A stretch of 64,000 bases of DNA from a virus. Under the pieces are notes generated by a model. That model searched no databases. It was not told the origin of the DNA and worked only from the letters and a program-made list of their open reading frames with translations. A program made the position numbers and the translations under genes. The stretch covers positions 40,758-104,757 of IMG/VR virus record IMGVR_UViG_3300010354_000053; one strand, written 5' to 3'. Positions 1 to 64,000 of this stretch are shown here, piece by piece. The stretch's first letter is position 1. Each line of letters opens with the position of its first letter.

Positions 1-91
1 GAATATCTGGTGCCGGTCGTCGGCCATAACCGATTGCATAGCCACCGACTAAACACAAAACTGCTGCAACGATATATTTTTTTTCAAACAT
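1..91 (-). CDS. Partial ORF (runs off window edge), N-terminal membrane anchor; candidate i-spanin (Rz-like)
   Basis: Manual translation from ATG at 91: MFEKKYIVAAVLCLVGGYAIGYGRRPAPDI; start overlaps the endolysin stop; basic N-terminus followed by a hydrophobic stretch. Confidence 0.5.
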   Translation of the reverse strand, partial: MFEKKYIVAAVLCLVGGYAIGYGRRPAPDI

Positions 92-536
92 ACGGGTTCT
101 TCTTTTGTAGATCTTTCCATGTTAGATTTTGAGGATTATATTCAAAATGGGCGGTTTCTTTAAATTTCTTCCAATTACCAGCCCACCTTAGACCCTTTGA
201 TTCAAGTATAGGCTTTACAAGACTCCAAACTTTACGATAAAGCTTTTCATCCCAAATAATCGCCCCCTTTTTGTCAACAAAATGAAAATCGCCGGCTAAA
301 CGATAATTGTGCGTAGACTGACCGCCTTTTGCATTTGTAACAATTTTTCCTGGCTCGGTTCGACCTAGTGCATAAAGCTTGTCTTGATCTTCAGGCGCTC
401 TATAGCCAGAATGACACTGCATGTTTAGCCCATTAGCATATGCAGTTTCTAGCATTCGAGACATAACTTCTTGGGCGGGCGGAATCAACTCAGCTAGAAG
501 TTTTTTTGTTCTTTTGTCCATTTCCAGCATACTCAA
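84..536 (-). CDS. Endolysin, peptidase M15 (L-Ala-D-Glu peptidase, CwlK/Ply500-like)
   Basis: SGYR..EDQDKLYALGRT..GKIVTNAKGGQSTHNY..AGD and WAGNW...E.AHFE motifs. Confidence 0.92.
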   Translation of the reverse strand: MSMLEMDKRTKKLLAELIPPAQEVMSRMLETAYANGLNMQCHSGYRAPEDQDKLYALGRTEPGKIVTNAKGGQSTHNYRLAGDFHFVDKKGAIIWDEKLYRKVWSLVKPILESKGLRWAGNWKKFKETAHFEYNPQNLTWKDLQKKNPYV

Positions 537-729
537 TATCCTCTTTCTGGTTCATGCGAGGTTCTTTGTATGCTTTTTCTACACCATTCACAGCAGCCAA
601 TGCAATGGCTACAGACGCAATCGAGTTTGCAACATCCACATCATTAACAAATCCTAGAATTGCTAAAATTGTGATTGTATAAAACGCAATTGCAGTCCGC
701 CTGCAACCATTAAATGGTGTTAATAACAT
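490..729 (-). CDS. Putative holin
   Basis: 79 aa, two hydrophobic segments, charged C-tail, immediately upstream of the endolysin. Confidence 0.6.
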   Translation of the reverse strand: MLLTPFNGCRRTAIAFYTITILAILGFVNDVDVANSIASVAIALAAVNGVEKAYKEPRMNQKEDIEYAGNGQKNKKTSS

Positions 730-1226
730 TACTTATATTTCTTCTTTAATAAAGAATGAGCCTTTTTAAGAGCTTCTGCACTTCCAAACCCTTGTTTTTT
801 AACTGGTTTGTCGTTTACAGATTTTTCTTCGCCCATTCTTTCAGAATAATCACCTATCACATCAGACTCTGGAATTTCTCCGGCGACGGCGCCTTCTTTT
901 GGTTTTTTTGGCAAAGCTGGATTTTTTGTTTGCTCTGCAGATTTTTCCATATCTTCTGTTTTTGCCATTGCAGTTTGTGATGACGTTTGCACCAAGGCGG
1001 GATTAGGTTCCATGCCTGGCATTGAACCGCCGGCTGGCATAGCCTGTTTTTGTAATTCTGTAGCTTTTTCCATACGTAGTTTATTAAAAACCTGAGCACG
1101 ATCTTCAGCATCAACTTTTGGGATAACTTCATTAACTTTAGCAGGGCCTTTAATTTCTTCTACCGCTTGATCAACCGACAATCCTTTGCACATTTTGTGC
1201 ATTTTTTTAAGATGTTGAACGCTCAT
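729..1226 (-). CDS. Hypothetical protein, probable head-internal protein
   Basis: Low-complexity, several MEKA/MEKS/EEKS/LKKA motifs like those in the scaffold and capsid; start moved to the ATG at 1226. Confidence 0.45.
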   Translation of the reverse strand: MSVQHLKKMHKMCKGLSVDQAVEEIKGPAKVNEVIPKVDAEDRAQVFNKLRMEKATELQKQAMPAGGSMPGMEPNPALVQTSSQTAMAKTEDMEKSAEQTKNPALPKKPKEGAVAGEIPESDVIGDYSERMGEEKSVNDKPVKKQGFGSAEALKKAHSLLKKKYK

Positions 1227-1321
1227 TTTTTTCTCCAAAAAAACCTTGACTTTTAATGAAATTAATGCCATTGTCTTATATTAGCAAATCGCTAGTATAA
1301 ATTATACACTTGGAGTCGCCT

Positions 1322-2245
1322 ATGGCAATTGATTTAAGCAAAATGACGTTTGGCGCTGAACTAGAACTTGGCGATGTTGATACAAAAATTATTCTGCCGC
1401 TAGGTAATAGATGGTGTGATAAAGATGGATCTATTTGTAATTCCAATGGAACTGCAAACGATCCGAAAAAAGTTTTTAATCGGTATGGTGGTGAGATTCA
1501 AATGAAGCCTGAAAACTCTCCGGAAGAGTTGCTTCGAGCCACTAAAGAAATCTACGACCTTCTGCCTAAAAAACACTTTAACTTTACCACTAATTTGCAT
1601 GTTCATATTCGTATTCCCGGACTTAAGGATGACTTAGAGGCCCTAAAGAAAATTGCTGCGTATCTTCGTAAATATGACGAAGAAATTTATGAACTTATAG
1701 ACCCAAATCCATTCCCAGAACGACAACTTAAATTTTCCAATCCTGACTTTTACAACGGCGCAGTCTCGAGATGGCGTCGTCGTAATAAGTCACATAGGTA
1801 TCGGGTGACAGAAAAAGTTCATAAATTAATGATGAACGCAAAATCACCACGCGAGTTCTACGAGGCTCACGCCCCTAAAAATCGTTTTGGACAACCAATG
1901 TGGCATGTTGTGGTCAGAGCCGGTGTGAATCTCAAACAAGTATTTGAAGATACTGAAACTATTGAGTTTCGGCATTTTACAATGTCACCAGATCTAAATA
2001 AGATGTTGTCGGCATATAAGTGGCCTAGGCTTCTTATGGAAGCAATTTTTGTCACGGGGCACACACCGAAGCAGATTTTAGAAAACAATCCAGACTTGGT
2101 ATTCCAAAATTTTCATCCGTATGATCACGAACTAGATAAAATCTTTAGGCAAACCAATGTTTACCATAACAAACGTTCCGAAGTGCGGGAAAACTATAAA
2201 CGTTTAATTGAGCAGGGCCTAGTTGACGAACAGACTCTTTATTGA
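1322..2245 (+). CDS. Putative amidoligase (COOH-NH2 ligase, Amidoligase_2-like)
   Basis: TFGAELE, GGEIQMKP, NLHVHI, TIEFRHF motifs; GGAG RBS at 1312. Confidence 0.8.
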   Translation: MAIDLSKMTFGAELELGDVDTKIILPLGNRWCDKDGSICNSNGTANDPKKVFNRYGGEIQMKPENSPEELLRATKEIYDLLPKKHFNFTTNLHVHIRIPGLKDDLEALKKIAAYLRKYDEEIYELIDPNPFPERQLKFSNPDFYNGAVSRWRRRNKSHRYRVTEKVHKLMMNAKSPREFYEAHAPKNRFGQPMWHVVVRAGVNLKQVFEDTETIEFRHFTMSPDLNKMLSAYKWPRLLMEAIFVTGHTPKQILENNPDLVFQNFHPYDHELDKIFRQTNVYHNKRSEVRENYKRLIEQGLVDEQTLY

Positions 2246-2252
2246 GGATTGC

Positions 2253-2705
2253 ATGAAAGTTTTATTTATTTGTACGGGTAACAAGTTTCGTAGTCCAACT
2301 GCGGAACATATTATGAAATGCCTAGCCCCGCATTTAGAAGTTAAATCGGCTGGAACAGCGGAAGGCGCTCATAAAAACTATTTAATGGCCAAAAAAATGC
2401 GTCGTTGTTTAATTGAATTAGGTTATCCTGAGCCCGCAATACGTTCTCAGCATCTGACGGCGGAATTAATGGAGTGGGCAGATATTGTTTTATATATGGC
2501 CCCTACACATTTCAACTATATGTACAAAAATCATGTCCAATTTATACATAAATGCAGGCCGCTCTACACCGTCCTGCCAGACCTTGATTTAAAACGAATT
2601 GAAGACCCTGCTTTTATTAAAAAGCATGAAGATGTTATGGAAGTAACTAAAATTATTGAAGATTCGATTAAAAAAATACTAAACGATGAAGCAAAACTAA
2701 TTTAA
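2253..2705 (+). CDS. Low-molecular-weight protein tyrosine phosphatase/ArsC-family protein
   Basis: VLFICTGNKFRSPTAE P-loop (CX5R), SAGT, WADIVLYM, IEDP. Confidence 0.88.
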   Translation: MKVLFICTGNKFRSPTAEHIMKCLAPHLEVKSAGTAEGAHKNYLMAKKMRRCLIELGYPEPAIRSQHLTAELMEWADIVLYMAPTHFNYMYKNHVQFIHKCRPLYTVLPDLDLKRIEDPAFIKKHEDVMEVTKIIEDSIKKILNDEAKLI

Positions 2706-2935
2706 ACTTCGGAATTACCGATCTTATTCTTTTGACGAGAACCTGTTGGAATAGATGTACCCGGAAGTTTAGGAGCTTCTGGCATTTTTATTTCTGAAGT
2801 TTTAACTGTAGTTTTTTTAGAAGTAGAAGATACAGAACCGTCAAGAATTTTGTACATTCTGTCTTGTACAGTTTCTGCAGGTGTGGATTTAGTCATTTTC
2901 TTGCACAGTTCGACTATTTCTAACAGTTTGTTCAA
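2702..2935 (-). CDS. Hypothetical protein
   Basis: 77-aa ORF in the minus-strand operon. Confidence 0.5.
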   Translation of the reverse strand: MNKLLEIVELCKKMTKSTPAETVQDRMYKILDGSVSSTSKKTTVKTSEIKMPEAPKLPGTSIPTGSRQKNKIGNSEV

Positions 2936-3425
2936 GTTCGGCCTCTGTTACAATCCAAGGTGGTACGCAAACCATTTTATGCTCTATTTTACCATATTGG
3001 ATATTAGATAAAAAAGGCTTCATGAGTTCTTGTTCATCTTGATGGCGATTTTCTTTAATATAACCAATGTTATCGATATTTTTATCCAGTAATTTAGACA
3101 TACAAGCCATACAAGGCTGAACACTCACAATAAATTGGTATTTATGGATATTGATTGTTTGAATCATCTTTTCCAGAAGATCTGTCTCCGCATGGCGAAT
3201 TAAGAATTTTTTAGCAGGATTTTTATCAATATTTAACTCGGCAAGAGCTTTTGAATTTTTTTCAAAAGCAGAAATTATCTTGTTAACGCCATAAGCAATA
3301 ACAGAATTTGTGGATGTATCTACAGCAATTGCGACTACCTGAACTAGAGGATCACTACTTCGTTTTTTAAGAACGTCAAATAGGATCTCGGTACTAACTA
3401 CAGGGAAGGAGCCGTAGACAAACAT
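2889..3425 (-). CDS. dCMP deaminase-like zinc-dependent deaminase
   Basis: HAE and PCxxC (RHAETD...QPCMAC) motifs; KRSSDP..QV.A N-terminal pattern. Confidence 0.8.
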   Translation of the reverse strand: MFVYGSFPVVSTEILFDVLKKRSSDPLVQVVAIAVDTSTNSVIAYGVNKIISAFEKNSKALAELNIDKNPAKKFLIRHAETDLLEKMIQTINIHKYQFIVSVQPCMACMSKLLDKNIDNIGYIKENRHQDEQELMKPFLSNIQYGKIEHKMVCVPPWIVTEAELEQTVRNSRTVQEND

Positions 3426-4036
3426 TCTTTAATTCCTTGTTGTAGTTTTTGTACTACTTGTTCGGGTGAATCTTCAAAATCTACTTTTACGAGAGTAACA
3501 GGAGCGCGACATAAATCCAAGAAATAACCTACGCACATCTTTGCCCTATCCATAAACACTTGAACATTATTGAATGTCAAGTCAGGAAGTCTTTCTTCAA
3601 CAATACCAGCATTTTTTCTTCGCAAAGAAAGACGTTCTCTAATCTTTTCTACAGTAAAATCGTAGTGTACAACAACGACTTTAATGTCTTCTTTATGGCG
3701 ATATTCATTAACCATTTCTACCCAACGAGACGTAGACATAACGCCATCGATAATAACTGTATCTGACAGCTCGAGAGCATCAAAGAAACCTGTTCTAACT
3801 AGCGATGGTGTAGTTATGGAATCTGTGCCAGAATTTTTATTACCAACCAAAACACAATTATCATATTGAACAATACTATATTTCTGCTCAATTGTAGCTC
3901 CCCTGTTGGGCATACGTTTTTTAATAAATTTACCCATTTTAGAAATTTCTTTGCCATCTCCTTGGCAAAAAGTATTTCTGGTGGTGGTTTTGCCGGTTGC
4001 ACCTGCGCCCATTAGAAAAATTGCTACTTTAGTCAT
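3398..4036 (-). CDS. P-loop nucleotide kinase, candidate 5-hmdU DNA kinase
   Basis: Walker A GAGATGKTT at the N-terminus, GTDSI motif, VIIDG Walker B, ERLSLRR lid; two genes from the amino acid:DNA transferase. Confidence 0.72.
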   Translation of the reverse strand: MTKVAIFLMGAGATGKTTTRNTFCQGDGKEISKMGKFIKKRMPNRGATIEQKYSIVQYDNCVLVGNKNSGTDSITTPSLVRTGFFDALELSDTVIIDGVMSTSRWVEMVNEYRHKEDIKVVVVHYDFTVEKIRERLSLRRKNAGIVEERLPDLTFNNVQVFMDRAKMCVGYFLDLCRAPVTLVKVDFEDSPEQVVQKLQQGIKECLSTAPSL

Positions 4037-4403
4037 GAAAGCCCTCAATATACTCTTGATTTGTTTTATGGCATTTAAAACAAATTCTGTTTCCGTTTGG
4101 TGAAAAGAAAACATTGTTGCATTTTAAACAATTTCTATTTTTTGCAATGGCAGAACCGTGTTCTGAAAAAAACTTCTCGTCCGCTTTTCGTAGTTCTTCC
4201 ATAAGCTGTTTGTGTCGCTCTTTACGTCTATTTGACGTTCGCTCTTTATTCTTTTTTATTTTTTCTGTTAAATCAATCCAGTTTAAATTATGTTGAATAA
4301 CATAATTTTGCATGAATGATTCATGATTATCAATGGATGGTACTGGAATATTGAGAGTTTTGCAAAACATTTTTAATGTAATTTTAGTTTCATTAACAAT
4401 CAT
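4029..4403 (-). CDS. Hypothetical protein with C-terminal zinc ribbon
   Basis: CLKC...ICFKC. Confidence 0.55.
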   Translation of the reverse strand: MIVNETKITLKMFCKTLNIPVPSIDNHESFMQNYVIQHNLNWIDLTEKIKKNKERTSNRRKERHKQLMEELRKADEKFFSEHGSAIAKNRNCLKCNNVFFSPNGNRICFKCHKTNQEYIEGFHD

Positions 4404-4413
4404 TACTCTGCCC

Positions 4414-4743
4414 TTATTCTAATTCAGCACCCATGTCTACGATACCTTCTTTCTGCAACAACGAAAGGGCTAACACTCGTTTAGAATCTGCAAAATTTCT
4501 TGTTTCATTGAAGGCACTGCGAAAAGTTTGCAGAACTTCTTGAGCAGCTTTAAATTCCGAATTAGCTTCCATTTCTTTCTTTGCCTTCAAAACATGCGCA
4601 TTCTGTTCTGCAATGATCTGTTTTAGTTTATCGACGTTATAAGTTTTTAGCATTTGCAATTCATCGTAAGAATAATTCTTTACAAACGCTTTTTCAATAT
4701 CACTCAGATGGCTGTACTTATTTGACTTACTCTTCTTTCTCAT
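4414..4743 (-). CDS. Hypothetical coiled-coil protein
   Basis: 109-aa helical ORF in operon. Confidence 0.55.
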   Translation of the reverse strand: MRKKSKSNKYSHLSDIEKAFVKNYSYDELQMLKTYNVDKLKQIIAEQNAHVLKAKKEMEANSEFKAAQEVLQTFRSAFNETRNFADSKRVLALSLLQKEGIVDMGAELE

Positions 4744-5603
4744 TTAACATCCTCCACAAAAAGTAATTGTTTCGTTTTAATGTATGCAGTTTTTTCTTTT
4801 ACTGAAAAATGGTGTTGTAAAAACTTATGATCAAATTCACATTCATCTATTAAATTCCAAAATACGTTATCTGAATACAATTCTGGTTTTTTAAGAACTA
4901 AAAATTCATTAATGTCATGTCCAACTACATAACTCCCCTTGTGCAGTATTTTAGGCACTTTACACAAACAGCTTTCTACTTGACCAATCGGCGCGTTCCA
5001 AATTTTTGATAAATTCCAACCCAAAGCTTCCCATTCTGGGATTATGTCTTTAGTAAATTTTTGATTAATACCATATAGGTAACGAAGTCCAAATACTGGT
5101 CCAGTATTTTTGTTAGGATCAGAGCTTTCGATTCCTAACCCATTAATACGAAAGCTTTTATATCCAAGCGTTTGATCCATGAGTTCACAAGTTTTATAGC
5201 AGGCCCAATCACCAAAATATGGAATAGTCTTGAATAACTCTCTTCCGCTGTTAAAATCTAACTGCTCTGTTTTAAGCGTTGATTCAACTGTTAACCATCT
5301 ATCAAAAGCTTTTTCAAAATTTTCAGTTCGTCGCACTTGTGGTGTTCGACCACGTTCCATTCCAAACTTACTGATTTTTTCAAACATCTGAATGGGTGTT
5401 TTACCTTCAGCAATTCCCCGCATGAATAAAACCATGCTTTCGATAGAATAGTAATATACGTACATGAAAATTGCGGTTTCGGGGTCAAATTTTTCGTGAT
5501 TAATAATTGATTTTAGAAAAGGATAAACAGGGTCAACATCTTGTGTGCGAATTAAAGCTAAGCTAGCCTTCTCGAAATCAGAAAAGTTAAATAGATGTTG
5601 CAT
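4740..5603 (-). CDS. Amino acid:DNA transferase (aGPT-Pplase2/ADDT family)
   Basis: LIRTQDVDPVY, G.ER, FGDWACYK..E, VESCLCK, GSYVVGHDI motifs recalled for this HhH-glycosylase-like family; start uncertain (5603 or 5654). Confidence 0.8.
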   Translation of the reverse strand: MQHLFNFSDFEKASLALIRTQDVDPVYPFLKSIINHEKFDPETAIFMYVYYYSIESMVLFMRGIAEGKTPIQMFEKISKFGMERGRTPQVRRTENFEKAFDRWLTVESTLKTEQLDFNSGRELFKTIPYFGDWACYKTCELMDQTLGYKSFRINGLGIESSDPNKNTGPVFGLRYLYGINQKFTKDIIPEWEALGWNLSKIWNAPIGQVESCLCKVPKILHKGSYVVGHDINEFLVLKKPELYSDNVFWNLIDECEFDHKFLQHHFSVKEKTAYIKTKQLLFVEDVK

Positions 5604-6492
5604 ATAAATACTCTTGAACGCCGTCAGCAAGTTCTTTAATGTATGTTGGAGCATGGCGTAAGCCGTTTGCAGATTTTGGAGTTACATACATACAATTACC
5701 TTCTTGAATAAACGCATGTAAATAGTCTTCCATATAAGCTGGCCTCCAGCCTGTTTTTGGCTCTCCCGTTATTTCAATACTTACCTGGCCATTGGTTACT
5801 TTAGAAATATGCTCAATAATTTTTTGAATTTTATCTTTAATTTCTAAATCTTTTTGTTCTTTTTGATAAATAAAATGAGTACCAAGATAATAGGCATCGG
5901 TAGTGGGTTTTGGATATAGATACGCATTAATAAAACGACCTTCTTTTGCATTTAAACAAAATCTTGGATAACGATCAAATACTTCTCCGCTTGGCTTGCA
6001 CTCTACCGACCATCCCCAACGATAATCGGTAGGTTTATATTTATGAAAACCATTAGCGTGAATAATAAGGCGATTTGTTGGAGTTTTATTTATGCGAGAA
6101 GAAAAGAAAAAATCTTGGGTAAACTGCACAAACGCTTGTACATTAACATGCATTGATTGTTTGTTTAAAACTTTAATATTACCTATAGTTTGCACGTACC
6201 TGAGTTCTTTAGAATTATTATGATGCGGAATGCTTTTTTGGGTATATCCGTAAGGGACAGCTTCTGAAAAAAGAATAATTGGTCTGCGGTCTGTTTGGCT
6301 GAACGATTGTAGCCAAAGGTTATAATTAATTGCATCTAGCTCTTCACCTGATGGGTAAATACACCCAGTACTTGCCTTCCATGCACCGGGTGAATCGTCG
6401 TCTTCCCACGAAAACATAATTTTTCTACTAGTAAGCTCCCAAGCAAGAAGTGAACCAATCAATCCAAAGCCTTTAATATGTACTGTAGACAT
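5587..6492 (-). CDS. FAD-dependent oxidoreductase (DAO/glycine oxidase-like), candidate flavin-dependent lyase
   Basis: N-terminal GFGLIGSLLAWEL Rossmann motif, GAWKASTG, C-terminal GWRP and NGLRHAP. Confidence 0.8.
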   Translation of the reverse strand: MSTVHIKGFGLIGSLLAWELTSRKIMFSWEDDDSPGAWKASTGCIYPSGEELDAINYNLWLQSFSQTDRRPIILFSEAVPYGYTQKSIPHHNNSKELRYVQTIGNIKVLNKQSMHVNVQAFVQFTQDFFFSSRINKTPTNRLIIHANGFHKYKPTDYRWGWSVECKPSGEVFDRYPRFCLNAKEGRFINAYLYPKPTTDAYYLGTHFIYQKEQKDLEIKDKIQKIIEHISKVTNGQVSIEITGEPKTGWRPAYMEDYLHAFIQEGNCMYVTPKSANGLRHAPTYIKELADGVQEYLYATSI

Positions 6493-6508
6493 TTTTTAAT
6501 TCCCGATT

Positions 6509-7003
6509 TTAGTACGGACCAAATGCTCCTCCGCCTCCGCGGCGCCGCGATGGCACTGCATTCTGGCGTTGTTGTTCTTCCCACTCCCTCTGCAACTCCT
6601 CTTGTGTTGCCGTTAGTACTGGCGACGGCGTGCGTTGATTCGCCGCCGTTGTCCCGTTTCCCACAGGTTGCTGCTGTTTTGGTGTAGGAGAAGAAAGATT
6701 TTGGTTAATTCGTTGCAATACTTCCACTACAGGATTGCTAGAAATTTCTTTAAACAGAGCCGCTAGCTTTACTGCCTTTTCTTCTACTTCGGATATTGCT
6801 TTAGCCGTTTCTGGATTGTTATTTTCTAGTAATTGCTCCAGCACAATGTTTAGGCTTTTTTGAATATGCCCCCAAAGAAATTCTCCGCTAGGAAGGGTCA
6901 AAATGCCCTCTTTAAGAGCTTCATTCTCGAGAGCCGATTGAACATCGCTCAGTAATTTAATTTTTTCTTTCTTGTCCATATCATCCCTCGTAAATATCAG
7001 CAT
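6509..7003 (-). CDS. Hypothetical protein
   Basis: 164-aa ORF downstream of recA. Confidence 0.55.
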   Translation of the reverse strand: MLIFTRDDMDKKEKIKLLSDVQSALENEALKEGILTLPSGEFLWGHIQKSLNIVLEQLLENNNPETAKAISEVEEKAVKLAALFKEISSNPVVEVLQRINQNLSSPTPKQQQPVGNGTTAANQRTPSPVLTATQEELQREWEEQQRQNAVPSRRRGGGGAFGPY

Positions 7004-8069
7004 TCATAGCAATACCCATGTTTTTTGAAGTAAATACTTCTTGCTTGATTTTGGCGTATAGGTTTTCATCCATTTTGACCAAATCTACAAACTTAGACAT
7101 ATTTCCCCCCTTGATTCCAAGCTCCTCCGGGCCAAAATAAATTGTGTTTCCTGTTTCTTTTTTATAGAGAACACCGAGATTAAGAGCTAGCTCAACAAGT
7201 TCTTCGTATTGGTTAGCTAGTTCGCCACTTTCCATATTTAACCAGAATTCAGCAGCTTTGCCCTCGACAGTAAGGCGCGTTTTATTAACTTTGCAGCGAA
7301 CCTTAGAACCGACTGCAATATTCTTGCCTTGGCCGTCTTTGGATTCGGAGACCAGCTTGTCCTTCATGCCAGTTGCCTTTTCCAAAAAAATAATAGTCGA
7401 GCATAGGTGTTTTAGCCGTTGACCGCCAGTAAGCACCCATGGATAGTACTTAGCCATACGGGTATCGAGGTTTGCCATAGCATGGTTAGTAAGCACGACC
7501 AACACTTCGCACTCGTTAGCAATACGGTTTAATACGTTTAAGGCTGGATTGATGCTTTTAGAAATACCACCGTATCCATTAGCAGCACCGCTAACATCGC
7601 CTTCTTCCATTGCCCCCTGTTCGCCAAGTGCAGTAAGAGCTTTAACGGAATCAAGGACAATTGCGCAACAATCCTTGTTTTTTTTGATTTCCTCTTCTGC
7701 CTTAGCTAGAGGCTTAATAGCACCTTCAAACGTGTTTGATTGAATAACTACCAGACGGTCGAGATCAACACCTAAACTGGCTGCACGTTCGGGGTTAAAC
7801 GCATATTCTGTGTCGATAAATATGCCGTATTTAGTTGGATTCATCCGCTGTTCTTGTGCAAGCAGCTTTAGAGCCATAAGACTTTTACCCGAGCCGGGTG
7901 AACCCCACAGCATAACTAGTTCACCGACCGGAATACCACCGCCTACGGCCCAGTCAAATGAAACCGAACCGGTAGAGCGAACTTGTTTTTGTTTATTAGA
8001 AAATTCTTTGGCTACGGCTACTCGCTCCATTTTTAACATTGACGATAAATAACTTGGTAGTTTTGACAT
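6981..8069 (-). CDS. recA: RecA/UvsX-like recombinase
   Basis: STGSVSFDWAVGGGIPVG, GSPGSGKS Walker A, FIDTEYAF, IVLDSV, TGGQRLKH. Confidence 0.93.
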   Translation of the reverse strand: MSKLPSYLSSMLKMERVAVAKEFSNKQKQVRSTGSVSFDWAVGGGIPVGELVMLWGSPGSGKSLMALKLLAQEQRMNPTKYGIFIDTEYAFNPERAASLGVDLDRLVVIQSNTFEGAIKPLAKAEEEIKKNKDCCAIVLDSVKALTALGEQGAMEEGDVSGAANGYGGISKSINPALNVLNRIANECEVLVVLTNHAMANLDTRMAKYYPWVLTGGQRLKHLCSTIIFLEKATGMKDKLVSESKDGQGKNIAVGSKVRCKVNKTRLTVEGKAAEFWLNMESGELANQYEELVELALNLGVLYKKETGNTIYFGPEELGIKGGNMSKFVDLVKMDENLYAKIKQEVFTSKNMGIAMNADIYEG

Positions 8070-8077
8070 TTATTACC

Positions 8078-8548
8078 TCATGCACGGATGCTGATATTGT
8101 TAAAGTTAGTACGGCCATAAATATTTTTCTTAACATCATCTATGGAAATTGATAGCACTGAACGGACTGAAGATAAATAAGAATAAACGCTCTCCCAATA
8201 TGCTTCATCCTCTTGTGCCATTTGATATTCTGGTTGAATACAAATAAATGCCTGTTTATCTTTTTCTGTGGGTTTTTGTAGATTTTTTTCAGCCGCCCAT
8301 TCGGGGAATTTTTCAATTCGTAATACCGATTCAATTCGTTCCTTTTCAATCTTTGATTTAGACAAAGAGTATTGTGCTTTAGTCATTAGCTCAGAAATGG
8401 CAAGCAGTCCTTCACGCATTGACTGTAAAAACACAGGAGCGTCGTGTTCGCTAACTTGCACAGATTGTTTGCTCTTTGCAATAAAAGGAGCAAGTTGATT
8501 AGCGATCATGTTCATTTGATCGCGCTTAGAAACAACTTCTGATGCCAT
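8078..8548 (-). CDS. Putative recombination mediator (UvsY-like)
   Basis: Helical coiled-coil protein between SSB and RecA; AGGTGG RBS before ATG at 8548. Confidence 0.45.
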   Translation of the reverse strand: MASEVVSKRDQMNMIANQLAPFIAKSKQSVQVSEHDAPVFLQSMREGLLAISELMTKAQYSLSKSKIEKERIESVLRIEKFPEWAAEKNLQKPTEKDKQAFICIQPEYQMAQEDEAYWESVYSYLSSVRSVLSISIDDVKKNIYGRTNFNNISIRA

Positions 8549-8565
8549 ATGTCCACCTAATATAT

Positions 8566-8593
8566 AAAAAAACCGACCAAATGCATGGTCGGT
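8566..8593 (-). terminator. Rho-independent terminator after SSB gene
   Basis: ACCGACCA/TGGTCGGT stem with T-tract on the minus strand. Confidence 0.7.
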
Positions 8594-8616
8594 CAAAAAC
8601 AAATTATTGAGTACTA

Positions 8617-9534
8617 TTAGAAGGGATTCCAGTTCTCATCATCTGTGCTGTCAAAATCAACAGATGCAGAACTTGCAGCCGGCTTACTACTACCTTCTTC
8701 TCCACTGTTAGCAGATTTGCGGAGTAAACGTTCAGGAAGTTCTGTGCCACCAGACGCAACAAATGCAGCCATTTCATCTTCACTCCAAAGGCGAGAAGCA
8801 AACATTTGCACTAAATCGATCATCTTTTCTGGATCTTTGAGGCGATCTTTAACAGAATTAGGGAGTGTTTGCTCATAAAGCATTTCGGTTTTTTGGCGAC
8901 CAACCATCTTTGATTCAACGCAAAGATCTGCGGAATAACGAGTGTCGAGCTTTTCTCCAGTTTTATTTAATACCATCCAACCAGTAGGCTCAGAAGGATT
9001 GTAAACTTGTGCGTTATAATCTTTAAATTTATGCACAACACCACTGATTTTTTTGCCGGCGTCACCAAAGATAGACTTGATCAACGAAGTTTTAGCATCA
9101 AGTACCGAAATCTTGTCGTCGCCGCGAAGAACAACAAGAACAGAGAATCTACGTTTTTGCTCAAAGGATTTAGCAAGCGTAGAGTGGTTCAAGTATTTTT
9201 CATGCATCTTATGACCAGGGGCTTTAGCACCCATTTCTTCGAGCTTGACGGCTTCATCGCGGTGCTTCCAATGAGCATCGCAGATAGAACACGTTTTGCC
9301 AACAGAGCGAGGGCATGGAATACGCATGTATTCACCATTCAAAGTGTATTCATGGAAATGGTTTTCTGCGTATGGACGAGGTTTACCAACATGTTGATTA
9401 ACAACTACACGCAACGTAAGTGGCCAAGTAGTGTTTTTAGCACCGCCAACATAGTTGATTTTTTCGCGTTGTTCTTTTTGTTTACCAACAGAGAAGTCTT
9501 CATTTTCAAGAAGTGAATAATCAAAATTTTCCAT
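8617..9534 (-). CDS. Single-stranded DNA-binding protein (T4 gp32-like)
   Basis: H...CPRSVGKTCSIC zinc site, KTGEKLDTRY, acidic C-tail DDENWNPF; adjacent to recA. Confidence 0.78.
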   Translation of the reverse strand: MENFDYSLLENEDFSVGKQKEQREKINYVGGAKNTTWPLTLRVVVNQHVGKPRPYAENHFHEYTLNGEYMRIPCPRSVGKTCSICDAHWKHRDEAVKLEEMGAKAPGHKMHEKYLNHSTLAKSFEQKRRFSVLVVLRGDDKISVLDAKTSLIKSIFGDAGKKISGVVHKFKDYNAQVYNPSEPTGWMVLNKTGEKLDTRYSADLCVESKMVGRQKTEMLYEQTLPNSVKDRLKDPEKMIDLVQMFASRLWSEDEMAAFVASGGTELPERLLRKSANSGEEGSSKPAASSASVDFDSTDDENWNPF

Positions 9535-9547
9535 TTTACGGCTCCTT

Positions 9548-10174
9548 TTAACGGTATTGAAATTTAGCTAGCGACGGATTCATTGAATTATTAGCAGCAG
9601 CGGTTACTCTTGATAACTCGATGCCTTCTTCGATTGTTTTGATCACGGTTGCAATTTTTTCTTCTTGCGACTTTTTACCACCCCCTTTTGGTACGGCAAT
9701 TACGGTTCTTGACAAACGACTATTAAGTGGTGTGCGTCGAAATGTGTAAAATACGTTTGATTGTAGCTCACCAGTTCTAAAAATTTGAGAAACGCTAATG
9801 TTATCTTGTTGCAAAGTTAGATCTTCTACGATTCGCATAAAATCACGATTGCTTTCAATTTTTTTAGAAACTCGACTCGTATCAGGGGTTCTGCGAAGAG
9901 CTGTCGTGCCGGAAAATAATTTAAGGCAATTAGCAAAAAGGACGTTCGCTTCAGTTGCAGAAATTTCAAATGGCATCTCTCTACTTAGAGATGCCGCGTA
10001 TCCTTTTGTTTTCATTTCTTCCGCCATTTGAATTGCGTAATCAGAAACGTATCCAAGTTGGATGGGTGAATATTTTTCAACACCTTGAATAATAACTTGA
10101 GCTTCATCTTCTTTAAGATCTGATAAATCTATGATTACTGGAATTGAATAAGAACGGTCGTACATAACGGTCAT
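9548..10174 (-). CDS. Hypothetical protein
   Basis: 208-aa ORF in operon. Confidence 0.55.
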   Translation of the reverse strand: MTVMYDRSYSIPVIIDLSDLKEDEAQVIIQGVEKYSPIQLGYVSDYAIQMAEEMKTKGYAASLSREMPFEISATEANVLFANCLKLFSGTTALRRTPDTSRVSKKIESNRDFMRIVEDLTLQQDNISVSQIFRTGELQSNVFYTFRRTPLNSRLSRTVIAVPKGGGKKSQEEKIATVIKTIEEGIELSRVTAAANNSMNPSLAKFQYR

Positions 10175-10626
10175 TTTTTTCTCCTAGACGGTTTCTTTGG
10201 TTTTCGCCTTGCTTTATTTTCAACAATACTTTTTTGTTTATGACAAGGAATACATTTTACGGTTAGTCTTGATAATATGTGTTGTTTGGTTTCATCAGTT
10301 ATGTTTTCCTCATCAAAAAAATCTATGCCAACAAACATTCGATCAACATATGTATTCCAATCTTTCCATCCAGAAATCTCAATTACTGGATCTTCATGAT
10401 CTACCTGTATTTCTTTATAATCGAAAATTTTATTACAGGAGCAACACTTATACTTAACTCTTTTTGCCTTGCTCTCTGTTCCGTCTTTTTTAGATGCTTT
10501 ATATGGAATTTTGGCATTTTCTAAAACAAGTTTTTTGATTGGACTAATAGAAAATAAACGCCGAATTGCAGAAATTAACGACGCTCTTAATACCCACTTA
10601 CGTTTCTTTTTAGATTTCTTTGCCAT
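10171..10626 (-). CDS. HNH endonuclease-family protein
   Basis: CCSC...QVDHEDPV...CIPCHKQKS. Confidence 0.8.
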   Translation of the reverse strand: MAKKSKKKRKWVLRASLISAIRRLFSISPIKKLVLENAKIPYKASKKDGTESKAKRVKYKCCSCNKIFDYKEIQVDHEDPVIEISGWKDWNTYVDRMFVGIDFFDEENITDETKQHILSRLTVKCIPCHKQKSIVENKARRKPKKPSRRKK

Positions 10627-10644
10627 CTATTGATGGTAATAAAT

Positions 10645-11463
10645 TTAAATTGAAAAGTCGATGATATCTTGTAGATTAAAATATGGTTTTTTCGTAAAAC
10701 TACTTACGCCAACTTTTCCCACAAATAAACAAAGTTTATGGCGATAAGAACCTAGCTTTTTACTTATTTTAGGATCGTATTCAAATACTTTCTTTTTTAT
10801 ACCAGAAACTGGATCATCGACTAGCCGATCTTTTGGCCACATACGCACTCGAACATCATCGCTGCCATCAAAGATAGAAACTTCAATAAATTCTTTACCA
10901 TCATACTTTTTAGTGGCATATCCATTAAAATAACCAAAAAATGCTTTACGCCACATGCCAGTTTTTACCGAAAATTCAGATATTGTCCCCTTGTAGTTTT
11001 TAGCTATTGCTACACGGTCTTCTACTTTCTGGCCATTTTGATCAATAGTAAATTGGCGAGCGAATGGAAACACTTCGGCAAATTCTTCTTTAGTAGGTTT
11101 AAAGCCCAGTTGCTGTAGCGCAGATTGATATACATTACAAAAGTTAATGGAAAAAATTGGATTAAAATCAGCCAACCACAGCTGACGATCAAAGTCAGAC
11201 GTGATTTTTTCCATAGGAATGCGTTGGTCTTTGATCTTTGGAAAACCGGCGGTAGACTTACACGCCTTTTTAAGTTGCTCAACAGCCGCAAATCTCTGGT
11301 CTACTGTAAGTGGTTCTGGAAAGCAGTCGTCAAATGCACCACTCATGATCATAGTTATAATTGGCGAAACCATAATTTTAATTTCGCCGGTTTCATAATT
11401 CTGTTTTACGTCCTTAACTTTCGCTAAAAAGTCTTCCCATTTACTCAATGTAAACAACCTCAT
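10645..11463 (-). CDS. Probable DNA polymerase III alpha (DnaE) C-terminal fragment (HhH-adjacent region plus OB fold)
   Basis: WEDFLAKV...MIMSGAFD resembles the DnaE DFL.R...LIKAGAFD motif; FDGSDDVRVRMWP resembles the OB-fold ED..G..EV..FP motif; start uncertain. Confidence 0.55.
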   Translation of the reverse strand: MRLFTLSKWEDFLAKVKDVKQNYETGEIKIMVSPIITMIMSGAFDDCFPEPLTVDQRFAAVEQLKKACKSTAGFPKIKDQRIPMEKITSDFDRQLWLADFNPIFSINFCNVYQSALQQLGFKPTKEEFAEVFPFARQFTIDQNGQKVEDRVAIAKNYKGTISEFSVKTGMWRKAFFGYFNGYATKKYDGKEFIEVSIFDGSDDVRVRMWPKDRLVDDPVSGIKKKVFEYDPKISKKLGSYRHKLCLFVGKVGVSSFTKKPYFNLQDIIDFSI

Positions 11464-13438
11464 CAAAGTAGTAATCTTGCGTATGATGCTCAATCATCAG
11501 CACAAGCTTACGATCTGAAATTTCTTTAATCGCGCTGATGCAGATTTCCTGTGTAGCAAGATCGCAACCTTGCAGGCTTTCATCAAGCATCAAAATCGGG
11601 CTATTATACATATCTGATAAAGCTAATTGAAACGCTAAAACCAAACGGCTAAATTGACCACCAGATAAATCATCTTCATTGAGTGTTTCTAATACTTGTC
11701 CATCACATGTTAGCTCTAAATTAATTGCGGAAATTTCTTTATCTTTAGACTTTAGCTTTCTAGTAGTTTTTAATTCGGCTTTAACTCGACCGTCTAACAG
11801 TAGATCTAGCCAATATGTAGCACGGAAATTAATTTCATCGATAATACTTTCTAGCGATTCCAACATTGACTTCTGCCAAACTTCGCCAATTTCACTGCAG
11901 CCAGAATATAGTTCTTTAGCGTCTTGCTTCTGTTTTGCAATCTCTACTAAAGATTCTGTTAACGCATTTAATTTTTGCTCGTACTCATTAATTTTATTGC
12001 TAATTTCTGCATTTTTATTAATCTGATCAAGCTTTGCTTGCAAAGCATTCTTCTTAGAAGTTTCTTTGCTTAGTTCATTTGAATATGTTTCTATTTTCAT
12101 AAACGCAGATTGAATTTTGCTTTCTAGTTCAGCCATTGGAATCAAATTAGCGTTTGTGTTAATAATTTGGTCAGCTTTTTGTTTCTTTTTCTGTAGTCCC
12201 AAAATGTTATTTTCAACATCATCTGATAAAACTTTGTACTTTCGCATTTCTTTTAAATGATCACCCAATTGGCTTGCGGCCAACTCAAATTTTTGAATAT
12301 TGTTTTTATGTTTAAGAATTTTTGTATTAATTTCAGATTCAAAATTAGTGACTGAAATTGATTCTACAGCATCGTGATGGCTAAGAAACTCTTCACAAAT
12401 TATTTTTAAATCTAAAATTCTGTCTACAATCTCTGGTTCGCCGTATAGCTCAATATTCTGTGTGAGATTAAATATTTTGCCCAAAGACAACTGTTTTTGT
12501 TCTTGATATCTTTCTAGGTTTTGCATCTGCGAAAGCAGCCATTCCATTTTGTTTAATTCTTGCTTCAGTTTTTTGGCTTGCTCTAAATATTCGTTTATTT
12601 GTTTGCTAACATAATCTTCTTTGAAATCAAGCAGCTTTTCTTTATATTCGGCTTGTTTTACTGTTAATTCTTGAAGGTTTTCTTCATATTTAAATAAAAA
12701 ATCGGAGGCCGATTGAAATACGTTACGTGCTGGATGATTTTTGTTTTCATTAAATTCATCTCGAGCTTTTTTGAGTTCATCAATCTTACGAGTTAACGTA
12801 TAAATGTGACCTTCTGTCGCAGTAATTTTTTTCTGTAAATCTTTTGGCGCACCTTGTACATCAAACATAGTTTCCGACAGAGAGCTGATTGTGTTTTTAG
12901 CTTCTTTTATTTTGTCTTGGATGTTTTGTTCTTTGTGTTCTAATTGGCTAAGTAAATTACCCACTTCCTTAGTTTTTTCGGTAATTTCTTCTTTTTGTTT
13001 AAATGGATCAGAGCCTTTAAACGCAAGCTCGTTAATTAATTCCATTTGCTCTGAAGGAGACAAATTAATCAAACTATTCTTTTGATTTTGAGCAACATAT
13101 GAACAAATATCAAATTCGGTTTTATTCATACGCAAAATATTTTCAATTTCATTCTGCGCGGTAGATGAACTAAGCCCGTTTACCTTGAGTATGTTTGGGC
13201 CACGACCTCTAGTTATTGAGAGATCAAAACCGTCGAATTGTACCGATGTAGTTTCTTCATTCCATGTCGTAATCTTATTCTGTTTACCATAAAAAGCGTA
13301 GCTAATAGCTTTAAAAACAGACGACTTTCCCACACCGCTGCGCCCATGAATACGCACCATGCCAGTTTCGGGTAGAGAAAAAGATACGTCGTTATGATTA
13401 CGGAAGTTTGTCAAAGATAAATTGATACGATTTTTCAA
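11441..13438 (-). CDS. SbcC/Rad50/gp46-like ATPase of recombination nuclease
   Basis: NFRNH, GRSGVGKS, long coiled coil, LSGGQ signature, ILMLDE, IEH. Confidence 0.9.
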   Translation of the reverse strand: MKNRINLSLTNFRNHNDVSFSLPETGMVRIHGRSGVGKSSVFKAISYAFYGKQNKITTWNEETTSVQFDGFDLSITRGRGPNILKVNGLSSSTAQNEIENILRMNKTEFDICSYVAQNQKNSLINLSPSEQMELINELAFKGSDPFKQKEEITEKTKEVGNLLSQLEHKEQNIQDKIKEAKNTISSLSETMFDVQGAPKDLQKKITATEGHIYTLTRKIDELKKARDEFNENKNHPARNVFQSASDFLFKYEENLQELTVKQAEYKEKLLDFKEDYVSKQINEYLEQAKKLKQELNKMEWLLSQMQNLERYQEQKQLSLGKIFNLTQNIELYGEPEIVDRILDLKIICEEFLSHHDAVESISVTNFESEINTKILKHKNNIQKFELAASQLGDHLKEMRKYKVLSDDVENNILGLQKKKQKADQIINTNANLIPMAELESKIQSAFMKIETYSNELSKETSKKNALQAKLDQINKNAEISNKINEYEQKLNALTESLVEIAKQKQDAKELYSGCSEIGEVWQKSMLESLESIIDEINFRATYWLDLLLDGRVKAELKTTRKLKSKDKEISAINLELTCDGQVLETLNEDDLSGGQFSRLVLAFQLALSDMYNSPILMLDESLQGCDLATQEICISAIKEISDRKLVLMIEHHTQDYYFDEVVYIE

Positions 13439-14375
13439 GTTTACGTTCCTTCACATAGTCAGAAAAACGTTCGGTAAAACTTTTTGTATTTGCCTGTAAC
13501 TTGCGCTGTGTTTTTTCTTGATGATCTTCCGCAATGAATTTAAACTTAACTTGCTTAGCCAATTTTTTATATTCTTTTGTTTTCTTAAACGCAATAATGT
13601 TAAACGATGTATCCTTGATAACAATGCGATATTCGTTTACAGGATCAATCTGGAATTTATTGACGTCTTCAATTTTTATTTCACGTGTAACAAACTTTGG
13701 CATTTGTAAGTCAATAGCCTGAATAACTTTATAATTTTCATTTTTAATGTCAATTAAAAAAACAAACTTTTCTTCATCTTCACTAAATCGATGTTGGCAT
13801 GGAGTTCCGGGGTACCAAATTAAATTTCCTACGGTGTGTTCACCATGGATGTGTCCACTAATCACCTTGCACGATGGAAGCTCATCGCCATGTTCACTTT
13901 TTAACCCAGCTTCCATCAAACAGCCTTTGAATTCTTGATGAGCAAACAATAAAGTTTCTCTTCCTGATAACATCTCCATGGCTTTATGGAATGCTCCGGG
14001 AGGGCAATAAGGAATAAAACCGACGTGTGTATCATCAATACAATCATATATAGGATGATCAACCACAACGTAATTTGGAGTGTTTTTAAATGGCGCAAGA
14101 GCATGAAATCTAGGTAAGAAAGTCTTGCTATCGTTCATTTCATGGTTGCCAAGAATATGGACAATCTTTACATGGCTGTTTGCGCTTAAAAACTCAGAAA
14201 AAATAGTGAGGCAATCATTACGAACAATATCGTGCTCGTCAAACACGTCACCTAGTAAAACTACCATCTCAGGGTTAACTGAAGATATAGTTTCAGTTAA
14301 CCGAGATAACAGCAACTCTGAACGCTTTAATCTGCGGTGTGTTAGATGGATGTCCCCGACTACTAAACAATTCAT
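13398..14375 (-). CDS. SbcD/Mre11/gp47-like metallophosphoesterase nuclease
   Basis: GDIH, LGDVFD, GNHE, AHQ, SGHIH, YPGTP motifs; paired with SbcC-like gene. Confidence 0.9.
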   Translation of the reverse strand: MNCLVVGDIHLTHRRLKRSELLLSRLTETISSVNPEMVVLLGDVFDEHDIVRNDCLTIFSEFLSANSHVKIVHILGNHEMNDSKTFLPRFHALAPFKNTPNYVVVDHPIYDCIDDTHVGFIPYCPPGAFHKAMEMLSGRETLLFAHQEFKGCLMEAGLKSEHGDELPSCKVISGHIHGEHTVGNLIWYPGTPCQHRFSEDEEKFVFLIDIKNENYKVIQAIDLQMPKFVTREIKIEDVNKFQIDPVNEYRIVIKDTSFNIIAFKKTKEYKKLAKQVKFKFIAEDHQEKTQRKLQANTKSFTERFSDYVKERKLEKSYQFIFDKLP

Positions 14376-14510
14376 AGCACCTCACTTTAAAGCTAGCGTA
14401 CCAAAATTAATAAAATTGAAAACAAAAAAGTTCAGTTGTCATCCGATAGGTGTTTTCTTATTTCTACGATTGTGGTTTTATTTAAAAACAAACCCAAAAA
14501 AGAAGACGCT

Positions 14511-16436
14511 ATGGCAAAAGCGCAAAATATATATTTTCCATTCTTTGTCAGAAGACGATGGGAAAAAGATACACAAATCATTCCATACTTTAAAATCAAT
14601 AATCTTTTTCTTGATCAAAACAAAGATAAAGATAAAAAATATCTAGTTTTTTATAATAAGAAAAACATTGAAAAAATCAAACAGATAAAAACTAATCGAT
14701 ACATACCGTTTGTGCAGCCGACGAATGACTTTTTGCCACAAACTACATTTGTGATTGATTTCGATTTAAAAGAACATTTGCCAGAAATCACGCAAAAAAT
14801 TGTGAATGGTTTTTCTAAACTTAATTCAATTTTAAACGGTAAATGTCTGTTAGTCAACAGCTCTAGTGGTGTCGGCTGGCATATTATTTTTGTAGCGAAC
14901 GGAAATATAGAACCTAAAAACTATCAACAGTTACAAAAAGATATAATACAAAGTTTATTTAACGATATTCAAGATTATATTGATTTCAACGCATCGTTAT
15001 CTAAAAAACAAGGTTTTTATCATCTTGCGTATTTTCCAGAGTGGATTGAGAATGGATATATTAATATCACTAAACGAGAGCAGGGAAGAAATAGAAACTT
15101 TTGGACTTCGAAGATTGCGCTTGATTCTTTTGAAATCCATTCTTTGCAAGATAATTTAATCCCATTTGAAAAACGCGATTTCTATAGATTAGATAATGAT
15201 CTGAAAAAAACTATAGAATTTATAGAACGAGCATCAACATTTAATAATCAAACTGTAAAAAACCAATATGCGAGTAGATTTATTAATATTATTGGTTGTA
15301 TTTCTCAGTCTTCAAATTTTCAAATTAGATCTTTGCTTAGTAAGCATAATGTTTCAAATATTCGAAAAACCCATCCACTAAGTGCAGATTTTTTATCGAA
15401 GGCTGCTCTATCTATTTCTAGATACACTCAATATTATAGAGAGTTTGATAGTTTTCTAAATCCAGAAGAACAAATTGAACCCGTTGAAGACTTCAGCCGG
15501 TTAATACTCTTATCTAAAGAGATCAATTTTAATAAATCGGTAAACAAATATTTTGGGACTGGGAAAATAGATAAGGCGTTTTATTTTGAATCGGAAATCA
15601 AATTCTTAGATAATCTTTTTATTGATTGTCTACAAATTTCATTAATCAAAAATCCAGAAAAATGCCTACAGATTTTAGAAAAAAACATTCAACTTATTGA
15701 TGAAAAACAGATTGTTGTTGAGGCTCAAACAATTAAGCGATTCATTAAATTTGTGTTTGAAATAAAACAACTTGAGAAAAAAATTCATACTCAAAAAAAT
15801 AATTTTATTCTGAATGATGAATTGGTTGAAGATTTTCTGAAAAAAGTTTTTGAAAATGATTACAAAAACCTTTCTATTTCTAAACAAAACGAACAAACTT
15901 TAAAAAAAATCTGGCGTGTAGAAAAAGAATGGCTAATGAAAGGTTTTAAACAACTTTTAGCGTTTATTTTACATTTAAAAATGGCCGAAAATAATCTTTT
16001 TATTGATATTGGTCTAGAAGATTTTAAACAATTTTGGAATACACATGAAAGAAAAGCCACTGCGTTACGCCAATTGCTTATGCCTAGCCTATCAAAAGAT
16101 ATTAATGAGTATAAAGCACACTGGAAACGCCGGGGTTTCATGATTGATTGGAAGTTGATAGAAAATTTCTGCTCTACGGGATTTGTTTTTACACCGCAAT
16201 ATCTAGCAACAAGATTAGGCAATGGTAACACGTGGAGTATCATTCGCGTTTATGCTAAACCCTTAGTTATCAATCACGGTTTACATGAAGCTTGCAAAAT
16301 ATTTAATGAGGCTTTATGGTTATCAGAGGCAAAGAATAAAAAACAGCGGATCAGAGAATTTGCTCTTTTCGCTAGAAAAATATCTAGGCAATTACAGGAA
16401 CAGCGATGCAAATCACAAGTGCAGACGGCAGAATAG
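14511..16436 (+). CDS. Large hypothetical protein with N-terminal AEP/prim-pol-like motifs
   Basis: FVIDFD and SSSGVGWHIIF resemble AEP motifs I and II; visibly AT-rich coding sequence. Confidence 0.45.
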   Translation: MAKAQNIYFPFFVRRRWEKDTQIIPYFKINNLFLDQNKDKDKKYLVFYNKKNIEKIKQIKTNRYIPFVQPTNDFLPQTTFVIDFDLKEHLPEITQKIVNGFSKLNSILNGKCLLVNSSSGVGWHIIFVANGNIEPKNYQQLQKDIIQSLFNDIQDYIDFNASLSKKQGFYHLAYFPEWIENGYINITKREQGRNRNFWTSKIALDSFEIHSLQDNLIPFEKRDFYRLDNDLKKTIEFIERASTFNNQTVKNQYASRFINIIGCISQSSNFQIRSLLSKHNVSNIRKTHPLSADFLSKAALSISRYTQYYREFDSFLNPEEQIEPVEDFSRLILLSKEINFNKSVNKYFGTGKIDKAFYFESEIKFLDNLFIDCLQISLIKNPEKCLQILEKNIQLIDEKQIVVEAQTIKRFIKFVFEIKQLEKKIHTQKNNFILNDELVEDFLKKVFENDYKNLSISKQNEQTLKKIWRVEKEWLMKGFKQLLAFILHLKMAENNLFIDIGLEDFKQFWNTHERKATALRQLLMPSLSKDINEYKAHWKRRGFMIDWKLIENFCSTGFVFTPQYLATRLGNGNTWSIIRVYAKPLVINHGLHEACKIFNEALWLSEAKNKKQRIREFALFARKISRQLQEQRCKSQVQTAE

Positions 16437-17104
16437 TGATAATGATCACGGACGATATTTATAATAAAAGCATTTATCCGCAGTGCGATTTTAGCATCAT
16501 TGAATTGCCCCTTGAGTCCAAAGACGCTAAAAAAATGTACCAGCAGCTGTATAAAACTCAAAAAAATAACCATATTTCCCTTCAATACAGCAGACTTCCA
16601 AAAAAACTGCGCCTCAAAGCTATGAGCAATGTTTATTTGGGCGATGAAATTGGTTTTAAATTTTATGATTATATAACAATTGTTTCGCAGCAGCCGTGTA
16701 GGCAGCCTCCTAATCATTTATCCCCACTTGGAGAAGTCGGCATCTTATTTACTAAGAACGAAGAGCCGAATACTAAAACAACCAACTGGTTTAATCCCGA
16801 AATTGGCGATTGCACAAACGTTTGGGATGTTAGTTTTCAGCCAAAAGAGGGAAGCGGGCAGACTGTATCAAAAAAATTTGCGTGGGAGATAGGTTATCTT
16901 TTAGCAAATTTAGCGAGTCCGCTCATTTGTAGAAAATTTTTAATACTGGGTCTGCCTGAGTTGTCAATGGCAAGGTTTGCATTACATTCAAACTTGCAAA
17001 TGTATGCAATAACTTCAGATGAGTTTACGGCTAATAAAATTATCAAAGATTATGATAAGGCGTGTAAAAGCGAGGTACAGGATAAATCATGGCAAAAGAA
17101 ATAA
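16406..17104 (+). CDS. Hypothetical protein, possibly a degenerate N6/N4 DNA methyltransferase fold
   Basis: E.GILFTK...TNVWDV...KFAWE...L..LASP pattern; no DPPY or FxGxG motif. Confidence 0.3.
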   Translation: MQITSADGRIVIMITDDIYNKSIYPQCDFSIIELPLESKDAKKMYQQLYKTQKNNHISLQYSRLPKKLRLKAMSNVYLGDEIGFKFYDYITIVSQQPCRQPPNHLSPLGEVGILFTKNEEPNTKTTNWFNPEIGDCTNVWDVSFQPKEGSGQTVSKKFAWEIGYLLANLASPLICRKFLILGLPELSMARFALHSNLQMYAITSDEFTANKIIKDYDKACKSEVQDKSWQKK

Positions 17105-18699
17105 AATATGGACACGAGGCAAGAAATAAAGCCGTTCAAGCATTGGAAGAAATTTCCTATATTGTTGGCAGTACTCTTGGGCCTGGTGGTAAAACTGTTC
17201 TTTTAAGTCGTCGTAATTCTGCCGATGAAATTTCTGTTTCTCATACTAAAGACGGGTTTAATGTATTAAACAGTTTGCGTTATACCGATCCGGTATTTGA
17301 CGCCGTGCATAAACTTTGCCTACAGGCTAGTGCAAACTCGGTTGTGTCATCCGGAGACGGCACAACTTCAACTATTGTAATGGCTGCAGCTTTTGCTAAG
17401 GCTCTGGTCAATAGTGGAAATAATCCACAGGCGGCAGCTCGAAAGTTTCGCAAAGAAATTCAAAATGCTATAGAGGCTATTAAAAGCGAAGCTGTGGCTA
17501 GTGATGAAGCAGTTTATAAAGTGGCGCTTACTAGTGCTAACGGAGATGAGGAGCTTACTAAGTTTGTAATGGATGCAGTATCTCAAAGCTCAGCTTATGG
17601 AACTGTAATTGTAGAAAAGAACCCTATGTCTAAAGATCCTTATAGGATTGATAAGGAATACGGTTACCAAGCTGGCACAGGATACAGCTATTATCTGCCA
17701 TTTGCGCAAAGCATTCGACCAAACTTAGCAAATAATGCCGAGTTTACTCTTAAAAAATGCCATGTATTGCCATATAACGGCGACCTAATGATGATGTCTC
17801 AAGTTAAGCCAATGCTGGAGTCTTTAGCAAGAAATGCAACCGGTGGATGGAACTTATTGATTATTTGTCATCAGATTGCTGAAGATTTGGCTGCAAATTT
17901 GGCATTTTTTAATCGACAAAACCCTAATGCAAAAGTGTTTGTTGTAAGAACCACGCCCTCGGCAGAGCTGAATGGGCAGGTCCAACAACTTAATGATATT
18001 GCCTCGTATACTGGGGCAAAAGTTATGGATGGGGGCAGTTTAACTCACTTGGTGATAGAAGATTTTGGCGACTGCCAGTCAGTTCGGATTGGACCACATA
18101 AAACTTTCATCTTAGGCAAATCTGAACGTAATTGGATTATTGAGCGAGCAGAACAAAATGAAGAATCGGCTCGCCTAGCACCAAGCCAAATGGATCGTGA
18201 CATCATTCATTCCCGTAATGCATCGCTGACTGGTGGTTGTGTCAAGCTTATTATTGGCGGTTCGTTAATGAGTGATCTACAAGAACGAGCCGACCGTGCT
18301 GATGACGCTATTAAAGCTTCGCAAGCTTGTTCACGCTCAGGAGCTCTGCCGGGCTGCGGTGCATCGTACATGCGAGCGGGGCAGCAAGCTAAGGTTTCTG
18401 AATCCGTACAGACAGCGCTTGCGAGCATTCATAATGTGATTATGACAAATTTTGGCGAAACGCCTATGAAGCATTTTGATAAAAATCAAACATATTATAT
18501 TACCGACAATGATATCCAAAAGGTCGAAAACTTTTTAGACCATGGAGTTGCTGATAGTTTTGAAACTATTCGGTCAGTTATCACAAACGCCTTTGAACTA
18601 GGTTTGTTGGTGACAAATTTAGGTGGATATAGCCTTGAAGCAGATTTAGATCAAATGGAGCAGGCGGCAAGGGCTAAAGAAATTTTAAGAGGCGTATAG
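17089..18699 (+). CDS. groEL: Chaperonin GroEL-like
   Basis: MAKEIKYG, TLGPGG, TKDG, GDGTTS, SANGD, DDAIKA, GALPGCG. Confidence 0.92.
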   Translation: MAKEIKYGHEARNKAVQALEEISYIVGSTLGPGGKTVLLSRRNSADEISVSHTKDGFNVLNSLRYTDPVFDAVHKLCLQASANSVVSSGDGTTSTIVMAAAFAKALVNSGNNPQAAARKFRKEIQNAIEAIKSEAVASDEAVYKVALTSANGDEELTKFVMDAVSQSSAYGTVIVEKNPMSKDPYRIDKEYGYQAGTGYSYYLPFAQSIRPNLANNAEFTLKKCHVLPYNGDLMMMSQVKPMLESLARNATGGWNLLIICHQIAEDLAANLAFFNRQNPNAKVFVVRTTPSAELNGQVQQLNDIASYTGAKVMDGGSLTHLVIEDFGDCQSVRIGPHKTFILGKSERNWIIERAEQNEESARLAPSQMDRDIIHSRNASLTGGCVKLIIGGSLMSDLQERADRADDAIKASQACSRSGALPGCGASYMRAGQQAKVSESVQTALASIHNVIMTNFGETPMKHFDKNQTYYITDNDIQKVENFLDHGVADSFETIRSVITNAFELGLLVTNLGGYSLEADLDQMEQAARAKEILRGV

Positions 18700-18706
18700 T
18701 ATTATA

Positions 18707-18958
18707 ATGAAAAAGAAATTTTCTGCAAAAATTGAGTTTTTGTTACCAGATGATTTTGAAGGCTCGTACCTTGAAGCGTTGAGAGAATATGTTGGGTATT
18801 TAGAGAAGAACGGATCGGAGGAAACAAACATTCCACAGTTTCTGCCAGAAGATTGGCACTTTGCGTTTTCATTAGGGCAGGGAAAGAAATCCTGCCATAG
18901 CTATTCAATAGAATTATTCGGAGTAGATGTTCAGGAATTAGAAGAATATCTCGATTAA
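18707..18958 (+). CDS. Hypothetical protein
   Basis: 83-aa ORF after groEL; no GroES motifs. Confidence 0.5.
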   Translation: MKKKFSAKIEFLLPDDFEGSYLEALREYVGYLEKNGSEETNIPQFLPEDWHFAFSLGQGKKSCHSYSIELFGVDVQELEEYLD

Positions 18959-18970
18959 TTAATAAAAAGA

Positions 18971-18981
18971 TGTGATATACT
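18971..18981 (+). promoter_or_regulatory. Extended -10 promoter candidate (TGTGaTATACT)
   Basis: TG-n-TATACT about 40 nt upstream of the fibre gene, followed by an AAGGAG RBS. Confidence 0.45.
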
Positions 18982-19021
18982 TTTATAGTGTTTTTTCACA
19001 CACACAAAGGAGTATTTTGTT

Positions 19022-20869
19022 ATGCAGATTAAAAAGAAGTTTATTAAGAATAATGCAGTTGATGGTGCGAAACTGCTTCTTCTTAACGATCAATCCGTTC
19101 GCGCCCTAGACGCTAGCGATAACGTTGTTGAGCTCATGAAGCTAGATGCTTCTGGCGATCTTCGTATGCTAGTTCTTCCAAAGGCATCCGTTGACCCTTC
19201 AGATGCAGAGCATCTAGCTCGTAAAGGCTATGTTGATACCGAAGTTTCTGGTGCGTTAAGCTCCGCAAACAGCTATACAGATGCACAGATTGCAGCAACT
19301 GTTGGTGCAGCTCCTGATCTTCTAAATACATTGCAAGAACTTTCAGCAGCTCTTGGCGATGATGAAAACTTTGCTTCAACAATCGCAAGCCAAATTAGTG
19401 CTCTTGATGGCAGACTAGATACACTAGAAGGCGACGAAAGCGTTGCTGACTCTGTTGAGCAACGAATTTCTGAGCGTCTTAACCCATCTGATTCACGCAG
19501 ATTCCTCTATGTAGACCTTACTGCTCCCGGCGGTTGGCATAAAGAATCTGAAAGTCTTTCATATACGCCAGATGGTACTGTTTTTAAGCCATTCAATACC
19601 ATCCAAGCCGCTATTAACCATGGCTATACTCAACTAGATGACATGACTTACGGAAATAGTGATGCAAATCATGACTTCGTAGTCGTTATTCGTGCGCTTG
19701 CTGCTGGAGATAGCACTGGTGCAAACGTAAGTATGCAAACTGGTAATAACGCTAGACCTCTTAGTATTAGTATTGACCCAGATGCAATTCGTACTGCGGC
19801 TGGCCTGAATGCTCTTTCTGCTGCTGGCGGCGGAAAATGTACAATCATGGTCGAAGATGGTTTAATTAACGGTATTATTCCAATTAAACTAGTTGGTACA
19901 ATCACAATTGCTGGTGCAAATACTACTCGTATTAAAATGAAGAATATCTTCATTGAAGCTCCGGGCGGTGTTAATAATACAGTGCTAACTATCAACGGTA
20001 CTGCTGGTCGCCACTATTTCGAAAATTGCGGTTTTTCTGGTACCGTCCAATTTTCTGGTGCATGGCGCCGTTGGCATGATTTCACAAATGGCTACCACTA
20101 TGGTCTAAAAATGCAAGGTACTCCTGCAGCAGACCAGAGTGTTTCGTTGAATCAAGAACAAGCTCTTGCTCAACAGCTTGTAGACTGCGGTACTCTTGTA
20201 GTTAATAACTGTGAAAGAATCCACTCTGTTGTTCATAATGCGGGTATTGTTTCTATTGCAAAATCTGCATTTACAAACGTTGCTGGTTTGGTGTCTTCGG
20301 CTGCAAGCCCTGGTGCTCTCTACCTAAGAGACGTTATGTTACATAACGGAGCTGCTTATTGTGCATTAACAAAAACCGGTTCTGCTCCTTATTTGTTCAC
20401 CAACGTCACAAGATCAGCCGCTGCAGAAAATGTTGCCGCTGGTACGCGAATGGCTCTTGGTGCATCTGCAGGCGACTTTAAATTCGTTCCAGCTTCTGTT
20501 GGCGATTGGACAGTTGCAGCGGGCGGAGAAGCTTCTGTTAAGTCTGCACTTGATGAGCTAAAATCCCAAGTTGTTTCTTCGTTGAATCAATTGGCAGATA
20601 TTACGTGGGTTTCAGGAAGCTTTGAAATCACTGCACAAATGATTGCTGATGGATATGTTGATTTAGGATTTGGCGCAGAATATGCAGAGGGCTCTCTAGT
20701 AGCGTTTATAGACAGACTAGCTATCCATGAAGGCGATGATTTTTCTTTGATCAATCTTGGCGACAATTGGAGAATGGCGTTTGATGGAAGTTTACTACCC
20801 GGTGGCGAGGAAGCACTTGCTGAGGGCGATAAAATTCGCATTAAATACCAGACCAGATCTGTTATCTAA
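19022..20869 (+). CDS. Tail fibre/virion appendage protein
   Basis: APDLLNTLQELSAALGDDENFA fibre motif, coiled segments, beta-helix-like central region. Confidence 0.7.
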   Translation: MQIKKKFIKNNAVDGAKLLLLNDQSVRALDASDNVVELMKLDASGDLRMLVLPKASVDPSDAEHLARKGYVDTEVSGALSSANSYTDAQIAATVGAAPDLLNTLQELSAALGDDENFASTIASQISALDGRLDTLEGDESVADSVEQRISERLNPSDSRRFLYVDLTAPGGWHKESESLSYTPDGTVFKPFNTIQAAINHGYTQLDDMTYGNSDANHDFVVVIRALAAGDSTGANVSMQTGNNARPLSISIDPDAIRTAAGLNALSAAGGGKCTIMVEDGLINGIIPIKLVGTITIAGANTTRIKMKNIFIEAPGGVNNTVLTINGTAGRHYFENCGFSGTVQFSGAWRRWHDFTNGYHYGLKMQGTPAADQSVSLNQEQALAQQLVDCGTLVVNNCERIHSVVHNAGIVSIAKSAFTNVAGLVSSAASPGALYLRDVMLHNGAAYCALTKTGSAPYLFTNVTRSAAAENVAAGTRMALGASAGDFKFVPASVGDWTVAAGGEASVKSALDELKSQVVSSLNQLADITWVSGSFEITAQMIADGYVDLGFGAEYAEGSLVAFIDRLAIHEGDDFSLINLGDNWRMAFDGSLLPGGEEALAEGDKIRIKYQTRSVI

Positions 20870-20880
20870 TTCGGTATAGT

Positions 20881-20918
20881 AAAAAAAAACCCCACCAAGA
20901 AATTGGTGGGGTTTTTTT
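20881..20918. terminator. Bidirectional rho-independent terminator
   Basis: A9-CCCCACCAA-GAAA-TTGGTGGGG-T7 between convergent genes. Confidence 0.9.
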
Positions 20919-20937
20919 GTTTATGAAACACTTCAAA

Positions 20938-22092
20938 TTAGCTGGCTGAAATCAAGTCAATCGAAAAACAAGAATCCGGCATCATTTTAATAAGATGCGC
21001 CCCTTCCGATCTCATTTGAATCGAAATCGTCCCGGCGGATGTTATTCTAAAAACACCATCGCCTATAACCAAAAAATTTGTGTTTGCAGCTGGCGCTGAT
21101 TGAGAAACAACGTTTGTTGTTAAACCTGTTTGGTCATAAGAAAATGTACTATTTGTTCCGTCGGCAGCTTGTGAAATATTCCAGAACGCGAAGCAGGTAG
21201 AAATACCCGCATCTGTTCCGTCAATACGCACACCAACGCCATTTGTTGCTGTGCTGCTCTGCATCAATCCCCAGAATTTAAATTTATACAGACCTATTGG
21301 CAAACTAGCAGAAGTCAATTCGCTGATCGAGCTGTAAGATGTTGAAGATGTAGTAATTTCGGTATTCAAAAAATAATTATAACGTTGCCCGAATCCAGTA
21401 CCACCAACTTTGTTATCTACATAGGCTTTAATGGCATCAACAGATGGAGACTGATCTGTTTCGTTACCAGAAGTTGAATTCACAACAACCGCTTCGGTTG
21501 CCCTGGTAGCAGAGAAGTACAAATTAGTATCGCCTTCTGAAATATTATCTGTATTAATAGATACGTTATTACTTACCGGCAATACGTTATTTACACTTTT
21601 TACTACATCGACATCATTAGCTTTTAAAGCTAGAGCGTCAAAGACTGCGTTTTGCGACGGGGCAATATTAGTTACGCCGTCAGTGATACTATCTGATATT
21701 GCGGTATCTCCGGTGGCAATTATTACATCTCCGGTCAGTCCGTTTACAGAAGTTACTGGTGCGGATGGATATGGAGGAAGTTGTTCTACGGGTACAAAGC
21801 CTGTTGAATCCAGTGTAGCTACACCATTTGCAACTCCCTTTTCACTTGCTTGAACTGTTCCGTCAGCAGTATTTAGGCGCTGCCACTCTGTTCCACTAAA
21901 AATAATCCAATCCCCAACCTCCCAATTTGATTCATTATCTATAGAGGTTGAGCCGGCTTGAGAAACTATGTAATAATTTCCTTTTTTCCCAATTCCCGAT
22001 GTTAACTCTGGATTATTAGATGAGGCGTCCCAAGTCCCTTTAAAATCAAAAACTCCAAGTTTATTTGCTCCAAATTTTTGAATAAAACTCAT
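20938..22092 (-). CDS. Virion fibre/structural protein
   Basis: FKGTWDAS..P...G.YYIVS.AG...W.VGDW, KGVANGVATLD...VP..QLP, VTSVNG.TGDV, TDNISEG.TNLYF repeats typical of phage fibres. Confidence 0.7.
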   Translation of the reverse strand: MSFIQKFGANKLGVFDFKGTWDASSNNPELTSGIGKKGNYYIVSQAGSTSIDNESNWEVGDWIIFSGTEWQRLNTADGTVQASEKGVANGVATLDSTGFVPVEQLPPYPSAPVTSVNGLTGDVIIATGDTAISDSITDGVTNIAPSQNAVFDALALKANDVDVVKSVNNVLPVSNNVSINTDNISEGDTNLYFSATRATEAVVVNSTSGNETDQSPSVDAIKAYVDNKVGGTGFGQRYNYFLNTEITTSSTSYSSISELTSASLPIGLYKFKFWGLMQSSTATNGVGVRIDGTDAGISTCFAFWNISQAADGTNSTFSYDQTGLTTNVVSQSAPAANTNFLVIGDGVFRITSAGTISIQMRSEGAHLIKMMPDSCFSIDLISAS

Positions 22093-22173
22093 TTTTTGCC
22101 TCTTATCATGTTACTAAAATATAAATATCATAAATATGATATCATTAAATAATAAAAAAAAGGATTTACTGAA

Positions 22174-22578
22174 ATGTTTGGAATCCAACCAATTGAGTAT
22201 TTTAGCAACATAAATGATTTTACTTTCATAAAAAGTTGGGAAGTATCTAGTGGTAGTCCGACCACTTTATACTTCATTTTAACAAAAACCGACGGTTTAG
22301 GGAATAGAAGATTTATTATAGACAATTCAACGACAGTCAACGTTGCGTTTTTACGATCTAGGCCGGCAAAAAGCGGGGAAACCGCTAAAACTATTTCAAA
22401 AACTGCAACCGTAGTATCACCTAATGATAAATCGTTATTTCAAATAACTTTATCTGCAGATGACGCGGCTACTATTCTTTCGGGTTCTGTACAGTTAATT
22501 GTGACAATCGGTGGCGCTCAAAACAAGAGTAGTGTGCCGTATATTGTGAAAAAGAGCATTTCTTCCCCAGGATTTTAG
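22174..22578 (+). CDS. Hypothetical protein (beta-rich, possibly structural)
   Basis: 134-aa ORF. Confidence 0.5.
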   Translation: MFGIQPIEYFSNINDFTFIKSWEVSSGSPTTLYFILTKTDGLGNRRFIIDNSTTVNVAFLRSRPAKSGETAKTISKTATVVSPNDKSLFQITLSADDAATILSGSVQLIVTIGGAQNKSSVPYIVKKSISSPGF

Positions 22579-22586
22579 TGTATAAT
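22577..22586 (+). promoter_or_regulatory. -10 promoter candidate (AGTGTATAAT)
   Basis: TGTATAAT, same as upstream of the capsid gene; GAGG RBS downstream. Confidence 0.5.
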
Positions 22587-22628
22587 TTTTTGTAGTTTAA
22601 CACTCTTTCTTTACAGAGGTATTTTAAT

Positions 22629-23156
22629 ATGGCTAGTCCACGTTTTTCCAAAGTTGCTAAACAGCTCGAAGACAATCTAAAAAACCTTGGCTATTCAAAA
22701 GCTAAGGCTAAAGTTGTTTCTCTTGATTCTGATGGCAATGTTATTGCTTGGTTGAATCTTTCTTCTGCAGGTTCAGCGGCTGGTGATCTTCAATGCTTCC
22801 TCCGTTTCAAGGCTTGGGAAGTTGCTGGTCTTCAATGGCCGGATTCAATGAAAACTCAACTCCATGCTGCTGGCCAATTTGCTGAAGGTGCTGCTTTAGT
22901 TGAACTCATCGTTGAATCTCCAGCGGCAACGCCTGCTGCTGGTGGACTTCATAAGTTCCTTCCAGATGTACTTCATGTTCTTCGCGGCCAAAACGGCGCT
23001 GCAGTTAAGTTAAAACAAACTGCTGCCGGAACTGCTCCTGCTCTTGCTCCAAGTGGAGCCCTTGCAACTGCTGCCGCAACATGGGATGCTGCAGGTGTTG
23101 AAGTCGGTGTGCTTATGCCTTATGGCCGCGGCACTGCTCCTGGTTCTTTGGCCTAA
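22629..23156 (+). CDS. Probable abundant virion protein (capsid decoration-like)
   Basis: Ala/Gly-rich, strongly biased codon usage like the capsid gene, own promoter and terminator. Confidence 0.5.
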   Translation: MASPRFSKVAKQLEDNLKNLGYSKAKAKVVSLDSDGNVIAWLNLSSAGSAAGDLQCFLRFKAWEVAGLQWPDSMKTQLHAAGQFAEGAALVELIVESPAATPAAGGLHKFLPDVLHVLRGQNGAAVKLKQTAAGTAPALAPSGALATAAATWDAAGVEVGVLMPYGRGTAPGSLA

Positions 23157-23161
23157 TTTAG

Positions 23162-23186
23162 TGGGCCGAAAGGCCCATTTATTTTT
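23162..23186 (+). terminator. Rho-independent terminator
   Basis: TGGGCC-GAAA-GGCCCA followed by TTTATTTTT. Confidence 0.8.
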
Positions 23187-23206
23187 AAAACATGAGGTAG
23201 ATAAGC

Positions 23207-23494
23207 ATGGCTCTTTTAACCCCTGAAGTAAAAAAACTTCTAAATGATTTTTCAAAATCACAGCCTGCGCTAAACCTTCCCGGCCTTCCTGCGGATCAAT
23301 CTGGTATCAAACTAGGTGATCTAATTGAAGCGGCTGCGGCTGGCGAAGTGGCAGATCAATCCGCAGCAATTGCAGCTCTTCAAGCAGCAGTTCTTGCTCT
23401 TCAAGGCGCTGTTACTACGCTACAGGGCCAAGTCAGCACTTTAGAATCAACCGCTGCTGATCACGAAGCTCGCATTACAGCTCTTGAACCGTAA
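23207..23494 (+). CDS. Small coiled-coil virion protein
   Basis: Heptad repeats ending HEARITALEP (fibritin/fibre-like). Confidence 0.55.
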   Translation: MALLTPEVKKLLNDFSKSQPALNLPGLPADQSGIKLGDLIEAAAAGEVADQSAAIAALQAAVLALQGAVTTLQGQVSTLESTAADHEARITALEP

Positions 23495-23507
23495 GAAGAG
23501 GTGGTAG

Positions 23508-24467
23508 ATGAAAAAAAGTGAACTGTTTCAGAACATCGATACACTGATGACTGAAGTTTTAGATCTCAAAAAATCTTGGGATTCTAAAATGGAAAAAGCG
23601 GAAGATGAGCCTAGTGATGCGCAAGAAGACGCAGTTCATATGGCAGATCATGGAGAAGACGAAGAAAGCCTTGCTGGATATGCAAAAAAACTTTCTGACG
23701 AAGAACTCCATGAATTAATTTCTTCTTTAGTCGAAGAAGCTGAAGGTCGTGGTAGCGATGAAGGCGGCGAAGAGCCATCCGAAGAGCCAGAAATGGAAAA
23801 GGCCGAAGATGAATCTTCCGAAGAAGAAATGAGTGATGAGGAAGAAGAAGACAAGGAAGATTCTGAATCCGAAGAAGCCGAAAAATCAGAAGACGGAGAC
23901 CTCGATTCCAAAGTAGCGGAACTTTCTGACGAAGAAATTAAAACGCTTATGTCTGCTGTTCAGGCTGAACTTGCTAAGCGAGGCGGAGACGCTGCTGAAA
24001 AATCTATGGACCCGTCAAAAATTAAGGCCGATCCTAAAGCCCCTTCCGAAGAGCAAAATAAGAAACACGAAGAGTGGCTTGCTAGTAGAAAGAAAGAAGA
24101 AGATGAGTCTTCTGAGAAAATGGAAAAAAGCTTAAAGGCAGCTCTTAAAAAGATTGATGACCTAACTGCACAAGTTGCTGCTCTTAAAAAGAGCAGTGCA
24201 AAAAAAGTCGAGCAAGGTTCTGTTGTTCCTGCTCAAAAATATGCAGATCCAAAAATTACTGTTCTTGAAAAATCATCATCTGATTCTTCAAAAGAAGTAA
24301 TGACTGGTGCAACTTTGGCGAACTGGCTCATCAGCGAGCAGGCTGCTGGTAACAAGAAAGTTAATTCTGACCTAGTTACTAAAGCCAACCTATCCAAGTC
24401 TGTTGAAGACGCTAGCGAGTTCTATAAAGAACTTGAAAGAATTGGTATTAAAGCTCCTCGTTCATAA
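23508..24467 (+). CDS. Putative prohead scaffolding/core protein
   Basis: Extremely acidic, helical, about 10 KS/KA motifs (MEKA, AEKS, LKKS, LEKS, LSKS). Confidence 0.6.
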   Translation: MKKSELFQNIDTLMTEVLDLKKSWDSKMEKAEDEPSDAQEDAVHMADHGEDEESLAGYAKKLSDEELHELISSLVEEAEGRGSDEGGEEPSEEPEMEKAEDESSEEEMSDEEEEDKEDSESEEAEKSEDGDLDSKVAELSDEEIKTLMSAVQAELAKRGGDAAEKSMDPSKIKADPKAPSEEQNKKHEEWLASRKKEEDESSEKMEKSLKAALKKIDDLTAQVAALKKSSAKKVEQGSVVPAQKYADPKITVLEKSSSDSSKEVMTGATLANWLISEQAAGNKKVNSDLVTKANLSKSVEDASEFYKELERIGIKAPRS

Positions 24468-24499
24468 TCCTATCCCTCCCCTATGAACTAGGAATTTCG

Positions 24500-24533
24500 C
24501 CCCTAAGATTTTTTCTTAGGGGTTTTCTTTTTT
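24500..24533 (+). terminator. Rho-independent terminator
   Basis: CCCCTAAGA/TCTTAGGGG stem followed by T-tract. Confidence 0.85.
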
Positions 24534-24562
24534 GTTAATTATGCGTAACATTATCGGCAGAG

Positions 24563-24841
24563 GTGGATATGGAACCGAAACTTATACGTTTATTGTGCAA
24601 ATCTTGTAGGCATTCGTTATTATGTTGGGAAGACAAAAAACCTACTAATTGCCCAGAGTGTAATGCTGCCGAATTAAAACCTGTAATTTCTGCGGCAACA
24701 GTTCCGGTTACAACTGGACATATGGTGGAATACCTGTACGACAATGTAGATACAATAGACTCATTTGTTTCCGAGCAAGCTAGTATCGAAGAGCAAGAGC
24801 GAGATTTGGATAAATTAGGGAAGGGACGAAGAAACGTATGA
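24563..24841 (+). CDS. Small zinc-ribbon protein
   Basis: CKSC...CPEC. Confidence 0.55.
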   Translation: MDMEPKLIRLLCKSCRHSLLCWEDKKPTNCPECNAAELKPVISAATVPVTTGHMVEYLYDNVDTIDSFVSEQASIEEQERDLDKLGKGRRNV

Positions 24842-26202
24842 GCTCCGAAATTAAAGATAATATTGTTAATTTTGATGCTAGGTTTCTCAAAGGGGCAATT
24901 CTTCGTTTAGTGTTGCAGCCAGCAATGATTGACAAATACCGTGAATATTTATATCCGGAAATGTTTGATATTGGCGACGAAAATCAGTCATTATTTCGTA
25001 TTGCAAAAGTACTGCTAGATCGCTCTAAGAATGAACCTGTATCTATGGAAGCACTATTAGGCTGGCTAAACCTACAGCCTTCGGGAGATGGGCGCGATGC
25101 AAGTATGCAGCTGGCCGAAAAAATGCGATTAGATGCAGATTTGTATAAGTTTGCACAAAACGACGGCTATTTTGCTGAATTCTTGCGATACCTCAAGGCA
25201 CAAACTTTTATTAATTCACACAAATCGGTTACTAAAAAATTTAAAAATACTGATTTTGATTCCGCTTATCGAGATCTTGAAGTAACACTTAGCAAAATCA
25301 AGTCGATTGGTACCGAAGAAGAAGAAACTGTAAATTGGGAGACTGCCCATAAATTTTTAGAAGAAAACTCACAAAAACGGTATAAACGATTTAAAATTGG
25401 TATTACTGATTTTGATACTATGGCTGGCTTTGAAGAACAGTCTATGAATTTGTTTATCTCTACTTCTGGTGGGGGCAAGAGCATGATGTCCATCCACCTA
25501 ATTGTTCAAGCTGTTCGACAGCAAAAACACGTGCACGCAATCTTTGTAGAAGATCGCCAACCAACTATTTTGCGTCGTTTATATGCAAACATGACTGGCA
25601 TTCCTATTAATGAATTATCTAAATATACTGATCTATCTCAAGACAAAAAGAATGCTATTCGTGCAGCATCTGTTGAGTTACAAAAATATGTAACGATTGA
25701 TTTTGTATATCAAAATCCACCATCTTCTATTTTGCAAAAAATATCTGAAAAAAATCGTGAACGCAGAAATCAAGGATTACCAGAAAATAAAGTTGTAATC
25801 ATTGACTACATTCAACATATTGGACATATGGCCCCGGGCGATAGCATGCATGAAAAACTCCATCGTGCTATGGCAGATTTTAAGGATTTTTGTTTAAAAC
25901 ATCATATGATTGGGTTTACGCACTTCCAAGTAAATCGTTCTGGCGCTGCAATGCTGCGCAATAACGACGAAAATCAATTAATTGACATGAGTATGATTTC
26001 GGGTTCATATAATGCTTGCTTTGTGGCCGATAATATTATTTCTATTAATAGAACCCCACAAATGCGTATCGATAATGAAGCAGTCCTGTACGTTATCAAA
26101 GGGCGGGAAGGATGTAATGAAAATAAATATAAAGTTAAAACAGACTTTGCCTACGGTATTTATCGTATGGAAACTGCTGAAAAACTGGAAGATGTTCTCT
26201 GA
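24838..26202 (+). CDS. Replicative DNA helicase (DnaB/SF4-like)
   Basis: STSGGGKS Walker A, VIIDYIQ Walker B, QVNR, ADNIISINR, KGREG. Confidence 0.88.
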   Translation: MSSEIKDNIVNFDARFLKGAILRLVLQPAMIDKYREYLYPEMFDIGDENQSLFRIAKVLLDRSKNEPVSMEALLGWLNLQPSGDGRDASMQLAEKMRLDADLYKFAQNDGYFAEFLRYLKAQTFINSHKSVTKKFKNTDFDSAYRDLEVTLSKIKSIGTEEEETVNWETAHKFLEENSQKRYKRFKIGITDFDTMAGFEEQSMNLFISTSGGGKSMMSIHLIVQAVRQQKHVHAIFVEDRQPTILRRLYANMTGIPINELSKYTDLSQDKKNAIRAASVELQKYVTIDFVYQNPPSSILQKISEKNRERRNQGLPENKVVIIDYIQHIGHMAPGDSMHEKLHRAMADFKDFCLKHHMIGFTHFQVNRSGAAMLRNNDENQLIDMSMISGSYNACFVADNIISINRTPQMRIDNEAVLYVIKGREGCNENKYKVKTDFAYGIYRMETAEKLEDVL

Positions 26203-26312
26203 AGTGTATTTGCATAATCAAAACAATGTTTTAAATATTTTAGTATTAAATTTTTAAATACCCGAGCGACAATAGAACTCTAGTCTAGATTTCTAATGGG
26301 AGCATTTTTTCG

Positions 26313-27293
26313 ATGCAAGCTTTGCCAAAAATTTTGCAGAAGCGGACGAATTTTAGACCATTTATATACCCAACAGCCTTCGATATTTTTGAAAAACAGC
26401 AAAAAGCACATTGGAATCCTTCAGAAGTTGAAATGGATGCTGATGTCCACCAGTACCACACTGAATTTTCTGAAAAAGAAAAACATGCAATTACAACTAT
26501 CTTAAAAATTTTCACGCAAACAGAAAATATTGTAGCTGATTATTGGACAAATGTTGTTGCCAAATGGTTTGTCCAGCCGGAAATTTGTATGATGGCAAAC
26601 ACATTTGCTTCATTCGAAGCAATTCATGCACAGGCATATGACAAGCTTAATACTGCTCTTGGTCTTGATACAAAAGAATTTTATTTGTCGTTTCTTGATG
26701 ATGAAGATTTAAAACATAAAACAGAATTTATTGAATCTAAAATGAAGATCAACGACGTAACTGACCTGCCGTTATCCCTTGCCGTTTTTTCCGGCTTTAC
26801 TGAAGGCGTATCGTTATTTAGCTCATTTGCAATTCTATTAAATTTTCAACGTTTTAATAAACTAAAAGACGTAGCAAATATTATTAGTTGGTCTATTCGA
26901 GATGAGAGCCTTCATTCTTCTGCCGGATGCTGGCTATTTAAAACACTTGTCGCTGAAATCAACTATTCTAAAGAACAGATAGCTGTTCTTGAAGAAGAAG
27001 TAAAAACTGCAGCAGAGCATATTCACGATATGGAAATGATTTATATCGATAAAATCTTCTTGGAAGACGAACTTGAAGGATTGAAAAAAGACGATATGAA
27101 AAACTTTATCAAACATCGTATCAATCAAAAAATGCGCGATCTTGGATTTAATGACATTTATACTAATCTTCCAACAGATAAAGTCGGTTCGTGGTTTAAT
27201 CCTCTGAACCAAGCCGTAGAATTTGTAGACTTCTTTGAAGCTAGGTCTACAAATTATGTCAAAGGTTGGAATTTCGGCAACATTAGCTGGTAA
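26313..27293 (+). CDS. nrdB: Ribonucleotide reductase class I beta subunit
   Basis: W.P.EV.M..D, EAIH..AY, TEGVSLFSSF, RDESLH, DFFEARSTNY. Confidence 0.95.
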   Translation: MQALPKILQKRTNFRPFIYPTAFDIFEKQQKAHWNPSEVEMDADVHQYHTEFSEKEKHAITTILKIFTQTENIVADYWTNVVAKWFVQPEICMMANTFASFEAIHAQAYDKLNTALGLDTKEFYLSFLDDEDLKHKTEFIESKMKINDVTDLPLSLAVFSGFTEGVSLFSSFAILLNFQRFNKLKDVANIISWSIRDESLHSSAGCWLFKTLVAEINYSKEQIAVLEEEVKTAAEHIHDMEMIYIDKIFLEDELEGLKKDDMKNFIKHRINQKMRDLGFNDIYTNLPTDKVGSWFNPLNQAVEFVDFFEARSTNYVKGWNFGNISW

Positions 27294-27323
27294 GCATCAC
27301 CCTCCTACAAGAGAATATAAATT

Positions 27324-28991
27324 ATGAAACTAAAAGACCTAAAGTCTTCCCTCGAAGCTCCCCAATGGCTTACTGAAGAAGGATTCATTACTCTTTCTAA
27401 GGGATATTTACTACCAGAAGAAACGCCAAAGGGTATGTACAGGCGTGTTGCTAAGGCAGCTGCCTCTTATTTGCCGAATAATCAAAAAAAATGGGAAGAA
27501 GATTTCTTTAACGTTATTTGGAATAATTGGCTTTGCCTCGCCACTCCGGTTGCATCTAACTTTGGCGCTGAGCGCGGACTACCAATCAGTTGTTTTGGTA
27601 GTTATGTTGACGACAGTATTTATTCTATCTTCGATAAAAATCTTGAAGTTGCAGTTCTTAGTAAGCATGGTGGTGGCACTTCTAGTTTTCTTGGTGACGT
27701 GCGTGGGCGCGGTTCTTTGATTAATGGCGGTGGTTCTAGTAACGGAACCACTAGTTGGGTCGAAGTATTACGCACAACCGTTAACCAAGTATCACAAAAC
27801 GGCATTCGCCGTGGTCAACATGCTACATACATTCCAATCGATCATGATGATTTTGATGAATTTGTTGATGTAAGAAAACACTTAGATGGTATCCATCTTG
27901 GCGTAAGTATTACTGATGAATTTTTGCAAAAATGCGAAAACGGAGACCAAGAAGCGCTTCGTCGTTGGTTCAAACTATTAAAGGCAAGAATGGAAACTGG
28001 CGAGCCTTACATTCTTTTTATTGATCGTGTTAATAAACAAAACCCCCCTATGTACGCAAAAAATAATCTAAGCGTCAAAGCAAGCAATCTTTGCTCAGAA
28101 ATTGTTTTGCACTCCGATGCAGAACACTCTTTTGTTTGTTGTTTGTCTTCTATGAATCTAGCAAAATGGGATGAATGGAAAGATACCAATGCAGTGTTTG
28201 TGGCGACCGTATTTTTAGATTGTGTAATGGAAGAATTTATTCGAAAGGCTTCTAAAATTCGAGGAATCGAAGCGGCGGTGCGCTTTGCGCAAAAATCAAG
28301 AGCGCTTGGTTTGGGTGTATTGGGCTATCACACATATTTACAGCACAATATGATTTCGTTCGATAGCTTGCAGGCAAGAATATTCAACCACACTTGGGCT
28401 AAATATATCAAAACTGAAGCGCAAAAAGCTACTGAATGGATGGCGCAAGAACTTGGCGAACCAGAATGGTGTAAAGGGTTTGGAGTTCGCAACACACATT
28501 TGCTTGCAATTGCACCTACAACATCCAATGCAATTATTTCAGGAGGTGTTTCTCAAGGAATTGAGCCAATCGTGGCTAATGCGTATGTACAAAAAACCGC
28601 AAAAGGGACTTTCATTAGAAAAAACCCTACTCTGGTGCAATATCTAGATAAATTAAGTCTAAACACTGATGATATTTGGGAAAAAATTATCGATAATAAC
28701 GGTAGTATTTCAGATATCATTGGTATTAGCGAAGAAGCTAAAGAAGTATTTAAAACTGCTTATGAAATTAACCAAAAAGAAATTATTTTTCAGGCTAATC
28801 AAAGGCAGAAGTATATTTGCCAGGCACAGTCCTTAAATTTATTCTTTGATGCTAATGAAAGTCCTGAGTGGATTCATAAAATCCACAAAGAGGCTGCGTT
28901 AATGCCAAACATTAAATCTTTATATTACGTAAGATCGATGGCTGGTATTAAAGCTGAAAAAGCTGAGGCTTGCAAAAGCTGCGAGGGTTAG
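27324..28991 (+). CDS. nrdA: Ribonucleotide reductase class I alpha subunit
   Basis: ATPV..N.G..RGLPISC, SNLCSEI, VCCLSS, AIAPT, SLYY, C-terminal CKSCEG. Confidence 0.95.
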   Translation: MKLKDLKSSLEAPQWLTEEGFITLSKGYLLPEETPKGMYRRVAKAAASYLPNNQKKWEEDFFNVIWNNWLCLATPVASNFGAERGLPISCFGSYVDDSIYSIFDKNLEVAVLSKHGGGTSSFLGDVRGRGSLINGGGSSNGTTSWVEVLRTTVNQVSQNGIRRGQHATYIPIDHDDFDEFVDVRKHLDGIHLGVSITDEFLQKCENGDQEALRRWFKLLKARMETGEPYILFIDRVNKQNPPMYAKNNLSVKASNLCSEIVLHSDAEHSFVCCLSSMNLAKWDEWKDTNAVFVATVFLDCVMEEFIRKASKIRGIEAAVRFAQKSRALGLGVLGYHTYLQHNMISFDSLQARIFNHTWAKYIKTEAQKATEWMAQELGEPEWCKGFGVRNTHLLAIAPTTSNAIISGGVSQGIEPIVANAYVQKTAKGTFIRKNPTLVQYLDKLSLNTDDIWEKIIDNNGSISDIIGISEEAKEVFKTAYEINQKEIIFQANQRQKYICQAQSLNLFFDANESPEWIHKIHKEAALMPNIKSLYYVRSMAGIKAEKAEACKSCEG

Positions 28992-29033
28992 TCATAATAC
29001 CCTCGATTTGGCATTATTGTCGCGGAGGGTGTT

Positions 29034-29561
29034 ATGAATTTATTTGTTATTGGGAACCAAAAAGAAAGCGCTCAAGCTCTTGATGACCGTCGTTTGGTAA
29101 AAATGACAGTTGAAACTTTACAGTTGTTTGCATACGCTATGAACAACTTGGAAATTTCCGACTCGTTTTATCCAATTTCAAAAGAAACTGGCCTGCCATA
29201 TAAGTCAAAAAACTCCCACACTAAACATCCGGTAACCTTGTGGCTACAAAAATCTGTTGGAAACTTTGACTGGATGTTTATTTATCTGCAAGAAATGATG
29301 GCAGAATACGAGCATCGCTTTAATAAGCCGTCATTCGTTGACCCAATTAACTTAGAGCGCATCCAATCTGCTAGAGGCTTGTGGCCAGTCGGTCAACTCA
29401 CACCTTTTGCAAACTGTTCATTACACCAAGATATCGAAGATACTCTAGTTGCCTATAAGAAAACACTAGTGGACAAGTGGAAAAAAGGAGAACTTTCTAC
29501 TAAAACCATTCCACGGTGGACAAAGCGGGGGCGACCAAACTTTGAGCTCACATCATGCTGA
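29034..29561 (+). CDS. Pyrimidine-dimer DNA glycosylase (DenV/endonuclease V)-like protein
   Basis: MNLFV...AQALDDRRLVKMTVETLQL...H.KHPVTLW...EY..RF. Confidence 0.7.
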   Translation: MNLFVIGNQKESAQALDDRRLVKMTVETLQLFAYAMNNLEISDSFYPISKETGLPYKSKNSHTKHPVTLWLQKSVGNFDWMFIYLQEMMAEYEHRFNKPSFVDPINLERIQSARGLWPVGQLTPFANCSLHQDIEDTLVAYKKTLVDKWKKGELSTKTIPRWTKRGRPNFELTSC

Positions 29562-30642
29562 AACAGCAATTATAAACATCCTAGATAAATATGCGATTGA
29601 TTATAAAGCCAATCGCAGATCTTTGATTTTGAAGTTTTGTCCTAGCTGCGGCAAAAGTAAGTATTCTGTTTGGCTATTAAAACCTGAAGACGATGAAACT
29701 AAAGTATTTGGTCAATGCTGGGTTTGCGGTGCAAAGTTCTCACTACTTAAATATCTTGTTGATTGCGGTGCCGATAGTTATAAAAAAATTCGTTCAGAGT
29801 TATTTGGACGACAAATATCTAAACCAAATGCGGGCATGTTTGATCTTGATGAACCTATGCCGCATACACCGATTAATCAACCTCATGAAACTTTAAAACT
29901 GCAGCATTGTCCTATTCCTGGAACATTTCATAAAGTATATGATTGGCCAAGTAATCCTGTATCTGTTTACGCAAGACGGCGCGGTGTTGTTGGTGATTTA
30001 ACACATGAAGTATTTATTGATCCATTTGCAAGAGCTGTTGCATTTCCTATTTACTGTTTTGATACTTTAGTTGGTTTTCAAAAACGTTTCATTTCACCAG
30101 ACGCAAGAATAAAAGTTCATACTGACGCAAATCTGCCTAAAGCTCATGCATTTGTAAAATTTGGCGAAATACAAGATCCAATATGCGTAGTAGAGGGACC
30201 GTTCGATGCTATTTCAGCAGTATGGTTTGGGTATTATGGGATAGCTACAATGGGAGCGCAGATATCTGCATCTCAGGCAAGGCAAATTGCAATGATGGCC
30301 ATGGAACAGAATCCAGATAACCCAAAGGTATATATAGGTCTAGATCCTGATGAAGCCGGGGAAAATGGCTCTTGCAAACTCGCCAGGTTCTTAGATTTTT
30401 ATGGTGTGAAGTATGAACGCGTTGTTCCTAGAATTGAGACCGAGGATTTCAACTCTATGCTAGTCAAATATTCAGGATTAGATCTTGAAACACAAGATAA
30501 ATTGCTAAAAATTACAAATCTGGTAGAATCAAAATATTGGTGGACTCCAAATGTATTAAGAATAGATGATATTTTTGAACAACAAAAAGTGCAGAAAATG
30601 AACAAAATGCTAAAAGACTTAGGAGAACAGAACAAAAAATGA
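29542..30642 (+). CDS. DNA primase (zinc finger plus TOPRIM)
   Basis: CPSC...CWVC, VVEGPFDAIS, LDPDEAG, DFNSM. Confidence 0.87.
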   Translation: MSSHHAETAIINILDKYAIDYKANRRSLILKFCPSCGKSKYSVWLLKPEDDETKVFGQCWVCGAKFSLLKYLVDCGADSYKKIRSELFGRQISKPNAGMFDLDEPMPHTPINQPHETLKLQHCPIPGTFHKVYDWPSNPVSVYARRRGVVGDLTHEVFIDPFARAVAFPIYCFDTLVGFQKRFISPDARIKVHTDANLPKAHAFVKFGEIQDPICVVEGPFDAISAVWFGYYGIATMGAQISASQARQIAMMAMEQNPDNPKVYIGLDPDEAGENGSCKLARFLDFYGVKYERVVPRIETEDFNSMLVKYSGLDLETQDKLLKITNLVESKYWWTPNVLRIDDIFEQQKVQKMNKMLKDLGEQNKK

Positions 30643-30878
30643 ACCCACAACGTTTTATTTATCAAGTCCGTAAAAACGATACTGAACACTATATTGCAAG
30701 AATGGACTTAAATGCTAATTCTGAGCTACAAATGCGAAAAATTGGCGAATTAGAATGGTTTGTTGTGTCCCCTTGGGATGAACTATCAAATAAAACTAAG
30801 CCTATTAGCGACTGGCTTGGACAAAATGAAATAAAAAATTTTCTTTACAACAACGGGCTTTCAAACTCAATATTATGA
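30639..30878 (+). CDS. Hypothetical protein
   Basis: 79-aa ORF, ATGA overlap with primase. Confidence 0.5.
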   Translation: MNPQRFIYQVRKNDTEHYIARMDLNANSELQMRKIGELEWFVVSPWDELSNKTKPISDWLGQNEIKNFLYNNGLSNSIL

Positions 30879-31168
30879 ATTATTTGTATAAAGTTTATCA
30901 AAAATTAAATTTTAACAAAAACACAAACGCCTATGAGGTAGAGTCTTGGGAGGTACATAGATTAAATCCCGAGACACTTGAAATTTTTTATTTATCAGGT
31001 TTAACAAGTACAATAGGTCGTTTTGACCTTTGGCTCCCTGTGTATCCTTCCATGCTAATCAATCTAGCCGCTATGACGGAAGACTTTCTTTCAATAGAAG
31101 ATACTATTTATTTTTTAGAGAAAAATGAGCAAAAAAAGCTGTCCGCTAAGCTCATGAATCATATTTAA
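30875..31168 (+). CDS. Hypothetical protein
   Basis: 97-aa ORF in operon. Confidence 0.5.
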   Translation: MNYLYKVYQKLNFNKNTNAYEVESWEVHRLNPETLEIFYLSGLTSTIGRFDLWLPVYPSMLINLAAMTEDFLSIEDTIYFLEKNEQKKLSAKLMNHI

Positions 31169-31347
31169 AGCTTATCTATCAACAATAAATATTACTCATG
31201 AACCATTTGTTGTTAATGCAAAACAATCTCATTTTATAATATTGATATGAATAAAATCTAATTATATTAGATATTTAACTTTGAATGTCATTTTATTTAA
31301 AAAAACTGGACATTTAATTAAATTGTCACTTTTTTTGTTTATGAATC

Positions 31348-31359
31348 TGTGTGTATAAT
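31348..31359 (+). promoter_or_regulatory. -10 promoter candidate for the capsid gene (TGTGTGTATAAT)
   Basis: TATAAT at 31354-31359 in an AT-rich intergenic region; no clear -35. Confidence 0.55.
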
Positions 31360-31438
31360 TACTTTAACTCCATGAGTTTAAGCTTTTTGGTGTAGAATTG
31401 TATAAGAAATTTGTTTAACTCTTTAAGAGGTGTTATGT

Positions 31439-32944
31439 ATGTCAGGTTTTAGTCCACTTAATCAGCAAGAGCTTCAAATGATCGCTCAGAAGCTAGAAAG
31501 CCTCAACAAGTCTTTCGCTGCTGGCTTCCCTGGTCTCAACAACGCAGGAAGAACTGGTACTTCTGCAATTGCTATTGATAGCCTTGAGCCTACCGTGCGT
31601 TCATTGACTCTTGAGGACGAAGACTTCCTCTTGACCAAAAACGTTCAAACTCTCAAAGCTACACAAACTACATATAGCTATGTAGTTAAGACAGCAGTTC
31701 GTAGCGGTATCGACACATGGGGCGTCGAAACATTCCTTCCACAAGAAGATGTTTCACAATACATGCGCGTTGCTGAAGTCCTTCGCGTTCAAGGTATTCG
31801 TAAAACAATTACTCACCTTGCACAAACCGTTAACTCTGCTGGCGGCTATATGCTTGACCTCGAAGCAGAGAACGACAAGAACGCAGCTATGTCAATGGCT
31901 GAAGGTCTTGAGCGTGCAATGTACATCGGTGGCGACATGTATCTTGACCAAAACGGTGAGATCGACAGCACTCTTGCTGCTAATCCCAACGCTCCTATGC
32001 GTATGCCACGCGGTATCCAAGCTCAAATCCGTGAAGGTAACAAGTCTGCTCGCGGTATCATCGGCGACTTCGTTGGCTACGGTAACAACCGTGTAACTTT
32101 CGCTGATGCTAAGGGCCAAGTTCTTACTAGGGGCCAAGTTGACAAGCTTGTTTCTGCAGTTCGCGAAAACCGCGGTCGTATCGTAGAAGCTCACTGTACT
32201 GTTGACCAACTTGTTCACTTCCGTGCTACATTCTTCCCATTTGAGCGCGGTGATCTTGGCGCAGCTTACGCTATTCGTGGTGCAAACGTTGAAGCTGAAG
32301 CTAAGTCTGGTTTCCCACTTCAAACAGTTGTTGGTACAGTTGATTTCATTCCTTCTGTATTCAAATATACTCGCGCTTATCCAGAGCCTGTCATGAGTTC
32401 CAGCGGAACAATTGCAACTCCTGTTATCTCAGGAACTGCTCAAGTTGCTGGTAATACATCATTCAAGGCTGGCGATGTTGTTAAATATGTTGTTCAAGCT
32501 GTTAACATCCACGGCATTTCAATGCCTTCAGCTGAAGTTTCTGTAACTATTGCTGCTGATGGTAACAAAGTTCAGCTTACAATCGGTGCTGTTCCTGGCG
32601 CTGAAGAGTTCGCTCTATTCCGCACTGCGGTTGGCGGCGCTTCTGGTACATGGAAAGCTTGCGGTCGTGTAATCGCTGCTCGCGCTGGTGCAACTACTGC
32701 GGTTGATGCACAAGCTATCCTTCCTGGCCTTGACAGCGTTGTGTTCCTACCAAAAGCTCAGTTCCGTGCTAAGCTTGCGGTTCTTGGCGAAATGCTTTCA
32801 AAGATGAAACTCGGCCTTCGCGGTCTTGTTGAAGAAACTCTTTATGTAAGTTACCTCGCAGTTGTTCTTGAACATGTACGTCATCACGGCCTCCTTGATA
32901 ACGTCTACCATGAGCTCAATGACGAGACCTACGGAAGCGTCTGA
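31439..32944 (+). CDS. Major capsid protein (SPO1/phage K-type)
   Basis: LNKSFAAG...A...DSLEPTVRSLT.EDEDF resembles the phage K capsid N-terminus (VVKSFQTG...); Ig/FN3-like insertion near the C-terminus; strong codon bias; GAGGTG RBS. Confidence 0.85.
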   Translation: MSGFSPLNQQELQMIAQKLESLNKSFAAGFPGLNNAGRTGTSAIAIDSLEPTVRSLTLEDEDFLLTKNVQTLKATQTTYSYVVKTAVRSGIDTWGVETFLPQEDVSQYMRVAEVLRVQGIRKTITHLAQTVNSAGGYMLDLEAENDKNAAMSMAEGLERAMYIGGDMYLDQNGEIDSTLAANPNAPMRMPRGIQAQIREGNKSARGIIGDFVGYGNNRVTFADAKGQVLTRGQVDKLVSAVRENRGRIVEAHCTVDQLVHFRATFFPFERGDLGAAYAIRGANVEAEAKSGFPLQTVVGTVDFIPSVFKYTRAYPEPVMSSSGTIATPVISGTAQVAGNTSFKAGDVVKYVVQAVNIHGISMPSAEVSVTIAADGNKVQLTIGAVPGAEEFALFRTAVGGASGTWKACGRVIAARAGATTAVDAQAILPGLDSVVFLPKAQFRAKLAVLGEMLSKMKLGLRGLVEETLYVSYLAVVLEHVRHHGLLDNVYHELNDETYGSV

Positions 32945-32962
32945 TAAGACGCTAAAAAGAAG

Positions 32963-32991
32963 AAGGCTGGGTTTCCCCAGCCTTTTTTTTT
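32963..32991. terminator. Rho-independent terminator, probably bidirectional
   Basis: AAGGCTGGG-TTTC-CCCAGCCTT followed by T-run, A-rich on the other side; between convergent genes. Confidence 0.88.
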
Positions 32992-34048
32992 ATTTCCTAA
33001 AATGTGATCCGTTTTCTTTTACGCCATTTGCAGTAACTAAAACAAACTCAGCAATGCTATGGAATTGCTCTAAATTAGCCGCGCCGCAATAAGAAAATGC
33101 TGATCTAAGACCACCATTAATTTGTTGCAATATAGTTTGTGTTTCTGTAATTGAAGAAATTATATGAGAAGAGCCCTCTGGCGCTCTGTGACTAGCTTCT
33201 TTATTTTGGTCTTTATAAGAGCTGAGGCTTGCAGAACCTCTAAATTCATTAGGACGCTCACAAGCTGTTGAGCCGGCTAACATTCCGCCAATCATAACTG
33301 CTTTTGCACCAGCTGCTAATGCCTTAGCAATATCTCCGCTTGTTTTACAACCACCATCGGCAATTAATGGATATTTATCTGGAGAATTATTCATTATGGC
33401 TGACAGCTGAGGAAATCCGCATCCGGTCACAGTTCGAGTTTCGCAGACAGAACCTGGGCCGATTCCAATTTTGTAACCAATAATATTACTTGGTTTTCTG
33501 TGTAAAACTGATCCATTGTCTGTTACCGATTTTAAAAATGGAAAAATATCAATAAAATTACCAATTACATAATCAATGTGAGGATGATCTTCTGCAATAT
33601 CTGCAAGAAACTCTGCAACTTGCGATTGAGCGGCGTGTGCAACATCAATAACAAACGTTTTGACTCCTAATTTTTCTAGCTCATCGTGCCGCTCTCTACT
33701 TTTTTTATCAATACCGATAGATGCCCAAAAATTTATACCCTGTTTAAGTAAACTTTCGGCAATAATACAGTTTTCTTCGACACTCATAAATCGATGGAGA
33801 CAGCCGATTCCACCCGCTTGGTGCATTGCTATACACATATTATGGCCAGTAATTGTGTCCATGTTTGCAGAAATAACTGGGAGTGTAAGATTAGTATAAC
33901 GGCCAATCTTGGTTGATAAATCAACTTCTGACCTAGAAGTAATTGTCGAAAACTTTGGGACAATTAAAACATCATCAAACGTATATCCTATTTTTTGACT
34001 TAAAAATGCCATTTTGTCCTCGTTATGCACGCCATCAAAGTTCTCCAA
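32990..34048 (-). CDS. IMP dehydrogenase/GMP reductase family enzyme (no CBS domains)
   Basis: TFDDVLIVP, PVISANMDT, IDVAH, GIGPGSVCETR...G.PQLSAI, IADGG, AVMIGGMLAG. Confidence 0.9.
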   Translation of the reverse strand: MENFDGVHNEDKMAFLSQKIGYTFDDVLIVPKFSTITSRSEVDLSTKIGRYTNLTLPVISANMDTITGHNMCIAMHQAGGIGCLHRFMSVEENCIIAESLLKQGINFWASIGIDKKSRERHDELEKLGVKTFVIDVAHAAQSQVAEFLADIAEDHPHIDYVIGNFIDIFPFLKSVTDNGSVLHRKPSNIIGYKIGIGPGSVCETRTVTGCGFPQLSAIMNNSPDKYPLIADGGCKTSGDIAKALAAGAKAVMIGGMLAGSTACERPNEFRGSASLSSYKDQNKEASHRAPEGSSHIISSITETQTILQQINGGLRSAFSYCGAANLEQFHSIAEFVLVTANGVKENGSHFRK

Positions 34049-34379
34049 TCAAATAATCAACAATAAACTTATACTTTTTTCTTTTATCTTTAGATGAAGA
34101 CAATAATTTAATTAAATCATCGAGGCTATCAACAGTTTTTGTTCTATAGTAGCCGTTTGTTTCGGCTGCATGCATAACAACCCAGTTAGATATTTCCGCT
34201 TCGCTTAGAATGAAATCGTCCCAACGACATTTTTGTAAAAACTTATCGAAAGACAATGGTGCGTAATAGGTTTGTGTTGTGTGGAATTTTGGAATTACTT
34301 TCTTGTATATACGAATATCTCTGTCAAGAGATAACAATAAGTAATTATTTTCGTTATTTTTTGTTTGTTGTGTTTCCAT
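34035..34379 (-). CDS. Hypothetical protein
   Basis: 114-aa ORF. Confidence 0.5.
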   Translation of the reverse strand: METQQTKNNENNYLLLSLDRDIRIYKKVIPKFHTTQTYYAPLSFDKFLQKCRWDDFILSEAEISNWVVMHAAETNGYYRTKTVDSLDDLIKLLSSSKDKRKKYKFIVDYLIGEL

Positions 34380-34417
34380 AACAATGTTATATTTGCATTA
34401 AAAATGGTAGACAACGC

Positions 34418-34651
34418 ATGGAATTTCAGGGCAAAGAACATAAAAAAAGAGTTCGAACTGCATTGCGTAAGTATAATGAAGACGCACGAAAGCCTGTTTA
34501 TTGTATAGATATGATTACCGGAGAGATTGAATCATTTGAAAGTAAATATGACGCAGAAAAGGCGGGCTATAAACGGTATCGTATAGATCGGTGTTTAAAT
34601 GGGGAGCGACGTAGCTACAAGGGAAAAATGTGGTATGAGGGAACGCTCTAA
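34418..34651 (+). CDS. NUMOD1-like small DNA-binding domain protein
   Basis: KPVYCID..TGEI..FES..DA......I.RCLNG.R.SYKG.MW. Confidence 0.65.
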   Translation: MEFQGKEHKKRVRTALRKYNEDARKPVYCIDMITGEIESFESKYDAEKAGYKRYRIDRCLNGERRSYKGKMWYEGTL

Positions 34652-35500
34652 TCACTGTTTTTGTTTTCGTTTCTCTTGAATAATACTGTCTAGATGATGA
34701 ACATCTGGATTTTCTTGTAATATCTTTAAACCATATTTAATTCGATGTCCATAATCACTGTTTTCTTTATTTCCAGATCTTACTGCTTCCAAGCTACCAT
34801 TAAATAATTGTGCGGCTAATAACCATTTTTCTTCTTCAGTATTTGCCATGCCAACTACTCTCGGATCGTTATTCTTTTTCCAATTATTAATACGATTAAT
34901 ATTATCTTTTAAATGAAGAGCTGTGGCGTGAATTGCGCTTTTTGTGTCTTTATATGCGTCAACTTTATCGCGTTTTAAAAACGCATTTCTGGTAGATTCT
35001 CTAAATTGATAGGGAGTTAATGTATTAAATTTAGACCTATCATTCCAGTTAGACAGCTCTCCGGCAACTCGGATGGCCGTGATCATTCGGTGTGGAATAC
35101 CAAACTTTTTCTCAGCGGCTTCTTCTTCGGGAATATGCCGCGGATCTCGATAATTATGCAAAATCTGCCCTGGTTTAAGAGGGTGGTTTTCCATAATTTT
35201 TTTATCTTGAGGAGTCAATATTTTTAACGGTATGTTTTGTTCAAAGACAGAATAGGGGGAAGTCTCTGGAAATGCAAATTTTTGTTGTTGTGTTTCTGTT
35301 TTAGGCGCAATTTGTTCAGCTTTTGGAGCTGGGGTATTGGGCGCCTGTGGTCTGGGGGATTGATTGTTTAAAAGAGTAGACGCTCCAACCAGTCCAGCTT
35401 TTATTTTATCAGAAAAAGAACTTTTTTCTAACATTTCATTGATAGATTTTTTTAAATCTATCAATTCTTTTTCTATTTTTTGAAATTTATTTGCATCCAT
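34652..35500 (-). CDS. Lytic transglycosylase (SLT-like) virion protein
   Basis: GIPHRMITAIRVAGE, YQF..ST, AAQLFNG, DYG..I; N-terminal LKKS/LEKS motifs. Confidence 0.65.
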   Translation of the reverse strand: MDANKFQKIEKELIDLKKSINEMLEKSSFSDKIKAGLVGASTLLNNQSPRPQAPNTPAPKAEQIAPKTETQQQKFAFPETSPYSVFEQNIPLKILTPQDKKIMENHPLKPGQILHNYRDPRHIPEEEAAEKKFGIPHRMITAIRVAGELSNWNDRSKFNTLTPYQFRESTRNAFLKRDKVDAYKDTKSAIHATALHLKDNINRINNWKKNNDPRVVGMANTEEEKWLLAAQLFNGSLEAVRSGNKENSDYGHRIKYGLKILQENPDVHHLDSIIQEKRKQKQ

Positions 35501-35525
35501 AACATGAATTATACATGTTTTTTAT

Positions 35526-36869
35526 TCAAAAGAGCTTTTTATTTAAACTCGATTTAACGATTTCGCTTTCTGGTTTTTTAAGCCAGACCATATTTTTAAC
35601 ATCAATTGCTGCAACTCCTGGAAGTTGGAGCAAAGTTCGGAAATCTACTCCATATCCCCTATTCGCAGTGATGTTTTTAGCGTTATGATAACCGTTACCA
35701 TAATATCCTTTAGACAATGCTGATCTCAATTCTTCATTATCGGTATCAAGAATGAATAAATAGCTCGATTTATACCCATAAATCGCGTAAATTTCAGTGT
35801 TTTGATGTCCGGCCTGTCTAAATCCTCCTGCTTTGGACTGTCCACTGGACGATGCCCCTTTATGCATTTCGATGAATACATTAGGAGAATCTGTCACTTT
35901 GCCTTCTTCGTTATAGACCTTATCTTGGCAAACTGCATTAAAAATACCATCGCTTTTTATTTCTACACGACCACCATTTGGTAAACCAATGTCCATAGAA
36001 ACCCTGCGCTCGTTTCCTCTTGCAAATGCACCGTCAGCAAAAACTGGCAATAAAAGAGTTTCTAGTTTATTAGCCAATGCATATTTTTCTTTTTTCGATT
36101 CTGTTTTTTTAAGCTGTTCGGCAGTTTTATTAATTTCCACAACGTTTAGTTTCAGTTTTTCTGCAGTTATTTTAATAACTTCTGTCTGAGAAAATGCTGC
36201 GGGCTTTTTAGAAATAACTGTGGTCTTTTTAGGTTCTGTCTTTTCAGCTGTTAGCTTAGCCGCGGGCAGGAGTTTGGCGGAAGAAAATTCTTTTTGATTT
36301 CTTTGTAGAGCAAAGGAAAACGTTCTAAGCATCAAAATATTATCCTCATAGGCATTATGAGGAACGATCTCATTAATTCCGCTACGCTCGGCACATACTT
36401 GCATAGACGGAGTTCCGTATTTATCAGAAGGGGTCGAAAACATGACCGCAGGGTCAACTACCTGAAAGGGGCTTACGCATAAAGCTTCTTTGATTTCACG
36501 GGGTATAAAATGCCAATCAAAAGAGGGGTTGCGAATTAAAAACTTCCAATCTTTGGCAGTTTTTGTGTGATCTTTGATAAACGCAATACTATATTTAGTC
36601 CATTCATCTAACGATACGACTGGAAATTCTGCAGAACCGGAACGTATTTTTTTAAGCAGCTCAATGGTCTGCAGTTTTTCCGTTAGAAGAGTATCTAACT
36701 CCACTAGATACTTATCCTGCTTAACATAAGCAGAATAATGAGGCAATTCTGAAATTGCCGCCGTAGGTTTTGCAGAATCAAAAACAACCCAAGATGCATT
36801 AATTAGAGCCTCAGGTGATCTGTGGTTGAGTGACGTAGTTTCACAATCAAATGCTATGTAAATAGTCAT
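35526..36869 (-). CDS. DEDDh 3'-5' exonuclease fused to a C-terminal PD-(D/E)XK-like domain
   Basis: IAFDCETT, NPSFD, HNAYED; C-terminal MD......VEIKSD...NVFIE. Confidence 0.7.
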   Translation of the reverse strand: MTIYIAFDCETTSLNHRSPEALINASWVVFDSAKPTAAISELPHYSAYVKQDKYLVELDTLLTEKLQTIELLKKIRSGSAEFPVVSLDEWTKYSIAFIKDHTKTAKDWKFLIRNPSFDWHFIPREIKEALCVSPFQVVDPAVMFSTPSDKYGTPSMQVCAERSGINEIVPHNAYEDNILMLRTFSFALQRNQKEFSSAKLLPAAKLTAEKTEPKKTTVISKKPAAFSQTEVIKITAEKLKLNVVEINKTAEQLKKTESKKEKYALANKLETLLLPVFADGAFARGNERRVSMDIGLPNGGRVEIKSDGIFNAVCQDKVYNEEGKVTDSPNVFIEMHKGASSSGQSKAGGFRQAGHQNTEIYAIYGYKSSYLFILDTDNEELRSALSKGYYGNGYHNAKNITANRGYGVDFRTLLQLPGVAAIDVKNMVWLKKPESEIVKSSLNKKLF

Positions 36870-36926
36870 GTTTTATCCTCGATAAGTTTATTTACAATAA
36901 ACAGTTTTATATTAATTGAATATAAT

Positions 36927-37277
36927 TCATATACGTTCTACTAAAGAATTGATAATTAAATCATATTCTTTATCTCTAAAACGAGTCGCATCTTTGCAGA
37001 TAATTTTAAGAAATGGTATCAAGTCTGGTATATCGACGCTAGACCACAATAATGCATAGTGTTTATATTCTGGATATCTTGTGTAATAATTTGAAATAAA
37101 TTTAACGCTGTCTAAAAAAGACAGTTTTAATAACTTACATAGCTTGTACCGATCTCTAAATTTCAGATAGGAAATAGGCTCGCTAATAATAGTTTGCCTA
37201 TTATACATAATAACAATATGATTCCGATAATTAGACCAATCGGAAAGTTGTGTTAAATGGAATATTTCGATTTTCAT
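36927..37277 (-). CDS. Hypothetical protein
   Basis: 116-aa ORF. Confidence 0.45.
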   Translation of the reverse strand: MKIEIFHLTQLSDWSNYRNHIVIMYNRQTIISEPISYLKFRDRYKLCKLLKLSFLDSVKFISNYYTRYPEYKHYALLWSSVDIPDLIPFLKIICKDATRFRDKEYDLIINSLVERI

Positions 37278-37347
37278 ATTGTCAACTATTGCTCAGTTAG
37301 CATAAACGATTATTATGTATTAAATACCTAAAGGAGGTCTGTTCGCA

Positions 37348-37857
37348 ATGGCAAAAAGTCTAGAATTACGCGCATCTGTGAAATCTTTTTTATCTTCTAA
37401 TGCAAAAGAAAAATTAGCTTCTGGTGTTTCTGACGAAACTCTTGAAAAAGAACTATCTGCAGTGAGGGATTTTTTTAAGGTGAGGGAGGTGGACTCTGTC
37501 ATCAGCCTAAAACTTTCTCTAGAGAATATGCTTTGGAAACTATTTGAAAACGTAAAAGTACCAGAAAGCCCTCTTCGACTTAAAGCACACGAACGTTTTC
37601 TAGGAAGAGTCGCAGAAAGTTTGAAGGCAACTCTGGAAAGCGAAGAAATTCCAAAACTAGAAACTGCGGATTTAAAGCAAGTAATACATATGGTTGAAGA
37701 TCCTGAAGAATTTTCTAAACTAGAAGTTCCGTTTGAGTACACAGCCGAGGATGGAACTGTACGAGTACTGCCTCTGCCTGCAACCAATATTCTTCAAAAC
37801 GAAGGTTTTGTAAGTACTTTAGATGAAATTTTTCTTCCCTGCGTGGAGAGTAAATGA
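37348..37857 (+). CDS. Hypothetical protein
   Basis: Strong AAGGAGGT RBS; 169 aa. Confidence 0.65.
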   Translation: MAKSLELRASVKSFLSSNAKEKLASGVSDETLEKELSAVRDFFKVREVDSVISLKLSLENMLWKLFENVKVPESPLRLKAHERFLGRVAESLKATLESEEIPKLETADLKQVIHMVEDPEEFSKLEVPFEYTAEDGTVRVLPLPATNILQNEGFVSTLDEIFLPCVESK

Positions 37858-38210
37858 CGGTTATTGATTTTAATGAATATGTGAAGAATAAAAAATCTAT
37901 TGCACACGCGCCTTTTGAAAAAAACGAAGAAATGTTTAGGTCGGCGCTGTGTTTTCAGATTGAATCTTTGCTCAGATTAAATGGCTATCCATTAGTACGT
38001 GTTTTGTATCACAAAACAATGTATGTGTTTGTACTAAATATTAGTATTTGGGCATACCTGAAAATAAAAATGGCAGAATTTTTGGGTATTTTTTCATGGA
38101 AAAAGTCAATTTTAAATACAATAAAAACGCTTGATACAAATGCTTCAGAAATCAAAGTATTTCGGACTTGGCCTACAAATTATAGTATACAAAAAATACT
38201 CAATCTTTAG
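37854..38210 (+). CDS. Hypothetical protein
   Basis: ATGA overlap; 118 aa. Confidence 0.5.
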   Translation: MTVIDFNEYVKNKKSIAHAPFEKNEEMFRSALCFQIESLLRLNGYPLVRVLYHKTMYVFVLNISIWAYLKIKMAEFLGIFSWKKSILNTIKTLDTNASEIKVFRTWPTNYSIQKILNL

Positions 38211-38770
38211 GGGTGCTTTTTCTTGCGCCCCTTTTTCTTTTTTGCAGTGATGCTGCTAATTAAATTTTCGTCAATTTCTTCTTCAGCCGTCGAGGGCATA
38301 AAACCTTCTGTTACAGAATTAATTGGAAAATAAATATAATCATCGTCAACATCTTCTGTTAAGATTCCGCCTTGTTTTTTATGTATATCCATTATTTCTT
38401 GGATGTTTTTTTGTTTTCTAAGTTTTTCTAGGCCAGCCTCGTAGGCAGTTTTCACTTGTTCTTTAGTGATTCCAAGTCTTTTTGCAATATCATTTTCTGT
38501 AAACTGTTCATTTTCATGAATAGACATGAATTTAAAAAAACAATAACTAGCTTCATCTTCAGAAATAATACCCCAAATACACCCACCAGAATTAATATCT
38601 TCTGACATCATATGCCCTGGGTTATCTTTGTACCATTGAGCTTTTTGTAGACCGAGATTACAAATGCTAGTGGGATAACCATCTAGCTTAAGCGGACAAC
38701 ATTTTTTAAATCGAGACTTATTATCATCCTCAGTCTGAGACTGGCATGATAATTTCTTGTTGTTGTCCAT
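38207..38770 (-). CDS. Sigma-70 region 4-like HTH protein with Cys-rich N-terminus
   Basis: FTENDIAKRLGITKEQVKTAYEAGLEKLRK resembles sigma region 4.2. Confidence 0.65.
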   Translation of the reverse strand: MDNNKKLSCQSQTEDDNKSRFKKCCPLKLDGYPTSICNLGLQKAQWYKDNPGHMMSEDINSGGCIWGIISEDEASYCFFKFMSIHENEQFTENDIAKRLGITKEQVKTAYEAGLEKLRKQKNIQEIMDIHKKQGGILTEDVDDDYIYFPINSVTEGFMPSTAEEEIDENLISSITAKKKKGRKKKHP

Positions 38771-38996
38771 TTTCTCCTACCTTAGCTTCCTGTTGCGCTA
38801 AACTAGCATTAAACGCCGCCATCCACTCTTTATCTTTGGATAAAAGATAGGCAACAGCCTTCTCCAGTTCCTCCAATCGAGCAAACAGTTGGTATGAGTT
38901 TGCAATAAACTCATTTAACGTTTTTGCAAATTGTTCTGAAAGTTGTTCTTGTGTTTCTTGTGTTTGATCAGTCATTGTTTTCTCCTTTTTTATCAT
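38730..38996 (-). CDS. Hypothetical protein
   Basis: 88-aa helical ORF. Confidence 0.5.
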   Translation of the reverse strand: MIKKEKTMTDQTQETQEQLSEQFAKTLNEFIANSYQLFARLEELEKAVAYLLSKDKEWMAAFNASLAQQEAKVGENGQQQEIIMPVSD

Positions 38997-39432
38997 CAGA
39001 AACGTTTTCTATATCAATTTTATCTAGATAATCTTGAATATCCATACCAGCATACGTGGTAAGAAAAATATCTGCAATAATATCTTGTTTCATTGTTTCA
39101 AATTGTTCTAATTCAATATCTTGAAGAGAGCCTATAAATGATATCTGGGAAACAAGAGATGCGGTTAATGCTTTTACTGCTAAAACACTGAATTTTTTAT
39201 CATCTTCTGCTTTGTCAGTGTATTTTAATACAATCCCATCAATTTCTCGAATCATATCCGAGAGCCAAACAATCCATTTAGCGGCTTGGGTCTTATCTAT
39301 GCCTAGTTTATCAATATTTCCTGATAATTCTTTGTCAGATTGAATCATTTGTTTTGCTAAACTTAATTCGTAGCTTGAGTCGTCTTCTTTTTTTGATTTA
39401 TCTTTTTGTTTAAATTCAAAAATATTGGACAT
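38968..39432 (-). CDS. Hypothetical protein
   Basis: 154-aa ORF with GAGG RBS. Confidence 0.55.
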   Translation of the reverse strand: MSNIFEFKQKDKSKKEDDSSYELSLAKQMIQSDKELSGNIDKLGIDKTQAAKWIVWLSDMIREIDGIVLKYTDKAEDDKKFSVLAVKALTASLVSQISFIGSLQDIELEQFETMKQDIIADIFLTTYAGMDIQDYLDKIDIENVSDDKKGENND

Positions 39433-39483
39433 GTTTTTTTTCCTCTTAAAAATTATTTATTTATAAAAGGAAATAAAGCAAGG

Positions 39484-41502
39484 TTATTTAGGCTTAGAAG
39501 CTTCTTCTAGTAATTGTTTTAAGGATTTACCCATTGATTTTTTATTTTTTGATTCTAAACTAACGGCGTGTTTTTCTTCGGCATGTTTGAGTTTTTGCTC
39601 ATGTTGCTCTTTTTTTATTTCCATCATCTGTTGATGCTTTTCTTGCATTTGTTTTAATTCTTCTTCATTCATGTTTTGTTCATTCTCAGCAAGATCTTGT
39701 TCTCCTTGCTGCTCGCCTTGCTGCTGCTGTTCAGCTTGTTGTTGTTGAGCCTGCATTTGTGATTCCATTTGATGCGCTTGTAGCTCTAGTTGTGCTGTTT
39801 GTAACTTCATTTGTTCTGCTTGCATTGCCGGGATTTTTCCCTTTTGCTTTTGATAAGCATCGTTGATGGCTGGATCGATAAAAAAATCGAGTGATTGGTT
39901 TTTTAATGCATCTTTTTCTTTAAAGAAATAATGCCTTATTTCGGACATCTTCATGTATTTAGCAACTGATTGATGAAAAATTGGAGATGTGGGGACGTCA
40001 CCTCCGAACGGGAATACATCAAGTCTTTCGCTGTCAGACCAAATTTTGCCAAATGTACCAGAAGTTTGTAATTCTTCCTTATAAATAGCTAAATCGGCTT
40101 CTTTTGTATTTTGCCCTAATCCAATAGGCTCAATTCTCAAAATATCTTTAGCTTGAGGAAATGAATCTGCTATTAGATCATTTAATAAATCAAATAATGT
40201 TTCGGTTAATTGTCGAAGCCCGCGTTCTTCGCCTTGTACAATTTGTTCTTGTTTACCTGTGTCTCCCATAGTTGGTTTAGCGGAATCTAAGGCACCAAAG
40301 CCAATTTCTTGGGGTGAAATCTGAAAAGCGCCACAAACAATCATGAGAACGCGTTGGTATAAATTATTAAATTCTAGATCTTTTGCGGTAATGTTAAGAG
40401 GAACAAACTCTACATCAATTGGGCCTGCAACAATTGGAATTGTTGCGGAATTATCATTTCTAGCAACATAGTTGCTGAAAAGTTTTCTAAAAGCTTCTGC
40501 TTGTTCTGGACTTACCACACCAGTTTCTTGGGTTTTTAAATTAATAATACCTTTGGTTGCCAAGCCTTTAGTAAATGAGTTTTGTAGATATTGTTGAGCA
40601 TAAAAATGCATTGACACTGCATAAAACGCTTTTTCAATGGGGGCCATTGGATAGCCGTCTAAGTTTTCGTGAGCCTGTTTTTGAAGATAAGTCACGATTA
40701 AATCGTCTTCAGTGAAGAATGCAACATTTTTTCCGTCAATTCTTTGAACATATGCAATCGGACGACGACCTTTTTCAATATTTTTATAATCTTTTAAATC
40801 GTCTTCAGATTGATCTGCGACGTCTTTATCATTTCCAGATAAAGTTACATCTGCTTGGTCTAAAACTCTAAAAACTGTTTCTACGGGGACTGGTCTGAAC
40901 AGAACGGGCACACCTTCTTTTGATCTAATTATTTGAGTTGCACATCTTCCATAAACTAAAAGATTTCTAGCCTGAGCCCCTAAAAATTCTGCTAAATTAC
41001 ATGTTTTAAACGTAGTATCTGAACCTTGAAACACATGATCAAGAATTGTGCGATTGGTGGTTCCACAATTCAAAATATATTTGAAAATAATATTAGAAAG
41101 TTCTGTGCGAAATTTAATTTCTTCAGCTTTTTCTGTTTCATTTATTAAATTATCAATTTGTACTGGAATAACTTCTCTTAAAACAAACCCTCTATCATAT
41201 TTATTGGCAGATTTTCTGCCAAATGCCATAGATTGATTGGCACGAGTGTCGATAATTAAAGAAATAATTGAATCATAGTAGGCTAATTCCCGCAACTCTT
41301 TATCAGACATTCGCCCCTTTTTCTCAAAGAGGCTGTTAGAACTTGCATTTCTAGATTCAAGACTAAAAACAGCTTTACTCTGTTCAATTTTATCTTTAAT
41401 CAATTCGTTATTTTCTAACGGTTTAACTGATTTGGATAAATCGTCTACGTAAAAAGAGACTTGTCCCTGTTTATCTTTTTTGAAGAAATCGAAAAGTCCC
41501 AT
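39484..41502 (-). CDS. Portal protein
   Basis: IIDTRANQ, GYPMAPIE, F..G...KGII, KDLEF, ICGAFQISPQEIGF, GLRQL motifs of SPO1/K-type portals; Gln-rich C-terminal extension. Confidence 0.85.
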   Translation of the reverse strand: MGLFDFFKKDKQGQVSFYVDDLSKSVKPLENNELIKDKIEQSKAVFSLESRNASSNSLFEKKGRMSDKELRELAYYDSIISLIIDTRANQSMAFGRKSANKYDRGFVLREVIPVQIDNLINETEKAEEIKFRTELSNIIFKYILNCGTTNRTILDHVFQGSDTTFKTCNLAEFLGAQARNLLVYGRCATQIIRSKEGVPVLFRPVPVETVFRVLDQADVTLSGNDKDVADQSEDDLKDYKNIEKGRRPIAYVQRIDGKNVAFFTEDDLIVTYLQKQAHENLDGYPMAPIEKAFYAVSMHFYAQQYLQNSFTKGLATKGIINLKTQETGVVSPEQAEAFRKLFSNYVARNDNSATIPIVAGPIDVEFVPLNITAKDLEFNNLYQRVLMIVCGAFQISPQEIGFGALDSAKPTMGDTGKQEQIVQGEERGLRQLTETLFDLLNDLIADSFPQAKDILRIEPIGLGQNTKEADLAIYKEELQTSGTFGKIWSDSERLDVFPFGGDVPTSPIFHQSVAKYMKMSEIRHYFFKEKDALKNQSLDFFIDPAINDAYQKQKGKIPAMQAEQMKLQTAQLELQAHQMESQMQAQQQQAEQQQQGEQQGEQDLAENEQNMNEEELKQMQEKHQQMMEIKKEQHEQKLKHAEEKHAVSLESKNKKSMGKSLKQLLEEASKPK

Positions 41503-41513
41503 TCAAACACCTA

Positions 41514-42500
41514 TCATTCAATAGTACAGCTTTGTACCGAGACTGTAATTGGCTCAGAATTTTTATTCGTTGCGGCAACGCTAATTAAGTTAGTTGTTGC
41601 TGAAAACAATGCAGAACCCGTATTTCCATTAATAACTGGAAATTGATTCCCTGATGCATCAAAATCTAAATATATCGTACTATCTGCCTCAATACAGACA
41701 AAATTTATTAATCTTGAATAGAACAAAAATGGCGTATTGACTCCGCTAATTTTTGTTTCTGGAATAACTTGTGGATTATAAAAAATAATATCTCTATCTG
41801 TAACATCAATTACCTGAAAATCCTTTGATTTATTTTCGGAGTTGAATGCAGAGTTTGCTGCAATTCGGATTTTATCGCCAATTTGTACGCCTTCAGAAGA
41901 AAAAAATCTAATTACTGAATCAAAATTAGATCCTAAAGAAATATTAACTTCCTCAGAAATCATGCCATTATCACGAACTATTACCGAATTTCCTTCTATT
42001 GATAATACTGTATAGCCGTGACCAGTTGATGATGGATTAAGAGGAGATGCAAAGCTGGCGTCATTCTCTTGTAAATAAATAATATCTCCATTTAGAACAG
42101 AACTCAAATTTACGCCACCACCAGATAATGTAATTTTAATTGCCGTGGGGCTCATTCTTTGAGCGGAATACAGGGTTGTGGCAGAACACAAAATAGAACG
42201 GCCTATCCTAAAATTTGGAGGATTCCCAATACCAGTCCAACGCAGCCTACTAAGATCTACACCAATTTTTGGTAGAGAAATTTCAAATTCTGATGAATTC
42301 AAATTAGTGGCCACTGATCTAGCTGTTGATTGTAATAGAACAGTCTGGCCAGGTAAAATAGATCGTGTTTCACTAATCGGATTAGTAACAGAAAGTCCTT
42401 CCGACGAGGAAAGAAGATCAAAATTGCGTTGTTTTGGACTTTGTGACGCATTAGCGTCGTTATAACAAAGCCTTGAAATATAAAAGTTTAAAAGAGCCAT
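41514..42500 (-). CDS. Probable virion structural protein
   Basis: Beta-rich 328 aa between terminase and portal. Confidence 0.5.
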   Translation of the reverse strand: MALLNFYISRLCYNDANASQSPKQRNFDLLSSSEGLSVTNPISETRSILPGQTVLLQSTARSVATNLNSSEFEISLPKIGVDLSRLRWTGIGNPPNFRIGRSILCSATTLYSAQRMSPTAIKITLSGGGVNLSSVLNGDIIYLQENDASFASPLNPSSTGHGYTVLSIEGNSVIVRDNGMISEEVNISLGSNFDSVIRFFSSEGVQIGDKIRIAANSAFNSENKSKDFQVIDVTDRDIIFYNPQVIPETKISGVNTPFLFYSRLINFVCIEADSTIYLDFDASGNQFPVINGNTGSALFSATTNLISVAATNKNSEPITVSVQSCTIE

Positions 42501-42508
42501 GATTGCCC

Positions 42509-44428
42509 CTAGAATAAAATAGTTGCACTACCCGATTTTAACATTTTTTCTGCGTCTTCTTCGTTCTTTTTCTTAATATCTATATTGTATTCAGAAGCAT
42601 AATGAATACGCAATGCTTCTTGCATGCCTTCTACTGTAGTAAAACTAGGCTTTTTAGTATAATCAAACTGATCAGCCTGCGAAGCCTGAATTACCGATGC
42701 ATTGCTGGTTATAAATGGATCGATTGCATATCGAAGAGCGTCAGGACCATGGGTGAAATCGTCATCAGCAAATCGCGAGTAATCATACCCCATTGCCCCC
42801 TTAGCGTATGTCCAGTTTTCCATGCATTTAATTAAAAACAAATTTTTGGGGTCATCTAATATGATGAAATGCGCCTGTTGTCTCATTGCGTTCCATAATT
42901 TTGAACGAATCCATGATACGCCAGTATCAATAGTTAATGGTTTTTCTCCCCTAGCAGGCATATTCATGCTCCCCGCTACAGAAGTTGAAGATTTGTCGGC
43001 TGTGTCTGGACACAGGAGGTCAAATCCGTACTTAAGATAAATGTTTTCTTTCACAAAAGCAAGCCAGTCCGGATTTGCGTAACCGGTTGAATGTTCTGTA
43101 TGGAGAACAAGCATTTTATCGTCTGATTTTTTATATGCTATCAAAATAGCTACTGCTGGGTCAATGAATCCAAAGTCAACACCACAATGCAATCGCCAGC
43201 CATTTGCTCTTAGTTCTCTAATTAATTCATCTTTTGAAATATCACGTATGTTGCCAAATCGATCTGTAGGAAAGGTACTGAAGGCAAAGTTCCAACATTC
43301 TTGGACTGTCTTTACATGAATATTACGATTGAATTTATTGAACACAATACCCGAAGACTCAGGTTTTAAGTTAAGAATCTGTGCGTTAATCTTATCTGGA
43401 TCGCCGGCATTGAGCAGAGTATTCTTAACAAAGCCTAAGTCGCGTAGCATTTTTGATTTAGATTGTTGTTTAACTGATTTTGTTCGACAAATAGAAAATA
43501 CAGGACATGTTTTGCAGCCTTCATATGCCAATATAGATGAATATACAGCCTTAGATTCCGGATTAAGAGCATTAAATGCATTATTTGGCAATACTTCTAG
43601 CGTCTCGGGATGGACATGGAGCATACTTTGCGGTAAATCGGGCTTATGGCGCTCGGGTGGACATGTTTGCATCCAATCTACAATAGACCATTTGTGTAGT
43701 CTGATGCCTGAATTTGGCATATCTGCTTCGTCAATTTTTTGCTGGATTGGTCCAGAACCAGATTTTCTGGACGACAAGTAAATAAAGATTGGCGGTTTAC
43801 CAGAGCGGTCAGGGTCAGCAATGAAAGTTGCCTCAGAAAGAATATCTTTATCAATGAGGTCTAGCTCATCGAAAATGAGGCATGATGCACGTTGGGCGTT
43901 TGCAGACTTTTTAGTTGATACAACGACTTGTAGTTTGCTATATCCAACGGGACGATGAGGTGATGGTGGTAATCTATTAAGCTCTTTTATTCGTTTACTA
44001 TCAGTTTTTGCGAAATTAGAAATAATCGGCAAAGCGAGGTGCTTGTCCAAATAACGAATTGCGGCCAAAGATTGGTCTAAAATTGCTGCCATGTGGACTA
44101 TATCTCTGGCAAAATGAACCATAAGTAAGAATTCAATAATAGAAGATGCTAATGTTTTTGCTGAGTTACGGCTTGCAGCTACAACGAACGTTGTTCTGTT
44201 GGGATCGCCGTCTTTAGCGGCAGAATAAACGTCCCAGATAAAATCCATTGGATTAGAATTACTATTATCATCTACGGTGCAGTCCGGTAAATCAATATCT
44301 AAAAATGTCTTAATCCACTGCTTAAGCTGAGCTTTACTTTCACAAACAGCAAAAAATTGCTCTTCATACAGCTGATTTAACGCTGCATTAAGCTGATTTT
44401 CATTTGTTAATTGCTGTTTTTTATTCAT
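42509..44428 (-). CDS. Terminase large subunit
   Basis: AASRNSAKT Walker A variant, LIFDELD Walker B, GVDFGFIDP nuclease motif, HGPDALRY. Confidence 0.88.
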   Translation of the reverse strand: MNKKQQLTNENQLNAALNQLYEEQFFAVCESKAQLKQWIKTFLDIDLPDCTVDDNSNSNPMDFIWDVYSAAKDGDPNRTTFVVAASRNSAKTLASSIIEFLLMVHFARDIVHMAAILDQSLAAIRYLDKHLALPIISNFAKTDSKRIKELNRLPPSPHRPVGYSKLQVVVSTKKSANAQRASCLIFDELDLIDKDILSEATFIADPDRSGKPPIFIYLSSRKSGSGPIQQKIDEADMPNSGIRLHKWSIVDWMQTCPPERHKPDLPQSMLHVHPETLEVLPNNAFNALNPESKAVYSSILAYEGCKTCPVFSICRTKSVKQQSKSKMLRDLGFVKNTLLNAGDPDKINAQILNLKPESSGIVFNKFNRNIHVKTVQECWNFAFSTFPTDRFGNIRDISKDELIRELRANGWRLHCGVDFGFIDPAVAILIAYKKSDDKMLVLHTEHSTGYANPDWLAFVKENIYLKYGFDLLCPDTADKSSTSVAGSMNMPARGEKPLTIDTGVSWIRSKLWNAMRQQAHFIILDDPKNLFLIKCMENWTYAKGAMGYDYSRFADDDFTHGPDALRYAIDPFITSNASVIQASQADQFDYTKKPSFTTVEGMQEALRIHYASEYNIDIKKKNEEDAEKMLKSGSATILF

Positions 44429-45348
44429 AGCCCATAATACTTGCGGTTTCTTCCTTTTCCTTCAAGGAGACTGCAATATTTTCTAAACTCGCAAGCAATT
44501 CCTTCAATATTACAAGTTGTGATTAGTATTTTTTTATCATCCTTAGCTAAATAAGGAAAACTATCAACTGGTTGGTGTTTCATCAGAGTGAAGGCAACGT
44601 CTTCAGGTTTAGCTTTAGGATTGAGTATCTTACAAGTAGGGGCTGCTCCGCGACCCATTTCTAAATATTTAAACTCATCAATATATTCGGGAAATTGATA
44701 ACCAAAATCCATCATAATTTCTGTCATATGGAATGGATTTTTAAACCCTAGAATACTATGAATGCTATTTGTAAGATACTGTATGCTGTGTTTTTTGTTT
44801 GACATCAACAAATCATAAATAGGATGAACAAGTTCTGGTAATTTTTCATACAAAAATTCTTCGCGATTTTTAGCCCCAATAATTGACAATCCTGCTTGCG
44901 GAAACAAATAGGCTGTATTAAATTTAGGACCTTCTATTGAAGAAAACCTAGTTCTGGATTCTAAATTTTCAGATTTATCTAGGGAAATATTACCAGTAAT
45001 TTGAAGAGTGCTAGGCATATTAATATATCTAGCAAACATTATATTAAGTAATGCTAGTTTTTTATCGTGAAGGCACGGTTGTAGCCACTCGTGAATCCAC
45101 AATGAAACCTTATCAAGTTCTCTATAACAATTAGTGAAATAATTTCTGTTTAAAATTACATCTTCAGTCCATGGTCTAGGTTGTCCACTATCCTTAAGAT
45201 GAAAGATTTTCATTCTTTCGATTGCAAAATCCCAGTACCTTTGCTCAATCGCTGAATCTATTGCAACTTCTCGACCGTTCATCCATCCAAATTCTTGGTA
45301 TTGGTCAAAATGTTTATATAAATTTAAAGCTTTAGCTTTTGCACTCAT
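44425..45348 (-). CDS. aGPT-Pplase1 / 5-hmdU DNA kinase helical-domain family protein
   Basis: YWDFAIERMKIF...G.PRPWTEDVIL...FTNCYRELDKVS, FARYIN, GRGA, IEGIACEFRKY motifs. Confidence 0.85.
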   Translation of the reverse strand: MSAKAKALNLYKHFDQYQEFGWMNGREVAIDSAIEQRYWDFAIERMKIFHLKDSGQPRPWTEDVILNRNYFTNCYRELDKVSLWIHEWLQPCLHDKKLALLNIMFARYINMPSTLQITGNISLDKSENLESRTRFSSIEGPKFNTAYLFPQAGLSIIGAKNREEFLYEKLPELVHPIYDLLMSNKKHSIQYLTNSIHSILGFKNPFHMTEIMMDFGYQFPEYIDEFKYLEMGRGAAPTCKILNPKAKPEDVAFTLMKHQPVDSFPYLAKDDKKILITTCNIEGIACEFRKYCSLLEGKGRNRKYYGL

Positions 45349-46049
45349 CTAGTTTTAACCTTTTCCAACAATTCTAACAGCTCTAATCTATCTTTATCAG
45401 ATTTTTCTTCAATTAAAATGGGATCTATTGGTTGTGCTTCAATCGTTTCAACTTTATTTTTTGCAGGATTATTTAAATTCGCAACGTTCACATTAACCAC
45501 GGTGCCACTTGCCGACTTACCTTCAGCTTCTTTAGTTTGTAAAGATTGCAACATATCGAGTAGAGTCATAAAATCTCTATAGTTTTTTGGTATGAGCGGA
45601 CAGTTTTTTGCCTGTGTTGGATCTTTAATAACTTCGGCTAGTTGCTGCTTGTATAGTGCGGCTGTTGCAACAATTGCGTCGGTCACCAAATCGATGGCGG
45701 CAGCGTCCGCCCTTGTAACCTTTTCGCCTGCACGAACACTCGTGACCAATTTTTTTCGATCTTGCCATTTATAAAAAATACCGGTGTATAGCAAAATCCC
45801 CAAGGGAATGTTTAGTTTGTTAGCAATTTCTTCCCAACTTGCTCCCATATAGTAAAAATAAAAAGCGGATTGCTCTACCTGCGAGGGTAATCGACTACCA
45901 ATATTTTTAGCTGTTGTTTTTGCAAGTTCAAACTCCTCTACAGTCATATCTACTGGTCGTTCATCAAAACAACTTAATGGGTCTTCTCGTTTAATAAATG
46001 AAGATTCAGAATAGTTTGGTGTGATTGCATTTTTATTATTCTTTTTCAC
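45345..46049 (-). CDS. Putative terminase small subunit
   Basis: HTH GASWEEIANKLNIP...KW..RK, helical body, upstream of terL; GTG start with GAGG RBS. Confidence 0.55.
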   Translation of the reverse strand: MKKNNKNAITPNYSESSFIKREDPLSCFDERPVDMTVEEFELAKTTAKNIGSRLPSQVEQSAFYFYYMGASWEEIANKLNIPLGILLYTGIFYKWQDRKKLVTSVRAGEKVTRADAAAIDLVTDAIVATAALYKQQLAEVIKDPTQAKNCPLIPKNYRDFMTLLDMLQSLQTKEAEGKSASGTVVNVNVANLNNPAKNKVETIEAQPIDPILIEEKSDKDRLELLELLEKVKTR

Positions 46050-46091
46050 GGCTGAACCTCGAATTTGTTTAAATATATAGTATTTTTAAAG

Positions 46092-46133
46092 AAAATAAAA
46101 TGGCTCTGAAGACTTTTTGTCCCCAGAGCCATT
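46092..46133 (-). terminator. Rho-independent terminator after tail sheath gene
   Basis: AATGGCTCTG/CAGAGCCATT inverted repeat with T-tract on the minus strand. Confidence 0.7.
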
Positions 46134-46160
46134 GTTTTTTTCAACAACTTACTAAAACAA

Positions 46161-49013
46161 TTAGGCAGTTACGCCGGTTGCTCGACGAGCGAGAACATCA
46201 ACCGTAATAAATTCAACTGCTTCCACAGGAAATACGCTAATTGTAACTTTGTACGTATTGCCATCAAGAATAATTGAATCAACGCTGAACTGGCGCAATG
46301 CTCCTTGGCCAACAAAACTCAATAAGATATCTTGCACTGACTTAGATACTACAGAAGGAGAAACGTCTGTCGTTCTTTCGCCAATAAAATTATCTAGAGT
46401 TGAGCGTAGTGTTTTTACGACTTCATCGACTACAAACTGAACATTTACACGTTCGTAGTACCATCCTTTTGGATCATTTTGCCTTGAACGGGTTGATAAA
46501 TCTGGAGATTCCATACGAACACCAAAACCTGTAACTGATTTAAGAACAATCAGTCCAGCTTCGATTGCTTCGTCTAATTCTTTTGTATCTGCATCAAAGT
46601 CTGGCACAAATACGTCAGAATAGAGGCTTAGATCTCCAATATGTTTTACATTTGAAACTTGGAAACTTTTTCTAAGAAGGGAAGTTCCAAGGATTGCCTG
46701 AGCGCGGCCCGCAGCAAGAGCACAAGCAAGCATCCATGGTAAAAACCACTGAGCATCGCCATTAGAGTTAATTGAACGAACCTGTTGAAATGCCATTTGA
46801 ACACGTTCGCTACTAAGTTCCGCGGCTTTTTGTTTAGCTACTGAAAATGAGCTATGGATACTGCACAACGCAAACCGTTCACGTTGAAATTGAATGCTGC
46901 TAGCAGTTTGAACATGGCCTCTAACGGCAGAATTAACTGCGTCGATTGAATATTGACTTGCTTGATCGGTTAAGCCATCTTCAATATCTTTAGTAGAATC
47001 ACGACTAAAGAGAGGAATGACCTGTGATACATCAATTTTCAGCGCAGCGTCGAGTGCTGATTGAATAGAAACTCCGGATGTTGCGCCGATTGAACCCCCT
47101 TCCAAGAATTTAGGAGAAGAAGTCACATCTGGTAGGCCAACAAGAGATGGAGATGCTGAATTCTCAACAAAGCTAATAAGTCCAAAGTTATTATCAATCA
47201 AAGATTTAAAGTCAAAATAGTCTGATTTTAAAAGACCGGGAAATGAATTAACTTCATGGCCGGTACAAATACCAACTGCCTCAACCTGATCAAGAACAGA
47301 TGGGCTAAGACTGCGCCATCTCGCATCTGGAACTCTTGCTGAATAACCAGTTTTTGTACTGATGAATGCAATCAAATCACCGATGGTGTTGTATTTTGAT
47401 AACATTACATCAAGATTAACACCAGAACCACCTGTAACAGAAGTTTTGAGCTTTTTGTCTTTTGTGATAGTAACTGAAGCTGTTGTACCCGCATAACCTA
47501 GTTCAAGAACAATACGACCACCAACAGGTGTGTTAGGAAATTGCGCCCCATCTGACAAACGAGATGCTAAAATTCTTACTCGTTTTTCAGATGCAGATCG
47601 CAAGATTACTGGTCCTACAACAGAACTAATGCCGTTTTCTCTGATATAAAAGGGCATAGTTTGACTATCAAGAGCAGTTGCTGCAACAGATACAGGATTA
47701 TTTACTGAAGAACCGGTAATGCATTTTACGGCTTTGATAACCGCCGCGCCGGCAGAAGTCACAAGCCACGCACCGACGTTTTTAGAACCTGCGCCTTTTA
47801 AAACACTATCAGAAGGGACAACAAGCAATTCACCAATCTTTGGTGCTACCGCAAATGCACCACTGCTAAGAGCGAACGTTCCTTCAGATCCATCTACAGT
47901 TAATGAAACAGAAGCGGAGAGTGATACGTTGGAAGAAACGGCTGCCTTTTTAGCAGACGTCGCCATGAATTTAGAAGGAGCCCAAATTTCTCCGCCCGGA
48001 GCATAGATCTCTGCACACGCGGCTGCACCATTTTTTGTAGTTTCTGTAACTTCAAAAGAAACAGGGGCAAAAACCATCATTTCTGCGGTAGCTGTTGCAG
48101 ATTGGTCTCCAGAAACCGCACCAGAAACTGCAACACACTCTTGAATTGTTCTTTGTCCCGCTGAAACGCAGGCGTCTAAACGATCTAGAACCATTGAAGA
48201 AGAAGTAATTGTTTGGATTTCGTAGTTACCACAATTTTCTTCGCCAGCGCCGGAAAGAACAGATGCTACTGGAATATAGACAATGTCTCCAGCAACAATA
48301 GAAGATGGGAAGGCTCCAGCAGATCTTGAAATTGTAATTTTTGTTGGGTGGTCTACGTCTGGAGAAAGGGACAAGGTTTGTCCGTCAACAAGAGCTAATG
48401 ATTTTAATTCACCACCAGAAGCAGAAAACCCAACTGCGGAAGCATTAAAAATTGCTACTACTTCTGCAACAGTCGCTTCTGGGGGAGCCAGAAATTCTTG
48501 CTCAGCGCCGCCGGATACACGAACTTTATATGCACCACCACTTGTACCCATTAGAGCTCTAGCGGTTGATTTAGGTTTAATCTCGGCAGAAGCTTGTTCG
48601 ATTTTTGCAGAAATTGCATTGCCATCTTCACCGTATTCAGCGGCAGCAATCGTCGCATAAAGGCTAGCTCCACGCATGATATTCATAGAAGCTAGGCCGG
48701 ATTCATTTGTTTTGTAAACAAAAAGGCTGTTAAGAGATCCGGTGAATGCTGGACTAGCTTGATTTGAAAACAGCATTCTTGCCGCATCAACAATTGGACC
48801 AGAACCGTAATAGTTTTTAACTGATTGATAATCCGTGAAAAAAGTACGGCCGAGGTCAAGAAGAGACCCAGGAACACCTTTTGAGGCTTCACCGATAATT
48901 AAAATATTGCGCGGGCCAGGAGCAACATTCGCTAGGTTATCTTCTACCTTTACAGAAGAATAAACACCAGGAACTACAACTCTGGTTCCGTTAATCACAG
49001 CAGATAAAGTCAT
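46161..49013 (-). CDS. Contractile tail sheath protein
   Basis: N-terminal PGVYS...IIGEA..G.P, LEGGSIG, C-terminal LDNFIGE...VFPVEAVEFITV. Confidence 0.88.
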   Translation of the reverse strand: MTLSAVINGTRVVVPGVYSSVKVEDNLANVAPGPRNILIIGEASKGVPGSLLDLGRTFFTDYQSVKNYYGSGPIVDAARMLFSNQASPAFTGSLNSLFVYKTNESGLASMNIMRGASLYATIAAAEYGEDGNAISAKIEQASAEIKPKSTARALMGTSGGAYKVRVSGGAEQEFLAPPEATVAEVVAIFNASAVGFSASGGELKSLALVDGQTLSLSPDVDHPTKITISRSAGAFPSSIVAGDIVYIPVASVLSGAGEENCGNYEIQTITSSSMVLDRLDACVSAGQRTIQECVAVSGAVSGDQSATATAEMMVFAPVSFEVTETTKNGAAACAEIYAPGGEIWAPSKFMATSAKKAAVSSNVSLSASVSLTVDGSEGTFALSSGAFAVAPKIGELLVVPSDSVLKGAGSKNVGAWLVTSAGAAVIKAVKCITGSSVNNPVSVAATALDSQTMPFYIRENGISSVVGPVILRSASEKRVRILASRLSDGAQFPNTPVGGRIVLELGYAGTTASVTITKDKKLKTSVTGGSGVNLDVMLSKYNTIGDLIAFISTKTGYSARVPDARWRSLSPSVLDQVEAVGICTGHEVNSFPGLLKSDYFDFKSLIDNNFGLISFVENSASPSLVGLPDVTSSPKFLEGGSIGATSGVSIQSALDAALKIDVSQVIPLFSRDSTKDIEDGLTDQASQYSIDAVNSAVRGHVQTASSIQFQRERFALCSIHSSFSVAKQKAAELSSERVQMAFQQVRSINSNGDAQWFLPWMLACALAAGRAQAILGTSLLRKSFQVSNVKHIGDLSLYSDVFVPDFDADTKELDEAIEAGLIVLKSVTGFGVRMESPDLSTRSRQNDPKGWYYERVNVQFVVDEVVKTLRSTLDNFIGERTTDVSPSVVSKSVQDILLSFVGQGALRQFSVDSIILDGNTYKVTISVFPVEAVEFITVDVLARRATGVTA

Positions 49014-49090
49014 TGAAAAAACCTCATTTAAGGTTAAGATTAGTATCTAAAATATTATATTCAATAATATAATGATGCTTTTATTCTTAA

Positions 49091-49396
49091 TTACTTAAGA
49101 ATATATCCATACTGTTTCATAACATCAAGCATTTGTTCAGATGTTCCGCTTGTTGCATAACCCTTGTTATTACAAAATGCGATTAATCCGCTAAGATGAC
49201 TTGGTTTATATTTAGGAACAAGTTTATCAGCAAACATACTAGCAACTTGCTCTAATGAAAGAAGTTGCGGCAGTGAGGCTTCTGCTTCACTGGCTTTATT
49301 TTCTGGTACCTCGACTAACTCCTCGGCAACTTTTTTAGATTTCTTTTCTTTAGCCATCGGTCTTTTCCTCGTAATAAAAAGGTTCAATAATACCAA
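49091..49396 (-). CDS. Hypothetical protein
   Basis: About 90-100 aa ORF; start uncertain. Confidence 0.5.
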   Translation of the reverse strand: MVLLNLFITRKRPMAKEKKSKKVAEELVEVPENKASEAEASLPQLLSLEQVASMFADKLVPKYKPSHLSGLIAFCNNKGYATSGTSEQMLDVMKQYGYILK

Positions 49397-49922
49397 TTCG
49401 ATTAACTATATTATAATCCACTGCTTTTTTAGCGTCAAAAAACATATCCACAGATCCATTCTTTTTAAAATCCTGAATAAATTTTTTATAATTTTTAACG
49501 CCAATGTATTTTTCAACGTATTTTAAAAATACTTTTTCTTCGTTTTCAAGATTTTGTATATCTTTTTTGACCTTTTCAAAATTAGCGTCTTCGTAACTCA
49601 CAATGTAATTATGATGCATGAATTGAGCTTCGGGCCATGCAACACGCTCTTCGCCAATACAGGCGAGGACAAGGCCGTAACTTTGAGCAACTGACATAAC
49701 TTGTGTTTTAATAGGCTTTTTGCTGCTGCTGAGCAAATGATAAACAGGTTTGGCAAATTCTACGTTTGAAGATCCCGAACAATTAATGTTCATGAGTATC
49801 CATGGAATCTTTGGATCGTTTTGTAGCTCATAAAAACGATTATAGACAGATTGAAGATCTTTATAAGTCTCAATATCTTCTGGAATCCAAAGTATGTTAT
49901 TTTTTATAACCACTTTTGCCAT
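49350..49922 (-). CDS. ClpP-like serine protease
   Basis: INCSGS, VAQSYG (catalytic Ser), R...PEAQFMHH (His), DMFFDAKKAVDYNIV (Asp). Confidence 0.75.
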   Translation of the reverse strand: MAKVVIKNNILWIPEDIETYKDLQSVYNRFYELQNDPKIPWILMNINCSGSSNVEFAKPVYHLLSSSKKPIKTQVMSVAQSYGLVLACIGEERVAWPEAQFMHHNYIVSYEDANFEKVKKDIQNLENEEKVFLKYVEKYIGVKNYKKFIQDFKKNGSVDMFFDAKKAVDYNIVNRIGIIEPFYYEEKTDG

Positions 49923-50836
49923 TAGATAGTTTCCCGATTTAAAACAAAAATGCTATCTGTATCGACTTTCTGTTCAGCTTTAACTGTTAATTCGACACAA
50001 TCTACACCATTTGATTCTGTTATAATCCACTGTTCTTGTAAAGAACCATTTATAGAATGTTGTGTAATCCAAACGTTAGATTCAGGAAAATCTACACTGC
50101 GGCTTAATGCAGAATGAGAAAATGTAACTTCTTCCATGCCGTTATTCATCAAATACATTCTACTTTGCTTTAATAAATATCTAAGAACACAGGAGATTGT
50201 TTCTGCAAGTTCTGGATCTCCCGCAATATTGAGGTAAACAGAAATTTTTACTCGATCAAATGAAGACCCTATTAGCCGATTTTTTGATTTTAATGGACTT
50301 ACAGCTTTCCAATTCGCCAAAGGTAGAGTTTTATCCGCTTTTATACTCAAAACTAAAACTAAATCATCGTTTTCATCTGCTTGAAAATCGATTATTTGTG
50401 ATTCAAACTTTTTATTTTTGACTAAAAGTCTTCTCCAAATTTTATTTCTTAGATTTAAATCTTTGCTAACAACAATATTTCCGTCATTATTAATATTTTT
50501 AATGTCAAAAGACGCATAAGTTTTTGGATTTATGGCAACTTTTTCGATTCCTGCATAGTCTCCAATAAATTGCTGTTCCTCAGAACCGCCCTCATAGGTA
50601 ACGCATATATTCGGCAATTTATCTAAATCAAGACGATAGCCTAAAACAAAATTAAAGTCGTTTTCTGAAAACCATTTGATAGCTTTATCAATATATTGCG
50701 CACCATATATATCTGTCATTTCGCTGTTAATATCAAATCCACCAAGAAGAAACTCTAAATGTTCTGGTTTTTCTCGTAAAAACGCGAATTGCTTTTTAAG
50801 ATATTGAAGAACATATAGATGAGGAAGAAGAATCAT
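49922..50836 (-). CDS. Probable tail completion/neck protein
   Basis: LPNICV....SEE..FIGD pattern, position upstream of sheath. Confidence 0.5.
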   Translation of the reverse strand: MILLPHLYVLQYLKKQFAFLREKPEHLEFLLGGFDINSEMTDIYGAQYIDKAIKWFSENDFNFVLGYRLDLDKLPNICVTYEGGSEEQQFIGDYAGIEKVAINPKTYASFDIKNINNDGNIVVSKDLNLRNKIWRRLLVKNKKFESQIIDFQADENDDLVLVLSIKADKTLPLANWKAVSPLKSKNRLIGSSFDRVKISVYLNIAGDPELAETISCVLRYLLKQSRMYLMNNGMEEVTFSHSALSRSVDFPESNVWITQHSINGSLQEQWIITESNGVDCVELTVKAEQKVDTDSIFVLNRETI

Positions 50837-50845
50837 AGTGGTTTC

Positions 50846-51742
50846 CTATTCCGGCACGGCGCTAAACGCTCTTTCTAACAAATTTTCAAGAGTGCTTTCA
50901 AAAATAGCCTTTTCGTTTTCGTTCTGCCAATCTAAAACTTTAGAATAGATTTCTTTTCCTGAAAAGCCAGGGTGCATCCACTCAGATGTTCCTGGTTTTG
51001 CGCTCATAGTTCGAAAAATAACATACTTTGTTTTAACAACCTTAGTTTTTCGCCCAGTTGTTTCAAAAGTTTGTTCTCTTATTAGTGTCCCGACCTCGTC
51101 GCTTCTCGTTATAGATTTTTGTATGGTTCGACCTTCGGCGTCTCTTGCTTCTTTCAAGAAAGAAAATTTGGCTTCCTGCAAAACAGAATTTAATTTAGCT
51201 TGCACTTCAATTTCTTTAGACGTAAGAACTGTCTGCTGTGCAGAAAATGGCACAGCTCTTTTCTGTAGTGTCCTAAGAGTGTCTAGTTTTACATTTTTAC
51301 CAGGCATTTCTCGTGACAATGGGATCGTTTTATACGGAAATCCTTTCTTAGAAATTTTTACATTTCCTGATCCAAGAATTTTTTCTTTCATATTAAAAGG
51401 CTTTGCTCCAGCTTCAATGATTCCAATAGCGGGAGAAGATGGAGAAAAATATATATTGTTTGTATTTCCGACGGGAAAAATTTTGAATGAGGTGATGTAA
51501 GCATCTATGACATCTGGATCATCAACGCTTTGTAGAACAATCGCAAAAACCGCCTGTTCTAGACGCGTTTTTACAATTTCTCTTGTAATTTTTTCTAGAT
51601 TCTTTCGTATTTCTGCCTGCTCGAATGATTCGATATATTCAATATACTCGTCATAGAAAGACATGTCCTCGTAGAGCTCGTCTAGCTTATCCCTTCCCAT
51701 GTCCCTTTCCTTATATATATACCCCATATTACTTAAAGCCAA
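50846..51742 (-). CDS. Probable neck/tail-completion protein
   Basis: IEAGAKPFNMK...Y.TIP...FRTMS.....WMHPG pattern seen in myovirus neck proteins. Confidence 0.5.
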   Translation of the reverse strand: MALSNMGYIYKERDMGRDKLDELYEDMSFYDEYIEYIESFEQAEIRKNLEKITREIVKTRLEQAVFAIVLQSVDDPDVIDAYITSFKIFPVGNTNNIYFSPSSPAIGIIEAGAKPFNMKEKILGSGNVKISKKGFPYKTIPLSREMPGKNVKLDTLRTLQKRAVPFSAQQTVLTSKEIEVQAKLNSVLQEAKFSFLKEARDAEGRTIQKSITRSDEVGTLIREQTFETTGRKTKVVKTKYVIFRTMSAKPGTSEWMHPGFSGKEIYSKVLDWQNENEKAIFESTLENLLERAFSAVPE

Positions 51743-51775
51743 CTGTGAAGAAAGACTAAAGAAAGGGAAAACTTA

Positions 51776-52375
51776 TCAAGACATACTCAAAAGATTGTTC
51801 TTAACTAGATCTAGAACTTGCTTCTCTTGGTCCGATAATCCAGAACAGCTGTCAATAATTTTTTGATAAATATTATCACCGGCATCAGCAGAAGCTTCGA
51901 CTCCAATCATTGCTGAAACAGCCTCGAGAAGAGACTGTGGTTTTATTTCTTCTACGTTTTTTACCATTGGTTCAGCGGTCGTAGATTGTGCTAGCTCTTC
52001 CGGTTTTGGGGCTGAAATTTCAGCCATGGCTTGCTCGTGGGCCTTCTTTTCTTTAGACATCGTTCGCTTGAGCATATTAACTTCGCGTTTTAAATCTTGA
52101 ATTTTATTGAAAAGAATTTCTAAATCTTTTGGCATCAGTTCGCTATCTCTTAATGCCTTGAAATCGTGATAATTTAGTTGATCGTGAAGGATTAAATCGC
52201 CTAAATCCTCTGGCATAACGTCACGAGATTGCAGCAAGTTGAAAAACATAGGAATTGGAACATGTTTCTTTTCTAAAAGACTGTAAAGGCCATCTTCGTT
52301 TTCGCCATGACCATAATAAACCGGCTTGTCGTGCATGGTGTAAATTTTCATAGAAAGGATTTTAGGCTCTTTCAT
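51776..52375 (-). CDS. Hypothetical protein
   Basis: 199-aa ORF. Confidence 0.55.
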   Translation of the reverse strand: MKEPKILSMKIYTMHDKPVYYGHGENEDGLYSLLEKKHVPIPMFFNLLQSRDVMPEDLGDLILHDQLNYHDFKALRDSELMPKDLEILFNKIQDLKREVNMLKRTMSKEKKAHEQAMAEISAPKPEELAQSTTAEPMVKNVEEIKPQSLLEAVSAMIGVEASADAGDNIYQKIIDSCSGLSDQEKQVLDLVKNNLLSMS

Positions 52376-52381
52376 TTTTTT

Positions 52382-53254
52382 TTAGCTCCTCGAATTCTTT
52401 GTTCTCTCAGGTTCTATGTTTTTTGGCCATTCGGGCAAATCAATACCAGACGAATCTATCCATAACATTTTTAACACAGCTGATCCCGCAATGTAAGTAG
52501 GAAAGCTGGGTTTTGAGTCATTTCCTGTTTCATTTGAAAATACAGTTCTGAAGACTCTGGGCGTAGATAACACAGAAAAATAAGGTTTGGTCCAATACAC
52601 TATTGATAAAGTTTCACCGCGGCCTTTTCCGGAATCCCATAGCGGTCTTTTTCCGATCCATTCAATCATATGTTCTGTGATAATAAAATCAACGCCATTT
52701 TCATAACGATTATTGCGACCATCGACTAAATAATCAATATCTAAAATAGGAAATTTTAAACGTTGTAAACCATTTGGTTTATATTCAAACAGCTCTTGTG
52801 TTAAAACAGTAACGCCATTGTCGATAGTAACAATATCATTTTTTCTTAAATAGACGCGTTCTTTGTCAGAGCGATCTTCTTCATAATAAGAAGTGTAATT
52901 AACGGACGAAATGGCATGGGTTCCGTGAACGCCTTGAATAATGTATTGGTCTTGCCAGTTAAGTTGCTGGATGGCAATATAAAAAGGTTTAGGATCATAG
53001 AGGTTGTAGCCAGGAATGTCTGTTTTTTCATCCAAAAATACCCCGGCTGCGGGGGTTTCTCTACTGGCTACTAGCGCATGCCTCCAGTGCATAGCCTTGA
53101 ATCCCTTAGATCTAACTAAGTTATCATGTGCTTCGTCACTGAAGATACCACCCGGAACTGCAGGGCCATATGGATGGATACCTCCCGGCAGACCTTTGTA
53201 TTCACTCGAAGTCTTTGATCCAGTCAAAAAATTTGGCGGTTTTTTATCGACCAT
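52382..53254 (-). CDS. Probable head-closure/neck protein
   Basis: G....W..A, L.FPI..I.Y..D....Y..G.DF...I.W...P....SI.Y...P.F.V pattern of K-like neck proteins. Confidence 0.5.
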   Translation of the reverse strand: MVDKKPPNFLTGSKTSSEYKGLPGGIHPYGPAVPGGIFSDEAHDNLVRSKGFKAMHWRHALVASRETPAAGVFLDEKTDIPGYNLYDPKPFYIAIQQLNWQDQYIIQGVHGTHAISSVNYTSYYEEDRSDKERVYLRKNDIVTIDNGVTVLTQELFEYKPNGLQRLKFPILDIDYLVDGRNNRYENGVDFIITEHMIEWIGKRPLWDSGKGRGETLSIVYWTKPYFSVLSTPRVFRTVFSNETGNDSKPSFPTYIAGSAVLKMLWIDSSGIDLPEWPKNIEPERTKNSRS

Positions 53255-53367
53255 GAATTACCTCTTATTTTCTATTATCACACACAATTTATCAGGGGGC
53301 CGGTATTTATTTTTGTTGAGAATGATACATACTATTAGAAATCAACTCTCTAACTGGGGGTACCGAA

Positions 53368-53925
53368 TTGTCCTCAAAGCCTTCTTTCGAAATTTATCTT
53401 ATTCGCTCAAATCCACTCTATGAAAATTTACCGAGGGTTTTTATCACAAAAACAAAAAACGAAAAAATAATATGGGCGTATGAAATTGACGAAATCCAAG
53501 AAGCTCTTTTTGATAATGAATTTTGTTTAGAAGAAGCTGAATTATTAGGAACAATACAAAGTTTAAACCAAGAAACTGAATCTGTAAATCTATCTACACC
53601 AGAAAGAAAAGAACTTTTTTCAGTAGAGCTCACTAAGAAAATTCTATGGACAGTTGAGACACTTATGGGTGATCATCTAATTGCAAAGATGGGTAGTGTA
53701 GTTTATGCCGCAAGGCCAAAAAAAGCTCAAAGAACACCGGAAATCGACCAAGCCGAACAAAATGAAATTAAATCAAAAATAGAAAAGCTGGAATTTAAGA
53801 ACAAAACTAATAAAAAACAACGCCACGAAGATATGTTCATAGATGAAGATGAGGTAGAAGAATATGTACTCAAAAATCGCAAAGGCAGTCGCGGCGTCTA
53901 TAATTCAAAAAACGAAAGGCATTGA
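53368..53925 (+). CDS. Hypothetical protein
   Basis: 185-aa ORF. Confidence 0.5.
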   Translation: MSSKPSFEIYLIRSNPLYENLPRVFITKTKNEKIIWAYEIDEIQEALFDNEFCLEEAELLGTIQSLNQETESVNLSTPERKELFSVELTKKILWTVETLMGDHLIAKMGSVVYAARPKKAQRTPEIDQAEQNEIKSKIEKLEFKNKTNKKQRHEDMFIDEDEVEEYVLKNRKGSRGVYNSKNERH

Positions 53926-54358
53926 TTCGGCACCTGTACTTGAAGAGTTGCAAGCATCCGGGGTGGATAACGATCTTTTGCAAGAAATTGTTCATCTTTT
54001 AGACAGATGCAATTTAATTTATGAATCGGGCGTTCCTGATTATGCAACGGATATTGCAAAAAATAATATTTCTTCTCTAAAACGCAAAATTCTTCTCGGA
54101 AAAACCGATAAATGTATTGAAGAAGAATTAAGATTGTTGAATCAACCCGTAAAAATTTATTTAGGAATAAATTATAGTCGAAATACAGAAAACATGTATG
54201 TGAAATCTGATAATGGAGAAATTTTGACAATAAAAAAAATGAGTAACGTTGCCGATCTTAACAATCATATTGCAACGCATTCAGATAAAGTGGTATATTT
54301 TAATGATGAATTAGTATTTATTGATAAAAATACTTCAGGGCATATTAATCTGCAATAA
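53864..54358 (+). CDS. Hypothetical protein
   Basis: 164-aa ORF, GAGGT RBS. Confidence 0.5.
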   Translation: MYSKIAKAVAASIIQKTKGIDSAPVLEELQASGVDNDLLQEIVHLLDRCNLIYESGVPDYATDIAKNNISSLKRKILLGKTDKCIEEELRLLNQPVKIYLGINYSRNTENMYVKSDNGEILTIKKMSNVADLNNHIATHSDKVVYFNDELVFIDKNTSGHINLQ

Positions 54359-54362
54359 TTCC

Positions 54363-54371
54363 TGATATAAT
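54363..54371 (+). promoter_or_regulatory. Extended -10 promoter candidate (TGATATAAT)
   Basis: TG-n-TATAAT upstream of the protease gene and AAGGAG RBS. Confidence 0.5.
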
Positions 54372-54398
54372 ATTATTGGGAATAATCAAGGAGAAGCC

Positions 54399-55160
54399 GT
54401 GCATATTTATGGTATTGCCGCCACTGAAACAAAAGATCGCACCGGTGAATCTATTGATTTGAATGGAATGGATATTTCAGACGTTCGTCTTTTAAACGAT
54501 GAACATAGCTCTGATAGATTTTTTGAAATCCTAGGATATATTAGCGAATCAAAAAAGATTTTCTCAGAAAAAGATTGTGAAGATGAATATCAACTTAGAT
54601 GTTGGAATTCATTAAAAAAACCTTTTTTGTATATTGCTGGTAAGCTCATGGACGACCACCCAAATGCTCAAAGCGCATCAGCGCTTATCAAATATAGCAT
54701 TCAAAATCCTAATTATCCAGTCGGTTTATCGGTAGAAGGGATGACGGTTGAAAGGCAAGGGAACAAGCTTTTAAAAACAAAAGTAAAAAATGTTTCTTTA
54801 ACTATTAAGCCCGCAAATCCAGAGTGTAAAATCTTTGCTAAGACCGATTTGACTAAAAATTTTGAAAAAATTGATCTTCCAGAAAAATATAAAAATGTTC
54901 ATGATGGTCGTAAACAGTTCCGTGAATTGCCGTCTAAAGAAAAAAGACTATTGGCAAAAAGCGAGTTATTAAAAGAATTAACAGATCTCGCTAAATCAAA
55001 TAATGAACCAGAAATTTTTGGTGCTACTGTAATGAAGTGTTGGAACTGTGGAGAAGGAAAGATGTTCATGAAAAGCAGACTCCCTAATAGGTGTTCTGCG
55101 TGTAATGAACGATTTACCATGTCTGATATTTATAAAGCTATGTGCCAAAAAGCTGATTAA
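54399..55160 (+). CDS. Prohead maturation protease with C-terminal zinc ribbon
   Basis: G.A.TE.KD..GE.I...G.DIS...NDEH, GLSVEG, VSLT.KPANP; C-terminal CWNC...CSAC. Confidence 0.82.
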   Translation: MHIYGIAATETKDRTGESIDLNGMDISDVRLLNDEHSSDRFFEILGYISESKKIFSEKDCEDEYQLRCWNSLKKPFLYIAGKLMDDHPNAQSASALIKYSIQNPNYPVGLSVEGMTVERQGNKLLKTKVKNVSLTIKPANPECKIFAKTDLTKNFEKIDLPEKYKNVHDGRKQFRELPSKEKRLLAKSELLKELTDLAKSNNEPEIFGATVMKCWNCGEGKMFMKSRLPNRCSACNERFTMSDIYKAMCQKAD

Positions 55161-55173
55161 GAGGATTAAAAAA

Positions 55174-55578
55174 ATGTCTTCAGGATTATTTATTAAGGAC
55201 AACTCGCAAATCAGAAGTGAATATGCAGAGTTATGGGCTCCAGGCGCCTCTTCCGTTCCGCCCTCAGCAGCTCTTTTACCTCTTACATCAGTCGATGCAG
55301 CTACGGCAAAACGTCTATTAAAAACTTCTCAAGAATCTAAAATTCTGTATATTCACAATGGTATGAATGTCGAATTAGATATTTGGGTGGTTGCGGCAGA
55401 TCCCGATAGAACAAAACAAAGATGGCTTTCTATTGGTCCTGGTCAAGCGTTTAATTTTGATTTAGCGTCAAATAACCTCCTACTGGAAGCCGGAACAGAA
55501 ATTTATGTCAGTTACAGTGGTGGCGGTTCTGCCATTTCTTTTCCTAATACTCGTCTCCGTCTTTTTACATGGGGTTAA
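55174..55578 (+). CDS. Probable virion structural protein
   Basis: Beta-rich; ATG at 55174 after GAGG RBS. Confidence 0.5.
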   Translation: MSSGLFIKDNSQIRSEYAELWAPGASSVPPSAALLPLTSVDAATAKRLLKTSQESKILYIHNGMNVELDIWVVAADPDRTKQRWLSIGPGQAFNFDLASNNLLLEAGTEIYVSYSGGGSAISFPNTRLRLFTWG

Positions 55579-55581
55579 AAA

Positions 55582-56322
55582 ATGGGCGGTTATGCTATAA
55601 ATATTCCGCCAAGCTTTGAGCTTACCCAAGCTAACAGCTCCACGATAGGCGGGTCATCAGACCAAATAGTATTTAATTGTACTGGCTTAAATGCATTACG
55701 CATACAAGCAGTTGGTGCACAAGCTACAGATAGCGTTTCTGTTTTAGTTTCAATGGATGGAATTAATTTTATGGCAGTACAAACTGCCTTGGGTGATACT
55801 CCATTTTTTTGTAGCGTACATAACTGGGTTTATGCCAAAATTAAACCAGATAACTTTTCTGGTACGCCATATAAAATCTATTGGAAGGGTGACGCAACTA
55901 ACCCATCGCCAAAAATCAACCAAGATGGTTCGTTTAACGTCAATATTTCTGCAACATCTGTAGAAGATTCTGACATTTCACGAAATTTTTTTGGATCAGT
56001 AACTGGTGTTCCAGCAAATATTGAAACTCAAATAGTACAATACACAGTACCACTCGGTAAAAGAGCTGTTGTTGTGCGGGCCGAATATTCTGGCGAACAA
56101 ATTGCTTTGTATAAAGTGTATATTGATAATATTCAACAAGCGGCGCGAAGAACTCATCATGGCATTGGATTAACTGGACAATTTGACTTTACGGATGCGA
56201 TTTCTTCCGGTATGATTGCCCCACCTGGGTCGACAATAAAAATTGCAGTAATACATAATAGACCTGGGCTTGGCCAGTTTGATGCTAGAATCCAAGTCGT
56301 TGAACAAATTCAAGTTGTATAG
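55582..56322 (+). CDS. Probable virion structural protein
   Basis: Two beta-sandwich-like halves; YTVP.GK motif shared with 56565 gene (YVVSAGK). Confidence 0.5.
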   Translation: MGGYAINIPPSFELTQANSSTIGGSSDQIVFNCTGLNALRIQAVGAQATDSVSVLVSMDGINFMAVQTALGDTPFFCSVHNWVYAKIKPDNFSGTPYKIYWKGDATNPSPKINQDGSFNVNISATSVEDSDISRNFFGSVTGVPANIETQIVQYTVPLGKRAVVVRAEYSGEQIALYKVYIDNIQQAARRTHHGIGLTGQFDFTDAISSGMIAPPGSTIKIAVIHNRPGLGQFDARIQVVEQIQVV

Positions 56323-56333
56323 GATAAAAAAAT

Positions 56334-56510
56334 ATGTCTGTAGAAATTCAAAAAAAGAAAGCTTCAGCAGAACTTGCTAGGGTAGTTGCCGCACGACTAG
56401 AAATGGAAGTTAAGCTTTGTGAATTAGAAGAAGCTATCGAAAGAATTAAAAAAGAAATTAATATTCAAAGCCAAAAAGAAGAAGAATTAAAACAAAAAAT
56501 GAATTCTTAA
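56334..56510 (+). CDS. Small coiled-coil protein (58 aa, below ORF-track cutoff)
   Basis: Manual translation MSVEIQKKKASAELARV...QKMNS fills the intergenic gap; AGGA RBS. Confidence 0.55.
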   Translation: MSVEIQKKKASAELARVVAARLEMEVKLCELEEAIERIKKEINIQSQKEEELKQKMNS

Positions 56511-56564
56511 TTCATCATATGTTATGATGCTCTAGATATTTTTTCACTTAGGAGATTAATTTAA

Positions 56565-57326
56565 ATGGCTGATTACAATTCCAGTTTACCTATTAGAACC
56601 GAAGGCGATCCTCAGGAGAAAGTGCAGTCTAAGATTGTAGACTTTACTGACCCCTCAAAAGGCCAGATTGTTGATACAGATGGCAATGCTCATGTAGAAA
56701 TGCACGGCAATGATCCATCATCAACAGATCAAGTTCTTAGACTAAGTGAGCTTGGCGCTCTTACACCGGACGGCGTTTATCATGCTGCTGATAATAGCAA
56801 ACCTGGTAACGTTGGTCTTATTGCTAGCCAACGAGACGCTTCTCCTAGTGATTCTACGCAAACAGAAAGACTAACATCTGTAACTAATGGATCTAAACGC
56901 CTTCTTGACGTTTCTATCCATGACGAAAACGGACAGGTTTTCTCAGCATCCAACCCTCTTCCTGTTACCTCAGTAGATTCTGAAGGTGATGAAGTAAATG
57001 CATTTGATAGCGCAGCTTCTGTTGCAGCTGGTTCTTCTGCAGATATCGAATATGTAGTCTCTGCTGGTAAACTACTTAAATTATCACAAATTCATGTTTC
57101 GGCATCTGGAAAAGTTAAGGCAGAAATTAAAGTAGAATCTGCTGCTGGCTCAGGAACGTTTGCAACGAAATTTGTAATGTTCAATTCATCTGCAAATCCT
57201 AATATTCTTGCTAGCGTTTTTGAAAACGTTTCAGTTGCCGCCGGCGCCAAAGTTCGCGTTACAATTACTAATAGAGATACTTCTCCTATGGATTTGTACT
57301 GCACAATCTGTGGCCACGAAATTTAA
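56565..57326 (+). CDS. Probable virion structural protein
   Basis: Ser/Ala/Thr-rich, NPLPVT motif, AGGAG RBS, downstream hairpin. Confidence 0.6.
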   Translation: MADYNSSLPIRTEGDPQEKVQSKIVDFTDPSKGQIVDTDGNAHVEMHGNDPSSTDQVLRLSELGALTPDGVYHAADNSKPGNVGLIASQRDASPSDSTQTERLTSVTNGSKRLLDVSIHDENGQVFSASNPLPVTSVDSEGDEVNAFDSAASVAAGSSADIEYVVSAGKLLKLSQIHVSASGKVKAEIKVESAAGSGTFATKFVMFNSSANPNILASVFENVSVAAGAKVRVTITNRDTSPMDLYCTICGHEI

Positions 57327-57410
57327 TAGTCATTAATTTTCAATTAATGCAAAAAGTAGTAGCCGAGGAGAAATCACTCGGCTATAACTTTATTGAAGGG
57401 TTTTAATTCG

Positions 57411-57797
57411 ATGGGTGATTTAAATTCTCTAGAATCTTCCGATACCATAAAAATTGCCGGCGCCGCCGCCTCCGGCCAAGAAACTAATTTTGTTAATGCT
57501 TCTCCAAATGGCGATTTACAAACCACAGATATTATGAATACCGCTGCAGTTGGCGGTGTTATTTCCCTCACGTCTACCCCCGTACCGCTGCGCATCAATA
57601 TTTCTAATTTAGAAAACAGAAAATATATAATTCTTCAGGGGTTAACTAATTCTGTTGTCTGGGGTTTTTCAGAATCAAGTCAGCCGTTTGATATCTTTAA
57701 AAACCAATTTGTAATGTTGCCCTGCGGGTCAAACATTACTCTTTACGCTAAAGTTATAACAGGAACGGGACAGATTTCTGTTGGAGAACTTAGCTAA
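57411..57797 (+). CDS. Probable virion structural protein
   Basis: Beta-rich; start uncertain. Confidence 0.5.
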   Translation: MGDLNSLESSDTIKIAGAAASGQETNFVNASPNGDLQTTDIMNTAAVGGVISLTSTPVPLRINISNLENRKYIILQGLTNSVVWGFSESSQPFDIFKNQFVMLPCGSNITLYAKVITGTGQISVGELS

Positions 57798-58354
57798 TGC
57801 CAGCTCCGTTTATAACATATGCGATAAATCCCAGTTTGTTTAATACAACTGAGCAATCGCTTATCTATATAACAGAAGAAGATGCAAATTCTGGAAGAAT
57901 TGATATCACTTATTTTAATGATATCACTCCGTTATTTTTGACTCTAGATAGGTTATGCCTAGTTCAAGGCATTGATTATGAAATAATTAAAGAAAATTCT
58001 TCGACATTCATTCAATTTATGAATGAGGTAGCGCCTTCCGGTATCTCCGCATTAGAAGCTGGAGAAGTTCTTACCTTCGTATATAATTCTGTGGCAACAG
58101 AATCCAATACACGGCAGCTGCAATATATTCTTACGCCTGAGCAATGTGCCGAAAATAGAATTGATGTCACCCAAGATGGGAATTTTTCTATTTTGATGTT
58201 AGCTCTAGATAGAGTTTGTTTGGCACAAAATATAGACTATGAATTACAGATTCTAGGTTCTAGAAAGTACCTTTATTTTATAAATGATCTTGCTCAGAGC
58301 GGAAATCAAGCGGTAGAACCTGGAGAAGTTATTACCATAGTTGTAAAAGATTAA
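57797..58354 (+). CDS. Structural protein made of two tandem copies of an ~85-aa module
   Basis: RIDIT...LDRLCLVQGIDYEI...SG..ALEAGEV and RIDVT...LDRVCLAQNIDYEL...SG..AVEPGEV. Confidence 0.65.
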   Translation: MPAPFITYAINPSLFNTTEQSLIYITEEDANSGRIDITYFNDITPLFLTLDRLCLVQGIDYEIIKENSSTFIQFMNEVAPSGISALEAGEVLTFVYNSVATESNTRQLQYILTPEQCAENRIDVTQDGNFSILMLALDRVCLAQNIDYELQILGSRKYLYFINDLAQSGNQAVEPGEVITIVVKD

Positions 58355-58396
58355 TCACAATTAATTATTATGATATTATAACTAATAATTAATTGC

Positions 58397-58744
58397 ATGT
58401 GGGCTAATAATATGGAAAACAATTCTGTTAACAACTTGGTTCTTGCAGAAAAAATTTCTAATATTTCCGGAAAAATCAATAACATTGATGAACAATTATT
58501 TAAAATTAATGAAACAATAAATACATTAGCAATTCTTGGCGTAAAACAAAATACTATTCTTGAGCAACAAGAAAAAATTCTAGAACAGAATACCGAGTCG
58601 TTAAAAGAACATATGCGCCGTACTGATTTGTTAGAGAGAGATACTCTTCAATTTAAATCAGTAATTGGATTTATCAAATGGGGTGTCGGCATTCTTGTTT
58701 CAGGCGGTGTGGCCCTTGTTATAAAATTCTTTTTCGGTGTTTAA
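58397..58744 (+). CDS. Coiled-coil membrane protein (XhlA/holin-like topology)
   Basis: N-terminal heptads, single C-terminal TM helix. Confidence 0.5.
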   Translation: MWANNMENNSVNNLVLAEKISNISGKINNIDEQLFKINETINTLAILGVKQNTILEQQEKILEQNTESLKEHMRRTDLLERDTLQFKSVIGFIKWGVGILVSGGVALVIKFFFGV

Positions 58745-59587
58745 ATGACTATCACCATAGATTCTACATTTCCTCATTACTCTAATACTGATGATAATCA
58801 GTTTGTAGAAATCGAAGGTAGTTTTAAACGTTTTAAAGAAATGGTCACGCCTAGCGATGTTTTACAGTTTGGTCTTGTGGGAATACCAAAAGTATTTCCA
58901 ATGACTAATGAACAAATTACTGAAGAATACGTTGGTTTTCATTTGCAGGCTGCGATTTCTCAATTAGAAATGCAGGGCATGATTCTTAGCCCAATCATTA
59001 CTTATATGATTGAAGACTTCAATGACGAAGGTTTAGGAGGAACTCGTTTCTTCCCAATGTTGCCTAAGAAGTACCCACTAAGAAAAATTGAATATATTGA
59101 ATTGCGGTTCCCTAACGGCACACGCGATCCTTCTACTCTTGTTTATAGGATTCCAGACTCTTGGATTAGTTGGGAACCTAATATCAGCAAAGTAAATGTG
59201 ATCGCTACTACGGGTGTTTTAGCACCAACTGTCGTACAGGGAAGCGCAAACATTCCAATGTTTAATCTCTCGCTCACATCCTATCGGCCTTCTGGCATCC
59301 GCATGGCTTATCAAGCAGGCTTTGATCAAGATAAACTGCCTATAGTTGTGTGGCAGCTTATTTTGGATCTAACAACATACAATATGTTGTCCGAACTAGG
59401 GCCGCTGTTGTTTCCAACAACAGGAATTACTGTAAGTATGGATAGCCTTTCGCAATCTGGTCAGCTACCTGGTCCTCGAATCTTTGAGGCTCGGTTAAAT
59501 TCGCTACTTATGCGAATCGAAAAGAACAAACAGCTGATTGCCGGCTACTACGGAAAACAGATTACCTGCGAGTTTGCGGGGATTTAA
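58745..59587 (+). CDS. Probable head-tail adaptor/neck protein
   Basis: L.AAIS.LE, Y.AGF....LP, G..S.D..SQS pattern of myovirus head-completion proteins. Confidence 0.55.
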   Translation: MTITIDSTFPHYSNTDDNQFVEIEGSFKRFKEMVTPSDVLQFGLVGIPKVFPMTNEQITEEYVGFHLQAAISQLEMQGMILSPIITYMIEDFNDEGLGGTRFFPMLPKKYPLRKIEYIELRFPNGTRDPSTLVYRIPDSWISWEPNISKVNVIATTGVLAPTVVQGSANIPMFNLSLTSYRPSGIRMAYQAGFDQDKLPIVVWQLILDLTTYNMLSELGPLLFPTTGITVSMDSLSQSGQLPGPRIFEARLNSLLMRIEKNKQLIAGYYGKQITCEFAGI

Positions 59588-60057
59588 TGTTCATTATATA
59601 TACGGATGGATCATCTTCTCAAGGGCATCATAACTCTTGGACGGGCGGGTACGCATTTATCATATTAAAAGAAGATGGCAGTACCCTCACGGAGGGTACG
59701 GGTCATCATGAGCACGCTACGAACAACCGTATGGAAATAGTCGCGGTCCTTGAAGCTCTTAAATGTCTACCTAAAAATAGCTCTGTCGTTATTAAAACAG
59801 ATAGTCAATATCTTATAAGAGCATTTACAAATAAATGGGTAGAACGTTGGGAAAAGAACGAGTGGAAGACTTGCAATGGCAAACCGGCGCGTAATAAAGA
59901 TTTATGGCAACAACTCTTACCTCTTGTTAAATCCCAAAATGTAAGCTGGGAATGGGTCAAAGGCCACAGTGGCGTGTACCATAACGAGTACGTTGACCTG
60001 CGAGCTAAGGAGTCGCGTACAAATGGCCACAAATCAAAACGAAAACGAGTTGGTTGA
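59587..60057 (+). CDS. rnhA: Ribonuclease HI
   Basis: YTDGS, TNNRMEI.A..EAL, TDSQY, NKDLW, WVKGHSG...NEYVD. Confidence 0.95.
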   Translation: MFIIYTDGSSSQGHHNSWTGGYAFIILKEDGSTLTEGTGHHEHATNNRMEIVAVLEALKCLPKNSSVVIKTDSQYLIRAFTNKWVERWEKNEWKTCNGKPARNKDLWQQLLPLVKSQNVSWEWVKGHSGVYHNEYVDLRAKESRTNGHKSKRKRVG

Positions 60058-60244
60058 ACTAACTATTTATTCTCCAGACCCCATAAAAAATGGGGATGAT
60101 CTAAATTATAATCACATCTACGCCTCAATCGAAGAATGCATTTCAAATTATGAAATGTTGGGAATAAACGAAGTATATAAATATAGCGTGTGGATTGTTC
60201 AGTCTGAAATAATTCGGCTGCCCAAGGACGGCAGCTGTGGATAA
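60023..60244 (+). CDS. Hypothetical protein
   Basis: ATG at 60023 after AAGGAG RBS. Confidence 0.5.
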   Translation: MATNQNENELVELTIYSPDPIKNGDDLNYNHIYASIEECISNYEMLGINEVYKYSVWIVQSEIIRLPKDGSCG

Positions 60245-60551
60245 ATATAATATAGTCTTTTTGCAAGACTCTCTAAATTTAAATTACAATCAAATACTTT
60301 TGGTTAAAAACTATCCAAAGGGCCGGAACGACGATGATGTTCGAGAAACTCTTACTAAAAGAGTATGTTTTGCACAAAAAGCTCCAGAGTATGCATATCT
60401 TTTTACAAAAGATACAACATTGTCTATAGAAGAAGGAATTTCTTTACTAGCAAAAATGGAAGATGCGGTGTATTTTCAAAATTGGAATACGCCAACAAAA
60501 AATCGGTATTCGGTTAAATTATTTATTAAATTTTGCATGGAGCTATTATGA
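60237..60551 (+). CDS. Hypothetical protein
   Basis: ORF in operon. Confidence 0.45.
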   Translation: MDKYNIVFLQDSLNLNYNQILLVKNYPKGRNDDDVRETLTKRVCFAQKAPEYAYLFTKDTTLSIEEGISLLAKMEDAVYFQNWNTPTKNRYSVKLFIKFCMELL

Positions 60552-60775
60552 AAAATAATAAAAGATATGAAAATAATCAAGAGGACACATTTATGATGAA
60601 AACAACAATCATAATTGAACACCGAAATTTAAATAATCAAACTACTGAAAAATACACTGCAGAAAACTATAACGAATCTCTTCACGAACTCATTCGTTGT
60701 TTTGAACAAACATTGCGTGGCGCGGGTTTTCTTTTTGATGGTACATTGCAGATTATAGACGAAAAAGAAATTTAA
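60533..60775 (+). CDS. Hypothetical protein
   Basis: L.ELI..FE..LRGAGF.F.G.L pattern common in small phage proteins. Confidence 0.5.
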   Translation: MHGAIMKNNKRYENNQEDTFMMKTTIIIEHRNLNNQTTEKYTAENYNESLHELIRCFEQTLRGAGFLFDGTLQIIDEKEI

Positions 60776-60776
60776 A

Positions 60777-61832
60777 GTGAAAAGAATAAGTAAGGTGGAA
60801 AGAATGAGTGCAGATTTACTGATTGGAGCCCCAGACTTATTTAAAGAATATCTTCAGTCTAACCCCTATTTATTTGAGGCGGGGGCTAGTAAATCTATTA
60901 AAATGCACGAACTCATGCCGTATAACAAAACTGGGATTTTACCAGAACTAGAGCTACAGATTAGGCAACTCCATAAGAAGTATCATCCGAATATAATCAC
61001 GCCAAGCACTAAAATCGTTGTGTCAAATGGCGCAACACATATGTTAATGGCTCTACTCGGCTTGGCCGCCGATTCTTATTCTTCTGTTTATGTGCCAAAA
61101 CCATATTGGTTTAGAATTCCAGATATGGCAAAAATGCAGCATGCTAATATTACAGATCAGATTCAAACAGAAAGTCAAGTGCAACTAATTACATATCCAA
61201 ATAATCCCGATGGAAAAATTTTAAGTAATTTTGGAAGTTGGCCAAACGTATGGTATGACGCTGTTTATCACTGGCCATGGTATTTCAGAAGTCAATCAGA
61301 TTGGGAAAATAATCCGCTTCCTTCAATACCAGAAATTGCTATCTTTAGCCTCTCAAAATGCACAGGGCATTGTGGCTCTCGAATTGGATGGGCGCTAATT
61401 AATAGCGATCATCATTTAGCTAACTATTTAAATTCGTATGTTGAATATGATACGAGCGGAGTGTCAGTAGAGGCTCAGGCTCGTGCCGCAACGGTATTAG
61501 AAGTGTTTATGGCAAAAGATATCGGAAGTGAATATAAAAAACTTTTAGATGCAAGAAAAGATGAGCTACGCGAAGTGTTAAAAAAATTTTCCGATATTCA
61601 TGGAATAGAATTCAGTAATAAAAATTTTATGATTGATAATGGTATGTTCGGTTGGATTAACGATGAACACAATGCATTTTTGTATTCTGAAATCAATTTC
61701 ATGGACGGTCGAAAATGTGGGGCCGATAAAAAAGGGTTTTTACGTATAAACCTATGCGCCTCGTCAGAAAATTGGAATGAGGCTATGTTTAGATTAAACA
61801 TGTACCTATTTAATTTATGTGAGTCAATATGA
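60777..61832 (+). CDS. PLP-dependent enzyme, alliinase/tryptophan aminotransferase (TAA1/TAR)-like
   Basis: ITYPNNPDG, YDAVYHWPWY, FSLSKCTGHCGSRIGWALI (PLP lysine), GVSVEAQ.RAA.VL, G.KCGADKK.FLRINL. Confidence 0.85.
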   Translation: MKRISKVERMSADLLIGAPDLFKEYLQSNPYLFEAGASKSIKMHELMPYNKTGILPELELQIRQLHKKYHPNIITPSTKIVVSNGATHMLMALLGLAADSYSSVYVPKPYWFRIPDMAKMQHANITDQIQTESQVQLITYPNNPDGKILSNFGSWPNVWYDAVYHWPWYFRSQSDWENNPLPSIPEIAIFSLSKCTGHCGSRIGWALINSDHHLANYLNSYVEYDTSGVSVEAQARAATVLEVFMAKDIGSEYKKLLDARKDELREVLKKFSDIHGIEFSNKNFMIDNGMFGWINDEHNAFLYSEINFMDGRKCGADKKGFLRINLCASSENWNEAMFRLNMYLFNLCESI

Positions 61833-61892
61833 CAGATATTTTTGCCGTATTTATGATTCTTGTAATAGCGGTAATATTGCGGGAGATTTTTC

Positions 61893-62180
61893 GTGAATCT
61901 CTATAAGAGAAAAGCGGTGAGGCTACGTCAAAACATGGCACGTGGTGTGTTGTTTTCTATGTTTGGCGATCCGGACTTGCCCGAAAGTCAAATGGAAGAA
62001 CTATTTCGCATATACAGAGCATGTACATCATTCACGATCATTAAATATTTGTATCGTCATGGATATATAACCAGAGGCAAATGTGCCAGTATGATTGGTT
62101 GTTCCTTGAACGAATTGCATGTTTTTTATGGCAAATATTTATATGAGGAACAAAGCTATGAAAGCTATTTTGGAGTTTAA
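61893..62180 (+). CDS. HTH protein, UPF0175-like
   Basis: LYRHGYITRGKCASMIGCS.NE. Confidence 0.45.
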   Translation: MNLYKRKAVRLRQNMARGVLFSMFGDPDLPESQMEELFRIYRACTSFTIIKYLYRHGYITRGKCASMIGCSLNELHVFYGKYLYEEQSYESYFGV

Positions 62181-62403
62181 TCTTCCGGAAGACAACGATG
62201 AATATATATTAACAACTCGTGCCAGAAATCTTTATATTTCGCTATATGATATAAGTCAAAAAATCCGAGCATTTGATAAATATGACATGGGAATTGAGCC
62301 GCCAGAAGAAGGACAGGATTTTAACGAATGGGCTCAAAAAATGTCTAAGATGGTAGAAGAAATTTGGAAAGAATGCAATAACGCAACATCTGACATTCAT
62401 TAA
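62158..62403 (+). CDS. Hypothetical phage protein
   Basis: MKAILEFNLPED N-terminus common in phage small proteins. Confidence 0.55.
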   Translation: MKAILEFNLPEDNDEYILTTRARNLYISLYDISQKIRAFDKYDMGIEPPEEGQDFNEWAQKMSKMVEEIWKECNNATSDIH

Positions 62404-62417
62404 TTTTAGAGATTCAT

Positions 62418-62672
62418 ATGTCTTTTGCAGATAAACATTATTACAAAATATTTAATATCAGATATGCATCAGAAGACTATCTTGAAACTGTAGGAATGAG
62501 TCAGTTTCCAACTAATGACGAAATTTTTCAAGCAATTAAACCTCATTTAAGGTATTACACCGACCCGAGCGATTACAGGATTGAACGTGTTGACGATAAA
62601 TGGTTTAAGCCTATTATAAATATTTATGATTTACAAAATAACGGAACTATATTTCTTCGAGTGAGTCCATGA
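62418..62672 (+). CDS. Hypothetical protein
   Basis: 84-aa ORF. Confidence 0.45.
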   Translation: MSFADKHYYKIFNIRYASEDYLETVGMSQFPTNDEIFQAIKPHLRYYTDPSDYRIERVDDKWFKPIINIYDLQNNGTIFLRVSP

Positions 62673-62872
62673 GAATACATATGTTTTGCACTCTATGCGT
62701 TGATACTCAAAAAACAAATTATGAAATTTCTGTGAGTTTTACTCACTGGAATTGGTATGTTCGTCGTGGAGAATGCCTCAAGATATATGCACTAGGCCCA
62801 CTAAGCGTTGTCGTTTACGATAATGAAATGATCGGCAAAAAAACTGCCAAAATTTTAGATATAAAGGAGTGA
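62669..62872 (+). CDS. Hypothetical protein
   Basis: 67-aa ORF, ATGA overlap. Confidence 0.45.
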   Translation: MRIHMFCTLCVDTQKTNYEISVSFTHWNWYVRRGECLKIYALGPLSVVVYDNEMIGKKTAKILDIKE

Positions 62873-63177
62873 GTATGCCATTAGTTGCGGCAAAATTAAA
62901 AGCAGCCATGAAGGCACGCCTGCTACAGTCTTTTCAATCACAATTTCAAGGCGACCAAGCAGAAAATAAAACTGCTGCTGCATCTTGGGAAAAGATGGCC
63001 ACCGCTATTTCTGAAATTGCAGAAGATATTGTTCTTGCGTTGCAAACAGATGCAGAAATTCTTCCCGGTATTGCAGTTACAGTTAATCCAGGTATTCCAA
63101 CAGCAGGCTCTCCCGCTAGTCAAGTCACTGTTGGTCCTGGTACTGGTATGACAACCGCACCCGCAAAAATTACATGA
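62869..63177 (+). CDS. Small structural protein (baseplate/spike-associated type)
   Basis: Helical N-terminus and PGI.V...TAGSPASQ...GTG C-terminus. Confidence 0.45.
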   Translation: MSMPLVAAKLKAAMKARLLQSFQSQFQGDQAENKTAAASWEKMATAISEIAEDIVLALQTDAEILPGIAVTVNPGIPTAGSPASQVTVGPGTGMTTAPAKIT

Positions 63178-63333
63178 GGCACAAATGCTAGATTTTTTTG
63201 GTAAAAAGAAAAAAGAAATTGAAGTTTTAAACAAAATTATTGCTCATTTGTCTCTTCTTTTGATTCAAAAAGGAGTAAGTCCAGCAAAAGTGGAAGAGAC
63301 TATTAAACTTGTGAGAGATGCGAAAGAATCTAA

Positions 63334-63699
63334 ATGAAAATTGATGGCAATAAAATAGACTACGCAGTTGTGCAATATTTAGAATTCAAACAAAATCATC
63401 CAGATTTGTACAAAAAACATATAAATGGTGCCGGTCCAGAAAAATTTGGTAGTCTTGTCCGTGATAAGTGGTTTTTTGGATTTTCAGTAACGCTCGGCGC
63501 TAATGTTCATGACTATTTATATAGTGTTTATTCGGATGAATCAGAGTTTTCGCGTGATGATGCCGATAATATTTTTCTAGAACTCATGAAAAAAAATTTG
63601 GCTCAGCATAAATGGTACTCAAGGGTGGCAAATACACCAATTATTTATTCATATTGGGCTGCAGTTAGGATGTTTGGCGGCACTTTTTGGAAAAAATAA
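63334..63699 (+). CDS. DUF1353/phospholipase A2-like protein
   Basis: NGAG...VHDYLY...R.DAD.IF...M...YWAAVRMFG. Confidence 0.65.
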   Translation: MKIDGNKIDYAVVQYLEFKQNHPDLYKKHINGAGPEKFGSLVRDKWFFGFSVTLGANVHDYLYSVYSDESEFSRDDADNIFLELMKKNLAQHKWYSRVANTPIIYSYWAAVRMFGGTFWKK

Positions 63700-63963
63700 A
63701 TGATTCCAAAACAAATCAAAGAGCAACAAATGCATTTCATTGCTAAAATGATGAACGAGCAAAATGTTCCTGCGTCGTTTATATCTGAATTGATAATTTA
63801 CGCAATGAATTACGATCATTTTTATGATCTTGCTCGCGCTTGGGTTTGTGAACCAGACTTAAATCAAAAATTAAGAATTATAGAAATACTTAACGATACA
63901 TTCTTGTCAATAAAAACAGATGCAAATCTTTACTTAGCATTGAAAAATAACAATATCTTGTGA
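63700..63963 (+). CDS. Hypothetical protein
   Basis: 87-aa ORF. Confidence 0.45.
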   Translation: MIPKQIKEQQMHFIAKMMNEQNVPASFISELIIYAMNYDHFYDLARAWVCEPDLNQKLRIIEILNDTFLSIKTDANLYLALKNNNIL

Positions 63964-64000
63964 GTAGTCATTTATTTACATTTATTTATAGATAGTTATA

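What the first reader, a model, noticed from the sequence alone, without database searches (positions are those of the whole stretch)
60777..61832. Phage-encoded full-length homolog of plant TAA1/alliinase PLP enzymes
Seen: the protein is colinear along its whole length with Arabidopsis TAA1 as I recall it. Matches include G.P..F.EY, LPELE..IR.LH, IVV.NGAT, T.PNNPDG, D..Y.WP.Y, F.LSK.TGH.GSRIGWAL, GVS.E.Q.R.A.L and G..CG.DKK..R. The SKxTGHxGSRIGWA signature is characteristic of the alliinase/TAA family rather than ordinary class I aminotransferases. Established: TAA1 makes indole-3-pyruvate for auxin, alliinase is a C-S lyase, and the family is mainly known from plants. Inference: it is either an auxiliary metabolic gene or the PLP enzyme acting on amino-acid-modified thymidine, since other hypermodifying phages use PLP decarboxylases. 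It is also relevant to the origin of the plant family.
Basis: partly seen in the sequence, partly recalled or inferred. Interest (0 to 1): 0.85.

Follow-up and report, generated by a model that had tools for sequence, protein, structure and literature searches.

The report
Phage clade of TAA1/alliinase-type PLP enzymes
An uncultured large tailed phage encodes an intact vitamin-B6 enzyme of the family that plants use to start auxin synthesis (TAA1) and garlic uses to make allicin; it is one of hundreds of phage versions of a family so far regarded as nearly plant-specific, and it shows no family-wide tie to DNA-base modification.

Summary
ORF 60777-61832 (+), probably starting at ATG 60804 (342 aa), scores 104.9 bits on Pfam Alliinase_C against 57.7 on Aminotran_1_2. 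Its best solved relative by sequence and by predicted fold is Arabidopsis TAA1, followed by garlic alliinase. It is 32% identical to a plant TAA1-like protein along its whole length. All PLP and alpha-carboxylate residues are present, and dN/dS against a relative is 0.03.

It is not a one-off. There are 772 clusters of mostly 300-350 aa metagenomic homologues, and 56 IMG/VR phage contigs from several lineages carry one. I found no true member in cultured phages, plasmids, motif scans of 185,579 prokaryote species genomes or 802 sampled bacterial genomes. Named cellular relatives are all plants.

The gene has no conserved neighbour. The 5-hmdU kinase and amino-acid:DNA transferase genes co-occur only in the query's own lineage (4 of 45 records), and the known hypermodification PLP decarboxylases have a different fold. 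My best reading is a stand-alone auxiliary enzyme acting on free amino acids, with aminotransferase favoured over C-S lyase.

Phage and eukaryote proteins group apart from class I aminotransferases, but whether eukaryotes nest inside the phage radiation is unresolved (AU p 0.75). First-stage readers of this scan noted the same family in two other phage genomes.

The parts
60804..61832 (+). Most likely coding sequence of the Alliinase_C/TAA1-like PLP enzyme (342 aa plus stop). The longest ORF starts at GTG 60777 (351 aa).
   Evidence: ORF list. In-frame ATG with Shine-Dalgarno. Pfam Alliinase_C 5.6e-30. TAA1 is the best PDB match by sequence and by fold. dN/dS is 0.032 against L002.
60792..60799 (+). 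Shine-Dalgarno-like AAGGTGGA, 4 nt upstream of ATG 60804
   Evidence: Read directly from the sequence.
61191..61214 (+). TYPNNPDG motif. N143 (61203-61205) is invariant in the family and corresponds to the PLP O3'/substrate-binding Asn of fold-type I enzymes.
   Evidence: Translation check. Column counts: N143 207/207, P144 207/207.
61257..61283 (+). D161-x-x-Y164-x-W-P-x-Y169 motif. D161 is the PLP pyridine-N partner. The 'WP' insertion is specific to the alliinase/TAA family.
   Evidence: The motif is shared with plant TAA-like proteins and is absent from class I aminotransferase outgroups and from phage clade A.
61353..61397 (+). SKCTGHCGSRIGWAL signature. K194 (61356-61358) is the PLP Schiff-base lysine and aligns with TAA1 K217. 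R202 (61380-61382) is the phosphate-binding Arg.
   Evidence: Alignment to 3bwn. K217 is required for PLP binding in TAA1 (PMC6997161). K194 is invariant, 207/207.
61035..61037 (+). T87, which aligns with TAA1 T101 in the PLP pocket (G-A-T motif)
   Evidence: Alignment offsets. The role of T101 is given in PMC6997161. Translation check.
61743..61745 (+). R323, the conserved C-terminal Arg that binds the substrate alpha-carboxylate in fold-type I aminotransferases and lyases
   Evidence: 205/207 in the family. Invariant in A1-A3. The functional assignment rests on family knowledge and is an inference.
60921..60923 (+). Y49, a near-invariant Tyr expected to reach into the partner subunit's active site
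   Evidence: 201/207. The role is inferred from established fold-type I structures.
61458..61484 (+). GVSVEAQAR loop, shared with TAA-type plant proteins (GVSKE[AS]Q.R)

Best explanation
The gene encodes a catalytically competent fold-type I PLP enzyme of the Alliinase_C (TAA1/alliinase) family. It is carried as a stand-alone auxiliary gene by an uncultured myovirus-like phage of about 165 kb.

By inference from the family it works as a homodimer:
- K194 holds PLP as a Schiff base.
- D161, N143, Y164, T87 and R202 anchor the cofactor.
- R323, with Y49 from the partner subunit, binds the alpha-carboxylate of a free L-amino acid or 2-oxo acid.

The most likely reaction is transamination of a free amino acid, TAA1-like and possibly aromatic or otherwise hydrophobic, to its 2-oxo acid. 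This would re-route host amino-acid and keto-acid pools during infection.

Shown here: family membership, an intact active site, purifying selection, a wide phage-restricted distribution and the lack of a partner gene. Inferred: the dimer, a free amino acid as substrate, and aminotransferase rather than lyase chemistry.
For: - Family: Pfam Alliinase_C 104.9 bits against Aminotran_1_2 57.7.
- Closest structures by sequence: TAA1 2.2e-20 over nearly the full length; alliinase 3e-15 over the core only.
- Predicted fold: the AF2 model has pLDDT 94.8. TAA1 is the best match (E 1.6e-21, TM 0.79), then alliinase (8.8e-19), then class I aminotransferases (<=2e-15).
- Active site: PLP and carboxylate residues are invariant across 207 representatives.
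- TAA-like features: there is no EGF-like N-domain, and the GVS..Q.R loop is shared with TAA-type proteins.
- Selection: dN/dS is 0.032.
- Distribution: 56 phage loci carry a homologue with no conserved neighbour. Flanks are ordinary phage genes that differ by lineage.
- Charge: pI is 6.0-6.3, with no basic shift relative to the family.
- Independent labelling: ESM Atlas sister clusters are labelled 96-99% Viruses/Uroviricota.
Against: - No biochemical data exist for any phage member.
- Sequence cannot separate aminotransferase from beta-lyase chemistry in this family. Garlic alliinase is almost as close in fold.
- Similarity to TAA1 may reflect slower divergence rather than shared substrate.
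- R113 in the PYWFR motif is common in phage members (124/207) but absent in plant proteins, which hints at a different substrate.
- In this lineage the enzyme is the only recognisable PLP enzyme. No PALP-type protein is found in G000-G003, so recruitment to DNA modification here is not excluded.
Confidence: 0.45

Rival explanations
1. It is a beta-lyase (C-S lyase, alliinase-like) acting on free cysteine derivatives such as cysteine sulfoxides, cystine or cystathionine. The products would be pyruvate, ammonia and a reactive sulfur species during infection.
For: The family contains bona fide C-S lyases. Garlic alliinase is the second-best structural match (E 8.8e-19, TM 0.78), and the core motifs are shared. 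A stand-alone gene with no amino-acceptor-related partner fits a lyase as well as a transaminase.
Against: - The match to alliinase covers only the core (residues 123-246), whereas the match to TAA1 is near full length.
- There is no EGF-like domain.
- The GVS loop is TAA-like, not alliinase-like.
- There is no link to Fe-S or sulfur genes: NifU_N 0/45 and NifU 2/45 records.
Confidence: 0.25
2. In this phage lineage the enzyme tailors an amino-acid-derived thymidine hypermodification on DNA. It would act together with the 5-hmdU DNA kinase, the AADT-like protein, the FAD enzyme and the amidoligase encoded elsewhere in the genome.
For: - The genome carries a strong HMUDK_hel hit at 44425-45348 (1.8e-21).
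- At 1310-6492 there are weak ADDT (E 0.056) and DAO (0.019) hits, an LMW phosphatase and an amidoligase.
- The four closest alliinase-like copies all sit in kinase-bearing records.
- The complete relative G002 also has a thymidylate-synthase-like gene.
- No PALP-type PLP enzyme is found in this lineage.
- The modification genes of phage ViI are also dispersed (Table 1 of PMC8989533).
Against: - 41 of 45 homologue-bearing phage records, 13 of them at least 90% complete, lack both the kinase and AADT.
- Three near-complete kinase-bearing phages of other lineages lack the enzyme.
- No cultured phage has a homologue.
- The known hypermodification PLP enzymes have a different fold.
- The gene lies 15 kb and 55 kb from the modification genes.
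- The free alpha-carboxylate-binding Arg is retained, and the protein is mildly acidic with no basic shift.
Confidence: 0.1
3. It degrades or converts a host small molecule other than a standard amino acid, for example a defence signal, a sulfonium or sulfoxide compound, or a non-proteinogenic amino acid. It would act as a counter-defence or take-over function.
For: The gene is stand-alone and spread across unrelated phage lineages among early and replication genes. The phage-specific R113 suggests an extra anionic group on the substrate.
Against: There is no positive evidence. No defence-related neighbours were seen. The conserved alpha-carboxylate and PLP residues indicate only that the substrate is an alpha-amino acid.
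Confidence: 0.12
4. It is just an ordinary bacterial-type class I aminotransferase (HisC/AspC-like) picked up from a host, and the alliinase resemblance is superficial.
For: Aminotran_1_2 also scores above its cut-off (57.7 bits). A basal phage clade (clade A) scores as well or better on Aminotran_1_2 than on Alliinase_C.
Against: - Alliinase_C scores far higher for the query.
- The WP insertion and K.TGH.G.R.GW signatures are present.
- The tree separates the ingroup from six class I outgroups (SH-aLRT 96).
- The best bacterial and plasmid proteins are 20-24% identical with PSNPTG/DEIYEK motifs.
Confidence: 0.03

Closest known systems
Arabidopsis TAA1/TAR tryptophan aminotransferases (PDB 3BWN/3BWO)
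   Same: - Same Pfam family.
- Colinear over almost the whole length, about 30% identity.
- Same PLP lysine (K194 = K217) and PLP-pocket Thr (T87 = T101).
- Shared D..Y.WP.Y, K.TGH.GSRIGWAL and GVS..Q.R motifs.
- No EGF domain.
- Best fold match (TM 0.79).
   Different: The phage protein is about 50 residues shorter. It lies outside the eukaryotic clade, so it is not an orthologue. It has a phage-typical PYWFR motif with R113. It is encoded by a bacteriophage with no YUCCA-type partner known. Its activity is untested.
Garlic alliinase (alliin lyase, PDB 1LK9/2HOR)
   Same: Same family and core PLP motifs. Second-best fold match (TM 0.78).
   Different: The phage protein lacks the N-terminal EGF-like domain. 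The sequence match is limited to the core (residues 123-246). The loop after the PLP lysine differs (alliinase EGTPRETQ against GVSVEAQ).
PLP-dependent decarboxylases of thymidine hypermodification (M6 gp52, ViI gp226)
   Same: They are phage-encoded PLP enzymes, and this phage also carries a 5-hmdU kinase-type gene.
   Different: These enzymes are modelled on tryptophan synthase beta, a different PLP fold (PMC8989533). No sequence relation was found. The alliinase-like family is mostly found in phages without kinase or AADT genes.
Bacterial class I aminotransferases (Aminotran_1_2; AspC/HisC, S. aureus 2O1B)
   Same: Same fold type I and the same catalytic Lys/Asp/Arg framework.
   Different: Only 20-24% identity. 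They lack the WP insertion and the TGH signature. They are about 50 residues longer and separate in the tree (96 SH-aLRT).

Membership tests
Alliinase_C (PF04864; TAA1/TAR/alliinase family) | Profile score above the curated cut-off and above the competing Aminotran_1_2 profile | tested here: met
   104.9 bits (cut-off 22) against 57.7 bits; model positions 42-360 of 363.
Alliinase_C (PF04864; TAA1/TAR/alliinase family) | PLP lysine within the S-K-x-T-G-H-x-G-S-R-x-G-W signature | tested here: met
   SKCTGHCGSRIGWAL at residues 193-207. K194 aligns with TAA1 K217. The role of K217 is given in PMC6997161.
Alliinase_C (PF04864; TAA1/TAR/alliinase family) | D-x-x-Y-x-W-P-x-Y motif with the two-residue insertion relative to class I aminotransferases | tested here: met
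   DAVYHWPWY. The motif is shared with plant proteins and absent in the outgroups.
Alliinase_C (PF04864; TAA1/TAR/alliinase family) | Predicted fold closest to solved TAA1/alliinase structures | tested here: met
   Foldseek: 3bwo E 1.6e-21 and 1lk9 8.8e-19, against class I aminotransferases at <=2e-15. Model pLDDT 94.8.
Alliinase_C (PF04864; TAA1/TAR/alliinase family) | Tree placement with alliinase/TAA proteins, away from ordinary class I aminotransferases | tested here: met
   The ingroup is separated from six class I outgroups at SH-aLRT 96. The query sits in clade B (support 100) together with the eukaryote/plant clade.
Plant TAA1/TAR orthologues (auxin biosynthesis) | Membership of the eukaryotic/plant clade | tested here: not met
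   The query falls in a phage clade (8 rows, support 98) outside the 19-row eukaryote-like clade.
Plant TAA1/TAR orthologues (auxin biosynthesis) | L-Trp:pyruvate/2-oxoglutarate aminotransferase activity | not testable with these tools
   This needs an enzyme assay.
Alliinase proper (alliin lyase subfamily) | N-terminal EGF-like domain (Alliinase_EGF) preceding Alliinase_C | tested here: not met
   Only Alliinase_C and Aminotran_1_2 were hit. The protein begins about 10 residues before the catalytic domain.
Alliinase proper (alliin lyase subfamily) | C-S lyase activity on cysteine sulfoxides | not testable with these tools
   This needs an enzyme assay.
Thymidine-hypermodification PLP enzymes (M6 gp52 / ViI gp226 type) | Homology to the characterised decarboxylases | tested here: not met
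   Those enzymes are modelled on tryptophan synthase beta. tblastn of the query against 50,697 phage records, which include cultured hypermodifying phages, found nothing related.
Thymidine-hypermodification PLP enzymes (M6 gp52 / ViI gp226 type) | Co-occurrence with 5-HMUDK and AADT across phages | tested here: not met
   HMUDK_hel in 4 of 45 records and ADDT (weak) in 2 of 45, all in the query's lineage. 0 of 3 near-complete kinase-bearing phages of other lineages carry the enzyme.
Ordinary class I aminotransferases (Aminotran_1_2) | Best profile is Aminotran_1_2, with class I motifs (P-[SA]-N-P-T-G, S-K-x-x-x-x-x-G-x-R-x-G) | tested here: not met
   The profile scores lower. The query has PNNPDG and K.TGH.GSR.GW. 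The same superfamily relation stands.

The most novel reading that the evidence does not exclude
The TAA1/alliinase family, regarded as eukaryote- and plant-specific and central to auxin biosynthesis, has its only close non-eukaryotic relatives in a large radiation carried by tailed bacteriophages and not found in cellular prokaryotes. The eukaryotic family may then have arisen by transfer from such a phage-borne gene. Its signatures (the WP insertion and K.TGH.G.R.GW) are shared with phage clade B, while a more class-I-like phage clade A sits basal.
Probability: 0.3. Interest if true: 0.85.

Novelty: new variant of a known kind. Interest (0 to 1): 0.6.

Why it matters
First, the origin of the TAA/alliinase family, and with it the first step of plant auxin synthesis, is disputed. 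The published debate used prokaryotic 'homologues' at only about 25% identity and E about 1e-8 (PMC4754409). Reviews describe the clade as almost exclusive to plants and protists (PMC9309667; bioRxiv 2024.03.19.585368). A diverse phage clade that carries the family's own signatures, at E 1e-20 to 1e-36 against plant proteins, provides the missing close outgroup. It makes both the direction of transfer and the ancestral activity testable.

Second, it defines a widespread phage auxiliary PLP enzyme of unknown substrate. It is absent from cultured phages and from the BFVD structure set.

Third, it removes an attractive but unsupported link to thymidine hypermodification, so work on that pathway in this phage can focus on the genes at 1310-6492 and 44425-45348.

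Tried and rejected
Environmental, expression and read-level evidence could therefore not be obtained.
- The megablast search of cultured phages found nothing.
- Conserved-neighbour analysis of 56 loci found only lineage-specific synteny: terminase, portal, M15 endolysin, ClpP, CYTH, DnaB/primase, GroEL, SbcC and ligase.
NifU_N was found in 0 of 45 records and NifU in 2 of 45, so I rejected it.
- The thymidylate-synthase-like gene is in only 4 of 45 records.
- Scans of genome contigs with clade motifs found nothing. The K.TGH.G.R.GW pattern gave four hits, none related. That pattern covers only 29% of family representatives, so absence from cellular genomes is 'not found', not proven.
- The profile search of 401 Pseudomonadota and 401 Planctomycetota genomes gave only ordinary class I aminotransferases. 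One of the 401 Pseudomonadota genomes (G431) is unpublished and contributes only to that tally.
- The AU test under the mixture model did not finish in four calls. The LG+G4 test did not reject phage monophyly, so I dropped the claim that eukaryotes nest inside the phage radiation.
- The BFVD fold search gave no close viral structure. The best match was a giant-virus LL-DAP aminotransferase.
- Promoter and terminator scans were at chance level.
- The papers with TAA1 active-site detail (PMC3246337, PMC2442466) are not held, so I attempted no pocket-by-pocket substrate inference.

Full report
**Where the gene sits.** The window is the last 64 kb of a 104,757-bp IMG/VR viral contig estimated to be 64% complete. 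The genome belongs to a large tailed phage.
- Structural and assembly genes: portal, ClpP-like protease and tail-sheath-like proteins.
- Replication, repair and metabolism genes: RecA/UvsX-like, SbcCD-like, DnaB, primase, both ribonucleotide reductase subunits, a GroEL-like chaperonin, a GMP-reductase/IMPDH-family enzyme and RNase H.
- The finding lies in a long run of tightly packed plus-strand genes. Promoter and terminator scans around it are at chance level.

**The observation.**
- The ORF 60777-61832 exists.
- The first in-frame ATG (60804) follows AAGGTGGA by 4 nt. It gives 342 aa, the length of the 91%-identical metagenomic homologue P0001. I take 60804 as the start.
- Pfam scores Alliinase_C at 5.6e-30 (104.9 bits, almost the whole model) and Aminotran_1_2 at 1.6e-15.
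- The best solved relative by sequence is Arabidopsis TAA1 (2.2e-20, residues 55-343). Garlic alliinase follows at 3e-15, and class I aminotransferases reach only 7e-5 or worse.
- BLASTP to a pomegranate TAA1-like protein gives 32% identity from residue 8 to 332 of 342 (E 6e-36). This includes the N-terminal G.P..F.EY motif.
- An AlphaFold2 model built on 104 sequences is confident (pLDDT 94.8, pTM 0.92).
- Its best PDB matches are TAA1 (E 1.6e-21, TM 0.79), garlic alliinase (8.8e-19, TM 0.78) and then class I aminotransferases (<=2e-15, TM 0.67-0.73).

**Is the enzyme functional?**
- The PLP lysine K194 aligns with TAA1 K217, and T87 aligns with T101 of the TAA1 PLP pocket (roles from PMC6997161).
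- Across 207 family representatives these positions are invariant or nearly so: K194, D161, N143, P144, G204, R202, W205, Y164, Y49 and R323.
- By established knowledge of fold-type I enzymes these residues have known roles. They are the Schiff-base lysine, the pyridine-N aspartate, the O3' and phosphate ligands, the cross-subunit tyrosine and the alpha-carboxylate-binding arginine.
- Against the 93%-identical copy in L002, dN is 0.026 and dS is 0.82, so dN/dS is 0.032. The gene is under strong purifying selection.

**How widespread it is.**
- A word-based search of 5.8 billion proteins gave 60 homologues.
- A full HMMER scan of 1.84 billion cluster representatives gave 772 at E<=1e-3 and 415 at E<=1e-10, most of them 300-355 aa.
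- IMG/VR holds 56 viral loci with a relative. Their flanks carry terminase, portal, endolysin, ClpP and replication genes.
- ESM Atlas places the query beside two Alliinase_C clusters labelled 99% and 96% Viruses (Uroviricota), and one Streptophyta cluster.
- In a profile search, every hit with an organism name was a plant TAA/TAR/alliinase-domain protein. The unnamed ones sit on contigs of at most about 177 kb.

**Where I did not find it.**

| Collection searched | Result |
|---|---|
| 50,697 cultured and deposited phage records | No family member; only three weak matches (4e-4 to 7e-4) at 22-23% identity and 77% coverage |
| 72,556 plasmids | Best hits are ordinary aminotransferases at 20-24% identity |
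| BFVD viral structures | No close structure |
| 185,579 prokaryote species genomes, two motif scans | No true member |
| 401 Pseudomonadota and 401 Planctomycetota genomes, profile search | Top hits of 95 and 115 bits have PSNPTG/DEIYEK class I motifs |

The motif patterns catch only 20-29% of known members. The correct statement is 'not found in cellular prokaryotes searched', not 'absent'.

**Relation to the plant family.**
- Two signatures are shared by plant and eukaryote proteins and by most phage proteins ('clade B', which includes the query): D..Y.WP.Y and K.TGH.G.R.GW.
- These signatures are missing from class I outgroups and from a basal phage group ('clade A'), which has K..GLSG.R.G[WY].
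- Pfam agrees. Clade B phage proteins score 126-210 bits on Alliinase_C against 40-73 on Aminotran_1_2. Clade A proteins score about equally on both, or higher on Aminotran_1_2.
- I built an IQ-TREE (LG+C20 PMSF) of 100 sequences rooted on six class I aminotransferases. The results were:
  - The ingroup separates at SH-aLRT 96.
  - Clade B has support 100.
  - A eukaryote-like clade (support 93) sits next to the query's phage clade (support 98). The two are joined at only 86.
- An AU test under LG+G4 did not reject a tree with all phage and metagenome sequences held together. That tree was in fact 33 log-likelihood units better than the quick free tree, p-AU 0.75.
- So the phage and eukaryote proteins are each other's closest relatives. 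Whether eukaryotes nest within the phage radiation is open.
- The literature calls the clade almost exclusively plant or protist. The origin debate relied on prokaryotic hits at E about 1e-8.
- I found no paper describing phage members.

**The thymidine-hypermodification idea.** This phage does carry such genes:
- a strong 5-hmdU DNA kinase helical-domain hit at 44425-45348;
- at 1310-6492, an LMW phosphatase, a dCMP-deaminase-like protein, a weak amidoligase hit, and sub-threshold ADDT (E 0.056) and FAD-oxidoreductase (0.019) hits.

Several results argue against a link to the alliinase-like enzyme:
- Across 45 homologue-bearing phage records, the kinase occurs only in the four of the query's own lineage, which is 1 of 14 near-complete records. 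ADDT occurs weakly in two of the same lineage.
- Three near-complete kinase-bearing phages of other lineages lack the enzyme.
- The characterised PLP decarboxylases M6 gp52 and ViI gp226 were modelled on tryptophan synthase beta, a different fold.
- The protein is mildly acidic (pI 6.3), like the rest of the family.
- It retains the free-carboxylate arginine R323.

The one point in favour is that no PALP-type PLP enzyme is detectable in this lineage. Lineage-specific recruitment therefore cannot be excluded, and I give it about 0.1.

**Function.**
- No partner gene is conserved.
- The enzyme therefore most likely works alone on a soluble alpha-amino acid.
- I favour transamination (0.45) over beta-elimination (0.25) for three reasons. 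The match to TAA1 is full-length. The architecture lacks the alliinase EGF domain. The GVS..Q.R loop is TAA-like.
- This preference is an inference. The phage-typical R113 warns that the substrate may differ from that of TAA1.

**Verdict.** This is a real, intact member of a large, previously undescribed phage branch of the TAA1/alliinase family. The family assignment is solid, the DNA-modification role is unsupported, and the substrate is unknown. The evolutionary link to the plant family is genuine but its direction is unresolved.

Noticed in passing
window 44425-45348 (-): There is a strong 5-hmdU DNA kinase helical-domain (PF18723) gene, 1.8e-21. It is wedged between a tail-sheath-like gene (46161-49013) and a 638-aa ORF with a faint terminase hit, far from the other modification candidates. 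It is 85-93% conserved in related contigs. Homologues at 24-41% identity occur in other IMG/VR phages (L087-L094).
   Followed up: partly
window 1310-6492: This is a candidate thymidine-modification cluster:
- weak Amidoligase_2 hit (7e-4) at 1310-2245
- LMW phosphatase (5.5e-15) at 2223-2705
- dCMP-deaminase-like protein at 2889-3425
- sub-threshold ADDT (E 0.056) at 4740-5654
- sub-threshold FAD oxidoreductase (E 0.019) at 5587-6492

The gene set resembles the PaMx11-type route plus extra tailoring enzymes.
   Followed up: partly
L036, L043, L044, L051, L053, L054 (about 10.8-11.5 kb in each locus): In the class-I-like phage clade A, the aminotransferase-like gene is followed by a CYTH-domain (triphosphate tunnel) gene and preceded by a ClpP-like protease. 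This looks like lineage synteny rather than an independent association.
   Followed up: partly
proteins P0025 and P0041: Two different family members (317 and 310 aa, 36% and 31% identical to the query) are both recorded with a longest contig of 19,649 nt. One phage contig may therefore carry two paralogues.
   Followed up: no
G002 (complete 169-kb relative) at 149357-149878 and 126207-126401: The complete relative carries a thymidylate-synthase-like gene whose match is read through 2 TAA stops, and a small NifU-domain gene. Neither lies in the part of G000 that is held.
   Followed up: no
window 17089-18699, 32990-34048, 50846-51742: The phage encodes a GroEL-like chaperonin, a GMP-reductase/IMPDH-family enzyme (3.9e-71) and a protein with a faint HORMA-domain hit (E 0.0027).
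   Followed up: no
family alignment, query residues 109-113: The PYWFR motif has R113 in 124 of 207 family representatives, whereas plant proteins have Ser, Ala or Glu there. This is a possible phage-specific substrate determinant.
   Followed up: no
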